IMG/VR virus record: IMGVR_UViG_3300014204_000004
Coordinates: 39,710-103,709 of that record
Source of the DNA: a virus
Lineage: Duplodnaviria > Caudoviricetes
Length of the DNA: 64,000 nt
Reading direction: 5' to 3' (one strand)
Numbering within the stretch: the first letter of the stretch is position 1; each line of letters begins with the position of its first letter. A program made the translations under genes and the position numbers. Of this stretch, positions 1-64,000 are shown in pieces. The notes below the pieces were generated by a model. It had not been told where the DNA came from, ran no database searches, and was given only the letters and a program-made list of their open reading frames with translations.

Positions 1-92
1 ACATCGGCTCGTGTTGACATGAGACCTGTATTGACAACGTTCATAGCCTTGTAAAACAGATTGTTGAAATCTACCAACAGTAGTCTCTTCAC
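1..92 (-). CDS. 5'-3' exonuclease / PolI-like N-terminus (partial, runs off window)
   Basis: GGAGG RBS + GTG start at 92; translates MKRLLLVDFNNLFYKAMN, resembling the LLLVDGxNLxYRA start of 5'-3' exonucleases. Confidence 0.55.
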   Translation of the reverse strand, partial: MKRLLLVDFNNLFYKAMNVVNTGLMSTRAD

Positions 93-133
93 GAGTTCCT
101 CCAAAGTCAATTTGATGTTATAAAGTGTAATAG

Positions 134-163
134 ACTTTATCATAAAACGAGTAGTAATGTCAA
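134..163 (-). promoter_or_regulatory. sigma70-like promoter
   Basis: TTGACA-18nt-TAAAGT with TGn extension, upstream of the exonuclease-like gene. Confidence 0.55.
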
Positions 164-201
164 AATTATTTTTAAGTGTTAATTTTTCGAGAACTTACGT
201 G

Positions 202-768
202 TCAAATTAGGTCTTCGTCATCGAGGCACATCTTGTTAGATTCAAGTACCAGATTAATTGCACCACCTTCGATGTAACCAGGGAACGCTTTATCAAAGTA
301 ACCAGGGAACGACTCGTGCATTGCTAAGACTGTTCGCAAGGTAACTGGTACGTTATTCAAATACGAGATGTTGGTAATCATGAGGTCGGAATAAATGACG
401 TACAAACGACCACGTTGTGTCAAGGTAGGTCTTCTGTTATTCATGGCTCTGAAAAGCCACCTGTCTAAGAAACGAGGAACAGATTCTAGCAAAGAGAATA
501 CGTACTTGTTACGTGTACCCCTACTGTACACGTGTAAGGTAGAAGGTAGTTCTTGGTTAAGATGAAGTAAGAACTGAGAACACAAAGCACGATAAAACAA
601 TTCCATTGTAGGTAGTATGCTACTGTTCTCTCTCTTCCCCTCCAAAGTTAGTTCTATCTTTGCCTTTTCTGCTTTTAGTTCTTTTACTGTCATTTCAGAA
701 TAGTCTTTTTTACCTATTTCTTTTAACTCTTTTGTGGTAATACTTCTCAACTCTTTTTTCTTACTCAT
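202..768 (-). CDS. hypothetical protein
   Basis: 188-aa ORF with AGGT-type RBS and a Lys-rich N-terminus. Confidence 0.6.
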   Translation of the reverse strand: MSKKKELRSITTKELKEIGKKDYSEMTVKELKAEKAKIELTLEGKRENSSILPTMELFYRALCSQFLLHLNQELPSTLHVYSRGTRNKYVFSLLESVPRFLDRWLFRAMNNRRPTLTQRGRLYVIYSDLMITNISYLNNVPVTLRTVLAMHESFPGYFDKAFPGYIEGGAINLVLESNKMCLDDEDLI

Positions 769-943
769 TTACCTAACCTCTCTTCTATTCTGATAATGCA
801 AATTTTTCTGTGCCACACTCTGTTTTTGATGCTGTGAAAAAAGTGTTTGAGGTTTCTTTTACTACTTTAAAACTATAACTACTTTAAAGAATAACTTTAA
901 AGGATTGGGAAGTCTTGATACTCTAAGCTTCCCAGTCGATTTT

Positions 944-1008
944 GTGTACCGAGACACAATAGTTTTGTGTACCGAGACACAATAGTGGGTGTACCGAGAC
1001 ACAATAGT
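944..1008. repeat. three iterons (GTGTACCGAGACACAATAGT), probable replication origin
   Basis: Exact 20-bp copies at 944, 967 and 989 (23/22-bp spacing, about 2 helical turns); adjacent AT-rich ACTTTAAA repeats at 861-901; directly downstream of the Rep gene. Confidence 0.8.
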
Positions 1009-1048
1009 TTATTATCACTTGTATTATCATAACCACCAGAGGTACAGT

Positions 1049-1807
1049 CTACTCTTTCTTCTTGAAAGTCACCACGTCATTCTCGTCTATCTTGTAACCA
1101 AAATGCTCGAAGCCTGCAATCTCTCTTATCTCTTTCTGTGCCGCGTCGAGCGACCTGATTGCATCTCGCCTCTTGTCATACGTGATAGCGAGTTTGCCCT
1201 GCAGTTTATCTAACCCTATGAACCATGAGTTACTGCCTATTATCTTGCAGGCAATCTCAAACAGTCTGAGTGCTACGGGATTGGTGAACTTCATGATGGT
1301 GGCTATAGGGATATTTCTGGTGAACTGCATTTCGTGTAAATCTAAGAAAGCCTGCTCGACAGTCACGCATATCTTGTCGCGTGAGAGAAGGAGGTCGCCC
1401 ACTATGGCGAGACTTCGTACAGATTTAGACTTACTACTCGTCTCATAGAAAGATTCGTCTGTAAATTCGAGCCTCGTGTTTGCAAGGCGCTTAAGGGACC
1501 TGTCTACACGGCGGTAACTATCTATGCACATAGTGAGTCCCATTGATTGTACCAGTTCATACACAGATTTAAACTCAATCACATTTGTGCCACGCTTCTG
1601 TGCCTCGTACATCAAGAGGTACAGCATCTTCTTGTCGAAGATAGTAGGCAGACCATACTTTACAGTCGTTAGCGTGAACCCATTGTCATCTGTGTAGTGG
1701 TCCAGCTTCGCTTTCTTTGATGAGGCAACGAACAGAGGTCGGTCTAACAGATTTATGTTGTGCCTCACCTTCTTTACTACATCGTGTTTCTTGATTCGTC
1801 TTTTCAT
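1049..1807 (-). CDS. plasmid-type replication initiator (RepA/Rep_3-like winged helix)
   Basis: NLLDRPLF, GLPTIFDKKMLYLLM, SLKRL and ALRLFE motifs typical of iteron-binding initiators; iterons adjacent. Confidence 0.7.
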   Translation of the reverse strand: MKRRIKKHDVVKKVRHNINLLDRPLFVASSKKAKLDHYTDDNGFTLTTVKYGLPTIFDKKMLYLLMYEAQKRGTNVIEFKSVYELVQSMGLTMCIDSYRRVDRSLKRLANTRLEFTDESFYETSSKSKSVRSLAIVGDLLLSRDKICVTVEQAFLDLHEMQFTRNIPIATIMKFTNPVALRLFEIACKIIGSNSWFIGLDKLQGKLAITYDKRRDAIRSLDAAQKEIREIAGFEHFGYKIDENDVVTFKKKE

Positions 1808-2256
1808 AACAGTCTACCTCCAGACCGCAGTGCTTCTCGTATGTTCATAATCATGATGCCCAGTCTGTTCTGACCTACACTGGTCATCAAGTCTACACCC
1901 CAGAACGTATCGTGCCACGTATTGCCTTCAACTATGCCTTCGTTATCTGTGGCAAGCAACAGTTCTTTGAAGTAGTCCTGATTAAACTTTTGGTTCAGTA
2001 GCTTACGCATCACACGAACCTTAATCACATCCCAGCGTGGTGTAAGAACAACGTGTTTGCTGAATGTCTTGCATACCGCAGGTGACTTGTTCGCACAGAA
2101 CTCCTTCCACTTGAGGTCGGGGTTCTTGGCAGACTGATATGCGTTCTCTACTGTCTGATACTTCATGCCATCAAGCTCAACTAAGCAAGGGTAGAAATTG
2201 CTCAGCCATTTATAGTCGTCTACGAATTGATTTATCATGACTACGCCTCGATGCAC
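1804..2256 (-). CDS. NADAR (YbiA-like) family hydrolase
   Basis: LSNFYPC, TVENAYQSAK, W..IK..VM....KF, LLAT, EGNTWHDTFWGV and GQNRLG motifs. Confidence 0.92.
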   Translation of the reverse strand: MHRGVVMINQFVDDYKWLSNFYPCLVELDGMKYQTVENAYQSAKNPDLKWKEFCANKSPAVCKTFSKHVVLTPRWDVIKVRVMRKLLNQKFNQDYFKELLLATDNEGIVEGNTWHDTFWGVDLMTSVGQNRLGIMIMNIREALRSGGRLL

Positions 2257-2549
2257 ACTGCCTCGTCAATGTCGAGGTAGTAGAAGGGATGGTCTGCGTT
2301 GAAGTAGTGTACGTTCTTTAAGGTCTGCAGGGTCACGCCCAGTACCATACCACCTTCTTCTGAGTTAGACTCATACATCATGACAGGCAGGTTCTCATCA
2401 TATGTCTTCAGCTTCTCGATAAGTTCTTTCACTGTTATTGGTTTCGCCATTTTCTCGGAACACTTAACGCGCCTTTCTTTTGGAAGTCTGTCTTCTTCTC
2501 GCATGCCTTCTTCTTCTTCGGTTGTGGTGGTGTTCTCTTCTTCGTTCAT
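2241..2549 (-). CDS. hypothetical protein
   Basis: GGAGG RBS before the ATG at 2549; TVKELIEKLKTYDENLPV motif common in small phage proteins. Confidence 0.55.
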   Translation of the reverse strand: MNEEENTTTTEEEEGMREEDRLPKERRVKCSEKMAKPITVKELIEKLKTYDENLPVMMYESNSEEGGMVLGVTLQTLKNVHYFNADHPFYYLDIDEAVCIEA

Positions 2550-2638
2550 GTTATTCCTCCCGTGTGTGCAAACTAAAGGGCTACCTGTTTCCAGATAGCC
2601 CTTCACCTCTGACTCTACCCCTATACCCCCGTATAGTT

Positions 2639-2860
2639 CTACTTTAACTGCTTGAGCAAATCGTTGAAGCCTTCGCTCTTTAAGGCATACTCAAGTGCAA
2701 ATCTCATAAGCTCGGCACGTGACATGTTATGCTTCTCTGCTGTCTTGTCAAGAATTGCGATTGTATCTTCTTCCAAAGGCACAGAAAGGTTCTGTTTTCT
2801 CTTACGTCTTTGAAAGTTATACTTCGACAAATCCTCTTTGTGTCTCTTCGTAGTGGGCAT
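2639..2860 (-). CDS. ribbon-helix-helix (CopG-like) regulator
   Basis: LSVPL...LDKTAEKHNMSRAELMRFAL pattern; AGGAGG RBS. Confidence 0.8.
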   Translation of the reverse strand: MPTTKRHKEDLSKYNFQRRKRKQNLSVPLEEDTIAILDKTAEKHNMSRAELMRFALEYALKSEGFNDLLKQLK

Positions 2861-2895
2861 CGTAATGAACCTCCTTAATGCAATGTTTACTATAT

Positions 2896-2924
2896 ACTGT
2901 AACAGTTTTCGTATTATATGTCAA
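2896..2924 (-). promoter_or_regulatory. sigma70-like promoter
   Basis: TTGACA-17nt-TACAGT with TGn extension, upstream of the RHH gene. Confidence 0.55.
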
Positions 2925-3277
2925 GTCATCGTGTTCGGGACGTTGGTAATCTTTTCCCCATGATAGTAAATCTCTCGTGGGTACACCTTCTTTCTTACTA
3001 TTCTTATGTCCCATAGTGCCAACAACTTATCTTCTACCTTCATGAAGTTCGCGTTATGTTCTACACCTACCATGCAGTGTGTCAATTCATGTACTGCATA
3101 GTATATACGAAAAGACACATCGTAGCGGCTTATCCAGGCAGGTAGCTCTATCTTCTTCTCTAAGAACCAACCTCTGCCAGAACTGAGTAGCTCGTTTACT
3201 ACCACGCTGACCGGTTTCTTGTAGTTGACCCAACGTCTAGTCGAGTTGACTACATGCTGATAGCCTTTCTGGTGCAT
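2921..3277 (-). CDS. HExxH zinc metallopeptidase (YgjP/SprT/WLM-like)
   Basis: VHELTHCMVGVEHNANF = HExxH...H..F motif. Confidence 0.7.
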   Translation of the reverse strand: MHQKGYQHVVNSTRRWVNYKKPVSVVVNELLSSGRGWFLEKKIELPAWISRYDVSFRIYYAVHELTHCMVGVEHNANFMKVEDKLLALWDIRIVRKKVYPREIYYHGEKITNVPNTMT

Positions 3278-3420
3278 TAGTTCTCCTTTACATGAGGTCT
3301 GTGACAGTGCTCAGTATCAGACAAGTGGTACACAGACCCTCGCCTTCGCTGACAAGTGCACCACATCTTGGGCACACCACATCTTCACAGACCTCTGCCT
3401 CTTCATTAATACTCTCGTCA

Positions 3421-3768
3421 TCAAGAAGGCTTGATTTCATCTTGTCTGGGTATGTGTAGTCCCGTGACATTTTCAAACTCCTTCTCTTCTCTGTCCTTGA
3501 TATATGTCTGTATTATGCCGTGCAATGTGTTTGCCAATTCGTGCATCGTCTTGAACTGTGCCTGCAGAGTAATGTATCTCAGTATCAACTCCAGGTGTTT
3601 CAAGAAGTTGAAGAGGCACAGCGCATAAACAAGCGGTATTAAAATATAATGTGTCCCAGGTACAAACTTCATGACACAGTATACGGTGGCTGAACAGGTT
3701 ATAAGTGCTATTAGCCCTTTGAATAGAGCGTTGTCCAAGAAAGCATCTAACATAATAATAAATCTCAT
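3421..3768 (-). CDS. membrane protein
   Basis: Two hydrophobic segments. Confidence 0.55.
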   Translation of the reverse strand: MRFIIMLDAFLDNALFKGLIALITCSATVYCVMKFVPGTHYILIPLVYALCLFNFLKHLELILRYITLQAQFKTMHELANTLHGIIQTYIKDREEKEFENVTGLHIPRQDEIKPS

Positions 3769-3782
3769 TGCGGTCTCCCCTC

Positions 3783-4205
3783 TTAGTCTATACCCATCAG
3801 CCCGTTTTTTCTATCGTACAGAATGGACCAAGTGGTTATACCTGATTTGATGTATACTACCAGACCTGAAATACCAACTACTGTGCCTTCTTCGATAACC
3901 CAACGCGGGCCAGAACGCGTCTTGAACTTAACAACGTCGCCTTCTTTGACCTTAACTCGCGGGTCAATCCTTGCTACCACGTGTGCCTTGCCGATTACTT
4001 GCTTTGCTCCCGCCTCTTCTTGCGTTCGATAATTCTCTTGTGTCTGGTGGTGTCTGCGGTGACGAGGTACTGCACCTCCCTTCGGTACATCAAAGAGAGG
4101 CGCGTCGTTGATGTCAGTTACCTTACCGCGAGTGACAATCTTAGCCTTAGATGATTCGACTGAAGAAGCCGCTCGATTCTTTCTGCGATGCCTTTCTATG
4201 GACAT
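3783..4205 (-). CDS. hypothetical protein (basic N-terminus, SH3/KOW-like C-terminus)
   Basis: RBS AGGAG; VKEGDVVKF...EGTVVGI..VVYI pattern. Confidence 0.5.
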   Translation of the reverse strand: MSIERHRRKNRAASSVESSKAKIVTRGKVTDINDAPLFDVPKGGAVPRHRRHHQTQENYRTQEEAGAKQVIGKAHVVARIDPRVKVKEGDVVKFKTRSGPRWVIEEGTVVGISGLVVYIKSGITTWSILYDRKNGLMGID

Positions 4206-4382
4206 AAATTGCTCCTAATAAAGGTTTTACTGTAGGCTTCAACTCGCCTATCCAGTTAGTGAGGTGCTGTGTCGTGACAGACGCACATACCGGACACGCA
4301 TCATGCTGAAGTGCATCGTACACGTTTTCGCAATTCAAACAAACCATCGCACTGCCTACCGGTATGAAAGCTGTCATTGACA

Positions 4383-4901
4383 TTAGTTACCTCCATTTCT
4401 CTTGATTGCCCTTTTGATATCTTTGTCGAGGGCTTTCTTGTGTGCATCTCTTACTTTACGAGATTGTGCTGTCTTGGCCCAGTTACGCAGTTTCTTCATG
4501 CGTTCCTGCCATTCGTCTTCGTCTATGTCGAGTTCTCGTGCCACCTCATTCATGGTCAAGAACAAGATGTTGAAATTGTCCTGCAACCTGCGTATGTCTC
4601 TGTGTTTACAACCATCACACATCTCTTGCGACATGGTGTTGGCAACCTTGAACTGCTCAAGGTCTACCTCAGGGAATCTAGTACCACGCTTGCGTATGCC
4701 AACGTCTGAGGTAACTTCGCGTCGTCTTCTGCGCGGTACTTCTGGTTCGTCATCAACATCTCTGACAGAGCCGTGTACGTTTATCTTCTGCACACGAGCA
4801 CTGCTAGAATCAGGAGTATTATCAGGTCCATGACGCCTCCTTCTTTGTGGCACCTCTTCTACTTCTTCATTGCGTCTACGTCGTTCAACCATGTTCTCCA
4901 C
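4383..4901 (-). CDS. hypothetical protein with repeated Arg tracts
   Basis: 172-aa ORF, GGAGG RBS, three RRRR motifs. Confidence 0.6.
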   Translation of the reverse strand: MENMVERRRRNEEVEEVPQRRRRHGPDNTPDSSSARVQKINVHGSVRDVDDEPEVPRRRRREVTSDVGIRKRGTRFPEVDLEQFKVANTMSQEMCDGCKHRDIRRLQDNFNILFLTMNEVARELDIDEDEWQERMKKLRNWAKTAQSRKVRDAHKKALDKDIKRAIKRNGGN

Positions 4902-4922
4902 CCCTCCGATAGTGTGAGTTGT

Positions 4923-5378
4923 TTATACGATAAAAGGACTGTTCATGGCCCAGTAGATGTGCTTTTCGATAATGATGCCGCATATCACCTGTCTGACACG
5001 TTCGCTCGCCGTTGTTGTTTCTGTTGCGCCGTAGGTGGCTATGTTAACTTTGTGAAGATGACCGCGTGCCATAGCGTCTTTATGAATCAGACGTGAGGCG
5101 GCGATGAACCGACCCTTTGCTTCGATGTACTTGTCTTTGGGCGACTTGAAAGAGAACGCCATGATTTTGGTGTTGTTAATCTTCTTGAAGGCTACGACAG
5201 CGCCGCCGTATTCTTTGCTGGTGTCGTCTTCGCTCTTGTAGATATGAAACCTGCGAAAGCGGATGTCAGGGTGCTGTTCAAGAATTGCATTTAAGGCTTC
5301 TTCATAATCAAACTTCTTGGGCATGACTTCCTCCTTATGATTGTAGTGTGCCGTTACCGTTCTCGTCGTCTTCGTCAT
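4923..5378 (-). CDS. hypothetical protein
   Basis: ORF in operon; likely true start at MPKKF after AGGAGG. Confidence 0.55.
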   Translation of the reverse strand: MTKTTRTVTAHYNHKEEVMPKKFDYEEALNAILEQHPDIRFRRFHIYKSEDDTSKEYGGAVVAFKKINNTKIMAFSFKSPKDKYIEAKGRFIAASRLIHKDAMARGHLHKVNIATYGATETTTASERVRQVICGIIIEKHIYWAMNSPFIV

Positions 5379-5895
5379 TCGTTGGTAGAATGATTGCTGA
5401 CGGTCTGGCAGATATCTGCCTCGTCTGTGCTTCTGTCTGTATTGCTACGTTGTCCTCTCTGAGCGCAGGGTCGTTAACCTTAGCATAGCATACGACCTGC
5501 TTGTTTGAGAACTGGCTGAACATCTGAGCGACACGGCTGAAGCCAAGCTCACTCAGAGTCCTCTGCAAACGTTCGTGTTCGAGCCACGCGCCTGTCACGA
5601 TGACCGGTGTATTGATGAGGTTCAGAACATGCTGGTACAACTGCTTCACGATGAACTTGCCTTTGTACTCAGGCTCGACATGAGCGTGAAATATCTCGGT
5701 CGTGTACACTGAGTGCATGAATACGCAGATGCGACCAACGATGCGTTCTGCTACTTCAGGAGGCGCATCTGGTGTGACCACTATCTTGGCAACGAACATC
5801 ATGCCACCCGCAAAGCACTGATGACGAAGCGCATCATTCGTCATGAAATCGCCGTGAATCTCAGGGTTGTAAGGCTCGATGGTTACTGGTTGCAT
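5335..5895 (-). CDS. GNAT family acetyltransferase
   Basis: IVGRICV...EIFHAHVEPEYKGKFIVKQL motif A and ELGF motif B. Confidence 0.7.
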   Translation of the reverse strand: MQPVTIEPYNPEIHGDFMTNDALRHQCFAGGMMFVAKIVVTPDAPPEVAERIVGRICVFMHSVYTTEIFHAHVEPEYKGKFIVKQLYQHVLNLINTPVIVTGAWLEHERLQRTLSELGFSRVAQMFSQFSNKQVVCYAKVNDPALREDNVAIQTEAQTRQISARPSAIILPTNDEDDENGNGTLQS

Positions 5896-5918
5896 ACTTC
5901 CTCCTTATATGTTTTGGT

Positions 5919-6668
5919 TTATGATATCAAACGACCGTAGTCTTCGTCTTGGAACTCGTAGTTGTCGTCATCGTCACTGTCGTCTTCTGCACGAGCAGAG
6001 GGATTGTACCTCACTGACAGTGGACCACCGCTTGATATACTTCCCTTCTTGCCTTTGCCACCACCACCTGATGATGTATGTACACCGCCCTTATCTCTGT
6101 ATGCTCTCTTGTAAGACAGGTTGCTGTACAAGATGCCGTTGTCGTTGGTGAAGTCACCTGTGATATCGATGATATCGTTGGTCATGAACACGAACTTGCC
6201 AGCGTTGAGCATGGGCAGTACGTTCTTGCCCAGATGTGCTGTCATTATAGCCATGAACCTCGTGTCACTGAAGTCACCATCAGGTATGACCAACTTGTTG
6301 TTCATGAAGAAGTCGAGCATCATACCCTTCCAGTTCGACAGCACGCCGTTGTGAAAGAGAAGAGGCAACTGACCCTGATACTCGGTGATGTTCGGGCTAT
6401 CATAGTCAACGATGTAAGGGTGCGTAAGCTCAGGACACACCCTGCTCGTGGCATTTCTGAAATGCACAACGTGAGGTAATATCTTACGCATGCCCTTCTC
6501 TTTGTATGCGGCGATTATATCGTTTGCTGTCATGTAGCCCTTGCTGTAATTGATGAAGCCATCGGCGGTGGACCAAGCAAAGCCTGCACCGTCATCGTTC
6601 ATATCGAAGGCATCTCTTATTTCCTGGTTTGTCATGCCTCTTGTTTGACATACTGCTATTACACACAT
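5919..6668 (-). CDS. class II (Ntn) glutamine amidotransferase
   Basis: Cys2 (MCVIA), NDDGAG, HFRNAT, THPY, FHNG and SDT motifs. Confidence 0.9.
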   Translation of the reverse strand: MCVIAVCQTRGMTNQEIRDAFDMNDDGAGFAWSTADGFINYSKGYMTANDIIAAYKEKGMRKILPHVVHFRNATSRVCPELTHPYIVDYDSPNITEYQGQLPLLFHNGVLSNWKGMMLDFFMNNKLVIPDGDFSDTRFMAIMTAHLGKNVLPMLNAGKFVFMTNDIIDITGDFTNDNGILYSNLSYKRAYRDKGGVHTSSGGGGKGKKGSISSGGPLSVRYNPSARAEDDSDDDDNYEFQDEDYGRLIS

Positions 6669-6670
6669 AA

Positions 6671-8773
6671 CTATACCTCCTCGTTTTGTGTTACTACTGG
6701 TTCGCTTATTGCCGTGTTATGAATAAGCAGTTGCTCTAACGTGTCTACGATTAACGGTATCAAGTTACGAGCAACGCTTACGTCCTGTCTGAATATGTTA
6801 GGCATGCCCACGTTCAGTGATATTGAGTTGACGTTCTGGTGCGTCACAACTTCATGCGTTGATTGGTCTCTGAACACTACGACAGTAGGTGCCGCACCTA
6901 AGGGCGGTGCGCCTTCTGCCACTGCTTCGGCATCGTTGATGCGATGAATGTCTGTCATGTACTCTCTCAATGCTACAGGTGCAGGTACAGGAAGATTCGA
7001 TACGAACCCTCTCGCTCTTCTGTAACCAAAGAGTACGAGGTTCACATGCTTGAGCAATCTTTCCGGTATTATTCTCTCACGCAGAGCACTTGTTAGACTG
7101 TTTCTCACGCGCAGGTCCCATTCATCTCTGTACGTGAGATGCAAAGCTCTTACAGAGGGGCTATCTGGTACCTCCTCATCATAATCGTCGTCCTCATCGC
7201 ACTCTACACCAGGCTGAGAATCTTCTGGCATTGCGTTTACTCTGCCAAGAGGATGTTGTGCTGATACTCTGCCTGTGTTTATGGTCGCGTTAGGGTCGGC
7301 AGTCAGCATAGGCTTATCTACTCCCCACTCGACAAGCATCCTGTCGTTACGTGCGCCCACTCTTACGAGCACGTTGTTTATGAAATTCAGGTACGTCTGC
7401 GCCTCTTCTGGTTCGAGACCTGCTGTATCAACAAGCTCTTTGAACCCAATTGGATACTTGTACGTGAACTCTTTTACTCCGTTAACGAATCTGTTGGTGA
7501 TATTCTGTGCTATCTTGTACGCAAGCCTCGTTATCTCAGGTGTCATGAAGATTAAAGCAGGAGCACTGCGATACTCGAAGCCCCAACCCTTAGTCTCATA
7601 GGCACCGAGTGTCTTGTAACCTGAACGTGCCTTACCTGACAGATTGAGAGTAGGTGCGCCGATGAAATCGTCCAACATCTTAACCAGATGTTGAGGCGGT
7701 ACATATGTTCTACCGACACCGATGTGTATGTGACCACCTAAAGGATAACTGTGGCCTGCTACACCTAAGTCATACGCGGGGTACATGCGATAGAACCTTT
7801 CAAGCAGGTGCTTGAGAATATCGACAGCTTCTTCGGGTGTAGTTGCGGCACGAGGTCTAAGCTCGACCTGTGAACCAGCACCGTCTCTGCCTAACCCACC
7901 TTCAGGGTGCGACGTGGTTTTTATCTTGCTTGAAGCGTTAACCACCTCGTTGCTGTACCGACTTACAAGCTCGAACTCTGGGTCAGAGCCTAACTGAATC
8001 ATAAGTCTGGGGCGTCTGCGCTTTCTGATAATGACTCTCTGAAGAGGCATGAGGTCGAGTCTGTCTACTAACGCATCATAGAGTATCTTGTCGATGAAGC
8101 GTATGCCATAAGCAGAGTGCGACCAGTCACCAACGATGAGTATGTTGTTGTTCGGTATGTACAGACCCATGAATATATTGCGCCCTCTTGCAGGTCTGTC
8201 GCTACTCTCGCCATAGCGCACTGATACACGCATGACAATCTTTACCGCCTCGAACACGGTAACAAAAGGGCTAATGCCGTTCTGCTCGTCTGTCAGTTCT
8301 TCGTTGATAATCATAGCCTCTAGTGCCGGCTTGGCTGAGGTGGCTCTGTGCGAATCGTTGTCGTAAGAGAACTCGCCTCTCTTGGGCTTCTCTGCTACCA
8401 TATCGAAGAACTTTCCATACAGCAGATGTTTGTACGTTGCAAAGTGCGTGAGTCTTGGCATACGAACCGTGCGTATTATCTTGAAGCGTACAGTGTCACG
8501 CAGGTTCTTTGGTTCGCAGAAAGCGTACACAGTATTGTTCCAGTTTTCGCTGAGATTGAGGTACGCGTGTGCTCTGCATTTGTTGAAGTAGTCCTTCATA
8601 ATCTCGAACAGACGACCAACGTATTCTACGTTGTTGTGGTCCGGGAGTTGCAGGCTACCGTCAGCGTTTCTGTTAGGGTCTCTGACCCAATCGGGCAACT
8701 GTGGTATGACTATACGAGTAGGTCTACTGTCTGATACTTCGTTTCCCATATGATTGATGGTCACGTCACTCAC
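6671..8773 (-). CDS. phiEco32-like COOH-NH2 ligase type 2 (amidoligase) with long N- and C-terminal extensions
   Basis: LGSDPEF, GRDG..VELRP, GGHIHIG and GFEYRS motifs. Confidence 0.85.
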   Translation of the reverse strand: MSDVTINHMGNEVSDSRPTRIVIPQLPDWVRDPNRNADGSLQLPDHNNVEYVGRLFEIMKDYFNKCRAHAYLNLSENWNNTVYAFCEPKNLRDTVRFKIIRTVRMPRLTHFATYKHLLYGKFFDMVAEKPKRGEFSYDNDSHRATSAKPALEAMIINEELTDEQNGISPFVTVFEAVKIVMRVSVRYGESSDRPARGRNIFMGLYIPNNNILIVGDWSHSAYGIRFIDKILYDALVDRLDLMPLQRVIIRKRRRPRLMIQLGSDPEFELVSRYSNEVVNASSKIKTTSHPEGGLGRDGAGSQVELRPRAATTPEEAVDILKHLLERFYRMYPAYDLGVAGHSYPLGGHIHIGVGRTYVPPQHLVKMLDDFIGAPTLNLSGKARSGYKTLGAYETKGWGFEYRSAPALIFMTPEITRLAYKIAQNITNRFVNGVKEFTYKYPIGFKELVDTAGLEPEEAQTYLNFINNVLVRVGARNDRMLVEWGVDKPMLTADPNATINTGRVSAQHPLGRVNAMPEDSQPGVECDEDDDYDEEVPDSPSVRALHLTYRDEWDLRVRNSLTSALRERIIPERLLKHVNLVLFGYRRARGFVSNLPVPAPVALREYMTDIHRINDAEAVAEGAPPLGAAPTVVVFRDQSTHEVVTHQNVNSISLNVGMPNIFRQDVSVARNLIPLIVDTLEQLLIHNTAISEPVVTQNEEV

Positions 8774-8810
8774 TTTGTATCACCTCACTGTTTGTTTTTG
8801 ATGATAATAA

Positions 8811-8840
8811 AGTTTATCATAAAGTTCGTATTAAAGTCAA
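8811..8840 (-). promoter_or_regulatory. sigma70-like promoter
   Basis: TTGACT-18nt-TAAACT with TGn extension, upstream of the amidoligase. Confidence 0.55.
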
Positions 8841-8880
8841 TAACAAAAAACTCTAATAAATTCGATATGTTAATCGATAA

Positions 8881-8923
8881 GAGAGAAAAGAAAAGGGTGG
8901 TCAACTTAACGTCAACCACCCCT
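8881..8923 (-). terminator. intrinsic terminator
   Basis: AAGGGTGGT/ACCACCCTT stem followed by TTCTTTTCTC on the - strand after the GGCT gene. Confidence 0.65.
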
Positions 8924-8941
8924 TGCCGGATTCAATTAGGT

Positions 8942-9376
8942 TTAATCTTCAAGGCTGTTGTCTGGTGCTCCGAAGCCTGCGATGTATTCTATCCAGTCTT
9001 CAATCAGAGTCTCTTCGCGTAAGATGTGCTCCTGTGGCAGGACGTGATAGATGATGCCTTTGACAGTCAACACATTGCCTGCGTCATTTGTTATCTCAAC
9101 AGCGATAACCTCTTTTTTGTAACCGAAAGGTAGCTCCAGATTGTCGAGCATCTTTTCGACCACTGCGTTTACTTCGTATGCTTCTACCACGAATGAGTGC
9201 TCGCCTGTGCCTTCTCTGTCGAGCACAGCTTTCGGGTAACCGCCGACGTTGTACATCTTGCCTTTTACTCTGCCTTTGCCGAGACAGGTCACTTTGTTCG
9301 TTGTGCCTTTCTCCTGAAGTAGATAGTGATTGTAACTACCTTTGCGTAGCGTACCATAAACAAATGCGTTTTTCAC
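8942..9376 (-). CDS. gamma-glutamylcyclotransferase (AIG2-like)
   Basis: FVYGTLRKG, GGYP and LDNLE motifs. Confidence 0.9.
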   Translation of the reverse strand: MKNAFVYGTLRKGSYNHYLLQEKGTTNKVTCLGKGRVKGKMYNVGGYPKAVLDREGTGEHSFVVEAYEVNAVVEKMLDNLELPFGYKKEVIAVEITNDAGNVLTVKGIIYHVLPQEHILREETLIEDWIEYIAGFGAPDNSLED

Positions 9377-9660
9377 GTAAACCTCCCCTTGAACATATGA
9401 TGTTGTAAGAGGTGAGCGTTCTGCCTTCTGACGACATTGATTTGAATTGCAATAGGGTAGTCTATGTGCTCTCGTATCTTTGCAAGCCCGTCACGCATTG
9501 CCTTTTCAGTCTGATACACTATCGTAATCTGATTGCTGGCTCTAAACTCTTTCGTATTGCCAGCGTACAGCTTGATAGTGTTGACCTCTGGTAGCTGAGA
9601 TATCGTTATGATAACCTCGAAGTAGTCATGCTCTGGCCATTCTTTGAAGTCTACCTTCAC
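9373..9660 (-). CDS. hypothetical protein
   Basis: 95-aa ORF coupled to the GGCT gene. Confidence 0.55.
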   Translation of the reverse strand: MKVDFKEWPEHDYFEVIITISQLPEVNTIKLYAGNTKEFRASNQITIVYQTEKAMRDGLAKIREHIDYPIAIQINVVRRQNAHLLQHHMFKGRFT

Positions 9661-9673
9661 GCTTTCTTCCTTC

Positions 9674-10087
9674 TCACGCGTGTCTTCTTCTCACGCGTGT
9701 CTTCTTCTCAGGCACAGGCTCTTCTTCTACCACAGGTTCAAAAACAGGCTCTTCTTCAACAACAGGCTCTTCAACAACAGGCTCTTCGTCAACTGCAGGT
9801 ACTTCCTCTTCGACTGGTTCAGATTCTTCCTCTTCGATTGGTTGTTTAGATTCTTTCTCTTCGACTTCTTTGAATCGTATCTGAGGTGCATATCCCGGCA
9901 TATTGTGCGTGTCTTTGGTCCACAACTTGCAGATGTTCTCTGCTACTTCTACCGCCTCTGCTTTGTCCTCGAAGTGTTTGTACTCTTTGAGGTAGCAGGC
10001 AGGTAGCATATCGATGGAAGGTTCGCTGTTTGTTACCTCTACTATTCTCAACCCGCCAGTTTTGTACTGTCTTGTTACTGTCCACAT
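9674..10087 (-). CDS. hypothetical protein with acidic EEEPV repeats
   Basis: AGGAGG RBS; repeated (E)EEPV(V) followed by a basic tail. Confidence 0.65.
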   Translation of the reverse strand: MWTVTRQYKTGGLRIVEVTNSEPSIDMLPACYLKEYKHFEDKAEAVEVAENICKLWTKDTHNMPGYAPQIRFKEVEEKESKQPIEEEESEPVEEEVPAVDEEPVVEEPVVEEEPVFEPVVEEEPVPEKKTRVRRRHA

Positions 10088-10102
10088 ACTTTCCTCCTAT
10101 GA

Positions 10103-10150
10103 TAGAATTATTAGGCGACGTTGATAAGAACCGCCGCCTAAAAAATTCTA
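10103..10150 (-). other. long RNA hairpin closing the pentamer array (3' end or processing signal)
   Basis: TAGAATTTTTTAGGCGGCG ... CGTCGCCTAATAATTCTA; one stem position is G.U on the - strand but an A-C mismatch on the + strand. Confidence 0.65.
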
Positions 10151-10171
10151 CAACATAGCGTAGATAAAAGC

Positions 10172-10913
10172 AAACTGAACAGTAAGTGACCTAGGTTAGC
10201 TCTGCCTAAACAGTGCGTTACGACCGGGACTGTGCAAAACCACAACAAAGCCCTGCCCTACTCTACCTGCACTATACATTAGCGCACTTTACTTTACCCC
10301 TCACTTTGCTCAACCAAACTTTACTGTCGCCTCGCACTTACTTAACTCTGCGATGAGACACCTTACCCTTGCCGTACATAACCGAGCTTTGCTCACACAG
10401 TACAGTGCTAAACCACACCATGACATTACTTTACAGCACCTTGCGACACCTTCACAGTACCAGAACAGCATATAACACTGCGGTGCCATACCTAAACTTC
10501 ACTTAAGTGCGCTCCGCTTTTACATTACAACACAAAACTATACTCATACATCAGTATACTGAACCATACCTGCACGATATATAACTAAACAATGCCGTAC
10601 CAACGCCTTACGTGACAGTGCTGTGCCATTACCATACATCATCAAACAATGCAGTACCTTCGCCTTCACGTAACATCTCTATACGATGCAAAACCACCAC
10701 GCAACACTGCCGTGCAATACCATAACTGAACCATCCATACAATACCTTTACGTGACATCTCTATACGATGCAATTACTTTACGTATCTATACAGTGCCTC
10801 TGCGATACTATTCTTTACCCTTACCACAAGAAACTGTGCAATACCAACGCTATGCTATGCTACGCCTTTACGAAACATTGGGTAGTATAACCATACCTTT
10901 ACTTCACTTTACG
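10172..10913 (-). ncRNA. putative guide-RNA array of NGY-NN pentamers in mostly 26/31-nt blocks
   Basis: About 740 nt with GT/GC nearly every 5 nt on the - strand (e.g. GGCAC AGCAC TGTCA CGTAA GGCGTT, 10627-10602); starts about 20 nt after the Cas7-like stop; no credible ORF. Confidence 0.75.
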
Positions 10914-10932
10914 GTGTCGAGCTTGCGCTAGA

Positions 10933-11583
10933 CTATGCTGTGAGCCTTTCTTTGACAGGCTCGATGGCGAGTACCTCGAAGCGGCCGTAACCGCCGTTTC
11001 TGAACTGACCAAGACCAGCAAGCTCACCATAACTTAGCAACTCGATGAGCATGTCCCAGGTTATCTCTTTGTTCTTGAGAAGTTTGATGGTGAAGCCGAG
11101 TATCAGACCTGCGTTGACATAATCACTACGTGCCAGTGTTACACGCGGGCCCTGAGGTGTCATAACGCGAAGAGGTCTTTCTATGTAGCCGTCAGGCTGG
11201 CTACAGCCGAGGTAGATGCGACGAGGTGTGACGAACACGTACTTGTCTACCTTGCCACGTATACCCTTCATCTTCTCCATTGTGGCGGGTTTGCCTTTCT
11301 TTTCTTTCTCGACCAGAAAGGTCTGCTGAAGAACTTCGCCGGCATTCTTGAGAAATCCGCGAATCATGTAGTCATATATGAAAAGCCGGTCGGTTTCTTT
11401 CTCTCTGTGAAACCCCGTCCAGCCCTTTTCCTCTGTCTTGTCTACTGTCGCGCTCTCGTCTTCTTCGATATTGGCAGGCTTCTTCGACTCGATGTAGGTC
11501 TTGTAAACTTCTGGGTCTTTTGATACTGTGCCGAGCATCTCTGTTACTAACTGAATATTTACCATGCGTTCATCAAAAATCAT
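10933..11583 (-). CDS. stand-alone Cas7/RAMP-like RNA-binding protein
   Basis: N-terminal strand VNIQLVTEMLG, helix IYDYMIRGFLKNA (cf. IPGSSLKGALR) and C-terminal Gly-rich loop GLGQFRNGGYGRF. Confidence 0.8.
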   Translation of the reverse strand: MIFDERMVNIQLVTEMLGTVSKDPEVYKTYIESKKPANIEEDESATVDKTEEKGWTGFHREKETDRLFIYDYMIRGFLKNAGEVLQQTFLVEKEKKGKPATMEKMKGIRGKVDKYVFVTPRRIYLGCSQPDGYIERPLRVMTPQGPRVTLARSDYVNAGLILGFTIKLLKNKEITWDMLIELLSYGELAGLGQFRNGGYGRFEVLAIEPVKERLTA

Positions 11584-11635
11584 TCGCCACCCCTTTTAGT
11601 ATTTTTATTTTTTGACACGTGGTACCACCACAGCC

Positions 11636-11955
11636 AGTAAAGACTTTACCTCACCTCCTTAACGATTACACTACAACACAATACCGTAACTACTCTGTGC
11701 ATAACCTCAGCAGAACATCGCATTGCCAAAACTGTGCCTTGCTATTCATTACCTTAGCCGAACTGTTACTTAACCTTCACTTTACTTTATCCACTAAACA
11801 TAACAAAAGGAGAAAACAAACGCTCTCACTTTACCGCTAGTGAATAACTTTGCAAGAGGAGAATTACGAACACCATTACACTACCAAACTTTACAATGGA
11901 GGTGTTGATATGAAAAACTAAACAGGCGATACTGTTACTTTGCTCTCCTCTTGCA
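11636..11955 (-). ncRNA. second NGY-NN pentamer array upstream of the Cas7-like gene
   Basis: Blocks GGTAA TGAAT AGCAA GGCAC AGTTTT / GGCAA TGCGA TGTTC TGCTGA / GGTTA TGCAC AGAGT AGTTAC / GGTAT TGTGT TGTAG TGTAAT (11753-11665); 12-bp inverted repeat at 11851-11862 and 11944-11955. Confidence 0.65.
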
Positions 11956-11974
11956 TTATGTATTACACATCATA

Positions 11975-13324
11975 CTACAACTCAGGCTTATCATCAATGT
12001 TCATGTTCAGAGCATAAGCCTTGAGCAGACCCTCGTGCGTCAGTACCTTTTCGGCAGGTACAACCTCTGTACGATAGCCGTCGGGATAGTGGTCGAGATA
12101 TGATTCTTTGGCGTAGAAGGTCAGACCCATCTCGTTGGTTACAACTCCTTTCTTCAGTACAGCGCCGTCTTCGGCCATAGCGTAGACGAATGTTGGGTAC
12201 GCGGTACGCATCGGGAAGATGTACACTACAGGCTTGTCAACGTCAGTGGTGTCAAGGTCAGGTAGCAAATCGTTCTTGGAAAAGAAATTCTTGAACTCTT
12301 TCTCACTCATGGTAATACCCTCAGGTGTTGTAGCAGGCACACGTTTAGGTGCTTGCTTCACCGGTTTGTTGAGAGCAAATAGCCTGTTCATGTGCACCTC
12401 ATCCCATATCATGGAATACATGTTTCGCTCTCCGGGCACACACTTGATGCCAAGTTTATCGCTAAGTATGTGCGCTAAATCTGCGAGTGAACCTTGAAGA
12501 ACGTGCGTTGGCGATACCATTTCGTTGTACCGTCTTCTTATCCAGAACAGACGCAACATGCCGCCCTTTACTTTCTTTTCTCTGTGTAGCTTGTACATGG
12601 TTTTGATAAGAGCAGACTCAAGCTGGTCAGACAGTGATAGTGGTACTGGTGGCTCAGCGACAGGATTGAGATTCAGAAATTGGTCGGTAACGTCGGTTGT
12701 TTTGCCGTTCGATGTTACGTGTAACAATTTCAATAGAGGAATCTCTTTCTTGCTGAGAACTTTGAAGCATATGATTCTGCCAGTAGGCTTTGTCACCTTG
12801 CTAAAGATGTGAGGCAAGATTCTGCACAGAGCATTAAGGTGATTACTGCATTGGCCGTACTTCTCTTTGCTTGCAATAATCACATCATCGGTAGTGAAGG
12901 TTTCAACGCGCAGTGCCAGATTGAATATGGCATTCAGAAGGTTCGCGGTCTGTGTCAAACTGCTGGGCTTGTTTGTTGGTATGATGATGCTGTCGCCGTT
13001 GACAAGTTTCAATCTATTTGATGTTGGTCTCTTGCTATCTTTATCGCCATTGTTTCTGTACTTCTCGAACGTCTCGTAACGTAGCGGCTTGATGTGTTCA
13101 GAGACCATCATTATGTATTCTGTACGTGAGCCTACGCCGAAGGCCTTCACGACGTGCGGATATAGTCGTACATACTCCTTCAGTATGTCTGATATGTACG
13201 ATGCACTGACCTTAAGCTGTTTGGCTATTTTGTAAGGATTGAATGTCTCGCTAACTGACGAGCATGTAGCCAATGATTCGTGTATGTATCGCACGACCTT
13301 GTTGAACTTTGGTGATGTTGACAT
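11975..13324 (-). CDS. multi-domain winged-helix-like DNA-binding protein
   Basis: PYKIAKQLKVSASYISDILKEY HTH-like motif plus a second HTH-like unit; paralogous to 13355-14215. Confidence 0.55.
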   Translation of the reverse strand: MSTSPKFNKVVRYIHESLATCSSVSETFNPYKIAKQLKVSASYISDILKEYVRLYPHVVKAFGVGSRTEYIMMVSEHIKPLRYETFEKYRNNGDKDSKRPTSNRLKLVNGDSIIIPTNKPSSLTQTANLLNAIFNLALRVETFTTDDVIIASKEKYGQCSNHLNALCRILPHIFSKVTKPTGRIICFKVLSKKEIPLLKLLHVTSNGKTTDVTDQFLNLNPVAEPPVPLSLSDQLESALIKTMYKLHREKKVKGGMLRLFWIRRRYNEMVSPTHVLQGSLADLAHILSDKLGIKCVPGERNMYSMIWDEVHMNRLFALNKPVKQAPKRVPATTPEGITMSEKEFKNFFSKNDLLPDLDTTDVDKPVVYIFPMRTAYPTFVYAMAEDGAVLKKGVVTNEMGLTFYAKESYLDHYPDGYRTEVVPAEKVLTHEGLLKAYALNMNIDDKPEL

Positions 13325-13354
13325 AGTAACTTCCTCCTTGTTATTTTGTGACAG

Positions 13355-14215
13355 TCAGCTACCTTGTGATTCTTCCCATCGTATCTTCAACTCTTCCTTA
13401 TGCTCGTCTGCAAGAATAAGAAAAGAGTCAGCAATCTCTTCAGCCGCCATACGACCACGAACAATCTGTACCTCGGCTGATATGAGTCTCATTACTTTGT
13501 CTTTAAGAGTGAGAGGTCTCTCGTTGGTGCGCTTCTCAACTCTTTCGCCGTTGGGTTCTTGCTTGAGCAGTGCGTTCTTAAGGCCCCGTATGACATCATT
13601 CGGCATGTTGATAGCATCAGATGTGTCACCACGCATAATGGGAAACATTCTTCGCAACGCTGAGAAGAACTCTTTTACTGTGGTCTCACCAAGATGAGTG
13701 GTCGTGGTTACATCTGAGACCGTCACGCGGTTGTTTTCTTCGGCTATCTCCAAGAAGGCATCACGCATGCGCTCGATGTTAGCAAAGGCGGCAGGCGTAT
13801 TGGTTGGCACATGAATGATGACTCGTCCTCTGTGCTGTATTGAATACAGTCTGTTGGGTACGCTTGTCTTGTTGCCAGGCGTATCGAGTTCACTGTTGTG
13901 TGCCGCACGATACTGGTCATAGTCAGGCCATCTTACCTCTTGTGGCTTGAAACATCTGAACTTCACACCCTGCCCGAACATGGCAATTCTTTTGAAGATG
14001 CCTCTGTTCATGTCATGCAGTGTTTGGCAAATGTCGGTCACGTAGGTTTTGCTGGCGTCTGTATTGTCGACCACGCTGTTGACATGTATGGTGGTGGTAA
14101 TTCTTCGCGTGCCGATTAGCTCATTCTTAATATGACTGATTACTTTGTTGTATACTTCTAATCCCTCACTCATCTTTCTCCTCCTCTTCTTCGTAATGAT
14201 GACCACGATGTTCAA
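13355..14215 (-). CDS. winged-helix-like protein, paralog of the downstream gene
   Basis: Shared NKV..., Y(V/I).DI, NRL...PTN.P and T.xDV motifs. Confidence 0.5.
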   Translation of the reverse strand: MNIVVIITKKRRRKMSEGLEVYNKVISHIKNELIGTRRITTTIHVNSVVDNTDASKTYVTDICQTLHDMNRGIFKRIAMFGQGVKFRCFKPQEVRWPDYDQYRAAHNSELDTPGNKTSVPNRLYSIQHRGRVIIHVPTNTPAAFANIERMRDAFLEIAEENNRVTVSDVTTTTHLGETTVKEFFSALRRMFPIMRGDTSDAINMPNDVIRGLKNALLKQEPNGERVEKRTNERPLTLKDKVMRLISAEVQIVRGRMAAEEIADSFLILADEHKEELKIRWEESQGS

Positions 14216-14816
14216 GCATATACAATGAGGAACTGATATGCTTATCGAACACGTTGCCTATTTTGTGGGTTAAACACCCGCACTTGAACACATCGCCATT
14301 AGGCACCACGAACAGTTCGTCACATCTGCAACCTTCTGTGGCTTCTGGTAGCTCAACAGCCCTGCCACATTTCTTTATGTTGCCACTGACATCACGTATC
14401 TCTCGAAAGTCGTTATCAGACTGACCATAATTGAACGCAGTCTTCTTCGGTCTTTCAAATGCCTTTGAGACCTCTGGGTCTATGGGTTCATGGTACACAT
14501 CGAGCGACAGGCACACAGACAGTATTCCATGTCGAGCAATGTTGGCAAGTCTTAAAGCCTCCTTCTTATTCTTGCCGTTAGTAGCGAGCCATATAGGACC
14601 TTCAGGTGTTCTGCCCTGAGCTATACCCACCATCTGCCAGAACTTAGGATGTATAGTTGGCTCACCACCACCGATAGATATATACTCACCGCCGTCTTCA
14701 GCAAGGTCACATGCCTTCGTGAAGGTCTTCAGACTCATGTCCTCGCCTACATCGGTACAAGCAAAGCAACAGTGAGCACATCGCATATTGCACCGCGTGG
14801 TTATCTGTATATACAT
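14166..14816 (-). CDS. radical SAM protein
   Basis: CNMRCAHC (CxxxCxxC), GGGEPTIHP, ATNG and SLD motifs; twitch-like C..LFV.PNGDVFKC. Confidence 0.92.
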   Translation of the reverse strand: MYIQITTRCNMRCAHCCFACTDVGEDMSLKTFTKACDLAEDGGEYISIGGGEPTIHPKFWQMVGIAQGRTPEGPIWLATNGKNKKEALRLANIARHGILSVCLSLDVYHEPIDPEVSKAFERPKKTAFNYGQSDNDFREIRDVSGNIKKCGRAVELPEATEGCRCDELFVVPNGDVFKCGCLTHKIGNVFDKHISSSLYMLEHRGHHYEEEEEKDE

Positions 14817-14825
14817 TCTCTCACC

Positions 14826-17800
14826 TCATAGAAGCTCAGATAGCGTGTCAGATATACGCACCATCAGCTTTTCATCCTCGTATATTTCCTTGCTGAAGGG
14901 TATCTCTTTGTCATCGACCAGTATTGACTCGATATCAAACTCTTCGATGAAGTCGTGCCCTCTATCAAAGCCTCTTGCACCGTGACATTCGTAGTGACCT
15001 ATGCCGTCGTTGCCAACGAGCACGTCTTTGAGAATGAAAGTAACGTTGGTGTATGTCTTACTCTCTAACATCACCTCGTCAAGAGTAACAGACGCGGTGC
15101 CAAACTCAATGTTTAATTCAGCGGCTTGCACCATAGTTTCGTTTACCTCCTATCTTGGAGTTCTTCTGCCAATCTCTTGGGTAGCTTGCAGAAATACGAA
15201 CCGTCTCTGTTGTGGTACACATCGCAACCTTCACGCACACTTACTGGTATAGGTGGCAATGCTGTTGTGTCCTCAAGATAGAGAAAGTTGCCATCGATTG
15301 AGGCAATCTTGAAACACTTCTCTACTATGTTAGGGTTCTCAAGATTGTCTGCAGGCCGCGTGCCTTTGAAGTAGCATATGTAGTCACCAACACTGACAGG
15401 TACAAGAGCCTGTGTGTGATGACATGCAAGGTCACCTCTGTCACGCACGAAGATAGCGGTCTTGAGTCTGAGATTCTTCTTATCAAGCACAAAGCGAGAG
15501 GTGAAGGTGTTCTTATATGCACCACCACCAACCCCCAATACGGGACGTCCTGTTCTGCTGAGAGATACAGTCAAACATTCTTGGTTCATTTCAAAACCTC
15601 CGATTGTTGATAATATAAAGTTTAATACTTTTTCTGTTACAAGTCAAGAGCTATTTTTCTTAATAATTTCAAGAGCTTTTGTATGACACCGTTACCCGAA
15701 CACGCGCCTCTTCTTTCATGGTTTTGCAGTCAAACAACAGTATCATCAGTCACCTCTTCTTTGTAACATGCGTCACCACCTATCTTCTTGAACTCAGGGC
15801 ATGCGCCGTCTTCGTTATCTTGACATTGAACACCGCAGAATCGGCGAGGTGTATGTTCATCAATCATGGTGACGTTGTTCTCACACTCGATGCAGAGGTC
15901 GCTATCCTGACCACTGTACTCAATCCAAATAGTTTTCATAGTTTTCTCCTTATGCTGTGGTGAATGGCATTCTCTGCATACCCAAGACTATTGCCACGTT
16001 ATGTGCCACACAGAAATGCTTTACCTGTTCCCACTGTATATTTGTACCAACGTCGTGGGTGCTGGGTATATCTGACATGAGGTACAATACATCGCCTATT
16101 AAACGAAACTCAATTACACCTTTCAGTCCTGGTTCCAATGTTAGTTACCTCCCCACTCTTATGACTCTGTACCTGAAATTATCTTTGCCTTTGCTTATGC
16201 TTCTGGCACAGAACTCTGCGTCCTCGTATGAGTCGAAGACAAAAGGCTTCAACTCGCCTATCTGACCGAAGAGGCACGCTTCTTCTGGATAATCTTTGTC
16301 CCAGTAAACGAGCAGACACTTCATAGGAAAGGCAGGCATCTCTGTTACATCATCTGTGTCGAGGTGCACCCAGGAGCATACACCTTTATTGTCTATCACA
16401 TCGAATATCTTTGCGCCTTCGTTAAAGGCATTGATTGCTTGCTTGGCGGCTGCTTTTGGCGTGGTGGCTGATACTAATACTTCCCAAAGAACTTTGAACA
16501 GCTTAATTGACTTTGAACCTTGCGTTTCAGAGTTTGCCATTTCGTTGCCTCCTGTGTGTGACATAATTTTGTAGCTAAATAAGCGTACTTGTTTGGGCAA
16601 AATAAGGAGCAGTGCTTATTTTTCGAGCCTCGTTCATGTATCGAAGTCGTCACCTCTGGTTCTGCTAATCAATCTTAAGAGTGAAATGAATACTTTCTTT
16701 CGTTCTTATCCCATACTGCGCCGATGGTGTACTTCTTATCAGTACCTTCTGCTTCGTAGTGTGCCATCATGTCGTCGCCTGCCTCGTAGATATGCACCTT
16801 GTTGTAAAATACGATACCCCATGTGCTGAGGTAACCGATTGCCATGAACGCCTCTTTCGTATCAGGCAGGCGTTCGAGGTCTACACTTAACTCAATCGTT
16901 CTTTTTGGCATCGTTCTTCCCCCTTACTTTACGTAAACCGATTTCCATAGCCACGTTCATCTCCACCGACCTTGTTGCATACTCGCCGAGGCAGAATACG
17001 TTGAAGTACATATCGAGTACGGTACGTACCTCGTTGTCATCTTTGTCAATCTCAACCTCGCCATTCTCATCGATAGCACCTTCAAAGCCAGTCTCAAGCA
17101 TTTCTTGTGCCTTTTGAATGTGCTCGTCGGTCACTGTCTTGTAATGGAAGGACTCGAGCCACTCTTTCGTCATCTTGTAGTTCTCGTCATCGCCAGTATC
17201 AGGCTTAACGTAGTCTTTGTACCTCTTGACAGCATCGACTGCCATCTTGAACTTGTCTGGAAGGAACTCTAAGAGCTTGACGCCGTCCACCAGATTGTCT
17301 TCTGCGTACTCACCTTGAGAGTCTGCCAGTTTAGCAAGCACTGTCTCAGCAGACTCGGCCTCAAATATGTACCACATGGCTTCAAAGTTGCTCATGACCC
17401 ACGCTACAAATTTTTTCATACTACCTCCTTAGCATTTGTTTATCGAATGACACCGGAATGTATCTCACATAGTCAGCATAGAATTTTCCAGGTGCCGCTC
17501 CACGTATCTTGGCTAACTCTGCCGCCGCCTCTGGATGTGAATCACGTTTTTGAAAGCAGAGCCACACACGGCAGGACAGTAGCTTTATGGTACAACCTGT
17601 CTCCTTGTTGAGATACTCACACCCTTTACAGCACCAGTGAGTATCACAATCTTTGCATGGGTTATACTTCTTCAGCACCGCTGTCGCCATGTCGTACATT
17701 TTAAAATAATAGAAGAGCGAATCGTATAGAGGCATTACGAACCCACCTCTGTTTCGATGTACCACATATCGTCTTTAGTATAAGACAACGTGGTGACACG

Positions 17801-19959
17801 ACCGCCTCTGAACTCATCACCTCGTGAAAGCTTCTGACCTGGTAGTGAGAGCATTTGCTTGGTGCTTATGCAGTATTGTCTGAACAGACGACCGTTGAAT
17901 ACCTTTTCAAGAACTTCTTTTGTCACTGCGTAGATGACGCCCTCTTGTGCCTCGATATCGACCACCGTCGCATCGATTGTCTCTGCTGAGGCGTTAGCCA
18001 GAAGACGCATGAGATGTTCAAGTGCCACAAAACTCATTGCCTCCTGACCCTGCAGTATCAGGTGTATTCTGTTCTTGGTTGTTGGGCTTGAGAACTGAGC
18101 CACCACGACCTTGATACCCTGGAAAGGATTGAGCATCATTCTGCCGAGAAACTGTACCAGTTCGTTGTTGCTTTCTTCCTGCTCGAACCCGTACGGCATG
18201 ACTGCCATGAGATGCACGTCTTTTACATTGCTCATGTTAAAACCTCCTTCTCAGTATATTCAGTAACCACCAATAGACAGTCATCTTTGTACTCCATTAC
18301 TTTGCCTGTCACTTTCTCGTATATCTCAGCGATATACTCGCCAGTTGTCTGTGCAAGCACCTCTTTTATCTCTTCGATTGCCTCGTCACAGGTCATGGTT
18401 CTTGTCGAGAACATTGTGCGAACCTCCTTTTTGACACGCTTGCAGTCGGGGTCTACCAGACCGACAGGCTTGTCGATATGCTTGTCGAGCAGTGCCTTAA
18501 AGTCACGTCTGAAATTGTTCTGGTCACTGAGCAGTTCGTTCAGAATATACTGTACCTCGTTGGCTTGAAAGTCGTTGGCATCTGTGACGTGTGAGTCCAG
18601 ATACTCTACTGCAAACTCTCTGAGCATACTTGACTCAATGAGGTAATCGTAAATAGCGGCCTTGGTTATGTCTCTCATCTTTGGCATTGAACTTCCTCCT
18701 TATTTATGTGTGACTATGAAAAGTAATCCACCCAGGGCGAGACCTATATTAGAACTCAACCCACCGTATAACGCACCCATCACCGGTGTAGTATCAGCAG
18801 GTGCAATAAGCACAGTGATGGCACCACAGATACAGGCTCCGGCAATCATGTACGCATAAAGCTTAAGCATTGTCCTTGACCTCTTCTTTAGGGCACTTGT
18901 TGTCACCTGTCATGAAGCAGTAGCCGTTTATCTTCTTATCTGTAGCACCAACATAGAAGCCTACGTATGGGCAGTCGAATGTGTCAGCGTCTTTCTCGGT
19001 ACAGGGTACTGGTAACTTAGGACATATCATCATGGCTACGCCACCCTGTGAGAACGATGCTTCTCACCGCATTTGGGGCACTTGAATGTCAGCACGTCAC
19101 GACCTATATAATCCTCTTCTATGTTGAGCACCTCAACCTCGCGCTCGTCAATCCATTCTTTGGTGCATGACAGCAACACTTGTACTGGAGCATAATAACG
19201 TGCCATTTAGCACCCCCTTATATCTGATATGCCAGTCAGTGTGTAGTTGTCCTCCCATTTACACTCACAATCGAGGCACACGCAAGCCAAGGTAACAGCG
19301 CCAGACTTGATGACAGGCAAACCGTAGTCTGTTACTGCATCTGTACGACCACAGAAGGGGCAGACTAGACCTCCTGCTTTGAGGTACTCTTTCTTCTGTT
19401 CCTCCGAGAGAGGCAGCCTCACCCATTGAAGATTGAACTCGTTCTTGGGCAGGTGAATCTTGCTCTTTTCAGCATACGCAAATTTTTTGGCAGGGGAACT
19501 ATCACTAGTCCAGCCCTTCTCTTGCGACCAATATAACACGTCTTTGCCTTCTTGCTTTCTGGCTATGACCCACATCTTGTTCCTCCTTATTGATTCTTAC
19601 GGGTTGAGCTTTCTGTTTATGTAGTCGAGCCTGAACCTGAACGCATCGTTCTCGTGCTGAAAGTAGGCGAAGATACCGCCGAACTCATCAGACGACACCG
19701 CGTACCAGTCTTTAGGACCAATATCATTGTGCCACTGACCCGGTGCATGTACCGTTACATTGTCAAGCAAGTCAAAGAGGTCATCTATCTCAACCTCTTC
19801 GAGTTCATAGTCATAGTAGCGTGACTTAGGGAAGGCATGGTCTTGAAAGAACAGTGTGTACAGTTTTTTGTCACCACTGACCTCCAGCTTAACCATCTTA
19901 CCCAGCTTGTTATAATGAGGTGTGCTTGGTACTCTAACGCGATACATTTTCTTCGGCAT
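14826..19959 (-). other. cluster of about 14 small hypothetical phage genes, several Cys-rich
   Basis: Tightly packed - strand ORFs with GGAGG-type RBSs (14826, 15143, 15730, 15950, 16145, 16675, 16892, 17421, 17735, 18232, 18700, 19207, 19597). Confidence 0.7.
15619..15647 (-). promoter_or_regulatory. sigma70-like promoter
   Basis: TTGACT-17nt-TAAACT. Confidence 0.55.
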
Positions 19960-21238
19960 TCTTTACCTCCTTATCGATTTCTTTGAGCCACTTTGATACG
20001 ACCTTGTTCTGCTGTGATGTGCATGACTTGTTGCATGACTGGAACTTCTGCACGATGCGCTTGGTTGCAGGGTCGTACTGTATATCAACCTCGCGCTTGT
20101 CATTGAGACGCAGACTAATGATAGGATATTTGCCATCAGAGTAGCCAGCTACACAGTTGTGCATCTTCTTGCCTTCAGACACGAACTCTTCTTCGCTGGA
20201 TAGCAAAACGAAATCGTAACCATCGATTGTTCTGTTGAGGTACTGATACGCCTCGACTGTTCTTTCCAAGGTCATCTTGCGCCTGTCTATCTCTGCCTTG
20301 TCACGTATGGCACGCATCTGTTCTTCGATACGTATATGCTCAGTGACAATTCTACGCAGGGCTACAACGTTCAGACGTAGGTCATCAAAGGTGGTGTGCG
20401 TGATGAAGCAGTGGTCTACGAACGTACTGTTGTGTCTGTTCAATATTGGAATGAGCTTATCACAGTCCTCTTTGCTGAGTAGCCTGTCAATAAACTTGTT
20501 AGTGACCTCTTCTTGCGATGCGAGATACGTTAACTGAATCACGTGTGTCTTGGACTTAAGCGTTCTCAAGGCACGTAGTATATGACCTTTGTCAAGATAC
20601 TGCATACCAGATTTAATGTGCCGTATATAGTTGGCGTTCAGATGCCTGACTTCTTTGTATATGGATTCAGGCAGACGAACCATGTTTGCAGGTGTCAGTG
20701 CTTTGAGGTCAACAAAGTCGTTAGCACACCAGTTTCTATAGGACAGGCGCACGAACTTGTTAGTGAACGTAGGCACATCATTCAGAAGGTAGGTAATCTG
20801 AGGTGATTGCACTAAGTACCACATGAACACAAGGTACTCTCGCAGACCATCGTAGCACTTTTTGACAGGCACTAATGCCTCAAGCATATCGAGATTGAGT
20901 GGAAAGAGTTTGCCAAAGACCGTGTCATACAGACCAAACAGAGCATCGATGACTTTCACTGCCTGATTGTTGTGTCTGGTCATTCTAGGCAGACGACAAT
21001 CAGCACTTGTGGACCACTTGAAAGGCACTACGTCTATGAACACGCCGTACTTAGGTGACTTTGTAAGTGTTGCTTTGCCATTTCTGAGCAATAGACTGTG
21101 TATATCCATGCGATGAAAGTCAAAGATGAGGTAGCGTTCGTCAGATTTATCTAGTCCATCGAACATGAAATTTTTGAGGATGAATATGCCATGCTCTTCG
21201 TCTAACCAGTACTGACCACCAATATCAAATTGCTTCAC
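19934..21238 (-). CDS. PcfJ-domain protein
   Basis: C-terminal EGKKMHNCVAGY motif followed by IISLR and IVQ...CN. Confidence 0.8.
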   Translation of the reverse strand: MKQFDIGGQYWLDEEHGIFILKNFMFDGLDKSDERYLIFDFHRMDIHSLLLRNGKATLTKSPKYGVFIDVVPFKWSTSADCRLPRMTRHNNQAVKVIDALFGLYDTVFGKLFPLNLDMLEALVPVKKCYDGLREYLVFMWYLVQSPQITYLLNDVPTFTNKFVRLSYRNWCANDFVDLKALTPANMVRLPESIYKEVRHLNANYIRHIKSGMQYLDKGHILRALRTLKSKTHVIQLTYLASQEEVTNKFIDRLLSKEDCDKLIPILNRHNSTFVDHCFITHTTFDDLRLNVVALRRIVTEHIRIEEQMRAIRDKAEIDRRKMTLERTVEAYQYLNRTIDGYDFVLLSSEEEFVSEGKKMHNCVAGYSDGKYPIISLRLNDKREVDIQYDPATKRIVQKFQSCNKSCTSQQNKVVSKWLKEIDKEVKNAEENVSR

Positions 21239-21477
21239 GTGTTACCTCCTTTCAAATGGAGTTGCTTATTATAGTTCTACCTTGCAGGATACGCCTACAA
21301 TGATATCTCTGTACCTGCTGTCACCCAGAATCAACATAGAGACTGTCTCGCACCTGATATCCGATACATCAATGCCTGTTATGTTCTTGAACTCTGTGAT
21401 TGCCGCCATTATCTTCTTCTCTGCCTCTTTCCTTGCATGTAAAATCTCAGCCATTGTGGGATTCTTCTCGTTCGCGC

Positions 21478-21795
21478 TCATCTTATATACACCTCGTCAA
21501 GTGTCTCAAATTTTTCCCACTCACCATCGAGTGGCAGGTTGTACTTCTCTTTCTCAAGGTGAGTAAACATATCGTAGAACATATCGACCCAACCCCATAT
21601 ATTCGACCAGTGCAGATTGTGGTCGCTCTTGCATCGAATGATATACAGTTCTACCTCACCTTTGCCGTCACACGTTCTGCATCCAACGAGCACACCTCTG
21701 AGCTTACGCATCAAGCGTACCTCGCCTGTCTTCTCATCGTAGATAAGCCCGTTGCTTCTGAACTTACCTTTGCCGTCACAATCGAAGCATTTCAT
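21478..21795 (-). CDS. DnaJ-type CxxCxGxG zinc finger protein
   Basis: CFDCDGKG and CRTCDGKG. Confidence 0.7.
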   Translation of the reverse strand: MKCFDCDGKGKFRSNGLIYDEKTGEVRLMRKLRGVLVGCRTCDGKGEVELYIIRCKSDHNLHWSNIWGWVDMFYDMFTHLEKEKYNLPLDGEWEKFETLDEVYIR

Positions 21796-22382
21796 TATGC
21801 GCTTTCCTCCGTGCCGCTGGTAGCGTGTTGTTTACTCTCAGCCTCAAGTTTACGCTCAGCCTCACGCTCGATTTTTCTAAGAGCTACACTGTACTCATAC
21901 TGTCGGTCTCTGAGCGTCTGATTCAAGTCGCCCAGGCTACGCCGTGCCTCTGCAAGTAGATTGAACAGATGCTTGTCTTTCTCGTGACAACTGGCGGCAT
22001 TTCTGATTGCGTAGGTAGTGGTCAACCTATCGGTAATAATCTTGGTCACGCTATCGACCGCCTCTTTCACGTACCTCGCGTCCCAGTCTTTGATTTCGAT
22101 ATGCACATCGTTGAGGTCTACGATGTGTTCCATCGCGTCTTCTATTCCGTTGGCCACGTACCACGCCAATGCTGTGCTTAAGTCGAGGTTGGGATTGCAA
22201 CCACACTCTTTAGGACAGCTACGCACCTTAGACAGATTTGCAGGTGTCACCTCAGTCTCGCACTTGTGGCACAACAGACGCAGACCTGCCTCGGCTTTGT
22301 TAATATCGGCTATGTACTTCTCGAACTGCTTCTTGGTGGGCAACAGTATTCTTTTCAGCTTGTTGTCTTCCTTACTGGTCAT
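21795..22382 (-). CDS. Zn-binding hypothetical protein (paralog pair)
   Basis: CHKC...CPKECGCN..L.TALAW shared with 22372-22938. Confidence 0.65.
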   Translation of the reverse strand: MTSKEDNKLKRILLPTKKQFEKYIADINKAEAGLRLLCHKCETEVTPANLSKVRSCPKECGCNPNLDLSTALAWYVANGIEDAMEHIVDLNDVHIEIKDWDARYVKEAVDSVTKIITDRLTTTYAIRNAASCHEKDKHLFNLLAEARRSLGDLNQTLRDRQYEYSVALRKIEREAERKLEAESKQHATSGTEESA

Positions 22383-22938
22383 TGCTTGCCTCCTTCTTAG
22401 CCTCTTGGTACTTTATGTACTCCAGGTCACGATTGTATGTGCTCAACCTACTACTCAGTTTGCGTATCAAGGTGCGTATCCAGAAGTAGGTGTCGTTGCA
22501 CATCTGACCAAGCTTGTCGGTCTGTTCGTGCTGGTCACAGACACGCATGAACGAGAAGATGATAGACGCGATGTTGGTAAGTTCCTTTATGGCGGTATCG
22601 AACTCGTATGTTATGTCGTTCGTTTCAAAGTGGCTTGGTGCGGCACACATATCTTTGAGGTACTTCATTGAGTCGTCTGCTTTTCTCAGTAACTCAGCTA
22701 TCTCCCAGGCAAGTGCGGTGTCTGTGCCAAGGTCCTTATTACAGCGGCACTCTCTTGGACAGAGAATCAACGCGTGAAGTTTGGCTTTGGTGTAAAAGCC
22801 AAGTGCAGACTTGCACTTGTGGCAATATGCTCTGAAATTGTACTCCCTTGTACCTATGTCTTTGATAAACTCGTTTATGTCCTTGACCTTGAATAACAAT
22901 CTGCTCCGTTGCAACTTGCGAACCTCTTTGTCAGTCAT
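22372..22938 (-). CDS. Zn-binding hypothetical protein (paralog pair)
   Basis: CHKC...CPRECRCN..L.TALAW. Confidence 0.65.
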   Translation of the reverse strand: MTDKEVRKLQRSRLLFKVKDINEFIKDIGTREYNFRAYCHKCKSALGFYTKAKLHALILCPRECRCNKDLGTDTALAWEIAELLRKADDSMKYLKDMCAAPSHFETNDITYEFDTAIKELTNIASIIFSFMRVCDQHEQTDKLGQMCNDTYFWIRTLIRKLSSRLSTYNRDLEYIKYQEAKKEASNDQ

Positions 22939-23131
22939 CTGTCACCTCGTTTGTCTTTTCGTAACACACCTCACAGTACAACTTGCCATCTTCCTCACTG
23001 ACAATGCTATCGTCTACATTGTACCACTGACCACACTTGGCGCATTTGAACTCGTCAACGTAGGTACGGTAGGTCATGTCGCTACTTCTGCGCCTCATAC
23101 CATCTTCACTGTACCTCACCTCACGGGGCAT
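22931..23131 (-). CDS. small zinc-ribbon protein
   Basis: CAKC...YCEVCY. Confidence 0.6.
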   Translation of the reverse strand: MPREVRYSEDGMRRRSSDMTYRTYVDEFKCAKCGQWYNVDDSIVSEEDGKLYCEVCYEKTNEVTDD

Positions 23132-23355
23132 GTCGTCACCTCACGCAGTATTTCTCTGTCTCGTAGAATCTTCACGTACTGGTTATACACAGACTGTTTG
23201 TTGCCTCGCAGACCAAACTCTTTCTTGATTGCACCATAAGCAGACTTGCCACTGCTATGTGCCATGCCTTTAATCTCAAGTGTAAGAGCCGCCTTAAGAG
23301 CGAGTAAACGGTAAGCTTCGATACTTGAACCAGTTAAAACTTGCGTATCATTCAT
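23116..23355 (-). CDS. hypothetical protein
   Basis: AAGGAGG RBS before the ATG at 23355 (MNDTQVL...). Confidence 0.6.
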   Translation of the reverse strand: MNDTQVLTGSSIEAYRLLALKAALTLEIKGMAHSSGKSAYGAIKKEFGLRGNKQSVYNQYVKILRDREILREVTTCPVR

Positions 23356-24227
23356 GTGCCCTCCTTCGGCGCGTATAAAAAAGAGAGGTGAGGTAGACGA
23401 GGAGAGGTGAGCTTGTCGTTTCATCAGGCCACTCATGATCGCCCTCCGCGGTAGCTACGCGCTACACTCACCTCGACACATTCTAATGCCACCTCAAGGT
23501 TGCGACCCTTGCTCAGTAAAGATGACAATTGTGCCACTACCTCATCTACCTCTTATAACCCCTCAAATACAACCACTACTCTTGTACTACGCCTCGATAT
23601 TATAAACTACTCTGGTTACTACGGATCAGTTTGTATACTCTCACAACTCAAGTAAGCCACGAACTCAGCGTGGTACTCACTACACAAATGGTGCAGGTTC
23701 AATGTGAGCTAGAATAAATTCTACCTCTGCAACATAACCACACTCACCAGTGGTACATCTATATGCACCACGTATTACAAAGTTTAATACCTGAACTACC
23801 TAAAACCTCGTATTAAAATGCACGTAAAACCTCATTAAACCAATAACTCAGGTTATTAATACCTGTACATGATATTACCTCCTTATATTACCACTAACCA
23901 AACCACATCAGCCACCTAACCACAGTCTAATAAGGTAGAATTGAACCAGTCTAGCCACGAAAAGAGCATACTACGGGAAGCACTGATAAACCTGAATAGT
24001 ATAACTTCCCTGCGTATGTATACTTATACTCGTTATTTCTTTACTTACCTCTTTAACCTCTATTCTTTTCAATCTACTCTTGCATATTCACACACAGTAG
24101 AGAACATAACAAAATGAGGTAAGGGCATAGTCAAGTATAGCCAAAAGTATGCCAGGTTATAGTCAAAATTACGTTTCCATGTATAAAACGTGTATAAAAG
24201 GTGGCACGGTCTAATCCTTATTTGTAC

Positions 24228-24500
24228 CTAGCCCTCTACCTCGTCTGACATGGTAGCAAGGGAATCAGCTATACCTACTACTTCAGCCTTGCTCTGCTTA
24301 TTGAACAGACTGGGGCGCATGATTCTCTTGGCAATGTTAAGGCTCTTGTCTGCTACGTGTCTCATATGCGCTTCTGCTACTGCCTTTCTGTGTGCCTTGA
24401 TAACTGGTGACAACTGTGCGGCACAGGTCTCCATTGCATTGGTGCATTTCTTTTTGGTTCGTGGGCAGTAATTGCCACCTTTACGAATAGTACATTTCAT
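24228..24500 (-). CDS. hypothetical protein
   Basis: GAGGTG RBS, 90 aa. Confidence 0.5.
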   Translation of the reverse strand: MKCTIRKGGNYCPRTKKKCTNAMETCAAQLSPVIKAHRKAVAEAHMRHVADKSLNIAKRIMRPSLFNKQSKAEVVGIADSLATMSDEVEG

Positions 24501-24702
24501 TGGTTCACCTCTGGTTTATATTTTATTGGTGCATTTCGTCTTTAAGGTAGACAGATTGAGGCACGCAGGAAAGGAGAACAGAACCTACGTGCCTCGCACC
24601 ATCTTTGGAGGTAGCACATGAGGTACATTTAGAAAGAGGCACACTTGTTTAGAGTGCACCTCTTCATATATGTGGTGAGGTTAATTCACCTTTGAACCAG
24701 TA

Positions 24703-24975
24703 CTACGCGGCTTTCGAGGCCTTCTTGTCTGCAACCAGGCCGAACTCTTTCGCTTTCTTGACCATGAGCCTGCCGAGTCTCTTGTGACCAGCACCGAGGT
24801 AATTGGTGGCCCAGAAACCTGCGAAGGCACGCTGTACCTTTGCATCGAGACGGTTAAACACCTTCTCTGCCTCTGCGGCTGCCGCATCCATTGCCGCCGG
24901 GTCGAACGTGCGCTCTTCTTTGGCTTCTGCTTTTGGTGCGCTATTCTTTTTGCTGGTGGTTGTTTTGGTAGCCAT
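24703..24975 (-). CDS. small Ala/Lys-rich protein
   Basis: AGGAGG RBS, 90 aa. Confidence 0.65.
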   Translation of the reverse strand: MATKTTTSKKNSAPKAEAKEERTFDPAAMDAAAAEAEKVFNRLDAKVQRAFAGFWATNYLGAGHKRLGRLMVKKAKEFGLVADKKASKAA

Positions 24976-25090
24976 GATTTGCCCTCCTAAGGCTCGTCTG
25001 CGTGGTGCATTTCCCTAGCCACCACGCAGGTGACTGATTCTACCTCCTGAACACGAGCACGGCCATAAGTATGACGAACAGCAGGTCCAG

Positions 25091-25696
25091 CTATTTGCCT
25101 TTTTTGGCGGTGCCTTTCTTCGCCGGTGCGTCTTTCTTGGTGACTGCTTTCTTTGCCGGTGCAGGTGACTCTTTCTTGGTGACCGGTTTCTTCGCGTCTG
25201 TCTTTTTGGCCGGCTTGGTGGCCTCTTTGGTGACTTTCTTTGCTTTCACAGGTGCTTCTGCCTTTGCCTTTGCGGCAACGCGGTACACTACGCAGACCTG
25301 GCCTGTGCCGTTGGTGTCAGCCATGCGCCGCAACTCGCCATCTTTGACCTGGTACACGCCGTCTTCGAGCTTGATACCTTTGGTCTTGACTGTCGTACCG
25401 AAGGCATCCCAGTTGGACGCGGCACCACGACCGAAACCTGACCGCCTCACCTCTTTACCATTGACGCCTTTGACTGTTACTGCTTTTGCCTTTACTGCCT
25501 TTACTGCCTTTTTCGTAGCCATTGGTGGCCTCCCTCTGTTAGTAGATTGTGGTTCGGTTGCACCTTCACCTTCACCATCACCTTTGTGCCTGCCGTATTC
25601 CTCGGCGAGCCTCTCGAACGCAGGTGTATTTAACGCGCCTGCATTGAGCAAGGCAATGGCATCGGCTCTGATGGTGTCTATGGACATGGTACGCAC
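25091..25696 (-). CDS. histone-H1-like Lys/Ala-rich DNA-binding protein
   Basis: C-terminal PAKK/TKK repeats; internal GGAGG-ATG at 25522. Confidence 0.65.
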   Translation of the reverse strand: MRTMSIDTIRADAIALLNAGALNTPAFERLAEEYGRHKGDGEGEGATEPQSTNRGRPPMATKKAVKAVKAKAVTVKGVNGKEVRRSGFGRGAASNWDAFGTTVKTKGIKLEDGVYQVKDGELRRMADTNGTGQVCVVYRVAAKAKAEAPVKAKKVTKEATKPAKKTDAKKPVTKKESPAPAKKAVTKKDAPAKKGTAKKGK

Positions 25697-25779
25697 CTCA
25701 CCTTTTTAATTGCATGGGTTTATACAACCCATGTGATGACTCGGTTCGTCTGAACACGGTCATCTCTGCTGTATGAAAC

Positions 25780-25808
25780 ATTATATTACATATCATATTA
25801 CAATGCAA
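25780..25808 (-). promoter_or_regulatory. sigma70-like promoter
   Basis: TTGCAT-17nt-TATAAT. Confidence 0.7.
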
Positions 25809-26142
25809 CAGTTATTTTTCGACAGTAATTTCAACAAGTTATAGCGCAAAGCGGACTATAGCTGGTCGTAAAGCCACATAATACCACGTCATTTCGATGA
25901 GTACCGCCCGCGGCACGCACACGAGAGAGCACCGAACCATGGCTCGGACTAGCTAATGCCAAGGTCAAAGCCGAGGAACAGTGGCCCCTTCCCGTGGGCC
26001 GAGCGCGCCGAAACATATACTACCTATACGTGGTGATTGCTTTAACAGCCGTCAACACTATGTGGCTATCGAACTATCTACATACACACCTCCTTCGGTT
26101 TATTTACTGGGCGCTACTCTTGAGGGATAATGTTGCTACTGC

Positions 26143-26472
26143 TTAGCCTCTCATTCTTATAGAGGGCTGTCTGGTCTTGAACGCTACGGGAATACCATCG
26201 TCGACCTTTTGAATCTCCTGTTTCAGGTTCTTCTTCAACCTCCTTATCTCGTTCTTCATCATCTTGGTGTTCTCGTTCTTAATAATGTAGTTACCGAGCC
26301 GCTGTTCAAGATGTGCAATCTGCGCCCTCAGGATGTTAATGTAATTCTCCCGTATCTGCTGACCGCGTGTTGGTATCACCTCCTGTTTCTTCTTGCGCCT
26401 CTTCTTACGTTTCTTCTTGACCAATACTAAGGGCTGTTTGAGGATGATTCTGATAATGTCTGCTACTGTCAT
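26143..26472 (-). CDS. basic coiled-coil hypothetical protein
   Basis: GGAGG RBS, KKKRKKRRKKK tract. Confidence 0.55.
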   Translation of the reverse strand: MTVADIIRIILKQPLVLVKKKRKKRRKKKQEVIPTRGQQIRENYINILRAQIAHLEQRLGNYIIKNENTKMMKNEIRRLKKNLKQEIQKVDDGIPVAFKTRQPSIRMRG

Positions 26473-26525
26473 GATGTGCTACCTCCTTTTAAGTGATGGG
26501 ATGTAAAGTCCCACTGTGTGTTTGC

Positions 26526-27029
26526 CTACCTTCTCGATACTCTGATTATCGAACCAATATTGATAACGTCGAACTCGATAGCGTGGCCATCAAGTTCAAT
26601 CTCGCGCTCACCGTTCTCATCGATAGGTCCAAAGAACTGGTGAATGATTTCGAGCACTCTCTTTACAACAGGTGCTCTCATCTCTTTCCAAGGGATGCGA
26701 TTGAGGTCTGGTTTGCAACCTGCTTCGTAGCATCTCTGCATCTGTTTCTTTAATTCTCTGAGGTCGATGTCAACAAAGGGAGTCTTACCGGCTCCCTTCT
26801 TGGTAATAGATTCAGCTTCTCTTTGCTGTTTCACTATTACTCTTCTCTGTGCATCAACATCTACCATCTTAGCAGGTGCAGGCATACCCTGACCGAACGC
26901 CTCTTTAAGACGCGCTGTTGCCTTAGCAAAGCGGTCTTCAGTGATTGGTACTAGAGGTTCAGATGCTACCTCTTTGTGTGATACAATGGTGACGAGACCT
27001 TTGTTTGTGTAAACGGTTCTTCTCTTCAT
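26526..27029 (-). CDS. hypothetical protein
   Basis: AGGAGG RBS, 167 aa. Confidence 0.6.
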   Translation of the reverse strand: MKRRTVYTNKGLVTIVSHKEVASEPLVPITEDRFAKATARLKEAFGQGMPAPAKMVDVDAQRRVIVKQQREAESITKKGAGKTPFVDIDLRELKKQMQRCYEAGCKPDLNRIPWKEMRAPVVKRVLEIIHQFFGPIDENGEREIELDGHAIEFDVINIGSIIRVSRR

Positions 27030-27269
27030 GATTTACTTCCTCCTTAATTGATTGAGTAACTACGCGAGTGTGCCACCAACTGCTCGTTTCTGTAAACGTC
27101 AGTGATGAACCAGTACTTATACTTCGGGTCTGGTCTCTGAATGATGGTAGTTCCAAACAATATGTACCACATTTCGATACGGCTGACGACTGATGCTAAG
27201 TTCATTTGCTACCTCCTAGTTTTGTAGAGGGGAAGACGTGTGCCTCCCCTCTCGACTTGAAATGAGTGA

Positions 27270-28091
27270 CTACTTGCTGAGTTTGATGTACCTTACACAG
27301 ACATGAACCTCTTTTGCTACGTAGACATACGGTCTGTCGCTCAGTACTTCAACTACGATTGCTTTACCTTTGTACTGTGCTCTGAACTTCTCGACAATCG
27401 CTTTGTCCTTCGCTGTTGCTCTTATCTCGAACTCTTCGAGAGCCTTTGCGTTCTTGCCTGCGTTCTTTCTGATGAAGACGGTGAGGTTGTGAGTATCGGT
27501 GGTGAGTTTGCGTTTCAACACGGTGACTGATGCTTTGTCGATGAGGTACACTTTGTCGGTCTTAGGGTCAAGCTCGACCTTGTTGTTGTACTTTGCAAGC
27601 GACTCTCTCACGGTGACTTCTGAACGGATGAAGTTGTGTTTTGGTGCTTCTACCTTCTTTGTACCTTTCTTCATGGCTTTCTCCTTCTTGTTAGTAGTAG
27701 TCGCTTTAACAGCGACCTTCTTGGTTGCAACTGCAGGCTTCTTAACTTCTGCTTTCTTCGTTGTCTTCTTCACGAGTGCTACCTCCTTTTTGGTGTTTGC
27801 TTTCTTGACAGGTGCTTTCACTGCGGTCTTCTTGGTTGCTACTGCTTTGGTCTCAACTGCGGCTGTCTCGGCTTTCTTTGTTGTCTTAGGCATGGTGGTC
27901 TCCTTTTTAGTATTTGTTTTGGTATCTAATACTGCGTTTGCTTTTGCGAGGTACGCCTCAACTGCCAGACGCTCTTCCTCTTTCTTCTTCTTCTGGACGT
28001 CATACACGGTTTCGATTGGTGCAGGTGCAGGTGTCTTCTTTGTTGCAACGACGGGTGCTACGACTTTTGTGCTCTTTCTTGCGATTGCCAT
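27270..28091 (-). CDS. histone-like Lys/Ala/Thr-rich protein with a globular C-terminal domain
   Basis: Repeated ATKK/TTKKAE; three internal in-frame SD+start sites. Confidence 0.7.
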   Translation of the reverse strand: MAIARKSTKVVAPVVATKKTPAPAPIETVYDVQKKKKEEERLAVEAYLAKANAVLDTKTNTKKETTMPKTTKKAETAAVETKAVATKKTAVKAPVKKANTKKEVALVKKTTKKAEVKKPAVATKKVAVKATTTNKKEKAMKKGTKKVEAPKHNFIRSEVTVRESLAKYNNKVELDPKTDKVYLIDKASVTVLKRKLTTDTHNLTVFIRKNAGKNAKALEEFEIRATAKDKAIVEKFRAQYKGKAIVVEVLSDRPYVYVAKEVHVCVRYIKLSK

Positions 28092-28168
28092 GATTATCTA
28101 CCTCCAAGTAGTTGTCTGCGAGGTGGCGTATCTTTCAACACCACCTCTTGAATTGTCGTGTTCAAGTG

Positions 28169-28933
28169 CTAGTCTGCGTCTATCTGCTCATCTAAATCGG
28201 TATACGGGTTACCTTCAGGCATATCGATGCCACAGTGGTCTTTGTAAGTCATTGCACACTCGTTGCACATCCGACCAGCGAATATACCAAAGCTGTACCT
28301 TCGGTCAACGGTTGCTTTTACTTCACCACACTTTCTGCAGGTGTACTCGCTCTGCTTACCAATGTACAGGCTCTTGAGTTTGAGGCACTGTTCTTCAGTA
28401 AACAAGACGCGTGACGGTTCAGCAGGTAACATCTCAAGGTCTGGCAATAAGGTGGGCAGGTCCAAGTCAATGGCTACCTTTGTTACCTCTTCGACGCTGT
28501 TAACCTCGACATCGGTCTTCAGCGTTCTCCAATCACCACTCTGTGTTTCAAAGAATATCGCGTACTTCATTTTGTTACCTCCTTGTTTGATTGCTACCTT
28601 CTTGTTCGACTCATACTCCGTCCATACAGCAAACCCTATACTGAACTTGCTGTCGTACCACCCAAAGTAAATCTTCTCTCCGGTCTTGTAAGTAATCTCA
28701 ATGACTGTCTTGTTGTCGATGTGCGCGTCAATGCCTCTCTGCTGAGCCTCAGCTATGAGATTGTCTCTGAGCTTTGAGAACTCATCGTTGTGCTTGTACT
28801 CAACCTCAAGCACTCTCTTGTGTACGCCGCTTGTGTATGCGTAGAACGCAGTTACTTCTGCATCGAAGGGCACGAACAACCGCAAATCCCTCCAGTAATG
28901 AAACCTTTTTCCGTTAATCTCTATCATTTCCAT
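28169..28933 (-). CDS. hypothetical protein with C-terminal zinc finger
   Basis: GGAGG RBS; CRKC...CNEC. Confidence 0.6.
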   Translation of the reverse strand: MEMIEINGKRFHYWRDLRLFVPFDAEVTAFYAYTSGVHKRVLEVEYKHNDEFSKLRDNLIAEAQQRGIDAHIDNKTVIEITYKTGEKIYFGWYDSKFSIGFAVWTEYESNKKVAIKQGGNKMKYAIFFETQSGDWRTLKTDVEVNSVEEVTKVAIDLDLPTLLPDLEMLPAEPSRVLFTEEQCLKLKSLYIGKQSEYTCRKCGEVKATVDRRYSFGIFAGRMCNECAMTYKDHCGIDMPEGNPYTDLDEQIDAD

Positions 28934-29903
28934 TTGCTACCTCCATTGAATAGATTGTCTCGTTTGGTAGAAGCGCACTCTCACCACGTGCAGGTAGAGA
29001 TTTAGAGAGCAGAGGTACACTTAGTGCGCTCTAAGTCGCACATCGGTGTACCTCGATTAGATTGTCAGGGTTTAAACAACCCTGTTAGCCAAGCATCTCT
29101 TTGAGGCACTTGTCGCATGTATTGGTGTTCTTCGGGTCATCGACCTTACCACCACATACACAGCAACCACTCATACCCTTGCCAGCCCTTAGCCTTCTGA
29201 ACGATGCTCTCACTGCTTCGACCAGTACTGTCTGTGGCACGCTACCAGTTACTACGATTACAGGATTCTTCATTGTGTTACTCCTTTTAGTTTTCTGTGT
29301 TTCTCTCTCTGCTACCAGCCTCTTCGATTACAAAAGTGTTGACACGTTCTACGATGCTGTCACTCATGCCTGCACCATAGCTCAGTGTAGGTACATGTGT
29401 TGCACATGTTACACACCTTGCACACATGTAGCACTCACAGTTCAGTACTACCTCTTCAGCGATGCTCTTCAACTCTTCTGCAACGACGTAATCTTTACAC
29501 ATCATGCACCTCCCAATGCTAATGTCATTGCCACAAAGCACATCACTACAATCAATAGACCATAAAAGAACTCACTCATTGCAACCTCCTTTTGTATTAT
29601 GCTTCCATGAAACGAATAGAACGTCTTTACCAATCTTACGATGACGTGACCTGTCAGTACTTCTGCACACTTGTCAGGATGAATACACTCACAGCAACGT
29701 GTACCACAGTTGATGAACCACTTAGATGCTGTCATGCACTACCTCCATTGATTGATGATTAACTCTACTTTCTGTACCACTTACCAACGATGCTCATGCA
29801 CCAGTGCATTGCTATCTTGCTACCAACTACATACTTCAGTACTCTATACAGCTTCACCCAATGCGTCGCTTTCACTACTCTCTTCATGTCTCTCTCCTTT
29901 AGT

Positions 29904-30227
29904 CTATCGAATGATATTGACTCTGATGAACTCTACTACTACCATGCTGTCATCTACTGTAAGCTCATGCTCTATACGCTTAAGGTTCACGTAATAGATA
30001 TCATTGAGCACTTGCAGTAATTCGTCTGTGCTGTTGAATGACTCTGCGATGTAATCAACGTCTTTGATGCTCTTGATGCACACGCTTGTTACGACATACA
30101 TATCATCGTCTACATAGAACGTGTCATGTGCTTGAGCATTGCTAGTGAGTCTACTCGTTACTGTCTTCTCACTATGGACTACTAATGCTTTCAAATCATC
30201 TTTGAATAACAGTTCGATTGTCTTCAT
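29904..30227 (-). CDS. hypothetical early protein lacking Gly, Pro and Trp
   Basis: 107-aa ORF with AAGAGAG RBS inside the GG/CC-depleted segment. Confidence 0.55.
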   Translation of the reverse strand: MKTIELLFKDDLKALVVHSEKTVTSRLTSNAQAHDTFYVDDDMYVVTSVCIKSIKDVDYIAESFNSTDELLQVLNDIYYVNLKRIEHELTVDDSMVVVEFIRVNIIR

Positions 30228-30576
30228 AGTTCACTCTCTTTGAATTAGTTTATTTGTTCTTTCCTTTGTAGTTCTTTGCTATCGCTTCACACTGCTCCTT
30301 CAGTGTGTCTACGCTTATGTACTTCACTGCTTCTTCGATTGCTCTGATGTCGTCTGCGGTTAATGATGTTGTCATGATATACTCTCTTGTGTGTAAGCAT
30401 TGACTTCACTCACTCTTACGACTGTAAGACTTGTGAGATGTAAGATGACTTACACTGTGATTACGTTTCTGATAAATACTCTTTCTTGCTCTTAAGTGAA
30501 TATGTCTTTACTGTGTAGAAAACACGAGAGGAAAAACGTTTCGCGTTGCTCTCTCTATCATTGGCGTGTGAAACTT

Positions 30577-30735
30577 TAGCCATAGCATTACATTATCCAT
30601 GGCACTAGCAATAGTTCTGAGGTTAGCCATAGCATTACCCTATCCATGGCACTCACCACAGCATAGTTCTGAGCCATTACATTACCCTATCCACGGTCAT
30701 AGCCACAGTTCTGAGGTTAGCCATTACATAGTCGT
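30577..30735. repeat. degenerate 47-nt tandem repeat (3 copies + partial)
   Basis: (T/G)AGCCA recurs at 30577, 30624, 30671 and 30718; shared TATCCA and AGTTCTGAG. Confidence 0.8.
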
Positions 30736-30892
30736 GAGATTGACCCCAATACCACCACCTTCACTCTTAAAAGAGTATGGTTAGAGCATTGAAGTACCTA
30801 CCACTCTTTATAATAGCGTGGTGTGACATATGGCTAGGATTTGTAAACGTTTCTGTACCTCGATATTGAGATTTTTTATGGTTAAAACTAAA

Positions 30893-30922
30893 TTGACACA
30901 TAACCGTACTGTGTAGTATAAG
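30893..30922 (+). promoter_or_regulatory. promoter for the morphogenesis operon
   Basis: TTGACA-18nt-TATAAG followed by AGGAGG. Confidence 0.55.
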
Positions 30923-30939
30923 AAGGAAGGAGGTGAACC

Positions 30940-31485
30940 ATGCCTAAGAAAAGGAAAAGAGGGAGAAAGCGCATACACCCTTTGACTATCAATGAGATAC
31001 CACTAGATAGAGCTGAGGCGGCAATCAGACTAGCTGGTGGTTTCTTGTCTAAGGCCGCTGAAACTCTGGGAATATCTTTACAGACGATGCAGTTGATGGT
31101 ACGAAAGTTTTCTACCTTGCGAGATACGTTAACTGAGGCGAGGTACAGAATAGTAGATATAGCGGAAGAGAGTTTGCAGAAGCTTATTGAAGATAAGAAC
31201 GTGACTGCGACTATCTTTGCACTGAAATGTCTTGGTAAGGAGCGTGGTTACGTAGAACAGTACAAACCAGGCTCGTCACCTGACGCACCTCTGTTCATTC
31301 GTGTGATGCCTGTAGCGCCAGTTAGAGGTAGACAGAACAGAGAGATTGAGTTGAACGTACCATCTGCTTTACCGCCACACAGAGAACCAATAGTAAGACG
31401 CAGGAGACAAAGGACTATAGAAACCGAAGCAGTTGAAGTAAGCGATGACCTAGGAATTGACCACAAGGTTGCACAGGAGTTATAA
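30940..31485 (+). CDS. terS: probable terminase small subunit
   Basis: Fis-like HTH (LSKAAETLGIS) and DIAE..L..LI....VTATIFALK..GK.RGY motifs; first gene of the arm, upstream of TerL. Confidence 0.6.
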   Translation: MPKKRKRGRKRIHPLTINEIPLDRAEAAIRLAGGFLSKAAETLGISLQTMQLMVRKFSTLRDTLTEARYRIVDIAEESLQKLIEDKNVTATIFALKCLGKERGYVEQYKPGSSPDAPLFIRVMPVAPVRGRQNREIELNVPSALPPHREPIVRRRRQRTIETEAVEVSDDLGIDHKVAQEL

Positions 31486-31515
31486 TTTCTTGTGGTTTAA
31501 ATTACTTAGGAAGGG

Positions 31516-31986
31516 GTGGTCATCGTGGAAAGAAAAGAGTGTGACGAAAACTTCGTATCTGTTAAGGTGTGTCAGGAGAGACATACTCAGATACAAATAG
31601 CTCATGAGGCAAAACACGGAGATGTGGTGGAGAAGCTTAAGGCACACGCAGAGGTCATAAGGGACGTAGACAAAGAGGTTTCAGAGAACTTTAAACATGT
31701 CCACGAACGCATAGACGAGTTCATGGATACGATAGTAGATACTACCTCACAATTAACTGCACTGGTAAACGATGAAGTGAAAGGTTTGATGGAGAAGGTG
31801 AACAATATTCAGAACAGCCTCAAGAATATGATGATATCCATTCTCATTTCTATTCTTATCAGTGTTATCGGGGCTGGTGTGTCGTTCGTTCTGTCTGAGA
31901 AGAAGTCGCCTGAGAATGGTAACGCTTCGATTGTTCTTGAACTCAAGAAGTTGAATGACAAAATAGACGTAATCGGCAAAAGATAA
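31516..31986 (+). CDS. coiled-coil membrane protein (holin/XhlA-like)
   Basis: Coiled coil plus one TM helix. Confidence 0.45.
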   Translation: MVIVERKECDENFVSVKVCQERHTQIQIAHEAKHGDVVEKLKAHAEVIRDVDKEVSENFKHVHERIDEFMDTIVDTTSQLTALVNDEVKGLMEKVNNIQNSLKNMMISILISILISVIGAGVSFVLSEKKSPENGNASIVLELKKLNDKIDVIGKR

Positions 31987-32001
31987 GCAAGGAGGCAACA
32001 G

Positions 32002-32391
32002 ATGGGTGATTTGGTGTACCAGATTTTTATTGACTATGTAGCACCAGTGCTGGTTTCAATCTTCATGATACTGATATCAGTAGTTCTTAAGAAGCTCCTC
32101 GATAGTCTGAAGCTCAATGTGAGCAAAGAGGCACAGGACGCAATGCTGAAATCAGCAGAAACGCTCGTCTTGGCAATCGAGGAAAGAGCGGCATCGAGCC
32201 TGAAACAGATTAGTATAGGTGGCGGAGATACTGGTGCAAAGATAGATAAGCTTGCCACAGTAATTTCGCTCTTGATGAAACAGTTTCCAGCGTTGACTGA
32301 AGAGAAGGCACAGCAGATTGCAGAGGCGGCAGTTGCCAAGTTACCAGGAATTGGCATAACTCAACTACAACTACCAACTAAAACGGAATAA
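32002..32391 (+). CDS. holin (LL-H-like)
   Basis: N-terminal TM, A..LV.AIEE, K...V and IAEAAV pattern. Confidence 0.55.
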   Translation: MGDLVYQIFIDYVAPVLVSIFMILISVVLKKLLDSLKLNVSKEAQDAMLKSAETLVLAIEERAASSLKQISIGGGDTGAKIDKLATVISLLMKQFPALTEEKAQQIAEAAVAKLPGIGITQLQLPTKTE

Positions 32392-32434
32392 ACGCTGGGT
32401 AGGACACGAAAGGTAAGGGAATAGAGACAATCAC

Positions 32435-33688
32435 ATGCCGAAACCAAGTCTAAAGCTAAAGAACGATGCCCTATTGGGGGATATGACAGCACCACAGAAA
32501 ATCGATGTACAGGTGACGCCTGTATTTACGGCGACGGCTAAAGCCAATACACGTATAGTACTCGAACGCGGTGGTGCTGGATCCAGCAAAAGTTATTCAA
32601 TGTGCCAACATTTGACCTTGAAATTCCTTCAGGAGAAGAAGAAAAAAATTCTAATCCTTAGAAAATCCCTCCCTTACCTTCGTGTATCTACGTACCTCAT
32701 GATGAAAGAAGTAGCAAAGGAGCTGGGTGTACTCGAAAGAATAAATGAAGAAAAGGTAATGCTCAACTGGACGTACAGGGACAACATGATACACTTTGGT
32801 TCACTCGATGACCCCGAGAAGATTAAGTCGAGCGACTGGTCCTACATATGGATGGAAGAGGCGACCGAGTTCACTTACCGCGATTTTATGCTTCTCAAGA
32901 CGAGGTTAAGAACCAAGTCTACTGACAAAGTAAAGAACCAGATGTACCTCAGCTTCAACCCTGTCGATGAATCTCACTGGATAAAAACAGAACTGCTTGA
33001 CAAGCGCATGCCTGGCGTTGGTGAGATACATTCTACCTACATGGACAACCCCTTTCTCGATGATGATTACATTGCCGACCTCGAAGAGATGATAAGGCAG
33101 GATAGAAATTTCCACCGCATTTATACTCTCGGCGAATGGGGCAAGCTTGACAATCTTATCTACTCAAATTGGGATGTCGTGCCAGATTTGTGGCCTGAGG
33201 ACGTTCATGATAGCATATACGGTATCGACTTCGGTTACAATGCACCATCGGTTCTGGTGCAGATAGGCATTAAAGAGAAAGACGTGTACGAAAAGCAGTT
33301 GATATATAAAGACCATCTCACGAACCAGATGTTTATAGAAGAGATGAAAAGGCTTATACCAGTACCTTTTAGAAAGCGTTCATTTTATGCTGACAGTGCC
33401 GAGCCTGACAGAATAGAAGAAATCAAAAAGGCAGGCTTCAATATTAAACCTGCCAACAAAAAGGTTAAAGAAGGAATTGACTTCATTAAGATGTTGCGTG
33501 TACATATTAGTGAATCGAGTGGAGACATTATAAAAGAGAAACGCTCATATAGTTGGCGTACAGATAAGAAAGGCACAGTGCTCGACGAGCCGGTCGGTTT
33601 CTTAGACCATGCTCAAGATGCTGAAAGATATGGTATATACACACACCTTAGAGGGTCGAAAGACTACAAAATCAGATGGGTGTCCTAG
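32435..33688 (+). CDS. terL: terminase large subunit, PBSX family
   Basis: GGAGSSKS Walker A, WMEEATE Walker B, SFNP, STYMDNPFL, GIDFGY, ADSAEP and DHAQDAERY. Confidence 0.95.
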   Translation: MPKPSLKLKNDALLGDMTAPQKIDVQVTPVFTATAKANTRIVLERGGAGSSKSYSMCQHLTLKFLQEKKKKILILRKSLPYLRVSTYLMMKEVAKELGVLERINEEKVMLNWTYRDNMIHFGSLDDPEKIKSSDWSYIWMEEATEFTYRDFMLLKTRLRTKSTDKVKNQMYLSFNPVDESHWIKTELLDKRMPGVGEIHSTYMDNPFLDDDYIADLEEMIRQDRNFHRIYTLGEWGKLDNLIYSNWDVVPDLWPEDVHDSIYGIDFGYNAPSVLVQIGIKEKDVYEKQLIYKDHLTNQMFIEEMKRLIPVPFRKRSFYADSAEPDRIEEIKKAGFNIKPANKKVKEGIDFIKMLRVHISESSGDIIKEKRSYSWRTDKKGTVLDEPVGFLDHAQDAERYGIYTHLRGSKDYKIRWVS

Positions 33689-33697
33689 GGGGAATCA

Positions 33698-35818
33698 ATG
33701 AGTAACTTCTTAATGACACGGGTTTTAAGTAATCTTGGTGTCAAGGCGGCGGCGAGAGGTAAGATAGGTCCAGACTTGACCAATATCAAGATGACCCTCG
33801 CACAAACGGTTGGTTTAAACGCCAGCGACAGGCTCGATAAGCCTTACAGTGATAGTATTTGGGTCTACGCTTCAGTAAATGCTATTGCTAACAACCTCGC
33901 AAAGGTGCCTCTTGTAGTTTATGAAAGAGGCACGAATAAGGCTATCACAGATGAGAACCATCCTGTGGTACGCATGTTCACACATCCCAACGTATATACG
34001 AGCAAGCTCACGTTCATCTTTCTGTTGAGCGCATACATAGATATATACGGTGAGGCGTTTATCGTTATGGATAGAAGCAATCCTAACGAAATACCAGCCG
34101 CCATGTACGCTTTCAGCCCTACCAAGTTTCAGCCAGTTATATCGAAAGACTACAATTCGATTGTCGGGTGGCAGTATCAGAAGGGCAGTGAGACTGTACC
34201 TCTTTCGACATATGAGATACGTCAGTACAAGTATCCCAACCCGTATGACGATATCAGAGGCTTCTCACCTCTCGAAGCTGGTAAGCTCAGTATTGAGCAG
34301 GACTTCTTCGCGGCAGTATTTAACAAGAACTTCTTCAGAGAAGGCGTAAGAGTAAGTGGTTACATAAGTGTACCAACAGAACTGAACGACGACTCCTTTA
34401 ACAGAATCGTTGACCAGTTTGAGCAGAGACATCAGGGTATGAACAAGGCACACAAGATTGCTGTCATAGACAACGACGGCAAATTCATCGAATCAAAGAT
34501 AACACAGAGAGACATGGAGTTCATCGAGTTACGACGTATGACGAGGCAAGAAATCTTTGCCATCTACAAGGTAAACGAAGTTGTTCTTGGTCTCTACAAC
34601 GAAGTTCAGTCCTATGAAGGCGTCAAGATGGCTCACAAGTCCTTCTGGGAAGAAGCAATGCTACCTCGTCTTATGTACCTTGAAGAGTTTCTGAACTACT
34701 CTGTTCTCGATACGATTGATGGTGGCAAGTACGAAGTAAAATTTAACCTTGCACAGGTTGGTGCTCTGCATGATGACTATACCGTTCGTGTGAGCACAGC
34801 AAAAGTATTAGTAAACTTGGGATGGCCGATTAACGCTGTTAATGAACGGCTAGAACTTGGTATGGAACCGGTAGCATGGGGTAATACGTGGTGGGTTCCG
34901 ATGGGTATGCTTCCAGTTGATAGGGTGCTGGCTGAGGCAGACCAGAGTCTTGAGAATCCTGAAACTCCCGCTGTTGGTCCGTACGAAGAAGAAGAGCCCA
35001 CAGAAGGCGAAGACGACGAAGAGGTGGCAGGGGATGAAGAAGATGATGAAGAAAAGCCAAAGCCCTCGACTGATGCAGACAAAGCCTCGTGGTCTAAGTT
35101 TCTGGCGGTTCAAACTCGGTTGGAAGAGCTTGTACGCGGTAAGGTAAAAAAGTTCTTCTTTGACCAACGTAAGCAGATTCTCGAAAATCTGTATAACGGC
35201 AAGACCAAGTTGATTGACATAAACAAAGAGACAAGAAAACTGCAACACATTCTTGGAGCCATCTATCTTGAAGGCACACGCTTTGGCTCAGAGATGATAA
35301 AGGCTGAATATGGCGTAAGCGAAGAAAGGTCACTTGAAGATGAGGAAATCTCAATCAAGGCAGAGGTCACAGCTTACGCTCAGACGAGGTTGAAAATCAT
35401 ACCTCTCGGAATGATGCGAACAGTCGTTAAGCAGTTGAACGCTGTGGTGCAGAACAAGAATCACGCAACGCGAGAAGACGTGGCAGAGGCAATCAGAGGT
35501 ATGTACAACAAGACCATACGTCGTGTGAACAATGTGATTGCCCGTACCGAATCTTCTTCAGTAATTGTAGTAGGTAGAATTTTGCAAATGCAGAGGCTAG
35601 GCGTAAGGCACCACAAATGGGTATCATCGAAGATAGATAAAGGTAGAGATGGTCACGCCAATCTGAACGGCAGAGTAAGACGTATTGGTGAGTCGTTCAA
35701 GGATGATAGTACTCTCAGATACCCAGGCGACCTCTCGTCACCAGGACATGAGGTGATAGGTTGCAGATGCTTTACAGTTATGGCTCAATCTATGGAAGGA
35801 GGATTAGAAAATGAGTAA
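33698..35818 (+). CDS. HK97-type portal fused to a Mu gpF/SPP1 gp7-like head morphogenesis domain
   Basis: VYASVNAIA, YGEAF and RGFSPL portal motifs; acidic linker; IARTE, KW, R.GH..LNG and YPGD...GCRC gpF motifs. Confidence 0.9.
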   Translation: MSNFLMTRVLSNLGVKAAARGKIGPDLTNIKMTLAQTVGLNASDRLDKPYSDSIWVYASVNAIANNLAKVPLVVYERGTNKAITDENHPVVRMFTHPNVYTSKLTFIFLLSAYIDIYGEAFIVMDRSNPNEIPAAMYAFSPTKFQPVISKDYNSIVGWQYQKGSETVPLSTYEIRQYKYPNPYDDIRGFSPLEAGKLSIEQDFFAAVFNKNFFREGVRVSGYISVPTELNDDSFNRIVDQFEQRHQGMNKAHKIAVIDNDGKFIESKITQRDMEFIELRRMTRQEIFAIYKVNEVVLGLYNEVQSYEGVKMAHKSFWEEAMLPRLMYLEEFLNYSVLDTIDGGKYEVKFNLAQVGALHDDYTVRVSTAKVLVNLGWPINAVNERLELGMEPVAWGNTWWVPMGMLPVDRVLAEADQSLENPETPAVGPYEEEEPTEGEDDEEVAGDEEDDEEKPKPSTDADKASWSKFLAVQTRLEELVRGKVKKFFFDQRKQILENLYNGKTKLIDINKETRKLQHILGAIYLEGTRFGSEMIKAEYGVSEERSLEDEEISIKAEVTAYAQTRLKIIPLGMMRTVVKQLNAVVQNKNHATREDVAEAIRGMYNKTIRRVNNVIARTESSSVIVVGRILQMQRLGVRHHKWVSSKIDKGRDGHANLNGRVRRIGESFKDDSTLRYPGDLSSPGHEVIGCRCFTVMAQSMEGGLENE

Positions 35819-36863
35819 GCTCATTCGCAAAATCTTTCCCAGCGCGATTCGTGCGGTAGATAGTGAACGAAAAATCGTTGAAACGGTTATGTCAGACGAA
35901 ACGCTTGACCGTTACGATGAAGTAATTCAGGCATCGGCTTATAAGAAGACACTGAAAAGTTTCATGAGACACCCCGTGCTCTTGTCTTCACATGACTATG
36001 GCAACCTGCGTAGTCAGATTGGTGAGTGGCAGAAGGTGTGGATTGAGAAAAATCAGTTAATTGGTCGTGCCAAGTACTACTACGGCGAAGGTAACCCCGA
36101 AGCAGACTGGGGATTTAAGCTGGCAGAAAGAGGCATCGCCGCTTTTAGCGTAGGCTTCATCGATATCGATTCAGAGTCGGTGGACTGGGAAACCTACATG
36201 AAGGCAAAAGAAGATGGCAAGAGAATTGCCAGACGTACATATAAAGAGGTAGACCTGCTTGAGACCAGTCAGGTGGTTGTACCTGCAAACCCGGCGGCGC
36301 TTCAGAAGAGTCTCGAAGACCAGAATGATATGTACCACGACCTCGCCATGAAGATGAAGTCTAAGTTCATCGACAGTGAGCTTGAGGCTCTCTTTAAAGG
36401 TCCAAGCGAGATTGCTACGAAATTCATGATTCAAGTGCACCTGCCTGAGGTAATCGACCATACAGACGATGACACCTTTACGTCAAAGACTGTGAACGAC
36501 GAACCTGCGGCACCTGCAGAACCGGCAGTTGAGGTACATAAAGAGGCAGAACCGCCGGCAGTAGAAAAAGTTACCGAGGAGGTACAGATGAACGAAGAGC
36601 AGATTAAAAACATCGTGACTCTGGCTCTTGAACCAGTAAAGGCAGAGTTCAAGCAGATGATTGACGATTTTCGTGCCGAGGTGCAGAAGTCTTTCGATGG
36701 GGTAATCACCGGCATGAATCTCAAAACAGTGCTTCCCGAAGGCACATATATCGAAGGCGTGGTAGAAAACACAGACGAACCGCCAGTAGAGGGCAAGTCT
36801 GCCACCGCTGACCTCGATGCAATCATGAAAGGCTTGGGAGAAATTGACGCCAAGTTGAGGTAA
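35811..36863 (+). CDS. HK97-family prohead protease with scaffold-like tail
   Basis: DRYDEVI, PVLLSSHD, FSVGF and LLETSQVVVPANP motifs. Confidence 0.9.
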   Translation: MSKLIRKIFPSAIRAVDSERKIVETVMSDETLDRYDEVIQASAYKKTLKSFMRHPVLLSSHDYGNLRSQIGEWQKVWIEKNQLIGRAKYYYGEGNPEADWGFKLAERGIAAFSVGFIDIDSESVDWETYMKAKEDGKRIARRTYKEVDLLETSQVVVPANPAALQKSLEDQNDMYHDLAMKMKSKFIDSELEALFKGPSEIATKFMIQVHLPEVIDHTDDDTFTSKTVNDEPAAPAEPAVEVHKEAEPPAVEKVTEEVQMNEEQIKNIVTLALEPVKAEFKQMIDDFRAEVQKSFDGVITGMNLKTVLPEGTYIEGVVENTDEPPVEGKSATADLDAIMKGLGEIDAKLR

Positions 36864-36868
36864 AAAAC

Positions 36869-36925
36869 TTGACACGATGGACTGAACCACCGTAGAATAA
36901 GGGTAATGAATAACTGGTTCAGTCC
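36869..36925 (+). promoter_or_regulatory. capsid promoter with overlapping 11-bp inverted repeat
   Basis: TTGACA-18nt-TAGAAT; GGACTGAACCA (36879) / TGGTTCAGTCC (36915). Confidence 0.6.
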
Positions 36926-37000
36926 TAACGAAGGACAATGTTCCAAGCATTTTGAAATATAGATATGAAGGTATAAAAAACTTTAAGGAGGTTTTTAATT

Positions 37001-38206
37001 ATGGCTGATTTAGCTCAGATTCTCGAAAAAATTGCAGAACAGCGTCAGCTTATCGAGACTACTCTTGGTGGGCAGGCCGATAAGATGGTTGGTTATGAAA
37101 CAGCTATCAATACGCTTAACGCTCAGTTGTCAGAAATCGAAAAGAAAATCGCACCAAGGTCCGTATCAGTACCGGGCACCGAAGATGCAGGTTTCATGTG
37201 GTCCAAGGCGTTCTATGCCGTAGCAAGCGGCGACTGGTCTCAGGCCGGTGTCGAGAAAGAAGTAATGGACCAGGCACGAAAAAGGACGGCAATGGAGGCT
37301 CAGTCAGGCTCTCTTGGTGGCAATATCGTACCACGCGAAGTATCTGCTGACCTCATCGCAATGTTCGAGGCGGCTCTTGCACTGAGTTCGGCAGGCATCA
37401 CCACGCTGAGTGGTCTTACCGGCTCACCTTTTGATATCCCGAAACAGACCGGCGGTGCTACTGCATACTGGGTTGGTGAAAACGCTGACATCACTGAATC
37501 CAACCTGGCATTTGGTACCATGTCACTTACCCCGAAGGCAATCGGTTGCCTCGTTAAGACTTCAAACCGTCTGCTCAGACTGGCAAACCCGTCAGTTGAA
37601 GCAATGATAAAACGCGATATGGCCCTTCGTCTGGCTCTTAAAGCAGACCTCGCGGGTCTCAGAGGCACAGGTTCAAGCACACAGCCTCTCGGCGTTGCAA
37701 ACACCCCTGGCATTAACACTGTCGCAATCGGCGCCACAGGCGGCAACGCAACATTCGATACTCTTATGGACCTCGAATACGCCGTTGAAGAGAAGAACGC
37801 ACTCTTCGGCAATCTCGCATACCTCTGGCATCCGGCAATCAGACGTAACCTGCAGAAGCTCAAAGTTGCACAGTTCAGCGGCGACACCGGTGGTCAGTAT
37901 GTGGTACAGCCTGTCTCCAGAGCACAGCTTCGTGAGTGGATAGGTTACGACTACTACGCCACCACACAGATACCTACCGACCTCACCAAGGGCGGTGGAA
38001 CAGGTCTTACAGAGATATACTTCGGCAACTGGCAGGAACTCATCTTCGCAAACTGGGGCGGCATCGAAATCAGTGCCTCTCAGGAAACGTCAACCGCATT
38101 TCAGAAGAATCAGACCTGGATCCGAATCATGCAGGATGTTGACTTCGCCTGCCGTCATCCGGAAAGCTTCGCTCTTTGTAGCGATGCCAAGAAAATCCCT
38201 GTGTAA
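37001..38206 (+). CDS. major capsid protein, HK97 fold
   Basis: GGNIVP, AYWVGE, GTG..QPLG and RHPESF motifs. Confidence 0.95.
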   Translation: MADLAQILEKIAEQRQLIETTLGGQADKMVGYETAINTLNAQLSEIEKKIAPRSVSVPGTEDAGFMWSKAFYAVASGDWSQAGVEKEVMDQARKRTAMEAQSGSLGGNIVPREVSADLIAMFEAALALSSAGITTLSGLTGSPFDIPKQTGGATAYWVGENADITESNLAFGTMSLTPKAIGCLVKTSNRLLRLANPSVEAMIKRDMALRLALKADLAGLRGTGSSTQPLGVANTPGINTVAIGATGGNATFDTLMDLEYAVEEKNALFGNLAYLWHPAIRRNLQKLKVAQFSGDTGGQYVVQPVSRAQLREWIGYDYYATTQIPTDLTKGGGTGLTEIYFGNWQELIFANWGGIEISASQETSTAFQKNQTWIRIMQDVDFACRHPESFALCSDAKKIPV

Positions 38207-38281
38207 TCAGGGAATTTCATCGGTGAATTAAGCTAACGTGTATTCGTTAGACACAAAATATGAAACAGGAGGTAAATCCTT

Positions 38282-38710
38282 ATGAATCTTGCAAAGCAGT
38301 CTGAAGACCTTAAATATGTCACTGCTATTGAGCCCAAAAACGCCGTGGCAGGAACAATCAACGGCAACGATGTTGACACCAGAGGCTTTCGCTCCGCCTC
38401 TTTCGTTCTTGGTGCCGGTCTTGCCTCTGGCGACCCCGTATCTTTCAGCATAGCATGGTCGCTGGAGGAGAAAGAAGCGTCGGGCGATGCCTATGCGGCC
38501 TGTGTACCGGCCATAGCCGGCGAGGCGGTGGCTGGTGCGTCTGATGCGTATGAACAGGGCATTCTCGACGTTCAGCTTGAAGACAGAAAACGCTACGTGA
38601 GAATCGTGGCAGTGGTCACTATCACTGGCGGAACAGAACCGGCCATACCGTTGTCATGTCTGGGCGTTCTTGGCAACCCCTTCGTCATTCCTGTAACACA
38701 GCAGGCGTAA
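38282..38710 (+). CDS. head decoration/cement-like protein
   Basis: NG..VDTRGF and KRYVR pattern; position after the MCP. Confidence 0.55.
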   Translation: MNLAKQSEDLKYVTAIEPKNAVAGTINGNDVDTRGFRSASFVLGAGLASGDPVSFSIAWSLEEKEASGDAYAACVPAIAGEAVAGASDAYEQGILDVQLEDRKRYVRIVAVVTITGGTEPAIPLSCLGVLGNPFVIPVTQQA

Positions 38711-38730
38711 CATCTGTCACATCGTAACGC

Positions 38731-38765
38731 AGAGAGGGAGACCACAAATCTCCCTCTCTTTCTTC
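38731..38765 (+). terminator. intrinsic terminator
   Basis: AGAGAGGGAGA/TCTCCCTCTCT stem followed by TTCTT. Confidence 0.7.
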
Positions 38766-38793
38766 AAACTACAAACACTTCAAGGAGGAAGTT

Positions 38794-39150
38794 ATGCAGG
38801 TAAGAGCAACAGTAAGGAAAGGCTACAGCTACTATGGCAAGAATCGACTCATGATGCCAGAAGATGCCCCTTTCATGGTAGATACTGAGAGCCAAGAATA
38901 CATCGACCAGCAGTGGAAACTCGACATCGAAGCACCGCCTGTACCACCAGAAGTTCCCAAAAAAGAACTCGAACCAGAAGAAGAACTCGAACCAGAAGAA
39001 GAACTCGAACCAGAAGAAGAACTCGAACCAGAAGAAGAACCAGAAGACACAGAAGAAGAAGGTAACGACGAAGAAGGTACAGATGAGAGAGCCGTAACAG
39101 GCGCCAACAATCGTGCCATCACTCGCGCTCGTCGTCATAGAAGTGAATGA
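38794..39150 (+). CDS. acidic protein with ELEPEE x4
   Basis: 18-bp repeat GAACTCGAACCAGAAGAA x4 at 38965-39036. Confidence 0.7.
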   Translation: MQVRATVRKGYSYYGKNRLMMPEDAPFMVDTESQEYIDQQWKLDIEAPPVPPEVPKKELEPEEELEPEEELEPEEELEPEEEPEDTEEEGNDEEGTDERAVTGANNRAITRARRHRSE

Positions 39151-39926
39151 AAATAAACGTCGTCATTGCCAAAAAGGAAAGAGAGGCACATCTTGGTGCT
39201 TGCTTGTACTTTTTGAATGAGGCAGCCAAGCACCAAGGTAATGACGATATTGTTGTTTATGTGGTGGATGAGTATCTGTGCGAGGATAACATCACTCTAC
39301 CAGCTTTCAATTACAGTAACATCAAGGTACATAGAATCAACGTCCCTAGTTGTTCCGATGAATTTAACAAAAGCCGTCTCTTGAATACAGGTTTCATTCT
39401 CATGCGTCAGGACTACGACTGGGTAGCCGTGGTAGATGTAGACATGGTGTATTGGACCACGTTCTTCGCTAAGATGAACGCACTTCTTACCAGTGAGGCT
39501 ACGACCTGCGTATGCAAGGGCTATAGTTTGGACTCTGCAATATCCACGTGTATTCTAAACGGTAAAATGGCTCTACCTGACCCTGAACTGACCTTGAGGT
39601 ACAATGGTAACTCTCAGATAGTACTTACTCGATATGTGGTCGAATTGATAAGAGACATTTACGGTGGCGAAATCTACTGCGATGGTTTTAAGGGGTGGGG
39701 TGGTGAAGATTCAGACATGTCCTTCCGTTTGAAAGACATGATTGCCGCCAATCTTATAACTCAGAAAAGAGTCGATGCCATGTGGTTTCATTTGTGGCAC
39801 GCACCTCGACACGACCTGAGCGACCGCAACAAGAAACTATTCGACAAGAGAAGAGTGACTAACCAAAAAATCTTAGGCAGGTGGCTAAATGAGAATAAAC
39901 ATCGCAGTACCAACCATAAAGACTGA
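39147..39926 (+). CDS. glycosyltransferase (GT-A, GT2/GT7-like)
   Basis: FNKSRLLN.G, DVD and GWGGEDSD motifs. Confidence 0.88.
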   Translation: MKINVVIAKKEREAHLGACLYFLNEAAKHQGNDDIVVYVVDEYLCEDNITLPAFNYSNIKVHRINVPSCSDEFNKSRLLNTGFILMRQDYDWVAVVDVDMVYWTTFFAKMNALLTSEATTCVCKGYSLDSAISTCILNGKMALPDPELTLRYNGNSQIVLTRYVVELIRDIYGGEIYCDGFKGWGGEDSDMSFRLKDMIAANLITQKRVDAMWFHLWHAPRHDLSDRNKKLFDKRRVTNQKILGRWLNENKHRSTNHKD

Positions 39927-40548
39927 AAAAGAAATACTGCCTCTTCTTGAGCAAATACGTGCCTCGCTTTTATCCGATGAGCGAGATATAAAGATAATTC
40001 ATACGTGTACTCAGGCGAGTGCGGCACGAAACAGAAACATAGCTCTCAGCAAGATAAGGGACCACGAGCTTGTTATCATGTTAGATGATGATATAACTAC
40101 GTTCCCTGTAGGCTGGGAACGCAGTATGGTCGAGCCTTTTCTAACTGATATAGAAGTACCGCTCTACTGCCCAGAGTTTAAGAGTGTGGCAATGGTATCT
40201 GCCAGACTGTTGAAGATGGACGGTCGTGTGGCACACATGATGGGTGAGAATTACAACCTGGAAAAAGAAATAGTAGAGGTAGATAATCGACGCTTACCCA
40301 CCGCGTGTATTGCCTTCATCAAACATCCAAAGCTAGAATTTGACGAGCAGTTCGTTGGTTCAGGTTTTGAAGACGACGATTTCTGCAAACAGATTCAGAA
40401 ATTGTGCCCGAATGGAAAGTTTGTTATAAACAATAATGTCAAGCTTATACATACGAACGAAATGAAAAATCAAAAGGGGCCCTTTTGGGAATACAACAAG
40501 AGGCACTATCTCAGAAAGTGGCCTGATGAGGTGAGCAGATGGGGATAG
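39889..40548 (+). CDS. GT2-family glycosyltransferase
   Basis: IAVPT, SAARNRN, LDDD and FDEQF.GSGFEDDDF motifs. Confidence 0.88.
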   Translation: MRINIAVPTIKTEKEILPLLEQIRASLLSDERDIKIIHTCTQASAARNRNIALSKIRDHELVIMLDDDITTFPVGWERSMVEPFLTDIEVPLYCPEFKSVAMVSARLLKMDGRVAHMMGENYNLEKEIVEVDNRRLPTACIAFIKHPKLEFDEQFVGSGFEDDDFCKQIQKLCPNGKFVINNNVKLIHTNEMKNQKGPFWEYNKRHYLRKWPDEVSRWG

Positions 40549-41183
40549 TTTTAAACTACGATGTTGCGGATGTTCTGAACGAGTCAAAGGGCTACACACT
40601 TTGTGGTGCACCTTTTGATGAACGCATAGTTCACTACAATCCTGTGTTTAAAGACATCGTACTACCGCCTGGTGCATTGACTGAACCTGACCACTGGGTT
40701 CTGTTGAAGTACAGCAGAGGCAAGAACATAATAGTAGATTGCGGTACTTTGTATGGTAGAAGTGCCGTTCTACTTTCTGTTGGCAGTAAGCATGTGTTCA
40801 CCATTGATTCATACGGTCACTGCGATTGGGCCGACATGACGCTTTATAACTACGAGGCAAACTCCGAGAGATTAGAAAAGTACCGCAACATCACACTACT
40901 CAAAGGTGATACGTCTGAGATGCCGTGTCTATTCACTGAAGAAAGCATTGACCTACTTTTCGTTGACACAGAGCACGTTTCTGGTCAGATACGGAAAGAG
41001 ATAGGTCAGTGGTACAAACTACTGAGAAAAGATGCGGTCATTATATTTCATGACTACACCGTTTTCTGGCCCGGAGTGGTTGAAGCAGTTAATGACTTCG
41101 TGTCCAGAGGTATTCTTAATATGATTGAGGTACGGGGTTGGTGCTGTGTGTGCACCAAAGGTACATGGGAGGAAAATAAATGA
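40539..41183 (+). CDS. class I SAM methyltransferase (Methyltransf_24-like)
   Basis: VDCGTLYGRS, TID, IDLLFVD.EH and FHDY motifs. Confidence 0.88.
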   Translation: MGIVLNYDVADVLNESKGYTLCGAPFDERIVHYNPVFKDIVLPPGALTEPDHWVLLKYSRGKNIIVDCGTLYGRSAVLLSVGSKHVFTIDSYGHCDWADMTLYNYEANSERLEKYRNITLLKGDTSEMPCLFTEESIDLLFVDTEHVSGQIRKEIGQWYKLLRKDAVIIFHDYTVFWPGVVEAVNDFVSRGILNMIEVRGWCCVCTKGTWEENK

Positions 41184-42592
41184 CTTCAGATACACAGGCA
41201 AGAATAGATAAGTTGCTCGAAAATCTTAACTATGCTGAATATGATAACTTCCGCATAGTGGCGTTATACAAGACGTTCGCAGGTGAAGAGTTCGTAGAGG
41301 CGAGTCTGGCTTCTATTTACCGTTTCATGTACAAGATAGTCATGGTAAACTCAGACACTTCGTGGTCAGGTGAGAAAGGTAACACTGTAATACCTGTGGT
41401 GGAAGAGTGGAAGAAGAAGTACGACCAGGAGAACAAGATTGACATGGTCAACGTGAGTATGACAAGTCAGGACGAGCAGTACAAGTGTGGTTACGACTTC
41501 ATCAAGAGCCATTACCCTGAGGCAAAGATGGTCATGCTCATAGATACAGACGAGGTGTGGGATGACGCAGTACTTCAGGAGTTCATCTTGCGTGCCTTTC
41601 ATGACAAGGAACACAACACGTTCTCGTGCAGACTTCACACATACATCAAATCGATTCACTACAAGATTGAACCGATGGAGTGGTGCAAACCTACCATCTT
41701 CGTTCGCACCTCTGAGCCGGCAATTATCGGGCCGCGTGGCATAAACAATTCCAAGAAACAACTTTACAACGATATACAGGCTCACCACTTTACCTATGTT
41801 CGGAAGGATGAAGAAACGGTCATGAAGAAAATTAAGACCTCCTTCATTGGTGATGGGCCTGGTACACATTGTGTACCTTTGCAGGACTGGATAGATAACA
41901 AGTGGAACAAACTGCCCTTTGCGACAGACTTTCACACCACCAAGACGGCAGAGACTTCATGGCACGGTATTAGAACCGTATTGCTCGATGAACTGCCCTC
42001 AGCAGTTTTTAACAACACCAAGCTTCTCGATATGTTTCTGCCCTTCGGTCATTTGATGGGCACAGACTATCAGCTTCTCTTCAAGTATACAGCAGGTGCA
42101 CAGCTTGCCGTAGACTTGGGCACATACAGAGGTCGTAGCGCAATAACCATGTCACTGCATGCCAGAAAGGTAGTCACCATAGACCTCTTTGAGGATATCA
42201 TCACGCACTCTGACGATGAACTTAGACAGGCATATGATTACTACGGCAAGAATCGTGACATCTATGACAACAAGTTCGAGGATGTAAAGAGAGTTCTTTG
42301 GCCGTACAGCAACATTGAGATTGTAAGAGGTATCAGCTACGAACAGGCACAGAACTTCACAGATGATTTCATTGACGTTATCTTTGTCGATGACGACCAC
42401 AGTTACAGAGGCGTAAAGCTTGACTTTGAGAACTGGTTCCCGAAACTCAAATGTGGTGGCTATATGCTGTTTCATGACTACAACATAGATTTTCCGGGAG
42501 TTATGGACTTCGTAGACAATGAGGTGAGTAAGATACCAAACATGAAGCATGTAGAAACCGTTGTACCAACGGCGGTATTTCAGAAGATATAA
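41180..42592 (+). CDS. glycosyltransferase-methyltransferase fusion
   Basis: N-terminal IDTDEVW GT-A domain; C-terminal DLGTYRGRS, IDVIFVDDDHSY and GGYMLFHDY. Confidence 0.85.
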   Translation: MTSDTQARIDKLLENLNYAEYDNFRIVALYKTFAGEEFVEASLASIYRFMYKIVMVNSDTSWSGEKGNTVIPVVEEWKKKYDQENKIDMVNVSMTSQDEQYKCGYDFIKSHYPEAKMVMLIDTDEVWDDAVLQEFILRAFHDKEHNTFSCRLHTYIKSIHYKIEPMEWCKPTIFVRTSEPAIIGPRGINNSKKQLYNDIQAHHFTYVRKDEETVMKKIKTSFIGDGPGTHCVPLQDWIDNKWNKLPFATDFHTTKTAETSWHGIRTVLLDELPSAVFNNTKLLDMFLPFGHLMGTDYQLLFKYTAGAQLAVDLGTYRGRSAITMSLHARKVVTIDLFEDIITHSDDELRQAYDYYGKNRDIYDNKFEDVKRVLWPYSNIEIVRGISYEQAQNFTDDFIDVIFVDDDHSYRGVKLDFENWFPKLKCGGYMLFHDYNIDFPGVMDFVDNEVSKIPNMKHVETVVPTAVFQKI

Positions 42593-42603
42593 AGGAGGGA
42601 GTT

Positions 42604-43632
42604 ATGGATTTAGCGTTTAGGCCGTTCATTCACACAGTGGAATTACATTTTTCAAACCAGTGCACCGGCGATTGCATATGCTGTTCAAAGGCACACGGTA
42701 GAGAGACACCTAAGTATGTCAACTCAAACGTGGTTGAAGCTACAATAAGAAACCTTAAGCACATAGAGTTCAACTGGCTTCAGCTTGGTGGTGACGGGGA
42801 CTCTTTCTTGAATCCTGTATTCATACCGTCGCTGAGAAGGTACAGAGCAGAGTTTCCCGGCAAAGGATTGTGTCTCTTTACAAACGGCTCAATGCTGACC
42901 GAAGACATGGCTGATGTGCTCATCGCAGAAAGATTGCTCGATGATATACAGACACGCATCGACTCTCTTAATCCCGACCTGTACAGACAGTCCACCGGCC
43001 TGAGTCTTGAAAAGGTACAGAGCAACATTCAGTACTTCTTTCTTCAGAACGATTTCATTCGTTACCACATTATTTACTTTCCTCTGTACGCATACAAATA
43101 TATGTGCAAGAAGATACTGAACAAAGACATGCCGACGCATTGGTCCAGAATCGATGAATCACTTCTCATGGATGAGGCGGTGGCAGTCAAGGCTTTCTTC
43201 TACTCATTGCCTCGCAATGAGAAGATGACAGAGGCACAGATGAACTTCAGAATCAGCCCAATCTGTCTGTGGGGCGAACGCGAAGATATACCGCCTGTAA
43301 TGAATAAGGCATGCACTCAGTTGCCTGAAGCCAAAGGTTGCTTTCGCAACCAGATTTACATTTATCCCAATGGCAATATCGGTTGCTGTGCCTATGATGA
43401 TGCTCAGGATACTTTCGTCGTTGGTAACGTTCTTGACAGTGACACCGCCATTAGAGACCTCTGGGCCGGTGAGAAGCGCATGAAGATTATCAGTGACGTG
43501 CGCGAAGGCAAATACTATGGCAAGTATCCCTGCACCAACCCGATGGCATGTGGAATGTACTTTGTAGACAATTCAATAAATTACGGAGCGGCTTATGAAC
43601 GTGAACACACAGTCAACAGCGTTGCTCGTTAA
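42604..43632 (+). CDS. radical SAM protein with SPASM/twitch domain
   Basis: CTGDCICC, GGDGDS, FTNG and IYPNGNIGCCAYD..VGN motifs. Confidence 0.88.
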   Translation: MDLAFRPFIHTVELHFSNQCTGDCICCSKAHGRETPKYVNSNVVEATIRNLKHIEFNWLQLGGDGDSFLNPVFIPSLRRYRAEFPGKGLCLFTNGSMLTEDMADVLIAERLLDDIQTRIDSLNPDLYRQSTGLSLEKVQSNIQYFFLQNDFIRYHIIYFPLYAYKYMCKKILNKDMPTHWSRIDESLLMDEAVAVKAFFYSLPRNEKMTEAQMNFRISPICLWGEREDIPPVMNKACTQLPEAKGCFRNQIYIYPNGNIGCCAYDDAQDTFVVGNVLDSDTAIRDLWAGEKRMKIISDVREGKYYGKYPCTNPMACGMYFVDNSINYGAAYEREHTVNSVAR

Positions 43633-44635
43633 TCCTGTACCAACGAAACGAGCATTTATCGATACAGGTCGCATCTGTACTGTTAGATGCGAGTTCTGTT
43701 ATCACAAGCATGTGCCTTTCAGAGGCTACAAGAGCTTTGTAGAACTGAAGTCTGAAGTAGACCGCGCACATAAACGTGGTAACGACTACATCGATTTCAC
43801 GGGAGGTGAGCCGACTCTTTTACCACACTTTCCTGAGGTCATCGAATACTTAAATTCGCTTGGTATGCGTTGCAGAATTATAACGAGTGGCGTTATCAAC
43901 ACCCGACGCTTAGGACGCATCCTTGACGCAAAACCTCACGACTGGTTGATATCAATTCATGGAGCAACAGCAGATGTTCATGATAAACTGGTCAACTTCA
44001 AAGGTGCGAGAGATTTTCAGAATCATCTTCTCGACCGAATCATTGCCAGAGGTGACAAGTTCTGTTTCAATACTGTCATAAACAAATACAACTATCACCA
44101 GCTTGACGGTATTGCTATTATGGCAAATCAGCGTGGTGCTCATGCGGTTAACTTTATCAACTTCAACCCGCACCACGCCTGGAAACAGCACATAGATGAG
44201 GCACGTGATATACTCGCTGACCTCAGACAGGTACAGCCTGTGCTCGAAGGTGCTGTAGAGTTTCTCGAACAGCGGGATATTGCTGTGAACGTGAGATACT
44301 ATCCGATGTGCCGTATGCACGAACAGTTCAGGCACACAATCTGTAACGACCTGCACGTCCTCTTTGACCCTTACGAGTGGGACTACTTCTTTACACCAAA
44401 GACGGTAGAGCATTACTACTACAAGGGACAGGAGATGAGCGTAGAGACAGAGTGCCAAGACGCACCCTGCAGTACGTGTGACCTCTTTAAGATATGTGGT
44501 GGTATCAATGCACACTTTAACAAGTTCACCAATGGTACAATGGTCGATGCTATCAGCGACTTCAAAGGTGACAAGCAAGACTTCTACTGGTACAGACGCA
44601 GAAATGTCAGAGCATTGAGAGAGCCATCATGGTGA
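43595..44635 (+). CDS. radical SAM protein with C-terminal Cys cluster
   Basis: CTVRCEFC, FTGGEPT and C..C..C....CGG motifs. Confidence 0.9.
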   Translation: MNVNTQSTALLVNPVPTKRAFIDTGRICTVRCEFCYHKHVPFRGYKSFVELKSEVDRAHKRGNDYIDFTGGEPTLLPHFPEVIEYLNSLGMRCRIITSGVINTRRLGRILDAKPHDWLISIHGATADVHDKLVNFKGARDFQNHLLDRIIARGDKFCFNTVINKYNYHQLDGIAIMANQRGAHAVNFINFNPHHAWKQHIDEARDILADLRQVQPVLEGAVEFLEQRDIAVNVRYYPMCRMHEQFRHTICNDLHVLFDPYEWDYFFTPKTVEHYYYKGQEMSVETECQDAPCSTCDLFKICGGINAHFNKFTNGTMVDAISDFKGDKQDFYWYRRRNVRALREPSW

Positions 44636-45186
44636 GATTCATCTCCTTCTACTCTGACGATGAACTCTACAGAGAGCAGGCGGCGCGGTTAGTCGCCTCT
44701 CTCAACAAATTCAATCTTGCACACGAGGTGGTCAAAGTACCACCTTTTTCTTCGTGGTTGCAGGCTGTTAACTATAAGCCTCGCTTTTGCCAAGAGATGC
44801 TAAACAAGCATAAATCAGACTTGGTATGGGTCGATAGTGATGCAGAGGTAGTATCATATCCTAAGCTGTTCGATAAGATGGATTGTGACATTGCCGTATG
44901 CTACCGCGACAGACCCCAAATACCCCATGAATTATTGACGGGAACGGTTTTTCTGGCGTATAATACAACTACGTTGGATGTGGTAAATAAATGGAAGTCA
45001 GAGTGTGAAAGGTATCAGATGGTGGACCAAACAGTACTCAAAAGAATCTTATCGCGCAGTAAAAATGTGCGTGTACTCTCGCTTCCACAAGGCTATACCA
45101 AAATATTCGATGCTAATGACATGAACGATGGTACACCAGTAATCGTTCATTGGCAGGCAAGCAGAGAACTCAGGAGAGTCAAATGA
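44629..45186 (+). CDS. nucleotide-diphospho-sugar transferase
   Basis: YKP, WVDSD, TGTVFL, DQ..L and H.QASR motifs. Confidence 0.8.
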   Translation: MVRFISFYSDDELYREQAARLVASLNKFNLAHEVVKVPPFSSWLQAVNYKPRFCQEMLNKHKSDLVWVDSDAEVVSYPKLFDKMDCDIAVCYRDRPQIPHELLTGTVFLAYNTTTLDVVNKWKSECERYQMVDQTVLKRILSRSKNVRVLSLPQGYTKIFDANDMNDGTPVIVHWQASRELRRVK

Positions 45187-45779
45187 CCGGTTTCATTATT
45201 GGTAATGGAGAGTCGAGACAGGGCTTCGATTTGAACCAGCTTAGACCGTACGGGCGTATCTTTGGTTGCAACGCCTTATATCGAGACTTTGTACCTGACG
45301 CTCTTATAACAGTAGACCCGCAGATGATAAAGATTATCGAGCGTGAGAAGGTAGATGAAAAGTGCGAGGTGATAAAACGTGTTGTCAGAGAAAACAATGA
45401 CAAAGTGTTTTTATCCAGTCGTGGTGTTACTGTTGCTGACCGCTATCATGGCGCGGCAGGACCTTCTGCTTTGTACCTTATGTGTGATAGATTGGTATGG
45501 CTGAAGAGTGTGTACCTCGTTGGCTTCGATATAGTCAGTACTACTGGCAGGGTCAACAATGTATACAAGAACACAGAAGGTTATGTGAGCGAAGATGCGC
45601 CAGCTACGTACACTGAGAATTGGATTGAGAAGTTGGGAAGAATCTTCACTGACTATCCTCACATTCTTTTCTATTACATAGGTAACAGCGTAGAAAGATG
45701 GAGCAAGCTTCCGAATCTCATATACACGAATTATGCGCTCATGCTTGAAGAACTGAAAAAAGAAGAAACAAAGAGGTAA
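45183..45779 (+). CDS. DUF115/MptE/Maf-like sugar-transfer-related protein
   Basis: IIGNGESR, GCNALYRD..PD.L..VD and YLVGFD motifs. Confidence 0.6.
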   Translation: MTGFIIGNGESRQGFDLNQLRPYGRIFGCNALYRDFVPDALITVDPQMIKIIEREKVDEKCEVIKRVVRENNDKVFLSSRGVTVADRYHGAAGPSALYLMCDRLVWLKSVYLVGFDIVSTTGRVNNVYKNTEGYVSEDAPATYTENWIEKLGRIFTDYPHILFYYIGNSVERWSKLPNLIYTNYALMLEELKKEETKR

Positions 45780-45781
45780 AC

Positions 45782-46369
45782 ATGGCCGATTTAGTTACAA
45801 TAGAAAAAGTTAAGAAGGCAATGGATAAGTCAGACACAATGCACGACAGCATGATTCAGCTTATCGTGTCCTCTTACAAAGCAGTGTTTGAGAACTTCTG
45901 CAATCGACAGTTCGATAAGATATCGAGAGTCAAACGTTTCAATGGTGGTCGCACTAAGTACTATCTCAATGCGATACCACTTGACCCACTTATCTCACCT
46001 GTGGTGCTTGTAGCGGGTGTACTGCAGGTTAAGGACCTTGATTACTGGGTAGACGAGCAATCGGGTCTTATCGAGTTTGGCACAGAAGTTTCTTATACAG
46101 AGCCTCTTGAGGTCTCGATTACCTACACAGGTGGGTATGACCTTGTAACTGACTCTGATGACGAGGACTTTGGTACACTTGCTGTACCTTATTCAATCAA
46201 GATGGCATGTGTATTGCAGTCAGTACACACCTTCAGACGCAGAAACGATTTGGGTCTTTCGTTTTCATCAATGCCCAACGGGCAGTTGGCAGTAAACACG
46301 GCTCTTGGTCTTCTACCAATCGTAGATAAGGCGCTGAGACCATACAAGCTTACTGCCGGACAGAGGTAA
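45782..46369 (+). CDS. head-tail connector (gp6/gp15-like)
   Basis: LVT...VK, E.FCNR.F, ITYTGGY, VP..IK.A and L.PY motifs. Confidence 0.8.
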   Translation: MADLVTIEKVKKAMDKSDTMHDSMIQLIVSSYKAVFENFCNRQFDKISRVKRFNGGRTKYYLNAIPLDPLISPVVLVAGVLQVKDLDYWVDEQSGLIEFGTEVSYTEPLEVSITYTGGYDLVTDSDDEDFGTLAVPYSIKMACVLQSVHTFRRRNDLGLSFSSMPNGQLAVNTALGLLPIVDKALRPYKLTAGQR

Positions 46370-46370
46370 A

Positions 46371-47024
46371 ATGATAAAGCTCGGAGTAAAGATGTTTGAT
46401 ATGTCAGACCTTGAGCGCAAGCTTACGTCTGGCATTGACCTTGAGAAGTTCAAGGACATTGTGTACCCTGTTATCAACAGCATGAAGGACAGAGCATCTG
46501 CCTTGATTAGGTCACAGCGTCCCAATTCAACACTGTCTAATATTGACGCCGTGTTGCGTATAGAAGGCAACAGTGTGGTGGCAGTACTTACTTTTGAAGA
46601 CAAACCGTACACATTAACGCAGTTGCAGTTGAGCAAGTCTCAATCTTTGAAGACCGTGATAAGAGGTGTTATAATCCCTACTAAGGAGTATGAAGGGGTG
46701 ACAGCATCAAAGTTTATAACGCAGACAAAGGGCAAGAGCTTCCCTCTTACGACCAAGAAAGGCAATGAGTTAATTGTCTTGTCGAAAGGTAGCTCATCAA
46801 AGAGAACAGGTTCACCAACGCTCTTTGCCAAAGAGAGTAAGGGGTTCAGCAAAGCCAGTGGTGAATATAACTTTACGGTAGCTTACGTTAAACCTAAATC
46901 ACCGGTGGTTATCAACAAAGTACCAGTTGCCAAAGAGCTTGAGATTTCGACCGCTGAAGTAGAGATGATGAAACAAAAGGTTTTAGAACTGTTTACTGAA
47001 AGCTTTGGAGGCAAACGTGGCTGA
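46371..47024 (+). CDS. putative neck/tail completion protein
   Basis: Basic protein; synteny only. Confidence 0.4.
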   Translation: MIKLGVKMFDMSDLERKLTSGIDLEKFKDIVYPVINSMKDRASALIRSQRPNSTLSNIDAVLRIEGNSVVAVLTFEDKPYTLTQLQLSKSQSLKTVIRGVIIPTKEYEGVTASKFITQTKGKSFPLTTKKGNELIVLSKGSSSKRTGSPTLFAKESKGFSKASGEYNFTVAYVKPKSPVVINKVPVAKELEISTAEVEMMKQKVLELFTESFGGKRG

Positions 47025-47460
47025 TATCTTTTTAAGACAAAAAATACTGACGGGGTTCAAAGAGATACTCGAAGATATAGATACGATAAGTTTAAACCAT
47101 GTCGAGATAAACAGAAGCACCCCTGTGGACCTTGACATTGTGCCATTCCCAGCATGTTTCATATATTCAGGGCCAGAAGAATTGGCTGCCGATGAAGAAC
47201 AAGTAGTAGGGCATGAAACATTCAAATGGGAAGTGGTAATAGAGGCATGGCTGAAGGAAGGGGATGTCAGTGAAGAGTATTTACTTGGTGAGGTACACAA
47301 GGCTATTTTCGCTGACTATACACTTGGTGGTAACGCGGCATATTCACGTCGCATAGGCTCACAGTTTCAGGTCTTAGACCCCGACAGAGCTATGAGAGCC
47401 ATGCGAATCAATTACGTTGTCACATATAGACACCGTATAGGTCAACCAGACATTATATAA
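47005..47460 (+). CDS. tail terminator (lambda gpU-like)
   Basis: Acidic, PACFIY, D.TLGG.A and V.Y motifs; precedes the tube gene. Confidence 0.65.
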   Translation: MEANVADIFLRQKILTGFKEILEDIDTISLNHVEINRSTPVDLDIVPFPACFIYSGPEELAADEEQVVGHETFKWEVVIEAWLKEGDVSEEYLLGEVHKAIFADYTLGGNAAYSRRIGSQFQVLDPDRAMRAMRINYVVTYRHRIGQPDII

Positions 47461-47478
47461 ACTTTAAGGAGGTTTATT

Positions 47479-48447
47479 ATGGCTCAGCAGAGAGGCTCAC
47501 AGGTACCGATTATCTTCGATACCGAGACAACTTTCAAGGCGGATCCGGCCGCGCCTGACGCAACTCTTCTTTACTACGTAAGTGAGAGTCTGCGGCGCAA
47601 TCGTAACCTCATCTCGTCCAAGACGTTGAGAGGCAACAGAAACCCGCTTCAGCCCGTTCGTGGTAACACAGAGGTTGGTGGCGACATCAACTTCGAGCTT
47701 GCCGCCAGCTTTGGCAAACTGTTCAAACACATCTTCGGTGGCTACGTCGCTTCTGAAGGCGGCCCGGTGTATACTCATACGTACACTATCGGTGATTTAC
47801 CTCAGGGTATGGTCATCGAGAAACAGTTTAAAGACTTTGCGACAGACAAGTTCTTCAAGTACAATGGTTGCAAGGTAAACACGTTCAAGATGGACATGAA
47901 GAACGAGGGCTTCGTCGATTGCACCATCAATATCATGGGCGCAAAAGAGACGGTTGGCAATGCACCTTTCGACGCATCTCCCGTAGATGCAGGTCACACA
48001 CCTTTCGATATGTTCTCCGGCGAAATCTACATCAACGGTGTCAAGGCGGCTGTTGTCACACAGGCTGACATGACTCTCGAAAACGGTCTTGGTGGCGATA
48101 CATACGTCATCGATGGTTCAGGTGAACGCCACTCGTTGCCTGAGGGCCAGGCCAAAATAGCAGGCAATCTTACTGCGCTATTTGAGGACGTCGACCTTTA
48201 CATGGACGCCGTAAACTTCGTCGAGAAGTCTCTTGAGTTCAGGTTCATGAGAGGCAACGGCGATGGTACACTCGGCAATGAGAAGATGCAGTTTTTCCTC
48301 GACGAGATACTCTTCAAACCTCAGGCACCTGTTGTCTCAGGTCCTACTGGCCTACTCGTCGAACTGCCGTATGAAGCATTTTACGGCAACGATTCGGATG
48401 CAAGCGCACTCAGAGTAATTCTGACTTGCCCGACGGCAACATTCTAA
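47479..48447 (+). CDS. major tail tube protein
   Basis: ETTF, SESL, GGDI..E, IEK.F and Y.GCKV motifs. Confidence 0.85.
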   Translation: MAQQRGSQVPIIFDTETTFKADPAAPDATLLYYVSESLRRNRNLISSKTLRGNRNPLQPVRGNTEVGGDINFELAASFGKLFKHIFGGYVASEGGPVYTHTYTIGDLPQGMVIEKQFKDFATDKFFKYNGCKVNTFKMDMKNEGFVDCTINIMGAKETVGNAPFDASPVDAGHTPFDMFSGEIYINGVKAAVVTQADMTLENGLGGDTYVIDGSGERHSLPEGQAKIAGNLTALFEDVDLYMDAVNFVEKSLEFRFMRGNGDGTLGNEKMQFFLDEILFKPQAPVVSGPTGLLVELPYEAFYGNDSDASALRVILTCPTATF

Positions 48448-48466
48448 AACACAGGAGGAAGTTATA

Positions 48467-49003
48467 ATGAGCGAAGTTGGAGAGAAAAAAGTATATGAGT
48501 ACGTAATTGGCGAGAAAACTTTCGTCATGAAACCTTTGGTTCTTGGGCAGGTAAAGCTAGTATCAAACCTGCTCAAGGACCGTTTTCCTGATGCTACCAC
48601 CAATATGCAGGACCAGTTGGTAGTAGATATCATCGACAAGATACAGGATATATTGCCTCAGGCTTTTGCAATCATTCTGATAGAGAAAGATTCACCGGCC
48701 GATAAGCGGCCCATAGAACTGAAGAATCGGAATCTTGAAGAGATAGCTGAAGAGTTTGAGTTCACGCTTGACCTTAACAAGGCCGTCGAGGTATGTAACG
48801 ATTTTTTCGAGTGTACGCCTCTAATTTCAGTGTTTCAGACTCTCATGGGTCTAATGCAGTCACAAGGAATAGGGGCGGTACCAAGGGTCGTAGAGGAGAT
48901 AACCGAGTCGAAGACAGAATCAACTGGGTCGACCGAATTGTCCTCCACCTCTCAGCAGGAGACATCCTCAGAAGAGAAGACATCCTCTGGGGATACACCT
49001 TAG
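48467..49003 (+). CDS. tail assembly chaperone (gpG-like)
   Basis: Between tube and tape measure; slippery T TTT TTC at 48802-48808. Confidence 0.75.
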   Translation: MSEVGEKKVYEYVIGEKTFVMKPLVLGQVKLVSNLLKDRFPDATTNMQDQLVVDIIDKIQDILPQAFAIILIEKDSPADKRPIELKNRNLEEIAEEFEFTLDLNKAVEVCNDFFECTPLISVFQTLMGLMQSQGIGAVPRVVEEITESKTESTGSTELSSTSQQETSSEEKTSSGDTP

Positions 49004-49233
49004 CAGAGACAGAACCGTACCTTGAGTACAGAGTCAGAGAATGGGTCTTCAGAGAGGTGGTAATAGGCTTCTTCACGGGTGGTAAAGATAGCGAACATAT
49101 TACAGACCAACCTGAAGACTCTTTTTGTTATGCGTGTAAGGTAGCAGGGCTGGCAAAAGACTGCGATAGATGCACCAGAGATTTTAAAGTAATTGACCTG
49201 GAAAAGACCAGAGCAAAGAGGGGTGTCAGATAA
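48802..49233 (+). CDS. -1 frameshift extension (gpT-like)
   Basis: -1 frame open from the slippery site to the stop overlapping the tape measure ATG. Confidence 0.7.
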   Translation, partial: FFRVYASNFSVSDSHGSNAVTRNRGGTKGRRGDNRVEDRINWVDRIVLHLSAGDILRREDILWGYTLAETEPYLEYRVREWVFREVVIGFFTGGKDSEHITDQPEDSFCYACKVAGLAKDCDRCTRDFKVIDLEKTRAKRGVR

Positions 49234-52200
49234 TGGCCGGTAAGAACGAGATAATATTTAAACTTGGGATGGACACTAAGGAAGCGGCGAGTGAATTAAA
49301 GTCGTTTTCGTCAAACGCTAAACAGTCAGTGACCGAATTATCTACGCTCTTATCTAACCTAAAGGCAGCCACCCCGAGTGGTAATCAGAAAGAAACAAAG
49401 TCCGCCTTGAAGGGTCTCGATGAGAATATCAAAAACATCGAGGCCTCTTCAAAGGCTTTAACCGACCTGGCTGGTAGAGCAGAAGGTATAAGCAAGACAA
49501 AAGGTGGCAAGAAGCTAAACGATACGCTCTTCAAGAGTATCGTAGAGGCACAGGCAAGTCTCATGTCGCAAGCAAAAGCCTTCATGGATGGCTTCGATAA
49601 GATTGCGAACGCCTCACCAATGACTGAAAGCTTAAGAATAGATAAAGGTCAGAAGTTAAAGAACGCAGGTAATCTCTTCTCTTTGAAATTCGAGGAGAAG
49701 CTTGGTGACCTCGGCAAACTTTTGAATGACATACAGAACAAAGCAGTGCGCGACATCGTTGCAAAGACCAGGGCGTTCGAGGGTCGTGATGCGGCTGGTA
49801 TGGGTAAGGCGGTAGCTGACTACGCATCAACCAGTGCTACTCTTGGTAATCAGGAACAGTTGTCGAAGTACTACCAGTCTATGCCTTATCGTTCTGGCTA
49901 CCTGCAGACTGACTACTGGAAATCAATTCAAGGTGCATCACGAGCGAGGTTTAGAGGTCTCTCCAAAGGTGGCTATGCAATGGATGAGACTGACGTTCAG
50001 ATTCACCACCCTTTTTACGAAGGGTTGAAGGGTCTTGAATGGAAGCCTGAAAATCTTCAGAAGCTTGAAGGTCTTAGCGGATTCGAGCACATACAAGAAA
50101 CAGTCAAGCAGTTGAAAGGTGGTATTCTTAACTGGTCTAAACAGCAAGCTGACGACCTCATGGCTGAGGCAAACGCTCAGGTCGAGCCTGAAGGCACGAA
50201 AGTAAATGCAAAGGTCAAGACACTTCATAAGCAGTATCAGAAGAACTTCGACCTCTTGATAAGACGCGCCATAGATTACTATACCGAACTCAACAAGATT
50301 GTTGAAGCAGGTGGTGACCCCTCTACTGAGGCACTGAAGGCTTTGAAGACCAAAGCAGGTGCTTATGAACGTGCGTTCTCGAAAGCGAATGTAAAGGGTG
50401 AAGCTCTCGATATCGAGGTGTTCAAGAAGCAGGTTGGTGAGGCACAGCTTGATTATATCAAGGGCGTAACCGATATGGCTCTTGGTGGTATGAAGGCTTC
50501 CAATCTCAGAAAGATGGCTGAGACAAAAGGTACAAACACCTCTGCTGGTTACTATCTTGATGACAGTGGTAAAGCCGCTCTCGATGAAGATGCCGCACGA
50601 CTGAAACAGTTCTCGTCTACCATCAAAAAAGGTGGTACAGACCCGCGCAAGTTCTTAGATTCGTTACGTGCTATTCAGCAGAAGAGAGCCGAATGGATAA
50701 ACGCAGGCGTAAACAGCAATGATGAGATGCTTCAGTCATACTCGCGTGTCATTGAAGCAGTAAAGCCCTCCAGAAGAATATCTGAACTCCGTATGCGTGC
50801 CACCACGCCTGAGAAACAGATTGCTACTGAGGTCTATGCGTCTGCTGTTAAAGACGCGCAGTCTCTTACGAAATCAGTAGAGAAGGTGAGCACCAGCACG
50901 AAAGGTTCAAATGCTGTTATTAAGGGTCTTGAGGACTATGACAAGTTCGTTCAGAACTCGACCGGCTTTGGTGCAGAACTCTCGAAAGCATACGCTAAAT
51001 TGAGAAGCGCATTTAAGACCGGCAATCTGGTAGAGCTTCAGCAAGCTACTGATGACCTCGTTAATATCAGAGCAAACATCTTAGGTCAAAAGAATCTTCT
51101 TGCCAAGACTAAAAGAATGTACGCAGGTGAGAAGCCTGAGACCATAGACATGACAGGTCGCTCAATGCAGTACGTGCCTACCACACAAGAGGCAGAGACC
51201 GCTCGTGCGAGAGTGCGTAAGGAAGCTGATTCTACCAGATATGGTGCAATGCCGGGACTCAACAAGTCTGACTTAGATTACGGTACTGCAAGCAAAGAAC
51301 AGATTAAAGCGGAGATGGACAAATACAAACAGAACATCATCGCTTTGAAGAAAGACATACAGGCAAAGCTTTATGAACTGAAACAATACAACAAGGCATT
51401 TCAGGACCCGAACACTGCTTCACTGTTCAGTGGTGACACTGCAGGCATCAAGTCTGGTGTATCAAACTTTCTTAAAGAAGGTACAGTAGACAAGTCGAAG
51501 ACGAGAAGCGTGGCTGAGAACGTCATGACCCAAGCCGACTACTACATGACGGACTTGGACAAGAACGTAAGCAAAGAAAGAGCGAAAAATCTGCAACAGT
51601 CAGAATATAGACTCAAGCAAGAACTGGATAGAATAAACAGGCACACCGAACGAGCAGGTAAGTTCTACGAAACCAGCACGGCACCTCCTGGAAAAGGAGA
51701 TGGAGGCGGTGGTGGTGGTGAGAAAGTAAACTGGGGTGACAACGAAAGACTTGCCAAGTTCACGAAAGGTATACAAGAGCTTGTCAACTGGCGGTCCACC
51801 TTAACCAAAGTAACCAGAGAGTACGACAGATACGCCACTGAAGCAGACCTCAAGGCTACCGAAAGATTACCGGTAAAGCTGGCTCTCTTGAGAGAAGAAA
51901 TTGCTCTGCGTGAGAAGACGGGTAAGCCTCTTACGAAGGGCATGCTCGACTTCAATATTAAAGAAGACGAGCGCAAGATAACACAGGCAATCAGGCTCAT
52001 AGACAGGTTAGATGAGCGCATAAGCGCACTCAGAGCAAAGAAGCAGAGTCCTATTCGTGACGCTCTTATCACAGGTCTTGAAGAGAGAAGGCAGGGCATA
52101 GCTGACAAGTACACACCTGCTACGTCTCAGACTAGCATGGATAAGATGGCAAAGAATATCAGGGACCTGACAGCCGCGAGAGAGCAGTATCAGGAGCTCC

Positions 52201-55200
52201 TTAATCCCACCAAGATGACGCGTTATGCAGAATCTCAGGGCATAACAGATTTAGGAACCAAAGACCTGCTTACTCAGGCGACAAAGACTCAACTGGCTGA
52301 GATAGAGAAAAAACTCGGACTCAGAAAGTCTGAGGTGACAATAGCCAACGAGATTGCACAGGCTGAGAACAACGTCATCAACAAACTCAATCTTGAGAAG
52401 CAGTTGGTAGAACGTATTGCCACACTGAGAAAGGAAGTTGCCGCTAATCCTGATAATAAAGAAAGTGTGGCACAGCTTGCCTCTCACGAGAAAGACCTTA
52501 AGAAGCTTCAAGGCAAAGCTGAACCGCAGGCTCCCATAGGTGTGAGAATTGCAGACGAGATGGAGAAATCCAAAGTTAAGATTCTCGAAGCTAAAGAAGC
52601 CGTACGGTTAATTGGTGAAGAGAAGAAGAGACTGAAGACCAACACTACTCTTGCCAAAGACGAAATCAAGGCAATGACCAAAGCTCTCGATGACATGGAG
52701 CATGGTTACAAGAACGTGTCTGAAGGCGTCGGCAAGAATGTCGGCGCATTTAAGAAGCTCGGTGACGGTATCGGCGGTGTCGGCAAGACTATGGTTGAGA
52801 TGGCTAAATGGCAGTCCGTTTGGTATCTCTCGAAAGGCACAGTCTTTGCACTGCCTCAGCTTGTAGGTATGGGCGTCGAGTATGCTAAAGAAATAGATGC
52901 CATGAACTTCAAGCTTCTCAGATGGAGAGCTACCTCGGGGACAGTCACCACAGAGATGCGCGAAGAGGTTAAAGGTCTCGGCGATGAGATAAGAAGAAGT
53001 CTTCTTGTAACTCCAGGTGACTTTAAAGAAACGCTGACCGCAATAGAGAGTTTGATTGGCGCTGGCATGAGCACTGCAACAGCCAAAGAGCTTGTGCCTA
53101 CCATGACAATAATGAAGTCTGCCTTCCCCGAGATAGACTTCGAGAAGTTCTCAGTAGCCGCAATGGGTGCCTTTAACGTCTTCAAAGACAGCATTGAAGG
53201 TGCTACCACAGAAGGTGGCAAGTTCAAGATACTCATGGAACAGTTGATGGCGGCACAGGCTGAATCTATCGCACGTCCTGAGCACTTTGCGAAAATCATG
53301 CAGTACATGTCAGAAATGGGTAAGATTGCAGGCATGACCTCGAAAGAGGTTTTTGCATTATCAACCACCATCGCTGATACGGGTGTCACCACCTCACAGT
53401 CTGCCAGATTGCTGTCAGGCTTTATCACTCAGTTGTCCAGAACCAAGACAATGGAAGGCCTGAACAAGCTGTTTGAGAAGAACAAGGTAAGTCCCGATAA
53501 TATGCTTGATAGCTCCAAACCTCTGCTTGAGAACCTCAAGAGGACCATGCAGGGTTTACGCGAGATGGGCTTCACTGAAAAGACACAGCCTACGGCAGTG
53601 TTTGAGTACTTGCAGAGATTCATACCGAAAGAAGAGATTAAGGTCTTTGGTGCATTAGTAGACAGGTATGAAGATTTTCAGAAGCGTGTCATCACTCTCG
53701 GCAAATCTGGTGGTGCAACAGAAGCACTGGGTAAAGAACTGAGCAGAACCATCGACGGTCAGTTGAAGATGATAAAGCACACCATGAACGAGCTTGGTTC
53801 AGCAGGCAACGTTTCATCTCAGGGTCTTGGTGTGCTCATGGCTGGTGGATTAGATGCCGCTCGTGGTGCGTTACTTGCACTTAACCCGCAGTTGTCTCAA
53901 TCAGTCTTCAACCTAGATACGTTAGGTCAAGCAGGTAAGACAGCGCACTCTGTTGTAGCAACACTCGTCACTGCTTTTAAAGCAGTGTGGTCTGTCGTCA
54001 AGCCTTTTGCGCTTGTGCTGAAAGATGTGTTTGATGTTCTCGCTAAAGTGCCTCAGCTTACTCAGGCACTCACCTTTGCCGCATTGATATTTGGCTTGCA
54101 CAAACTTGTCAATCTGTTCACCTTAGGTAAAGGTCTTGCCAGCTTCTTCGGTATCAGTCTGAAGCAGGTAGGTGAAGACGCCACCAAAGCCGCATACGGT
54201 ATCAAGATGACTGAGGCGGCAACAATGAGTCTTGCGACAAAACAGAAAGCGGCCGCAGGTCAGATGTTGTTACCAGGTATGGCAGGTACAGGTGCAAAAA
54301 ATTCTGCAACTCCTGTGCCGGTAGGTGGTGGTTACGCCAATGCCAAAGGTAAGTACGGTGCAGTTGGTGGAGTAGCCTCAGCAGTGGGCATAGGTGGTAT
54401 GATGCTGGGTTCTCAAATCGAGGACCAAGATACCAATGCGCTCGTCAGCAAACTGGCACTTCTTGTAACCGTTGGTGGTCAGGTCATACAGTATGTGCCT
54501 CAGATGGCCGCGGCTATCACTAAACTTGGTGGCTCGATTGCGTCACTTAATCTCTTATCGAGAGGCGGTGCGGCTCTTACATTTCTTGAGGCTATACCTG
54601 GTGGTATAGCTGGTGTTGTTACTGCTATAGGTGCGTTAGGCGCCGCAGTCGGTTACTTTGTAGGCAAGTGGGGATACAATGTAATAGCCAGGATGCTTGG
54701 TGAGTTACCGGAACAGATTGAAAAAAGAGTAGATGATGTAGCCAAGAAGATTCATGCGCTGAAGCCCGATGAGATTGGTGAGGTGTATGCTCTCATTCAG
54801 AAAGCTGAAGATGAGCTAGGTACATTCGGTTTTGTAAACGCAGACACTCTTGCAGAGATGACCAAGAGAGGTTACGCTGAATATGCTGGCTCGATAGATA
54901 GACTGAGAAAGCTGAAAGAGTCGTTAGGTAAGGGAGTAGGTTGGGAACATCCCAGTCAGGAAGCGCCGAAAGAAGAGAAAGAAACCAAAGATATCGATAT
55001 ACCTGATAAAGAAGGGGCGCGTAAGAGAGCATCTGAACTTGCCAATCTTGAAAAAGAGATTCGCAATCTTCAATTGTCGGCTCTTAAGACTCACCTCGAT
55101 GCCATGCGTAGTGTGTACAATCAGTTCTACAACTGGGGTTGGTTAACAGCCGACCAGGTCTACGAATTGGAACTTGATAACATAAAACAGCACTATGATT

Positions 55201-57461
55201 CAGAGCTTGCGGTTATAAGAGCAGGCGAGGCAAGCATACGCGAAGAACGCAGAAGAACGTATGAATCAGAGGTGACAAGAACGCTCTCTCCCAAGTACAG
55301 TGATACTGGTGATGGTACACAAGCGACAGGTAAGGCTACAAGCTCGAAAGGCATGAAGCCAGAAGACGTTAAGGCTTTGATTACAAAGATATCAGCGCAG
55401 GAGAAAAGTAAGGTCAGCGAAGAGGTAATCTACAACCTGCTTCATACTGAGTCGAGACTTAACCCTAACGCTGTAAGCCCGATGACAAAATATGGTCAGG
55501 CATATGGGATTGGTCAGGTACAGCCTGCCACCGCAAGAAGCGTTGGTGTAGACCCAGGTCAAGGTAACGAGAATCTCTTTGATGCAGAGACCAACATCAC
55601 TGCCAGTATTCGATATGTGAACAAGATGCTCGTGACATACGGCAACATAAGCGACGCTCTTGGTGCATACAACGCCGGCCCCGGTGGGTTAAACAAGCTG
55701 AAGAAACTAGCGGCTACTAAAGGCACAAACTGGCAGGATGAATCGGCTGGTGTATCTAAATATGTAAACGACATTCTGAACCCTTCAGATAAAACGAATA
55801 CCGTTGCCGCAACATCGACCAAGCCAGTCGAAGAAGCAAAGAAGGTGGCGAAGGAAACAAAAGAGATTGTAAAGGCAAGTGCAACAGAAACCACCGCCAT
55901 AGTTAATGCCAGCGGTGAAGAGCAGACTGAGCTTATAAGAGAAAGAGGCGAGGAAACAATAGACCTCACCAGACAGCAGAAAGATGTTCTTATAGACACC
56001 AACAGAAAGTATGGTTTGACTGTGACAAAGGATACTCTCGATACCAACAATCAGATTCTCAAGCTCACCACAGACAGACTGAGCAAAGAACTGACCGCAA
56101 TATCAGAGCATCACAAAAGGAAAATCGCTCTTGTTGACGCTCTTAATGCCAGACAGGACGCGCAGAACAGGCACGAACTCAACATGTCAAAGCTTCAGTT
56201 CGAGAAGACCAAACAGCTTGCTCTTCTTGAAGCCAACTGGAAGCTTGGTGTTGGTAAGATGACCGAAAGTCAGATGCTTGATTTCAAAGAGAAGCAGGCA
56301 AGGCAAGAATACGAGATGAAGAAGTCTGAGGCGGAAGGCAATCGTCAGAGCTTCTACACGAAAAATGCCACCAAGCTTAATGCCATAGAGCAGGGACCTG
56401 ACTATGTAAAAAAGATAGAAGCCCTGACCAAAGAGTCATTTGCTACCAGACTCACTGACCCTGCCGCCAGCGCAAACGCGGTGGCTGAGATAAAAAAGGT
56501 GGTAGACGCTCTTACGACAGAGGAAAAGGCTCTTCTCAGCGAACAGGATGTAGTGAATGTAGTCAATGAGAAGCTTACCACAGAAAACACGTACAGAGAA
56601 GCGGTAACACAGGCTATAAACGAACAAGCTGTCGCACTTCAGACGCTTAACTACGAAAGACGTTCTAATCCCGAAGCCATCTATCAGAAGGGTGCAGAAG
56701 GTTACGAGAAGGGCATGAACGGCGTATTCAAACTGTCGCTTGAACAGCTTTCAGTAGAATACGGTAAGACTGGTGCACAGCTTCAGGATATAACCAAGTC
56801 TGCCTTCAACACAATGGGCAACTCGTTCAGTACCTTGTTCTCAGATGTGTTCAAAGGCGAACTGAAGTCTGCTGAAGATTACTTCAGGTCTTTCTTAGAC
56901 AGTCTCGCTAACTCTCTTGGTGACTTCCTTTCAAAGCAGGTCGTCAACAGCTTCTTGAAAATGTTTACTGAGGGTGCAAGTAGTGGTGCAAGTGCAAGTA
57001 GTGGTGGGGGTGGTTTCGGTGGTCTGTTTAGTGGTATAATGGGTCTCTTTAGTGGTGGTGGTGCAACCGCCGCCGCAGGTGCGGGAGCCGCCAGTGGAGG
57101 CTTCAGCTTTCTTGGTGGTTCGAGTGGCATAGCCACCTTGCTTGGTACGGTTCACACAGGTGGCTATATAATGCACAGAGGAGGCTTCGTACCACGCTTT
57201 CATTCGGGAGGTTTGAACAGTGATGAGGTTCCTGCTATACTACAGAAAGGCGAATACGTAGTGAGTAAGAAAGGAGTGTCAATGCTAGACCAGATTAACA
57301 ACGGGCAGATGGGAGTCAATCAAGCTCCGCCTCCTGAGAACGTGAATAACAATAATCTGCGAATCGTCAACGTGCTCGACCCGAGCATAGTCAATCAGTG
57401 GGCAACATCGGCTGAGGGCGAAAAGGTATTGATGAACGTAATACGTCGCAATCAAAATTAG
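49233..57461 (+). CDS. tape measure protein with lytic transglycosylase (SLT) domain
   Basis: 2742 aa helical; SLT motifs TESRLNPNAVS, GIGQV and GAYNAGPG (about 55400-55780); C-terminal FHSGG..DEVPAILQKGE. Confidence 0.93.
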   Translation: MAGKNEIIFKLGMDTKEAASELKSFSSNAKQSVTELSTLLSNLKAATPSGNQKETKSALKGLDENIKNIEASSKALTDLAGRAEGISKTKGGKKLNDTLFKSIVEAQASLMSQAKAFMDGFDKIANASPMTESLRIDKGQKLKNAGNLFSLKFEEKLGDLGKLLNDIQNKAVRDIVAKTRAFEGRDAAGMGKAVADYASTSATLGNQEQLSKYYQSMPYRSGYLQTDYWKSIQGASRARFRGLSKGGYAMDETDVQIHHPFYEGLKGLEWKPENLQKLEGLSGFEHIQETVKQLKGGILNWSKQQADDLMAEANAQVEPEGTKVNAKVKTLHKQYQKNFDLLIRRAIDYYTELNKIVEAGGDPSTEALKALKTKAGAYERAFSKANVKGEALDIEVFKKQVGEAQLDYIKGVTDMALGGMKASNLRKMAETKGTNTSAGYYLDDSGKAALDEDAARLKQFSSTIKKGGTDPRKFLDSLRAIQQKRAEWINAGVNSNDEMLQSYSRVIEAVKPSRRISELRMRATTPEKQIATEVYASAVKDAQSLTKSVEKVSTSTKGSNAVIKGLEDYDKFVQNSTGFGAELSKAYAKLRSAFKTGNLVELQQATDDLVNIRANILGQKNLLAKTKRMYAGEKPETIDMTGRSMQYVPTTQEAETARARVRKEADSTRYGAMPGLNKSDLDYGTASKEQIKAEMDKYKQNIIALKKDIQAKLYELKQYNKAFQDPNTASLFSGDTAGIKSGVSNFLKEGTVDKSKTRSVAENVMTQADYYMTDLDKNVSKERAKNLQQSEYRLKQELDRINRHTERAGKFYETSTAPPGKGDGGGGGGEKVNWGDNERLAKFTKGIQELVNWRSTLTKVTREYDRYATEADLKATERLPVKLALLREEIALREKTGKPLTKGMLDFNIKEDERKITQAIRLIDRLDERISALRAKKQSPIRDALITGLEERRQGIADKYTPATSQTSMDKMAKNIRDLTAAREQYQELLNPTKMTRYAESQGITDLGTKDLLTQATKTQLAEIEKKLGLRKSEVTIANEIAQAENNVINKLNLEKQLVERIATLRKEVAANPDNKESVAQLASHEKDLKKLQGKAEPQAPIGVRIADEMEKSKVKILEAKEAVRLIGEEKKRLKTNTTLAKDEIKAMTKALDDMEHGYKNVSEGVGKNVGAFKKLGDGIGGVGKTMVEMAKWQSVWYLSKGTVFALPQLVGMGVEYAKEIDAMNFKLLRWRATSGTVTTEMREEVKGLGDEIRRSLLVTPGDFKETLTAIESLIGAGMSTATAKELVPTMTIMKSAFPEIDFEKFSVAAMGAFNVFKDSIEGATTEGGKFKILMEQLMAAQAESIARPEHFAKIMQYMSEMGKIAGMTSKEVFALSTTIADTGVTTSQSARLLSGFITQLSRTKTMEGLNKLFEKNKVSPDNMLDSSKPLLENLKRTMQGLREMGFTEKTQPTAVFEYLQRFIPKEEIKVFGALVDRYEDFQKRVITLGKSGGATEALGKELSRTIDGQLKMIKHTMNELGSAGNVSSQGLGVLMAGGLDAARGALLALNPQLSQSVFNLDTLGQAGKTAHSVVATLVTAFKAVWSVVKPFALVLKDVFDVLAKVPQLTQALTFAALIFGLHKLVNLFTLGKGLASFFGISLKQVGEDATKAAYGIKMTEAATMSLATKQKAAAGQMLLPGMAGTGAKNSATPVPVGGGYANAKGKYGAVGGVASAVGIGGMMLGSQIEDQDTNALVSKLALLVTVGGQVIQYVPQMAAAITKLGGSIASLNLLSRGGAALTFLEAIPGGIAGVVTAIGALGAAVGYFVGKWGYNVIARMLGELPEQIEKRVDDVAKKIHALKPDEIGEVYALIQKAEDELGTFGFVNADTLAEMTKRGYAEYAGSIDRLRKLKESLGKGVGWEHPSQEAPKEEKETKDIDIPDKEGARKRASELANLEKEIRNLQLSALKTHLDAMRSVYNQFYNWGWLTADQVYELELDNIKQHYDSELAVIRAGEASIREERRRTYESEVTRTLSPKYSDTGDGTQATGKATSSKGMKPEDVKALITKISAQEKSKVSEEVIYNLLHTESRLNPNAVSPMTKYGQAYGIGQVQPATARSVGVDPGQGNENLFDAETNITASIRYVNKMLVTYGNISDALGAYNAGPGGLNKLKKLAATKGTNWQDESAGVSKYVNDILNPSDKTNTVAATSTKPVEEAKKVAKETKEIVKASATETTAIVNASGEEQTELIRERGEETIDLTRQQKDVLIDTNRKYGLTVTKDTLDTNNQILKLTTDRLSKELTAISEHHKRKIALVDALNARQDAQNRHELNMSKLQFEKTKQLALLEANWKLGVGKMTESQMLDFKEKQARQEYEMKKSEAEGNRQSFYTKNATKLNAIEQGPDYVKKIEALTKESFATRLTDPAASANAVAEIKKVVDALTTEEKALLSEQDVVNVVNEKLTTENTYREAVTQAINEQAVALQTLNYERRSNPEAIYQKGAEGYEKGMNGVFKLSLEQLSVEYGKTGAQLQDITKSAFNTMGNSFSTLFSDVFKGELKSAEDYFRSFLDSLANSLGDFLSKQVVNSFLKMFTEGASSGASASSGGGGFGGLFSGIMGLFSGGGATAAAGAGAASGGFSFLGGSSGIATLLGTVHTGGYIMHRGGFVPRFHSGGLNSDEVPAILQKGEYVVSKKGVSMLDQINNGQMGVNQAPPPENVNNNNLRIVNVLDPSIVNQWATSAEGEKVLMNVIRRNQN

Positions 57462-57473
57462 TGGAGGCTCGGA

Positions 57474-58463
57474 ATGGCGTATGAAACAGGAACAGCAACA
57501 GACTATCTCGACCTATTGGATAAGCTCGTAACATTCATGGTCGCCAATGGTTGGGTATCGAACAGATACGAGACTACCGGCGATTATGAGTTTCTTGCAA
57601 AAGGCACAGGTCTTGCAGGCACAGACAATATCTATGTCGGCATAACCACATACTCGGATGAAGACCTAGACTATTATAACTGGCGTCTTCAAGGTGCTCT
57701 CGGCTATGATGCGAGTAAGACCTTCGACTTACAGCCTGGTGCAATACCCGCACCTACAATAGGCAGAACACCCGTCATTCATCTTTGGAACAGCAACATA
57801 CCGTACTGGTTCATTGTGAACTCAAGACGTGCAATCGTGGTAGCAAAAGTCTCGACAGTATATCAGATAATGTATATAGGATATATCTTGCCTTATCTGC
57901 CACCTTCGATGATGCCTTACCCTCTTGCAATAGTAGGCACGTCAGTTGGTGCATGTGCGGGTATGACCACATATACAGGTGAGAGATGGAGCCAGGCAAC
58001 GCCTTCTCATTCGCTGGGAGTCTTAGACCCCGTGTGCGACCTTCTTGGTGCAACCAGTGACATAGTAGCTCAACCCAACGGCAACTTTAGATTCTGGTTT
58101 CAAGAGTGGGGTGCCATTGCAAATAAATACATCTACACTTATGATGGCGGTGGCACAGCAAGAACCGTAGATTCGCGTCAACTGTGGCCTCTCAGTCTGA
58201 ACAATGTTGACCTTATTAATCGTTTAAGACCGCGTCCGAATGATAGCTCGTACTCTTTACTGCCTATCATAGTTACACATAGACTCAATTCACCCAATGT
58301 CTTTGGCGAATTGGAAGGTATTTATCAATGCTCTGGTTTTAATAATGCTTCAGAAAATGTAATTCAAATTCCAGATGGCGTGAGTGGTTACAATGACTAT
58401 CTTGTGATTCAGAACGTGTTCAGAACTGGTCAAGGTAACTACTGCGCGGTGAGGTTAACATAA
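57474..58463 (+). CDS. virion structural protein (distal tail region)
   Basis: MAYETGTATDY.DLL N-terminus and GELEG motif, as in YuA/phiJL001-like tail modules. Confidence 0.7.
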   Translation: MAYETGTATDYLDLLDKLVTFMVANGWVSNRYETTGDYEFLAKGTGLAGTDNIYVGITTYSDEDLDYYNWRLQGALGYDASKTFDLQPGAIPAPTIGRTPVIHLWNSNIPYWFIVNSRRAIVVAKVSTVYQIMYIGYILPYLPPSMMPYPLAIVGTSVGACAGMTTYTGERWSQATPSHSLGVLDPVCDLLGATSDIVAQPNGNFRFWFQEWGAIANKYIYTYDGGGTARTVDSRQLWPLSLNNVDLINRLRPRPNDSSYSLLPIIVTHRLNSPNVFGELEGIYQCSGFNNASENVIQIPDGVSGYNDYLVIQNVFRTGQGNYCAVRLT

Positions 58464-59452
58464 TGGCATACTCAACCGGTAGCGCGACAGACGTAAACGA
58501 CCTGCTTTCAAAGATAAGAAACTTTCTCACTGCTAACGGCTATACTGAAGACAGCTACGCCGCCGCAGGTGCAGGCTATCGCTTGAACATACACAAAGAT
58601 GGCATGTACTTCAACTTCAGGTCTTCTGTGAATGAGAATGTAACGCAAGGTGCCTCTGGCGGCAATTTTTATGGCATAGCCATGAGTGCCGCAACAGGCT
58701 ATGATGCAGGTGCAGAAGGCGCAGATAACAAGATAGCTTGGAAGACTCAGCCTGGAGCTCCATATTATTATGGGCAGACTGGTATAAAACTGGCTGTTGT
58801 TGCAGGCAATATAACGGGTGCTGTACCTCAGTACCACTTCTTTGCAAACACAGACGGTTTTATTCTCTGTATAGAAAGAGCATCAGGCTTTTGGGAACAT
58901 TTGGCAGGCGGTCAGTTAACCAACTTTGGTACAGCACAAGCACTCGATGGCTTCTTCTTTGCAGGCTCAGGTTCAGGCTATGATAATGTCAACAACACAC
59001 GAGGTCTATTTACACCTAATTATTCTGTACCAAATGCTTTCATCTATTATGAGCATGCGTCTGTCAGCTTCGCTCAGAAATGGTGGGGAACCAACAGTTA
59101 CGTTGGCGCAAGCGGTGGGTATTTCACAGTACAGTCAGCCTATTCACCTTTCCCTGTGAACCTTACATCATCAGGCGCATACAATCTCGGCTATCTGCAA
59201 TCGTTGTTAAGAAGTGTGCCTAGCATAATTGGCAACTTAACACCTCTGTTTCCGTCCTACTTCAGTATAGGCTGGATTGATAGCAGTGATTTCCTTATCG
59301 GACATTTCGACTCTATAAGATGTTCGATAATAACTGCCTTCACACCTCTGCAAGAGATAGTGATTGGCGATGATACGTGGAAGATATTCCCCGTTACCAA
59401 TGTAAACAATACGACGAGGCCCTATGCAATAGCGGTTAAAAAGGTGGCATAA
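58463..59452 (+). CDS. virion structural protein, paralog of the preceding gene
   Basis: MAYSTGSATDVNDLL N-terminus; GDDTWKIFP. Confidence 0.7.
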   Translation: MAYSTGSATDVNDLLSKIRNFLTANGYTEDSYAAAGAGYRLNIHKDGMYFNFRSSVNENVTQGASGGNFYGIAMSAATGYDAGAEGADNKIAWKTQPGAPYYYGQTGIKLAVVAGNITGAVPQYHFFANTDGFILCIERASGFWEHLAGGQLTNFGTAQALDGFFFAGSGSGYDNVNNTRGLFTPNYSVPNAFIYYEHASVSFAQKWWGTNSYVGASGGYFTVQSAYSPFPVNLTSSGAYNLGYLQSLLRSVPSIIGNLTPLFPSYFSIGWIDSSDFLIGHFDSIRCSIITAFTPLQEIVIGDDTWKIFPVTNVNNTTRPYAIAVKKVA

Positions 59453-61153
59453 ATGGCTACACTGGCAGGAGCGTTAACACCTTCTATACTTGAGTACCAC
59501 ATATCAATGCCCTGGGGTACCATCTGGGCACCTCAGTATAGCGCGGCCACGACTGTTCTTGTGCCGTTTGTTAATACAACTGTATTAGCAGGTACAAAGA
59601 CTGACACACAGCCTGTAACCGAACTTGGTCTTAGCAAAGTAGGCGCATCTCTTCCAGGTACAGGATGGGGTTCTATTCTGTGGGGGAACGTACTCGTTTA
59701 TCCTGTAAGTATCAATTACAGTTTTCTTCAGGCAAACAGAGATGACAATATCACATTGTGGAACACCAATTTAAGTGCCTCAAAGAATCTGACTTCTGTA
59801 ACCGCACCGCCTTCAGGCATTGTGTTAGATTTGCCTTCTCTGCCTCAAGCAATAGAACCTCTCGATGAGTATACATTACAGGTGCATGCGTACACTGCAG
59901 GGCCCGCAGAGATAGCCAACTATCTCTACTTCACGTTTACAGACAACATCGGTTCTTTGTATCTCTATGGCACAAGAACTCTCGTCTTTGCCTTTATGCC
60001 TGAGTACCCCTGGAAAGAGAGACTCGAATGGGCGACAGACGTAAACAAGACATATCGCGGTTGGGAAGAAAGAACACAGCTTAGACAGGACCCAGCGAGG
60101 TACATCGAAGCTGACTTCTTCGTACTCTCAGGACACGAGAACTCGTACTTTGAAGCAATGATGACTGGCGGCCATTTACGAGCCTTTGTACTGCCAGTGT
60201 GGGCAGAGATGACACAGTACGTTGGGACTCTCTCAGCAGGCGTATCTGAAATAGCAGTAGATACCACGAACAAGTCGTATGAAGCAGACGGCTATCTGGT
60301 ACTAATTCAAGATTACTGTACCTTTGAAGTAGTCGAGATAACAAGCGTGACAGATACCAAGATAATACTCAAGGGGCCCACATTGACCACTCATATCAAT
60401 CCCATGATTGCACCGACCTTTACGGCAAAAATGACCAAGAATCCAAGCGTCGAAGATATGTTTCAGGATGTAGCTAAGGCAAAGCTTGAGTTCAGAGCCA
60501 CCACACCAGAAGCAATAACGAGTGTGGCAAGTGCTACGCAGTACAGAGGCTATGACGTATATACAGGTGAGCTTCTTCTTAGAAACAATCAGTTACGACA
60601 GAAGGAAGTCACCAGAGACTACGAGATAATCGATTACGGTGTAGGCGCGTTCGAGGTGCTCTATGGTGCAGAGTGGAGTTCACTGCAGGCTAACACAGAG
60701 ATATATGCAAGTTCTCGTGCTGAAGCGTGGGCGTTGCGTCAGTGGTTGCATAGAAGAGCGGGACAATACCTGCCTTTCTGGATAAGAACGTACAAGAAAC
60801 AGATTGATATCCTCACCTCGTTTGGTGCAGATACAGTCACCTTTCAGATTAGAAATATCAACTATGTCAGCCTACTGACAGATAACCCCATCTACCTGAA
60901 TCTTGTTGCTGTTAAACTGGATGGTACAGTATTTTATCGGAACATAGTAGGTTCTACATTTATCGATAATGAGATTGAATCACTGACACTCGAATCAAGC
61001 TTCGGCTTTGCAGGCACAATGGCAGACTTCAAGACAATATCATTTCTCTCTCTTGTCAGATTATCCGAAGACAAGGTTGAGATTACATGGGATGACTACG
61101 ACCAAGTGACAGCAACATTTGGTATCATAGGAGTAGGTGACGATGAAGATTGA
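59453..61153 (+). CDS. tail structural protein (Dit-like region)
   Basis: ERLEWATDV, E.R..LR..P and L.RRAGQ..PFW motifs. Confidence 0.7.
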   Translation: MATLAGALTPSILEYHISMPWGTIWAPQYSAATTVLVPFVNTTVLAGTKTDTQPVTELGLSKVGASLPGTGWGSILWGNVLVYPVSINYSFLQANRDDNITLWNTNLSASKNLTSVTAPPSGIVLDLPSLPQAIEPLDEYTLQVHAYTAGPAEIANYLYFTFTDNIGSLYLYGTRTLVFAFMPEYPWKERLEWATDVNKTYRGWEERTQLRQDPARYIEADFFVLSGHENSYFEAMMTGGHLRAFVLPVWAEMTQYVGTLSAGVSEIAVDTTNKSYEADGYLVLIQDYCTFEVVEITSVTDTKIILKGPTLTTHINPMIAPTFTAKMTKNPSVEDMFQDVAKAKLEFRATTPEAITSVASATQYRGYDVYTGELLLRNNQLRQKEVTRDYEIIDYGVGAFEVLYGAEWSSLQANTEIYASSRAEAWALRQWLHRRAGQYLPFWIRTYKKQIDILTSFGADTVTFQIRNINYVSLLTDNPIYLNLVAVKLDGTVFYRNIVGSTFIDNEIESLTLESSFGFAGTMADFKTISFLSLVRLSEDKVEITWDDYDQVTATFGIIGVGDDED

Positions 61154-61895
61154 GGTATATAAATTTCAGGCAGGTGTAGAGTTTTGGCGGTACACTTCTG
61201 CTACGCGAGACATGACGTTTGGCACAGAGACCTTTACTGCTGTGCCTGTCGAACGTGGTACGTACAAGTCAACAGACGCGGCTACCAAGAACGACATTGA
61301 GATAAAACTGCCACGCACGAATGTGCTGATACAGCGAATACTGACCGACAGACCGGCGTCACCTATTTTAGTGAACGTGTACAGAGTAACAGATGGCGCA
61401 ACGATGGTTGCCATGTGGAAAGGCAGAGTCATCTCCACCGCACTTGAAGGTCATATTGCAACTCTCACCTGTGAGAACTCTTTCACAAGTGTTGCTCGGC
61501 CTGGTCTGAGAGCAATGTACCAAACTATGTGCAGACACGCACTGTATTCTTCAGGATGTAATATCGATAGATACGTCTATCGTGTACCGTGTCAGATAGT
61601 AGCCGCGTCTAGCAATCAGCTTACAATACCGCAAGCCGCGTATTATGCTAGTGACTACTTCAAAGCTGGGTTCATTATTCATAACGACGATGCTCACCTC
61701 ATGATTCTCAGTAATGCAGGTGACAAAGTATATGTCGAACGAGCCTTCACAGAGACAGGTTACGGGTTTCTCTATCCTGGTTGTGACCACACAATAACAG
61801 GTTGTACCGCGAGGTTTGCCAACTCTTATAACTTTGGAGGCTTCCCTTACATACCTCAAACTACGCCCTTCTCGGGGTTGGGAGGTAGCATCTAA
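61137..61895 (+). CDS. DUF2163/BR0599 tail hub protein (Fe-S binding)
   Basis: C.HALY...C and PGCDHT...C..RF.N..NFGGFPYIP motifs. Confidence 0.88.
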   Translation: MTMKIEVYKFQAGVEFWRYTSATRDMTFGTETFTAVPVERGTYKSTDAATKNDIEIKLPRTNVLIQRILTDRPASPILVNVYRVTDGATMVAMWKGRVISTALEGHIATLTCENSFTSVARPGLRAMYQTMCRHALYSSGCNIDRYVYRVPCQIVAASSNQLTIPQAAYYASDYFKAGFIIHNDDAHLMILSNAGDKVYVERAFTETGYGFLYPGCDHTITGCTARFANSYNFGGFPYIPQTTPFSGLGGSI

Positions 61896-62146
61896 TGATT
61901 TATTTTTGGATTATCTACGCTATACTAATGATTATTTCGATGCTTCTTCCGAAGCATCAACCTACACCTGAAGCACCGACACCTGCGGGTCTCGAAGACT
62001 TCAGTGTACCTATAGCCTCACAGGGTTCAGAGATACCAGTTTTATTCGGTACTCGTTGGCTCGACAACGCTAACGTCGTCTGGTACGGGGATTTGGGTAT
62101 CAATCCCAAACTAGAGTCTTCTGGAGGCGGAGGTAAGAAGGGATAA
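61895..62146 (+). CDS. small tail assembly protein
   Basis: P.A..G.EIPVLFGT and NVVWYGD motifs. Confidence 0.75.
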   Translation: MIYFWIIYAILMIISMLLPKHQPTPEAPTPAGLEDFSVPIASQGSEIPVLFGTRWLDNANVVWYGDLGINPKLESSGGGGKKG

Positions 62147-62358
62147 TGTCTGATAAAACGTTTTTGGTTAAAGCCTCTGACATGCGAGAATTGCACTATT
62201 GTGTTAAAGGTGCTAAAAAGTTTGCAGAGAAGCATGGATTAGATTGGAAGAAGTTTGTAACAGAAGGCATACCAGCCGAAGAATTGCTTGCAACAAATGA
62301 CGCAATGGCTATTGCTTTTATAAAGCATGTGGAGGTACGAGATGGGCGGCGGCGGTAA
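62146..62358 (+). CDS. small tail assembly protein
   Basis: YC..GAK.F..HGLDW..FV.EGI motif. Confidence 0.75.
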   Translation: MSDKTFLVKASDMRELHYCVKGAKKFAEKHGLDWKKFVTEGIPAEELLATNDAMAIAFIKHVEVRDGRRR

Positions 62359-64000
62359 AGATGAGGTAGAATATGTAGTTGGCTATCAATACAGTCTTGG
62401 CATGCACATGATTCTTTGCCATACGCCTATAGATGCTATTACGGCTATTCGAGCAGGCGAGGATTACTTAGTTTGGGAAGGTTCGGTTCAGCAAGGCAGT
62501 ATCTCGATAGACCTTCCTGATTTGTTTGGTGGCAAAGAGAGCGAGGGTGGTGTCACAGGCGTATTCGATATCGAGTCAGGACTTGTCACTCAGTTACCCA
62601 ACGATTATCTCGTATCTGTTCTTGGTGCAGGCAATGTGCCAGGCAATAGAGGTGTGGTTGGCGTCGTATTAAGAAAGGTCTATCTTGGAGATAACCCATA
62701 TCTGAAGACATTATCATATCGTGCTCGGCATACAGAGATGGGCTGGCAAGCTGGGACTGCGAATATAAATGGTGACATGAATCCTGCACATATCATCTAT
62801 GAATGTGTCACCAATAGTCAGTGGGGAATGGGTTACGCCGCCACAGACTGTGACCAGACCGCTTTTATAGCCGCCGCCAACACACTGTACAATGAGAGTC
62901 TTGGTCTGTCTATGCAGTGGAACACCTCGATATCTATTAATGACTTCATATCTGAGGTACTTAAACACATTGATGGCGTATTCTATCTCGACCACGAAAC
63001 AGGGCTGTTTACGCTCAAGCTTCTTCGCTATGACTACGACCCTGCTACGATTACCTCGATAACTGAAGCACAGGTTAAGCAAGTAGTGAGTTATAAGCGT
63101 AGAAACTATGCAGAGATGGCCAACTGCGTGGTACTGAAGTATCAGCTTCACAGCACACTCGATGACGTTGATGCTTCTATCACGGTTCACAACATTGCCA
63201 GTATTCAGAAGATGGGGCAGATTGTAACTCACGAGGTTAACCTTCCCGGTATCTCTAAAGCATCGGTGGCAAACAACGTTGCTTGGAGAGAACTGAAGAA
63301 GATTTCATACGAACTGTCCTCTATAACACTGCTGGTACAGCCAAGCGTAGGGTGGGGATTAAAGGTTGGTGACGTATTTAGCTTCTCGTGGCCTGATTAT
63401 GGTATCACATCTGAAGTATTCAGAGTATTGAATGTCGATTATGGCACATTGCAGAAGGGCGAAGTGCGAATAGAGGCAATGCAGGATATCTTCGCAACTG
63501 CTGTTGCTCTGTACGCCGACCCACCTGCATCACTGTGGGTCTCACCTTACAGCCTGCCTCTCGCAGTATCACAGCAGAAGTTGACTGAGAGAACATACTG
63601 GGCATTGATAAGAAGAATCGGTCAGTACTCTTCAATATGGTCAGAGATAGACGATGATGCAGGTTACATGGAAGGCTACTTTGCTAAGCCGACAGGTGAC
63701 TCTTACAACTTCAGACTTTATACAAGACCTGCCACAAGCGGCGACTTCGATAACATGGGCAATGCTTACTTCACACCGACAGCATTAGTTGCCACAGCTA
63801 TTAACAAGAGTGTCACTAGCATGACTGTAAAGAGTCCGGTAGACCTGCGAATCGTAGAGTTAGGAACATACGCGTATGTAGGAGACGAGATTGTACAGGT
63901 CGAATCGATAAGCTTAACTACCAATGTCATAACAATCAAGCGTGGTGTCTTAGACACTGTACCTGCTGACCATGCGGTAGATGCAAGAGTGTGGTTTGCA
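62342..64000 (+). CDS. central tail tip / host-specificity protein (partial)
   Basis: Starts MGGGGKDEVEYVVGYQYSLGMHMILCH; LFGG.ESEGG and DMNPAHIIYEC motifs; appears to run off the window, so absent from the ORF track. Confidence 0.85.
   Translation, partial: MGGGGKDEVEYVVGYQYSLGMHMILCHTPIDAITAIRAGEDYLVWEGSVQQGSISIDLPDLFGGKESEGGVTGVFDIESGLVTQLPNDYLVSVLGAGNVPGNRGVVGVVLRKVYLGDNPYLKTLSYRARHTEMGWQAGTANINGDMNPAHIIYECVTNSQWGMGYAATDCDQTAFIAAANTLYNESLGLSMQWNTSISINDFISEVLKHIDGVFYLDHETGLFTLKLLRYDYDPATITSITEAQVKQVVSYKRRNYAEMANCVVLKYQLHSTLDDVDASITVHNIASIQKMGQIVTHEVNLPGISKASVANNVAWRELKKISYELSSITLLVQPSVGWGLKVGDVFSFSWPDYGITSEVFRVLNVDYGTLQKGEVRIEAMQDIFATAVALYADPPASLWVSPYSLPLAVSQQKLTERTYWALIRRIGQYSSIWSEIDDDAGYMEGYFAKPTGDSYNFRLYTRPATSGDFDNMGNAYFTPTALVATAINKSVTSMTVKSPVDLRIVELGTYAYVGDEIVQVESISLTTNVITIKRGVLDTVPADHAVDARVWFA

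What the first reader, a model, noticed from the sequence alone, without database searches (positions are those of the whole stretch)
10103..11955. Lone Cas7/RAMP-like gene between two pentamer-coded non-coding arrays: candidate phage RNA-guided system
Seen: a 216-aa ORF (10933-11583) with RAMP hallmarks, including the C-terminal Gly-rich loop GLGQFRNGGYGRF. It is flanked on the same strand by about 740 nt (downstream) and about 300 nt (upstream) of ORF-free DNA in which GT/GC recurs nearly every 5 nt (N-G-Y-N-N) with variable bases between. No cas1/2/3/5/6/8/10 and no repeat-spacer CRISPR array were recognised in the window. Known: Cas7 proteins polymerise on guide RNA with a fixed nucleotide step. 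Inference: each subunit grips the constant (G)GY and displays the variable bases, so the RNA specifies a target non-contiguously, perhaps to silence competing elements or host genes. From memory this resembles the recently reported VIPR systems (Cas7-like protein plus GGY/NN RNAs), which I cannot verify here. In this locus the first position is relaxed to any base.
Basis: partly seen in the sequence, partly recalled or inferred. Interest (0 to 1): 0.97.

Follow-up and report, generated by a model that had tools for sequence, protein, structure and literature searches.

The report
Phage VIPR locus with punctuated guide arrays
A complete 104-kb phage carries a lone Cas7-like (Vipr) gene flanked by long arrays of five-base guide-RNA repeats, a further example of the VIPR RNA-guided systems first reported in 2026; in this branch one extra base every 4-7 repeats divides the array into short blocks.

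Summary
ORF 10933-11583 (minus strand, 216 aa) has a Cas7/Csm3-type RAMP fold. It is a remote, full-length homologue of the solved SUSP1 Vipr protein (profile-profile probability 96.5%).

On the same strand it is flanked by a 769-nt downstream tract of about 148 xGY-NN units and a weaker 34-unit upstream tract. The true period is 5.2 nt, not 5. Runs of pentamers end in one hexamer, giving blocks of 5n+1 nt (mostly 26 or 31), and the unit after each hexamer starts with a full GGY. In the 104-kb genome this signal occurs only at these two flanks.

The same grammar flanks the gene in 76 of 94 related viral and metagenomic loci (period 5.17 +/- 0.03). No accessory gene is conserved next to it. Between near-identical phages the array is replaced while its flanks stay about 98% identical. 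Between closer arrays, whole blocks of 21-36 nt are gained or lost.

This is a member of the published VIPR family (three bioRxiv preprints, 2026). It probably belongs to the "YNNNG" or "staggered array" kind named there. The scan has already flagged VIPR-like loci in more than 200 other genomes. No targets were found, and expression and the decoding rule remain untested.

The parts
10933..11583 (-). vipr gene: a 216-aa single-RRM RAMP (Cas7-like) protein. The model shows a long beta-hairpin thumb (about residues 132-156) and the G-loop GLGQFRNGGYGRF (190-202).
   Evidence: ORF. AlphaFold model with pLDDT 82. Top PDB matches are Csm3, type VII Cas7 and Cmr4: VIA Z 11.7/11.6/11.4, Foldseek E 2e-6. 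hhalign against the SUSP1 Vipr family gives 91.9% and 96.5% probability over the full length. Pfam RAMPs matches only weakly (E 0.046).
10171..10939 (-). Downstream vrRNA-type array: about 148 units of xGY-NN in 5n+1-nt blocks (26 nt x13, 31 nt x7, 21 nt x2). It starts at the vipr stop codon, and each block opens with GGY.
   Evidence: The signal is unique in the genome. The tract is C-poor (13% C) and rich in G and T. It folds no better than shuffled sequence (z +0.7). No Rfam family matches.
10663..10773 (-). Two copies, 82 nt apart, of a 29-nt stretch that covers most of one block (93% identical). Both differences fall in variable positions.
   Evidence: block parse.
10097..10158 (-). Strong extended hairpin (-27.5 kcal/mol) between the end of the array and the ribosome-binding site of the next gene. 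It could be a 3' end or terminator, or a protective stem, but it has no U-tract.
   Evidence: z -4.95; none of 200 shuffles folds as well. The consensus terminator scan found nothing.
11628..11804 (-). Upstream array: 34 units with the same xGY-NN grammar. Weaker, interrupted pentamers continue to about 11954.
11851..11955 (-). Stem-loop domain of about 105 nt closed by a perfect 12-bp inverted repeat (TGCAAGAGGAGA), at the 5' edge of the locus.
   Evidence: inverted repeat I2. (-33.2 kcal/mol, z -5.1).
11969..11997 (-). Sigma-70-like promoter match (TTGATG-17-TATGAT) that could drive one transcript through the upstream array, vipr and the downstream array.
   Evidence: This is a consensus match only, and the count of such matches in the region is no higher than in shuffles.

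Best explanation
The locus is a VIPR (Viral Interference Programmable Repeat) system of a tailed phage. It consists of a stand-alone vipr gene and two same-strand vrRNA arrays.

Inferred mechanism, by homology with the SUSP1 system: the arrays are transcribed with vipr, since the downstream array starts at the stop codon. Vipr protomers then bind the RNA one per pentamer. Each holds the constant G-Y and exposes the variable bases, which pair discontinuously with a nucleic-acid target in a competing mobile element or in the host. The likely outcome is silencing rather than cleavage, because no nuclease or other accessory gene is linked.

In this branch the first scaffold base is free. An extra G, which makes a full GGY, occurs every 4-7 units and cuts the array into modular blocks of 5n+1 nt. 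I take these blocks to be the individual guides or filament segments.

Shown here: the fold, the homology, the array grammar, its conservation across the family, array hypervariability and whole-block gain and loss. Inferred only: transcription, binding, processing at block borders, DNA rather than RNA as the target, and the skip rule.
For: Protein:
- RAMP fold with thumb and G-loop.
- Full-length profile homology to the SUSP1 Vipr family (E 7e-7, then 8.7e-10). The SUSP1 gene's identity is fixed by PDB 36pp_D.
- In both alignments the G-loop maps SUSP1 D177/W178/R179 onto Q193/F194/R195. SUSP1 H17 has no His counterpart. The two residues that read G1 in the cryo-EM structure are therefore changed, while the aromatic and Arg residues that hold G2 and Y3 are kept. 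This fits the xGY units.

Arrays in the window:
- Period 5.2 nt, power 59, about 148 units, unique in the genome.

Family:
- 76 of 94 loci show a same-strand peak at 5.17 +/- 0.03 nt.
- Across 74 non-redundant loci (6,284 units), block lengths peak at 26 nt (26%) and 31 nt (29%). The first-unit G1 is G in 86% of blocks, against 24% in inner units.
- The array begins a median of -4 nt from the stop codon.
- L071 and L078 have about 98% identical flanks, but x, N4 and N5 differ at 42-63% while G and Y differ at 8%.
- L087 and L088 differ by indels totalling about 21, 26, 31 and 36 nt.

Context:
- The genome is a complete phage with direct terminal repeats, terminase, portal, capsid and tail genes.
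- It has no Cas1 and the window has no CRISPR array.
Against: - No target was found. Self-matches under six decoding rules equal shuffled controls.
- No enrichment appeared in a local 0.87-Mb set, and two exact two-block scans of IMG/VR found nothing. These searches had little power.
- There are no expression or binding data.
- Blocks of 4-7 units specify only 8-14 bases under the published NN rule, which is little for a unique target.
- The published type II guides have a structured tail after each guide. Here only one hairpin follows the whole array.
- The mapping of the thumb Arg (SUSP1 R138) differs between the two alignments (R152, D154).
Confidence: 0.85

Rival explanations
1. The protein-RNA filament is the same, but it acts on RNA. 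It would bind or cleave transcripts as type III or type VII Cas7 backbones do, or regulate the phage's own mRNAs, instead of silencing double-stranded DNA.
For: The nearest solved folds are RNA-targeting Cas7 proteins: Csm3, Cmr4, type VII Cas7 and Cas7-11. The structure preprint shows that SUSP1 VIPR can also pair with RNA. The arrays are fused to the vipr mRNA.
Against: The experimentally studied relatives silence DNA, and filament completion needed a DNA third strand. No match to the phage's own genome exceeds shuffled controls. No catalytic residue was identified here.
Confidence: 0.1
2. The arrays are not guides. They would be a binding platform or sponge in the vipr UTRs that titrates or stores the protein, or that autoregulates its translation. 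The variable bases would then carry no information.
For: The arrays abut the ORF on both sides. No targets were found. Blocks are short.
Against: Arrays turn over completely between phages whose flanks are about 98% identical, yet the scaffold and register are preserved. Whole blocks are gained and lost, and a duplicated block has diverged only at variable positions. A pure platform would not need up to about 340 units of unconstrained variable bases. In the homologous system the guide role is demonstrated.
Confidence: 0.04
3. The signal is a DNA-level feature. A period of 5.2 bp is half a B-DNA turn, so the tract could be a protein-binding or curved-DNA element unrelated to RNA.
For: 5.2 x 2 = 10.4 bp, which equals the DNA helical repeat.
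Against: The composition is strongly strand-asymmetric (13% C on the gene strand). The signal is tied to the strand of the RAMP gene in the great majority of loci; the opposite-strand peaks seen in 13 loci seem to arise where Y is mostly C (my reading). The unit motif equals the published vrRNA motif. A half-turn period is not typical of DNA bending elements.
Confidence: 0.01

Closest known systems
Type II VIPR of Escherichia phage SUSP1 and the Pseudomonas fulva prophage (Vipr + vap1 + vrRNAs; bioRxiv 10.64898/2026.04.26.720920 and .720927)
   Same: Both are phage-borne and built on a small single-RRM RAMP with a thumb and a G-loop. The proteins are homologous (hhalign 96.5%). Both have same-strand flanking arrays of pentamers with a constant G-Y and variable bases, and neither has cas genes or a CRISPR array.
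   Different: Read directly in SUSP1: a strict 5.0-nt GGY-NN period, about 15 repeats per guide, and each guide followed by its own structured tail and spacer. SUSP1 also has a vap1 gene next to vipr.

Here: period 5.2 nt, first G free, an extra G every 4-7 units, no tail per guide, the array fused to the stop codon, and no conserved accessory gene. The G1-contact residues H17 and D177 are not conserved. Protein identity in the aligned columns is only 17-19%.
VIPR systems with 'staggered' vrRNA arrays and alternative YNNNG repeats (same preprint: fig. S18 legend and the type-classification methods)
   Same: The legend describes abutting vrRNAs taken from positions that overlap by 1 nt, so that the end of one marks the start of the next. 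The methods list YNNNG repeats, a relaxed first G. Both points fit tail-less 5n+1 blocks of xGY-NN.
   Different: The figures and data tables are not held, so I cannot confirm that this branch, its block sizes or the GGY block start are what is shown there.
Class 1 CRISPR Cas7 backbones (Csm3/Cmr4, type VII Cas7, Cascade Cas7)
   Same: They share the RAMP fold (Z 9.8-11.7 for Csm3, type VII Cas7 and Cmr4; about 7-9 for the type I Cascade Cas7s). Both polymerise on guide RNA at a fixed step, with a thumb that flips bases.
   Different: The CRISPR backbones use a 6-nt step with one flipped base, repeat-spacer arrays, Cas6 or Cas5 handles and adaptation genes. None of these is present here.

Membership tests
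VIPR system | Vipr protein: a small single-RRM RAMP with a thumb and a glycine-rich loop, homologous to validated Vipr | tested here: met
   The fold matches Csm3/Cas7 (Z 11.7). The model has a thumb hairpin and a G-loop. hhalign against the SUSP1 family gives 96.5% probability, E 8.7e-10, over 174 columns. SUSP1 Vipr is confirmed by PDB 36pp_D.
VIPR system | Same-strand flanking tandem pentamer arrays of GGY/NN or a related consensus (NNNGG, YNNNG, NNNNG) | tested here: met
   About 148 xGY-NN units downstream and 34 upstream. This equals the YNNNG variant with GGY at block starts. The grammar is conserved in 76 of 94 homologous loci.
VIPR system | Variable positions are hypervariable while the scaffold is conserved | tested here: met
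   In L071 versus L078, x/N4/N5 differ at 44/63/42%, G and Y at 8%, and flanks at 5%.
VIPR system | No CRISPR array and no cas adaptation or effector genes; usually on a virus | tested here: met
   No Cas1 in the 103.7-kb genome. No repeat-spacer array in the window. Terminase, portal, capsid and tail genes are present, and the record has direct terminal repeats. Only Cas1 was searched by profile.
VIPR system | Linked vap accessory gene (typical but not universal; stand-alone vipr genes are reported) | tested here: not met
   Only the vipr gene is shared between the window and 34 loci, and no neighbour cluster recurs among those 35 loci.
VIPR system | vrRNAs are expressed and co-purify with Vipr | not testable with these tools
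   This needs small-RNA sequencing and a pull-down.
VIPR system | Guides match natural targets under the 1-nt skip rule | tested here: inconclusive
   There is no self-target signal, no enrichment in the local 0.87-Mb set, and two exact IMG/VR scans were empty. Power was low.
Type II VIPR (SUSP1 kind) | Discrete guides of 9-16 strict GGYNN repeats, each with a conserved structured 3' tail, plus vap1 | tested here: not met
   The period is 5.2 nt, not 5.0. There is no tail per guide and no Rfam or structure signal in the array. There is no vap.
CRISPR-Cas (class 1) | Repeat-spacer array, Cas1/Cas2, and a multi-subunit effector with Cas5, Cas6 and a large subunit | tested here: not met
   The RAMP gene is the only conserved gene of the locus.

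The most novel reading that the evidence does not exclude
This large stand-alone Vipr branch (2,123 clusters at 50% identity) may use a code not yet described. In it the scaffold is only G-Y, three bases per pentamer are free, and guides are one filament turn long (4-7 protomers). Guides would be punctuated by a single extra G instead of by tails, ribozymes or repeats. Arrays of up to about 340 units would be fused to the vipr mRNA and would evolve by gain, loss and duplication of whole blocks.
Probability: 0.3. Interest if true: 0.7.

Novelty: new member of a known kind. Interest (0 to 1): 0.45.

Why it matters
VIPR is a very recent class of RNA-guided system, proposed to be older than CRISPR. 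Only the type II systems of SUSP1 and P. fulva have been studied in mechanistic detail.

- This locus is a clean, complete-genome example of a much larger stand-alone branch, with 2,123 protein clusters at 50% identity in the metagenomic library.
- Its arrays follow a simple, checkable grammar: GY plus three free bases, with an extra G every 4-7 units.
- The protein changes match the RNA changes. The two G1-reading residues are changed, and the first base is free.
- Block size equals the number of protomers per filament turn reported for SUSP1 (five to six).

These features give direct experimental handles on how filament length, guide borders and the pairing code are set. The natural block grammar could also be useful for designing short multiplexed guides.

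Tried and rejected
- A plain period-5 Fourier test is weak (power 2.5-3.2) because the register slips by +1 every block. A 10-of-10 strict GY count found nothing above 7.
- Tandem Repeats Finder reported nothing.
- Rfam gave no hit, including no hammerhead ribozyme. The array's RNA fold is no better than shuffles.
- PHROGs and NCBIfam have no family for the protein. The PDB sequence profile gave only weak G-loop hits.
- blastn of the locus against GenBank phages found no match.
- A third candidate site (genome 38035-38309, minus strand) is coding and has a null parse score, so it was rejected.
- Self-targeting under six decoding rules equals shuffled controls.
- Cross-targeting in 0.87 Mb of related loci gave no enrichment. 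The small excess under the collinear rule is probably residual array-to-array similarity.
- Two exact two-block patterns scanned in IMG/VR gave 0 hits.
- A chain parse run without spectral limits runs through coding DNA in GC-rich loci and was discarded (one search replaced).
- The preprint's figures and data tables are not held, so the VIPR type could not be assigned.

Full report
**The thing itself.** The window belongs to a complete 103,709-bp virus record with direct terminal repeats. It encodes terminase, portal, major head and tail proteins. ORF 10933-11583 lies on the minus strand and encodes 216 aa ending in GLGQFRNGGYGRF. Pfam's RAMP model matches only weakly (E 0.046), and PHROGs and NCBIfam have no family for it.

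An AlphaFold model built on 40 homologues (pLDDT 82) shows an RRM core, a long beta-hairpin at about residues 132-156 and the glycine loop before the last strand. Foldseek and VIA-align both place it among Cas7-type RAMPs: Csm3 Z 11.7 and 11.6, type VII Cas7 11.4, Cmr4 9.8. Nearly every entry above Z 7 is a CRISPR RAMP protein.

**The periodicity.** On the gene's strand, the 742 nt after the stop codon are C-poor (13% C) and hold GY at 20% of positions, against 12% in the window. GY autocorrelation peaks at lags 5, 10/11, 16, 21, 26 and 31. Lag 26 (78 co-occurrences) is as high as lag 5 (81). The spectrum has one sharp peak at 5.2 nt (power 59.4) and almost nothing at 5.0.

A chain parse explains this. 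About 148 consecutive xGY-NN units follow one another with steps 5-5-5-5-6, giving blocks of 26 nt (13), 31 nt (7) and 21 nt (2). The unit after each hexamer begins with G in 22 of 31 cases, against 21 of 113 for the other units. An equivalent description is units of G-Y plus three free bases, with one extra G marking each block start.

The upstream tract (11628-11804) has 34 units of the same kind. Across the whole genome, on both strands, only these two flanks carry the signal. Random 600-nt segments give a parse score of 9 +/- 3.3, against 197 and 48 for the two tracts. A strong hairpin (10097-10158) follows the array, and a stem-loop closed by a 12-bp inverted repeat (11851-11955) precedes the upstream tract.

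**What is in print.** VIPR systems were reported in 2026. They consist of a Vipr RAMP protein and vrRNAs of alternating GGY/NN. One protomer binds each repeat, the NN bases pair with DNA while every third target base is skipped, and the result is transcriptional silencing of rival phages and satellites. The preprint defines seven types. It names alternative repeats (NNNGG, YNNNG, NNNNG), stand-alone vipr genes and tail-less 'staggered' arrays in which the end of one vrRNA is the start of the next.

**Membership.** I fetched phage SUSP1 (KT454805). Its vipr gene (L036:28474-29061) is identical in sequence to PDB chain 36pp_D, 'SUSP1 Vipr protein'. Profile-profile comparison of my family with the SUSP1 family gives 91.9% probability (E 7e-7). 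With a more diverse profile it gives 96.5% (E 8.7e-10), over about 175 columns covering the full length.

In both alignments SUSP1 D177-W178-R179 align with Q193-F194-R195; position 194 is W in the consensus of the diverse family alignment. SUSP1 H17 has no His counterpart. According to the cryo-EM paper, H17 and D177 read G1, W178 stacks on G2 and R179 holds Y3. The G1 contacts are therefore changed while the G2 and Y3 contacts are kept, which matches the xGY units. This is an alignment-based inference at 17-19% identity, and the thumb Arg mapping is not stable between the two alignments.

SUSP1's own arrays, read directly, have a strict 5.0-nt period and a tail after each guide. The window is therefore not a type II system.

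**The family.** The protein has 598 hits in the word-indexed search. It has 2,123 clusters at 50% identity with E at or below 0.001 in the exhaustive library. I collected 94 loci: 4 GenBank gut phages, 31 IMG/VR contigs and 58 metagenome contigs, plus the window.

- 76 loci show a same-strand spectral peak at 5.17 +/- 0.03 nt, and most of the rest are short or truncated.
- In 74 non-redundant loci (85 arrays, 6,284 units), block lengths peak at 26 nt (26%), 31 nt (29%), 36 nt (13%) and 21 nt (11%).
- The first unit of a block is G-G-Y-R-N, with G1 at 86%. Inner units have any base at the first position (G 24%) and near-uniform variable bases.
- Downstream arrays begin a median of 4 nt before the end of the ORF, so co-transcription with vipr is hard to avoid. 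Eleven loci have upstream arrays.
- The largest array I parsed has 338 units over 1.76 kb (L018).
- No neighbouring gene is conserved, so there is no vap.

**Evolutionary behaviour.** L071 and L078 are about 98% identical in the vipr 3' end and in the next gene. The array between them differs in unit number and at 42-63% of the x, N4 and N5 positions, while G and Y are kept. L087 and L088 arrays are 95% identical in aligned parts and differ by indels totalling about 21, 26, 31 and 36 nt, which are whole blocks. In the window, one block is duplicated 82 nt away, and its two differences fall in variable positions. Blocks are thus the modules of change, and the free bases behave as information rather than filler.

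**Mechanism.** I commit to the VIPR model: co-transcribed array RNA is coated by Vipr, with one protomer per pentamer. GY is sequestered and the free bases are exposed for discontinuous pairing with a rival element. The outcome is silencing, since no nuclease is linked.

Blocks of 4-7 units match the five to six protomers per filament turn seen in SUSP1. I read the extra G either as a guide border (a processing or nucleation site) or as a once-per-turn register step. Whether the free first base pairs with the target, which would raise a block from 8-14 to 12-21 specified bases, is open.

**What failed.** Targets were not found. Self-matches under six rules equal shuffled controls, in line with the preprint's report of no self-targeting. 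The local 0.87-Mb set gave no enrichment, and two exact two-block scans of IMG/VR were empty. The preprint's figures and tables are not held, so no type could be assigned.

**Verdict.** This is a new member of a known, very recent kind. The scan's index already lists VIPR-like notes in at least 210 genomes, and first readers had also noted the 26/31-nt blocks on this stretch. What remains of interest is the block grammar and the matched protein changes, which may or may not go beyond the preprint's 'staggered' and 'YNNNG' description.

Noticed in passing
window 11975-13324 and 13355-14215 (minus strand): The two genes just upstream of the locus (449 and 286 aa) are weak paralogues over their N-terminal 140 residues or so (24% identity, E 3e-6). 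Neither matches any Pfam or NCBIfam family, and they are not conserved next to vipr in other loci.
   Followed up: partly
window 6671-9376 (minus strand): A 700-aa phiEco32-like COOH-NH2 ligase (PF14395) lies next to a gamma-glutamyl cyclotransferase-like gene (PF06094). They are followed by a Glu/Pro/Val-rich repeat protein at 9674-10087.
   Followed up: no
window 30578-30729: Three tandem copies of a 47-nt repeat (72-79% identical). Its function is unknown.
   Followed up: no
window 940-1007: Three tandem 22-23-nt iteron-like repeats (two identical), each containing GTGT...ACAC.
   Followed up: no
window 38942-39075: Six 18-nt tandem repeats (GAAGAACTCGAACCAGAA-like), which appear to encode an acidic peptide repeat.
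   Followed up: no
L018:1976-5330 (IMGVR_UViG_3300005541_000008): This relative has the largest array I parsed: about 338 very regular units (1.76 kb) downstream of vipr, plus about 1 kb of array upstream. Nearly every block starts with GGTAN.
   Followed up: partly
L006-L008 and L028: A few homologous loci show only a weak 5.1-nt signal (power 8-9) although they have ample flanking sequence. They may have lost or shortened arrays.
   Followed up: no

What the first reader, a model, noticed from the sequence alone, without database searches (positions are those of the whole stretch)
10172..10913. Higher-order grammar of the downstream array: pentamer runs closed by one hexamer give 26/31-nt blocks
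Seen on the - strand, consecutive blocks: GGCAC AGCAC TGTCA CGTAA GGCGTT (10627-10602, 26 nt); GGTAC GGCAT TGTTT AGTTA TATAT CGTGCA (31); GGTAT GGTTC AGTAT ACTGA TGTATG (26); AGTAT AGTTT TGTGT TGTAA TGTAAA (26); AGCGG AGCGC ACTTA AGTGA AGTTTA (26); GGTAT GGCAC CGCAG TGTTA TATGC TGTTCT (31). There are roughly 25 blocks, most beginning with GGY right after the 1-nt phase slip. Block lengths are nearly all 5n+1. Inference: the hexamer punctuates individual guides or filament registers, acting like a CRISPR repeat encoded in phase rather than in sequence.
Basis: partly seen in the sequence, partly recalled or inferred. Interest (0 to 1): 0.88.

Follow-up and report, generated by a model that had tools for sequence, protein, structure and literature searches.

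The report
Staggered guide-RNA array of phage VIPR
The five-letter rhythm with one extra letter about every 26 letters is real; it is the guide-RNA array of a VIPR system, a phage-borne CRISPR relative first described in 2026 preprints, so this is a large example of a known kind.

Summary
On the - strand, 10938-10175 is a chain of 148 units (x-G-Y-N-N): 116 steps of 5 nt, 28 of 6. This gives a Fourier peak at 5.20 nt (power 23.6; shuffles reach 3.9 at most). The 6-nt steps are evenly spaced: 20 of 31 blocks are 26 or 31 nt (p 4e-10 against geometric spacing). After a 6-nt step the next unit starts with GGY in 21/28 cases, against 22/116 after a 5-nt step.

The adjacent gene, 10933-11583 (-), encodes a lone Cas7-like RAMP. 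It is homologous to the Vipr protein of phage SUSP1 (profile-profile probability 91%). Of 44 related phage loci, 37 carry the same kind of array on the gene strand.

This is a VIPR system (bioRxiv 10.64898/2026.04.26.720920 and .720927). It belongs to the YNNNG class, has no 3' tails and shows no conserved accessory gene. The junction reads G|GY: the last in-phase G of one run abuts the G-Y of the next. That most likely corresponds to the preprint's "staggered vrRNA arrays".

It remains open whether the junctions separate guides or only adjust filament register. No targets were found and no RNA data exist. The scan has noted this same grammar in at least 7 other genomes.

The parts
10933..11583 (-). 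vipr gene: lone Cas7-like RAMP, 216 aa
   Evidence: The AlphaFold2 model has pLDDT 83. Foldseek top hits are Cmr4, Csm3, type VII Cas7 and Cas7-11, E about 2e-6. hhalign of the family profile against the SUSP1 Vipr family profile gives Prob 91%, E 1.1e-6, over 129 columns covering helix-1, thumb and G-loop. The G-loop Q193-F194-R195 aligns with SUSP1 D177-W178-R179.
10175..10938 (-). Downstream vrRNA array: 148 units x-G-Y-N-N, with about 29-31 runs separated by +1 junctions (G|GY). It begins in the last codons of vipr.
11644..11785 (-). Upstream vrRNA array: 28 units, same grammar (runs of 11, 11, 11, 26, 21, 21, 21 nt and so on)
   Evidence: Best-chain score is 33.3, against a maximum of 11.1 in 200 shuffles. 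Local Fourier power is 5.4 at 11668-11771.
11969..11997 (-). Sigma-70-like promoter match upstream of both arrays and the gene (weak; consensus match only)
   Evidence: TTGATG-17-TATGAT, 9 of 12. The number of such sites in the region equals the shuffle expectation, so this is only a candidate. No terminator-like site lies between the gene and the array.

Best explanation
The stretch is the main guide-RNA (vrRNA) array of a VIPR system carried by a 103.7-kb tailed phage from a landfill metagenome.

Shown in relatives and inferred here: the array is co-transcribed with vipr, and Vipr protomers bind one pentamer each. One protomer holds the G and the next holds the pyrimidine. The two following letters (N4 N5) are presented to read double-stranded DNA by the published rule of two letters read, one skipped.

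This clade differs from the characterised type II systems in several ways. Only G-Y is fixed (YNNNG class). This goes with a Q in place of the G-loop Asp that reads the first G in SUSP1. There is no 3' tail or pseudoknot and no conserved accessory gene. The pentamers form one uninterrupted tract.

The 'hexamer' is a +1 register junction of the form G|GY: the last in-phase G of one run is followed directly by the G-Y of the next. The tract is therefore a concatenation of modules G(YNNNG)n, with n mostly 4-7 and mode 5.

I read these junctions as the 'stagger' of the staggered VIPR arrays. On this reading they delimit units of filament assembly or guide modules of about one filament turn. That last step is inference.
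For: Protein:
- RAMP/Cas7 fold.
- Homology to the SUSP1 Vipr family at Prob 91%, with thumb Arg and G-loop aligned.

Array and its link to the gene:
- 37 of 44 distinct related loci have a periodic array next to the gene.
- 47 of 48 arrays have G on the coding strand, and most start at the stop codon.
- No other conserved neighbour gene was found.
- The family is phage-borne.
- The array sequence turns over quickly while the rhythm is kept.
- There is no RNA secondary structure.

Published VIPR features read:
- Pentamer repeats with GGY fixed.
- Alternative YNNNG repeats.
- Staggered arrays.
- One protomer per repeat.
- 5 or 6 subunits per turn.

Junction:
- Over 291 junctions the only strong mark is G (0.89 against 0.30) just before the next anchor. 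The extra letter X6 has background composition.
- Successive block sizes are uncorrelated, and phase error grows with distance as in block-shuffled arrays. This points to a local rule, not a rigid lattice.
- SUSP1 vrRNAs run 11-16 units without any internal 6-nt step, so the junctions are specific to this architecture.
Against: - No expression or processing data exist for this phage or its close relatives.
- No target was found under the published decoding rule.
- A module of 5 units has only 10 guide letters, far below the 9-16 repeats of characterised vrRNAs.
- Duplications and the one indel pair observed do not respect module boundaries.
- N4 is about 50% A in all arrays, so the 'free' letters are not fully free.
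- The fig. S18 image is not held, so the identity of 'staggered' with this grammar is my reading of a legend.
- The type (I-VII) could not be assigned.
Confidence: 0.55

Rival explanations
1. Same VIPR system, but the +1 junctions are not guide boundaries. One continuous Vipr filament reads through them, and the extra G is a bulge inserted about once per helical turn. The bulge takes up a small mismatch between RNA path length and protomer spacing. Long runs, or the whole 148-unit tract, would then act as one guide.
For: - The modal spacing of 5-6 units equals the published 5 (target-bound) or 6 (free) subunits per turn.
- Spacing is regular but resets locally with no compensation, as expected if strain is relieved at each insertion.
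- Duplications ignore block boundaries.
- Blocks alone carry too little information to be specific.
- The preprint notes that vrRNA length sets filament length and that up to 30 repeats occur.
Against: - Proteins 82% identical (window and L036) have different block series, with modes of about 5 against 6-9 units. Periods of long arrays range from 5.13 to 5.21 with no link to protein phylogeny (Mantel p 0.30). Both are odd for a purely geometric constraint.
- SUSP1 tolerates 16 units without any insertion.
- Uniform NNx decoding across junctions found no 10- or 11-unit match in IMG/VR.
Confidence: 0.3
2. A protein-coated RNA without guide function. The periodic tract would merely titrate, store or nucleate Vipr, or serve as a decoy for a rival phage's Vipr, as satellite-borne solo vrRNAs do.
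For: - No targets were found.
- N4 is A-biased.
- Array length varies from about 130 to about 820 nt among relatives.
- Decoy vrRNAs are reported in 10.64898/2026.10.15.759431 (abstract).
Against: The decoys described there are still guides. The variable letters have near-maximal entropy (1.6-1.9 bits). Only a small fraction of possible targets could be searched.
Confidence: 0.1
3. A DNA-level element. On this reading 5.2 bp is half a B-DNA turn (10.4 bp), marking a site where a protein decorates alternate faces of the duplex.
For: The period of 5.13-5.21 is close to 10.4/2. I considered this before finding the VIPR papers.
Against: - 47 of 48 arrays keep G on the gene's coding strand.
- There is no power at 10.4.
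- The phase wanders like a renewal process.
- The neighbour gene is homologous to an RNA-binding protein whose relatives co-purify with such RNAs.
Confidence: 0.03

Closest known systems
VIPR systems with 'staggered' vrRNA arrays and alternative YNNNG repeats (bioRxiv 10.64898/2026.04.26.720920, Results, Methods and fig. S17/S18 legends)
   Same: Both have a lone small RAMP gene in a phage, flanked by non-coding tracts of pentamer repeats on the gene strand. Only G and Y are fixed. Runs abut with a one-letter register shift and there is no spacer element between them.
   Different: The preprint text gives no run lengths, no statistics and no experimental check for staggered arrays. Here runs are 4-7 units, the tract has 148 units (the papers mention up to 30 repeats per vrRNA), and no vap gene is evident. 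The type could not be assigned.
Type II VIPR of Escherichia phage SUSP1 (vipr 28474-29061, vap1 28031-28471 of NC_028808; vrRNAs in the flanking gaps)
   Same: The proteins are homologous (Prob 91%), with aligned thumb Arg and G-loop. One array lies upstream and a larger one downstream of the gene. Both use pentamer units.
   Different: SUSP1 has GGY fixed, pure 5-nt steps for 11-16 units, a conserved 3' tail with a pseudoknot after each vrRNA, and vap1. The window has only G-Y fixed (Q193 in place of D177), no tails and a +1 junction about every 5 units.
Class 1 CRISPR backbone (Cas7/Csm3/Cmr4 on crRNA)
   Same: Both have the RAMP fold with thumb and G-loop, a helical protein filament along an RNA, and periodic displacement of bases.
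   Different: In CRISPR the period is exactly 6 nt with no fixed letters in the guide. Repeats and spacers are delimited by sequence, other Cas subunits are present, and cas1/cas2 handle acquisition. None of these is present here.
TIGR-Tas arrays
   Same: Both are non-CRISPR tandem guide arrays found in phages.
   Different: TIGR-Tas uses a Nop-domain protein, has an 18-nt entropy period by the Evo-PIN preprint and, from my own knowledge, 36-nt tigRNAs with two spacers. There is no RAMP.

Membership tests
VIPR | Lone small RAMP protein (single RRM core, thumb, G-loop) homologous to Vipr | tested here: met
   The AF2 model hits Cas7-type RAMPs. hhalign A1 against the SUSP1 Vipr family A2 gives Prob 91%, E 1.1e-6, 129 columns. 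A single-sequence comparison aligned only the G-loop.
VIPR | Adjacent non-coding tandem pentanucleotide repeats with a fixed GGY or related consensus (NNNGG, YNNNG, NNNNG) and variable letters | tested here: met
   G is 90%, Y 96%, and the other three positions carry 1.6-1.9 bits. There are 148 + 28 units. The same pattern is seen in 37 of 44 related loci.
VIPR | Mainly carried by phages or proviruses | tested here: met
   The window encodes TerL, portal, major head and tail proteins. Relatives were found in IMG/VR and in gut phage records. Only 8 MAG contigs were found among 185,579 species genomes.
VIPR | vrRNA is transcribed and bound by Vipr as a helical filament | not testable with these tools
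   No RNA run holds this phage. The complex prediction gave no verdict and is not counted.
VIPR | Variable letters specify a DNA target by the 1-nt skip rule | tested here: inconclusive
   There was no excess over shuffled controls in the phage's own genome and 50 loci. Hits to 8-unit seeds in IMG/VR were at chance level, and 10- and 11-unit seeds gave none. Only a small part of the search space was covered.
VIPR | vap accessory gene next to vipr (typical, not universal) | tested here: not met
   No gene family other than vipr is shared by more than a few of 40 loci within 3 kb (ORFs of 70 aa or more). The published scheme has six vap genes for seven types, so this does not exclude membership.
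VIPR type II (SUSP1-like) | Each vrRNA of 9-16 GGY/NN repeats ends in a conserved structured 3' tail | tested here: not met
   There is no recurring tail, MFE z-scores lie between -1.1 and +1.5, and Rfam gives nothing at E <= 1. The first G of GGY is not conserved except at junctions.
CRISPR-Cas | Direct repeats of 20-40 nt separated by spacers, with cas1/cas2 and further cas genes | tested here: not met
   No such repeats were found and there are no conserved neighbour genes.

The most novel reading that the evidence does not exclude
The G|GY junctions may be neither processing sites nor noise. They could be a once-per-turn hinge that lets Vipr coat an RNA of about 0.76 kb with roughly 150 protomers. 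Such a filament would read, or bridge, hundreds of base pairs of DNA in turn-sized modules of about 15 bp. That would be a mode of long-range or combinatorial RNA-guided recognition not covered by the characterised 9-16-repeat vrRNAs.
Probability: 0.2. Interest if true: 0.55.

Novelty: new member of a known kind. Interest (0 to 1): 0.3.

Why it matters
VIPR is a very recent addition to RNA-guided systems, and only its type II form has been worked out. This locus and its roughly 600 relatives show how a tail-less form is written. Only G-Y is fixed, which goes with an Asp-to-Gln change in the G-loop. Runs of about one filament turn are separated by a one-letter register shift.

The figures gathered here give a concrete rule for calling guides in such arrays: run-length distribution, junction profile, lack of long-range phase lock, and absence of the feature in SUSP1. 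They also pose a clear experimental question: are the junctions RNA ends? As a discovery, it is not new.

Tried and rejected
Searches and annotations that gave nothing:
- Rfam at gathering threshold on the whole window and at E <= 1 on 10000-12000: no match. No tRNAs. No terminator-like sites.
- RNA evidence: no RNA holder is listed for this stretch. The reads laid were contigs of relatives covering parts of the gene only, so they are uninformative.
- Complex prediction of four Vipr copies: no verdict, not used as evidence.
- First literature searches with Cas7-like, phage and periodicity terms found nothing. The VIPR papers were found only after a lead from earlier notes of this scan.

Hypotheses tested and dropped:
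- Half-turn-of-DNA reading of the 5.2 period: dropped, see rivals.
- Structured RNA: arrays fold no better than shuffles on either strand.
- Strict 26-nt superperiod: rejected. There is no power at 26, 13 or 6.5 nt, and periods of long arrays in relatives range from 5.13 to 5.215.
- Rigid global lattice: rejected. There is no negative serial correlation of block sizes (r +0.04, null -0.06 +/- 0.05), and phase error grows with lag.
- Period tracking protein phylogeny: not seen (Mantel r 0.04, p 0.30).
- Blocks as cassettes: duplication starts are not enriched at block starts. The indels between L036 and L037 are 10 nt and 1 nt. The block series is not conserved between the window and L036.

Target searches:
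- Same-spacing masks against the phage's own genome.
- blastn of the array against phages and plasmids: best E 3-10.
- NNx decoding of 22 arrays against the own genome plus all loci: four perfect 8-unit matches against 1.8 expected, none extending convincingly. One, from L053 to the vipr gene of L009, reaches 21 of 24 letters but is a GA/AT-repetitive guide.
- IMG/VR seeds.

Full report
**What is in the sequence.**
Read on the - strand, the non-coding stretch after ORF 10933-11583 has no 3-nt periodicity. It has one sharp Fourier peak at 5.20 nt (power 23.6). The best value at any period in 200 shuffles is 3.9. The peak is carried by G and A, and there is no power at 10.4, 13 or 26 nt. In rows of 26, G falls at positions 2, 7, 12, 17 and 22 over 30 rows.

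I ran a dynamic-programming segmentation with independent step priors. It gives 148 units from 10938 to 10175: 116 steps of 5 nt, 28 of 6, two of 4 and one of 7. The unit profile is x-G(90%)-Y(96%)-N4(A 52%)-N5. A second array of 28 units with the same grammar lies upstream of the gene at 11785-11644. Nowhere else in the 103.7-kb genome is periodic in this way.

**Is the second-order pattern more than chance?**
- In the window, 20 of 31 blocks are 26 or 31 nt, against 14.8% expected for geometric spacing (p 4e-10).
- Shuffling the order of steps never gives as straight a line of anchors (0 of 2000).
- After a 6-nt step, the letter before the next G-Y is G in 21/28 cases, against 22/116 after a 5-nt step. 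Over six arrays the counts are 104/137 against 155/572 (Fisher 1e-25), with one array (L029) not showing it.

The third, that decoded blocks match nothing, could not be overturned.

**What it belongs to.**
The adjacent 216-aa protein gives a weak Pfam RAMP hit. Its confident AlphaFold2 model (pLDDT 83) matches Cmr4, Csm3, type VII Cas7 and Cas7-11. It has about 600 homologues, all unannotated.

I fetched 50 related loci, of which 44 are distinct.
- 37 carry a 5.13-5.21-nt periodic array next to the gene.
- 47 of 48 arrays have G on the coding strand, and most begin at the stop codon.
- No other gene is conserved beside the RAMP gene, and the genomic contexts differ.
- In 185,579 species genomes the family appears only on 8 MAG contigs.
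- The window itself encodes terminase, portal, major head and tail proteins.

**The literature.**
My own first searches found nothing. Notes from earlier agents of this scan named VIPR, and I then read the papers.

10.64898/2026.04.26.720920 describes Viral Interference Programmable Repeat systems with these features:
- A lone ancestral RAMP (Vipr, about 20 kDa), mostly in phages.
- vrRNAs of 9-16 YNNGG repeats, with GGY fixed and NN variable, plus a structured 3' tail.
- dsDNA targets read two letters on, one letter skipped.
- Seven types.
- Alternative NNNGG, YNNNG and NNNNG repeats.
- Array architectures that include "staggered arrays with overlapping vrRNAs".

10.64898/2026.04.26.720927 shows one protomer per repeat. 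G1 and G2 are held by one protomer (H17, D177; R138, W178) and Y3 by the next (R179). The filament has 6 subunits per turn when free and 5 per turn (25 nt RNA, 15 nt DNA) when target-bound. 10.64898/2026.10.21.760802 reports non-canonical motifs such as WGT/NN. None of the held texts contains "hexa", "6 nt" or "6-nt".

**Membership, tested here.**
I located the SUSP1 locus in NC_028808: vipr at 28474-29061 and vap1 at 28031-28471. I built a profile of its family.

Profile-profile comparison with the window's family gives Prob 91%, E 1.1e-6 over 129 columns, covering helix-1, thumb and G-loop. SUSP1 R138 aligns with the invariant R152. D177-W178-R179 aligns with the invariant Q193-F194-R195. 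The residue that reads the first G in SUSP1 is thus replaced in this family, whose arrays have lost that G. That link is my inference.

SUSP1's own vrRNAs run 11-16 units in pure 5-nt steps, and the only 6-nt step is at the tail. Internal +1 junctions are therefore a property of the tail-less architecture, not of VIPR in general.

**Anatomy of the junction.**
Over 291 junctions in 21 other arrays, these marks stand out:
- G (0.89 against 0.30) just before the next anchor.
- Stricter G and Y on both sides of the junction.
- A mild A preference at the next N4.

The extra letter itself has background composition. The simplest reading is G|GY: the G expected in the old register is present and is followed at once by a new G-Y. 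The tract is then a concatenation of modules G(YNNNG)n. Over 362 blocks, n is 5 in 118, 6 in 85, 4 in 52 and 7 in 31. [quoted passage not shown]

**Lattice or local rule?**
Successive block sizes are uncorrelated within arrays (r +0.04; permutation null -0.06 +/- 0.05). The mean-square phase error grows with distance much as in block-shuffled arrays. Periods of long arrays differ (5.13 to 5.215) without phylogenetic signal.

So there is no rigid underlying lattice, which removes the half-turn-of-DNA idea I first entertained. What remains is a local rule of "a junction after about one filament turn".

**Evolution.**
- A relative with 82% identical Vipr and the same gene order has an array of similar length. 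Its sequence is essentially unalignable and its block series differs. Four-fold sites in vipr are still 49% identical.
- Two contigs with identical Vipr differ in the array by 6 substitutions, a 1-nt indel and a 10-nt (two-unit) indel.
- Many arrays contain internal duplications of 24-59 nt. The copies differ at G 1%, Y 8%, N4 20%, N5 12% and x 21% of positions. Their starts are not tied to block starts.

Arrays therefore grow by local duplication and diverge at the free letters. I saw no sign that whole blocks are the unit of gain and loss.

**Targets.**
All target searches were negative or at chance level; details are listed under what was tried and rejected. The searchable space was small, and the host and its other phages are unknown. 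This says little either way.

**Verdict.**
The system is a VIPR system, known since April 2026. The second-order grammar most likely corresponds to that work's staggered arrays.

Two questions remain open. One is whether the junctions separate guides (my preferred reading, about 0.55 including VIPR membership at about 0.9). The other is whether they merely adjust filament register (about 0.3).

The scan has already noted the same grammar in at least seven other genomes. Those notes are not independent evidence.

Noticed in passing
window 9657-9866 (ORF 9674-10087, -): A 137-aa Glu/Pro/Val-rich protein is built on imperfect 15-33-nt tandem repeats (EEEPV-like). It lies directly downstream of the array and has no family hit. 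The close relative L036 has a small ORF in the same position (identity not checked).
   Followed up: no
window 6671-9376 and 14166-14816: A cluster of a phiEco32-type COOH-NH2 ligase (700 aa), a gamma-glutamyl cyclotransferase (GGACT) and a 216-aa radical SAM protein flanks the VIPR cassette. This looks like a nucleotide or DNA modification module, and the ligase and GGACT keep the same order in L036.
   Followed up: partly
window 23001-24000: This is the only other 1-kb bin in the window with a GC skew near -0.23 together with a positive AT skew, the composition seen in the array. It is not 5.2-periodic.
   Followed up: no
L018 2161-5160: One IMG/VR phage has five separate periodic arrays (220-380 nt each, all about 5.21 nt) spread over 3 kb on both sides of its vipr gene.
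   Followed up: no
L053 array, unit 102 onward, against L009 3405-3440: A decoded run of a gut-phage array matches the 3' part of another phage's vipr gene at 21 of 24 NN letters under the NNx rule. The guide is GA/AT-repetitive, so chance is likely, but published VIPRs do target rival vipr genes.
   Followed up: partly
L040/L043/L046 (Vipr 203 aa; aa identity measured for one pair only: L040 vs L043 84%): Related vipr genes sit in unrelated phage contexts: after a sigma-like gene near a primase-polymerase, before a 460-aa gene and the portal gene, and among small ORFs. Their arrays are 176, 582 and 539 nt. The cassette appears to move between phages as a unit.
   Followed up: partly

Follow-up and report, generated by a model that had tools for sequence, protein, structure and literature searches.

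A sharply bounded 0.6-kb zone nearly free of GG and CC at the head of the leftward arm of a tailed phage genome

In the genome of an uncultured tailed phage (Caudoviricetes; IMG/VR record IMGVR_UViG_3300014204_000004), selection holds a zone of 633 nt nearly free of the dinucleotides GG and CC on both strands. This selection overrides codon choice, the sequence of ribosome-binding sites, and even the amino acid content of the encoded proteins. The zone opens the 60-kb leftward arm of the phage and lies directly next to a group of repeats and the terminase genes. Coordinates refer to the analyzed window, the 64,000-nt stretch from positions 39,710 to 103,709 of the record, in which the zone and the genes following it are arranged as follows.

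29897-30529, unstranded: core GG/CC-purged zone, 633 nt with 6 GG/CC (site positions; genome scan)
30376-30529, minus strand: non-coding leader/promoter region of the leftward arm, without GG or CC
30382-30388, minus strand: ribosome-binding site AAGAGAG of ORF A, lacking GG (read from the sequence)
30250-30375, minus strand: ORF A (41 aa), the gene that opens the leftward arm; one Gly and neither Pro nor Trp
30234-30240, minus strand: ribosome-binding site AAGAGAG of ORF B, lacking GG (read from the sequence)
29904-30227, minus strand: ORF B, 107 aa, predicted YqfB-like ASCH-fold protein lacking Gly, Pro, and Trp
29085-29887, minus strand: ORFs C-F, small Cys-rich proteins of 40, 77, about 73, and 62 aa, a partly depleted continuation (bins 0.45 and 0.63)

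The GG/CC-purged zone

The original prediction had pointed out the scarcity of GG and CC between 29900 and 30579, and this count was reproduced. The interval contains 5 GG and 3 CC, i.e. 8 sites, versus 51.8 expected from its own base composition, or about 41 when the expectation is scaled by the genome-wide observed/expected ratio of GG/CC, which is itself somewhat low (0.79). For the core zone, whose bounds were set by the positions of the remaining GG/CC sites, the Poisson probability of the depletion is 2e-10 with the genome factor included. The local depletion is highly significant and unique within the genome. When 633-nt segments were counted across the entire 103.7-kb genome, the minimum of 6 GG/CC was found at 29897, while the median was 52 and all segments outside the zone's area contained at least 32. 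The strong effect is confined to GG/CC, with an odds ratio of 0.13, and the other dinucleotides are near normal (CG 0.86, GC 1.03, and AA/TT mildly low at 0.73). Both strands of the core are purged equally, with 3 GG and 3 CC. The G+C content of the zone is 39%, compared with 46% before the drop.

The zone consists of the non-coding leader, ORF A, and ORF B, and its far end coincides with the stop codon of ORF B. Its profile is polar, i.e. abrupt on the packaging side and fading along the direction of transcription. On the right, the last long gap closes at 30530 and the next sites follow at 30563 and 30580. The purge had been described as ending abruptly at the 47-nt repeats; the sharp right edge is correct and lies about 50 nt short of the repeats, which begin at 30578, but on the left the depletion fades over about 4 kb. 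The observed/expected ratios of successive leftward 500-nt bins are 0.11, 0.45, 0.63, 0.62, 0.73 ... 0.93.

Selection on DNA in the leader and small genes

The purge is independent of coding and affects both strands. In the leader, no GG or CC was observed versus 7.8 expected (P 4e-4). In the genes, counts were compared with those obtained by randomization of synonymous codons, which gave 3 GG/CC versus 7.9 for ORF A (P 0.014) and 3 versus 15.1 +/- 3.1 for ORF B. The two AAGAGAG ribosome-binding sites noticed earlier were found upstream of both ORFs, whereas the ribosome sites of later genes in the same leftward arm are GGAGG or AAGGAG. The empty leader, the avoidance of GG/CC by synonymous codons in ORFs A and B, and the altered ribosome sites therefore argue for selection at the level of DNA. 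Further downstream, ORFs C-E also contain fewer GG/CC than their synonymous randomizations (P 0.005-0.015), and the level in ORF F is normal by the same measure. In ORFs D and E, it is the CC of the mRNA strand that is missing (1 versus 8.2 and 1 versus 5.5, respectively).

The leader folds modestly better than shuffled sequences (z -2.1). A scan of the region against Rfam gave no match in the leader, and a terminator consensus scan of the region returned nothing useful. A promoter scan of the leader found no convincing sigma-70 consensus. For ORF A, Pfam and PHROG profile searches gave no family match.

ORF B, an ASCH-fold protein without glycine, proline, and tryptophan

The translation of ORF B bore out the earlier remark that it contains no Gly, Pro, or Trp. 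The protein is predicted to adopt the ASCH (PUA-like) beta-barrel fold. It scores 21.7 bits against the Pfam family ASCH (PF04266; cut-off 21.2), the profile of its clade matches YqfB in the PDB (E 3.6e-4), and its AlphaFold model has a pLDDT of 91.8. The best structural matches of this model are YqfB and other ASCH domains (TM 0.62-0.72), and the top 13 PDB matches comprise YqfB, ASCH domains, and related small uncharacterized proteins (probability 0.98-1.0, TM 0.53-0.72).

The active site of YqfB consists of a Thr-Lys-Glu triad and an Arg oxyanion hole (K21, T24, E74, and R26; PMC6972931). In an HMM alignment, K21, T24, R26, and E62 of ORF B fall on K21, T24, R26, and E74 of YqfB, and Y78 also aligns with a catalytic residue. 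K21, T24, and R26 are invariant in 11/11 aligned family members, and E62 is nearly invariant. By sequence and model, ORF B is thus a predicted YqfB-like ASCH-fold hydrolase that retains the catalytic residues. It resembles the N4-acetylcytidine amidohydrolase YqfB of E. coli (PDB 9KYF/9KYH, 1TE7; PMC6972931) in size and fold (TM 0.69-0.72), with Lys21, Thr24, and Arg26 common to both and the active-site Glu and Tyr shared by alignment, but the two proteins are only about 20% identical. YqfB has a glycine in its motif AGRKT, as do remoter homologs with SGKKT, whereas the clade of ORF B has Ser or Asn at this position, and unlike YqfB, ORF B lacks Gly, Pro, and Trp altogether.

This absence is shared by the whole clade: none of its 7/7 members, which are 39-61% identical and together comprise 827 residues, contains any Gly, Pro, or Trp, and 5/7 of the clade proteins likewise avoid GC or Ala. 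The GG/CC content of these homologs is inferred from protein sequences alone. Homologs at about 30% identity contain 9-12% Gly/Pro/Trp, at conserved motif positions. The persistence of the trait at 39-61% identity therefore indicates long-term maintenance. No homologs of ORF B were found in IMG/VR or among GenBank phages. The protein does not belong to a known anti-restriction or anti-CRISPR family, its family being YqfB-like ASCH, and the suggestion that the small proteins of the early arm are anti-defence candidates is a guess.

Relatives and neighboring elements

The nearest relative, L001, whose large terminase is 54% identical, has at the corresponding position a stretch of 699 nt with only 5 GG/CC. 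In both genomes the arms diverge here, and an edge motif, repeats, and an AAGAGAG site are present, but the two stretches are not similar at the nucleotide level; that of L001 is also free of GC. That the position is kept while the sequence is not supports a maintained purge. The zone is absent from about 190 other terminase-related loci (1.85 Mb), collected by searches with the large and small terminases in IMG/VR, JGI metagenomes, and GTDB genomes. Windows low in GG/CC at three loci (L037, L054, and L059) were rejected as further zones, since they merely encode a Glu/Lys-rich scaffold-like protein.

On the packaging side, the zone is followed by these elements:

30550-30562, unstranded: TCTCTCTATCATT, a boundary motif at the zone's sharp edge
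30578-30729, unstranded: 47-nt repeat in three tandem copies, separating the divergent arms and possibly serving in packaging recognition or as an origin
30763-30776, unstranded: palindrome ACTCTTAAAAGAGT beside the repeats
30940-31485, plus strand: small-terminase-like HTH protein, encoded first in the rightward arm (PHROG 309, HTH_8)
32435-33688, plus strand: large terminase (PBSX family by annotation of relatives; tblastn versus GenBank phages)
33698-35818: portal gene, after the large terminase (ORF list)

At the equivalent edge of L001 (about 1576-1589), the sequence is TCTCTCTATACATT, a comparison of two sequences. The position of the 47-nt repeats is occupied in L001 by two repeats of about 37 nt that are unrelated to them, and beside these L001 has GCTCTTTTAAGAGC. 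The minimum of the cumulative GC skew is at 30766 of the window. The HTH protein matches PHROG 309 'terminase small subunit' with an E of 2e-4 as well as Pfam HTH_8, and is 38% identical to its L001 counterpart. The packaged chromosome probably ends beside the repeats and terminase genes, a position that is suggestive. The assembly closes into a circle through an overlap of 123 nt. Among the assembled contigs, which carry no read starts, a contig of the source landfill sample spans 25000-32917 unbroken and crosses the zone. A contig search found the identical strain in a groundwater sample.

Candidate readers of the dinucleotide

Several systems that might account for the purge were considered. 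The TGT/DpdA family (PF01702) had no match in the complete genome, while controls matched in 14/14 genomes, and a Pfam search of the whole genome revealed no C5-, N4/N6-, or D12-type DNA methyltransferase. A divergent thymidylate-synthase-like gene adjoins a T4-type dNMP kinase gene in the genome. The phage's own VIPR system (about 10.1-12.0 kb of the window) was rejected as the cause, as it lacks a PAM and contacts DNA without base specificity. DarT1/NADAR was likewise rejected: although a NADAR gene is present in the phage, DarT1 of E. coli shows no GG-type consensus. When 401 genomes of a candidate host phylum were searched, namely that of the MAG carrying the closest terminase fragment, they yielded no spacer-like match.

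Alternative explanations

Motif avoidance is a classic escape route of phages, and this phage visibly evolves by target avoidance. Genome-wide, GATC occurs 7 times versus 350 expected, GCWGC 8 versus 152, and GGCC 107 versus 271, and the avoidance of CTCGAG, TTCGAA, and ATGCAT is extreme. Ordinary avoidance of several host Type II/IIS sites that happen to contain GG or CC would be in line with these words, GGCC included, and with the documented site avoidance in leading regions. It is nevertheless very improbable as the cause of the zone, in which palindromes without GG/CC occur at normal density (28 versus 28.7 for 4-mers and 4 versus 4.6 for 6-mers). Moreover, a 633-nt segment is expected to contain only about 1.4 GGCC+CCGG sites, whereas the zone has lost about 40 dinucleotides and excludes three amino acids. 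The reader must therefore work at the dinucleotide level, and the idea that restriction sites were the purge target is weakened. It is still harder to credit that no selection acts on the word and that the zone is a mutational footprint (e.g. of a cytosine deaminase acting in CC context), a cassette from a GG/CC-poor donor, or a product of chance. The drop in G+C resembles C-to-T decay, but AA/TT is down rather than up, and AC/GT + CA/TG rise as much as AG/CT + GA/TC. In addition, ORF B is predicted to fold confidently with its catalytic residues kept, its clade is under purifying selection and has never gained the three amino acids, the trait recurs at the corresponding place of L001 in unrelated sequence, and chance is excluded with a P of about 1e-10. 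This group of explanations is largely refuted.

Two further alternatives invoke selection on the word. The zone may be kept free of the phage's own DNA modification, placed on G/C in GG/CC context here and in GS/SC context in relatives, either so that unmodified host machinery can read it or so that modification-dependent (type IV) nucleases find no target before a countermeasure is in place. One base-flipping enzyme reading one neighbor would cover both {GG,CC} in this phage and {GG,CC,GC} in L001 and most clade proteins, and the pairing of the thymidylate-synthase-like and dNMP kinase genes recalls hydroxymethyl-pyrimidine pathways. Such self-modification is unlikely, given that the whole-genome search recovered neither TGT/DpdA nor the methyltransferase types named above, that the ThyA-like protein has its best score as a thymidylate synthase of the ordinary archaeal type, and that the extreme avoidance of GATC, GCWGC, CTCGAG, TTCGAA, and ATGCAT suggests DNA that ordinary restriction enzymes can cut. 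Selection could instead act on RNA if the first transcript had to lack GG and CC, be it to escape a CsrA-type GGA-binding repressor or a RegB-like GGAG-cutting RNase, or to remain unstructured so that it can be translated without phage factors. The zone matches a plausible first transcription unit that comprises a leader and two genes and closes with the ORF B stop codon; GG has been lost from the ribosome sites, and the loss of only mRNA-strand CC in ORFs D and E is a strand-specific signal. However, the core is purged equally of both words, and we know of no single RNA reader that needs both. The flank asymmetry is also not repeated in L001, where the word of the opposite strand is low, and we give this alternative only a small chance.

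Proposed function of the zone

The best explanation, in which belief and doubt are about evenly balanced, is that the zone is first-used and probably first-entering DNA kept free of a dinucleotide-defined target that is read by a host agent. The polar profile, the position beside repeats and terminase genes, and the evidence for selection fit such a purge. The segment would be the DNA that has to function first, probably being packaged last and entering first, and it would be kept without the target because it must work before any phage protein exists. The target would be a G (or C) read together with its neighbor on DNA, and the leftward fading would arise because DNA further along enters, or is needed, later. 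A host agent satisfied by one dinucleotide could be a CRISPR effector with an NGG or CC PAM, which is the most concrete candidate, a nickase or nuclease with a very short motif, or a base-modifying enzyme. Both small proteins may have early roles, and a conceivable substrate of ORF B is N4-acylated cytosine, either within RNA or as nucleotides. The reading of the zone as purged early DNA, as originally proposed, holds in that the depletion is at the DNA level, is kept in relatives, has a polar profile, and lies at the head of the leftward arm; restriction sites as its target do not fare well.

Some observations count against this explanation, among them the circular assembly and the source-sample contig that crosses the zone. 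The PBSX terminase family includes headful packagers, whose first-entering end would not be fixed, and the annotation of the large-terminase relatives as 'PBSX family' argues against a fixed first-entering end. Per-site selection from a PAM is usually thought to be weak; together with the six sites left in the core, this fits poorly with a purge that removes conserved glycines. The avoidance of GC or Ala in L001 and 5/7 clade proteins is unexplained by one PAM, and the one-strand loss in ORFs D and E is not predicted by a pure double-strand reader. The placement of ORF B outside known anti-defence families and the lack of spacer-like matches in the genomes searched likewise weigh against it. 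More tentatively, and as a possibility of clearly lower probability, an undescribed enzyme class that reads only a base and its neighbor (here G-G/C-C, in relatives G-S/S-C) may attack or mark incoming phage DNA. The response of unrelated phages would be a purged leading cassette, i.e. a few hundred bases of first-used DNA with genes recoded without three or four amino acids.

Comparison with known systems

That only leading DNA needs to be target-free has been described for the first-step-transfer DNA of T5 with EcoRI and CRISPR (bioRxiv 10.1101/866236 section 4.1.5), and a target-free leading region has been reported for the T7-like Murciavirus facing a Type I RM system (PMC12455610). In both cases, targets are tolerated elsewhere since protective early functions are expressed from the entering stretch (bioRxiv 10.1101/866236 section 4.1.5; PMC12455610). 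The zone resembles these regions in heading the early arm, in its tiny first genes, and in missing a target that is common in the genome. However, T5 and Murciavirus miss one defined site of 6-8 bp, whereas here a whole dinucleotide is gone at the cost of three amino acids. The T5 segment makes up 8% and has a stop signal, whereas the zone measures 0.6 kb with a fading tail.

Depletion of PAMs has been reported genome-wide for GG in Streptococcus phages (PMC4246573) and for CC/GG in Pseudomonas phages facing type I-F systems (PMC12174588). The word missing from the zone is exactly an NGG or CC PAM on both strands, and its genome-wide ratio is somewhat low as well. The published depletion is mild and genome-wide, however, whereas that of the zone is about 8-fold, local, polar, and protein-recoding, and a PAM leaves the added loss of GC in relatives unaccounted for. 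Compared with the restriction-type words that the same phage avoids genome-wide (GATC, GCWGC, GGCC, and several 6-mers), the avoided unit has only 2 nt and the zone is not generally poor in palindromes. A literature search for local dinucleotide purges in phages found only the genome-wide PAM-depletion papers and those on leading regions in RM and T5.

Significance

To our knowledge, no known defence has been documented to impose such a dinucleotide purge. New are its grain and strength: a sharply bounded unit of 0.6 kb has lost an entire dinucleotide, and a predicted enzyme family has been recast to do without glycine, proline, and tryptophan, in most members also without alanine, and kept so down to 40% identity. 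The ORF B family is a natural example of a predicted folded enzyme in a 17- or 16-letter amino acid alphabet. In uncultured phages, the purge provides a sequence signature pointing to the functional 'front end' and to the genes used earliest. As a strong quantitative footprint of an agent that would read pairs of neighboring bases on DNA as infection begins, the zone offers a direct route to finding its reader.

Genome organization

The virus contig comprises 103,709 bases, and the 123 bases shared by its overlapping ends indicate a circular assembly and thus a complete phage genome. It originates from a landfill metagenome, an identical strain is present in a groundwater metagenome, and no close relative was found among GenBank phages. 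From the intergenic region at 30376-30939, two arms of genes run in opposite directions, and the cumulative GC skew reaches its minimum at 30766. The leftward arm of 60 kb encodes replication and accessory functions, among them a family-A DNA polymerase, clamp and clamp loader, DnaB, primase, RecA, RtcB, and a VIPR locus. This early arm also encodes a phiEco32-like COOH-NH2 ligase (6671-8773, minus strand), a gamma-glutamyl cyclotransferase-like protein (8942-9376, minus strand), and a radical SAM protein (14166-14816, minus strand). A NADAR-domain protein is encoded at 1804-2256 on the minus strand (Pfam E 4.5e-20); proteins of this type undo the guanine ADP-ribosylation caused by DarT1, and orphan phage copies have been described as counter-defence (PMC11825919, PMC11543638).

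Features at the divergence point and in the purged core
32435-33688, large terminase of the rightward arm, followed by portal and structural genes
30940-31485, small-terminase-like gene, first of the rightward arm
30578-30729, three 47-nt tandem repeats inside the intergenic region
30550-30562, edge motif TCTCTCTATCATT, at the sharp right edge of the purged zone
30529-30376, minus strand, non-coding leader of 154 nt (GG/CC 0 versus 7.8 expected, P 4e-4)
30375-30250, minus strand, ORF A, 41 aa with a single Gly
between ORF A and ORF B, minus strand, spacer of 22 nt
30227-29904, minus strand, ORF B, 107 aa without Gly, Pro, and Trp

Extent and shape of the GG/CC depletion

The original prediction of a GG/CC-depleted segment at the start of this arm is borne out: positions 29900-30579 contain 8 GG or CC dinucleotides versus 51.8 expected from the segment's own composition. 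When the limits are set from the positions of surviving sites, a core of 633 nt (29897-30529) remains with 6 sites, three each of GG and CC. Among all 633-nt windows of the genome this is the minimum, the lowest count elsewhere being 32 and the median 52, and the genome's two longest stretches without GG/CC (192 and 172 nt) both fall inside this area. The odds ratio for GG/CC in the zone is 0.13; CG (0.86), GC (1.03), AT, and TA stay within the normal range, and AA/TT is slightly reduced (0.73). The depletion is polar, with a sharp edge on the packaging side and a tail fading leftward. On the right it stops at 30530-30563, just ahead of the TCTCTCTATCATT motif and the 47-nt repeats at which an abrupt end had been predicted, and the ratio is immediately 1.06. 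The left edge of the core coincides exactly with the stop codon of ORF B, and leftward 500-nt bins have ratios of 0.11, 0.45, 0.63, 0.62, 0.73, 0.69, 0.64, and 0.71 before 0.93 is reached. In a minor variant contig of the source sample (depth 6 of 25), the purged leader has 1 nt inserted and 1 nt deleted, at 30429 and 30465.

Selection on DNA

For randomization, the protein sequence was fixed and synonymous codons were redrawn from the genome's own usage. ORF B contains 3 GG/CC versus 15.1 +/- 3.1 expected, and none of 3000 draws was as low; ORF A contains 3 versus 7.9 (P 0.014). Counts are also low in ORFs C-E (P 0.005-0.015); in D and E the missing word is CC on the mRNA strand alone. ORF F and the next gene have normal counts. 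As also predicted, ORF B is devoid of Gly, Pro, and Trp, the three amino acids whose every codon contains GG or CC, and ORFs A and B share the ribosome site AAGAGAG, in contrast to AAAGGAGAG, GGAGG, GGGAGG, and AAGGAG at the following genes of the leftward arm. GG/CC is thus avoided in codon choice and at codon junctions, in ribosome sites, and in non-coding DNA, and the purge is the result of selection acting on DNA and not a by-product of protein composition.

Directly after the purged genes, a run of very small Cys-rich ORFs with CxxC-type motifs (ORFs C-F) is located at 29085-29887 on the minus strand. Two Lys-rich histone-like genes (26526-28091, minus strand) have 18 GG each on the mRNA strand, far below the 39.8 and 28.4 obtained by synonymous randomization, which possibly reflects codon preference (AAA over AAG) and not the purge.

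The ORF B family

When 1.84 billion representative proteins were searched exhaustively with a profile, six proteins of the same clade were retrieved (P0002-P0007; 99-175 aa, identity to ORF B 39-61%), along with four homologues that are more remote. The seven clade proteins contain no Gly, Pro, or Trp in 827 residues; in the remoter homologues these account for 9-12% of residues. The canonical ASCH motifs SGKKT.T.R, HG..GD, and EG(F/M) and a Trp are present in the aligned remote proteins; at these positions the clade proteins show Ser/Asn, Ala/Leu, His/Asn/Asp, Ser, and Leu instead. Clade members differ from one another by conservative exchanges (79% positives at 62% identity), so the genes are working ones. 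Ala, the sole further amino acid excluded by a GC ban, is wholly absent from five of the seven proteins. Judged from these proteins, the GG/CC purge has been maintained over long evolutionary time. In P0006, a Cys-rich tail similar to the small ORFs is fused to the ASCH domain.

ORF B matches Pfam ASCH barely over threshold, and the clade profile matches E. coli YqfB in PDB (E 3.6e-4), an N4-acetylcytidine amidohydrolase with catalytic Lys21, Thr24, and Glu74, oxyanion-hole Arg26, and Tyr89 (PMC6972931). The confident AlphaFold model (pLDDT 91.8) has its best structural matches in YqfB (TM 0.69-0.72) and other ASCH domains. K21, T24, E62, R26, and Y78 of ORF B align with the respective YqfB residues, and these positions are invariant or nearly so across 11 family members. 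Based on this fold match and the kept catalytic residues, ORF B is probably a small, active hydrolase that makes do without Gly, Pro, and Trp. No relatives of ORF A were found in family libraries.

The same trait in a related contig

The nearest relative by large terminase (54% identical) is the 9-kb IMG/VR contig L001. Leftward genes, a purged stretch, the edge motif TCTCTCTATACATT, tandem repeats, and a CTCTT-WW-AAGAG palindrome follow one another in the same layout, and the rightward genes beyond them include a small-terminase-like gene and that of the large terminase. At 892-1590 it contains 5 GG/CC versus 38 expected and 0 GC versus 18 expected. This stretch has no nucleotide or protein similarity to the zone described here and encodes tiny ORFs only, one of which has an AAGAGAG site. 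The trait is tied to the position and not solely to the gene. No comparable zone was found in the other ~190 terminase-related loci from IMG/VR, JGI metagenomes, and GTDB genomes (1.85 Mb).

The palindrome adjoins the tandem repeats in both phages (30763-30776 here, about 1620-1635 in L001) and the edge motif TCTCTCTAT(A)CATT is common to both; they are candidate protein-binding or end-processing sites. The L001 portal gene (4079-7315, plus strand) encodes 1078 aa versus 706 aa here, with a large mid-protein insert that looks like an intein or homing-endonuclease-type insertion.

Possible basis of the purge

The early arm starts right beside the repeats and the terminase genes and is transcribed away from them. 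Cos phages such as lambda and mycobacteriophage L5 package from the terminase side, so that the last-packaged end is the first to be ejected and carries the early promoter. By analogy, the purged zone would be leading DNA, the first to enter, and would be kept free of a target; a boundary that is sharp on the packaging side, and a tail that fades along the direction of entry and transcription, fit this logic. According to published work, targets need be absent only from leading DNA of this kind: for T5, EcoRI sites and CRISPR protospacers are of consequence solely within first-step-transfer DNA (bioRxiv 10.1101/866236), and for Murciavirus a Type I motif matters solely within the leading region (PMC12455610). 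Since the avoided unit is a dinucleotide, the reader of the target must be satisfied by two bases. A CRISPR effector with an NGG or CC PAM, the only known defence element of that size, would be a candidate, and genome-wide GG/CC depletion has been ascribed to such PAMs (PMC4246573, PMC12174588).

The original prediction had proposed a first-injected end purged of restriction sites, PAMs, or targets of base-modifying defences. Selection, position, and polarity lend this interpretation partial support, but plain restriction sites are unlikely targets because palindromes without GG/CC occur in the zone at normal density (4-mers 28 versus 28.7, 6-mers 4 versus 4.6) and only about 1.4 GGCC and CCGG sites together are expected there. 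Genome-wide, the phage does show extreme avoidance of restriction-type words, namely GATC (7 observed/350 expected), GCWGC (8/152), GGCC (107/271), CTCGAG (2/39), and TTCGAA (0/29), as well as ATGCAT (1 versus 22) and GAATGC (5 versus 35); surviving GATC sites are found, e.g., at 23437, 23624, 32580, 38119, and 47542. A mutational scar was rejected, as the genes are conserved and look functional, AA/TT is reduced, and the hetero-dinucleotides have all increased alike. Import from a GG/CC-poor donor was dismissed because L001 has the trait at the same place with different content, and the phage's own VIPR system because it needs no PAM.

Leading DNA purged of a dinucleotide-sized target, possibly a PAM, can be proposed only with moderate confidence, because the core retains six sites, a PAM should exert little selection on any single site, only the mRNA-strand CC is missing from ORFs D and E, and relatives also ban GC. 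The combined ban on GG/CC and GC amounts to 'G followed by G or C', a specificity more reminiscent of one base-flipping enzyme or of a nickase with a very short motif. The main rival explanation is a phage-made modification in GG/CC (in relatives GS/SC) context, the zone alone being left unmodified. In its favour, a divergent ThyA-like gene (G000:C1:29047-29742 on the genome scale, minus strand; L193 9047-9742; best NCBIfam match of archaeal type, 86 bits, below cut-off) adjoins a T4-type deoxynucleotide monophosphate kinase gene (G000:C1:27322-27879, minus strand; L193 7322-7879); this pair could serve ordinary dTMP supply or a hydroxymethyl-pyrimidine pathway. No C5, N4/N6, or D12 DNA methyltransferase domain was found in the genome, and a 7-deazaguanine link was rejected for want of a TGT/DpdA gene. 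Literature searches retrieved no description of such a dinucleotide-purged early cassette, which would represent a new variant of target avoidance in candidate leading DNA.
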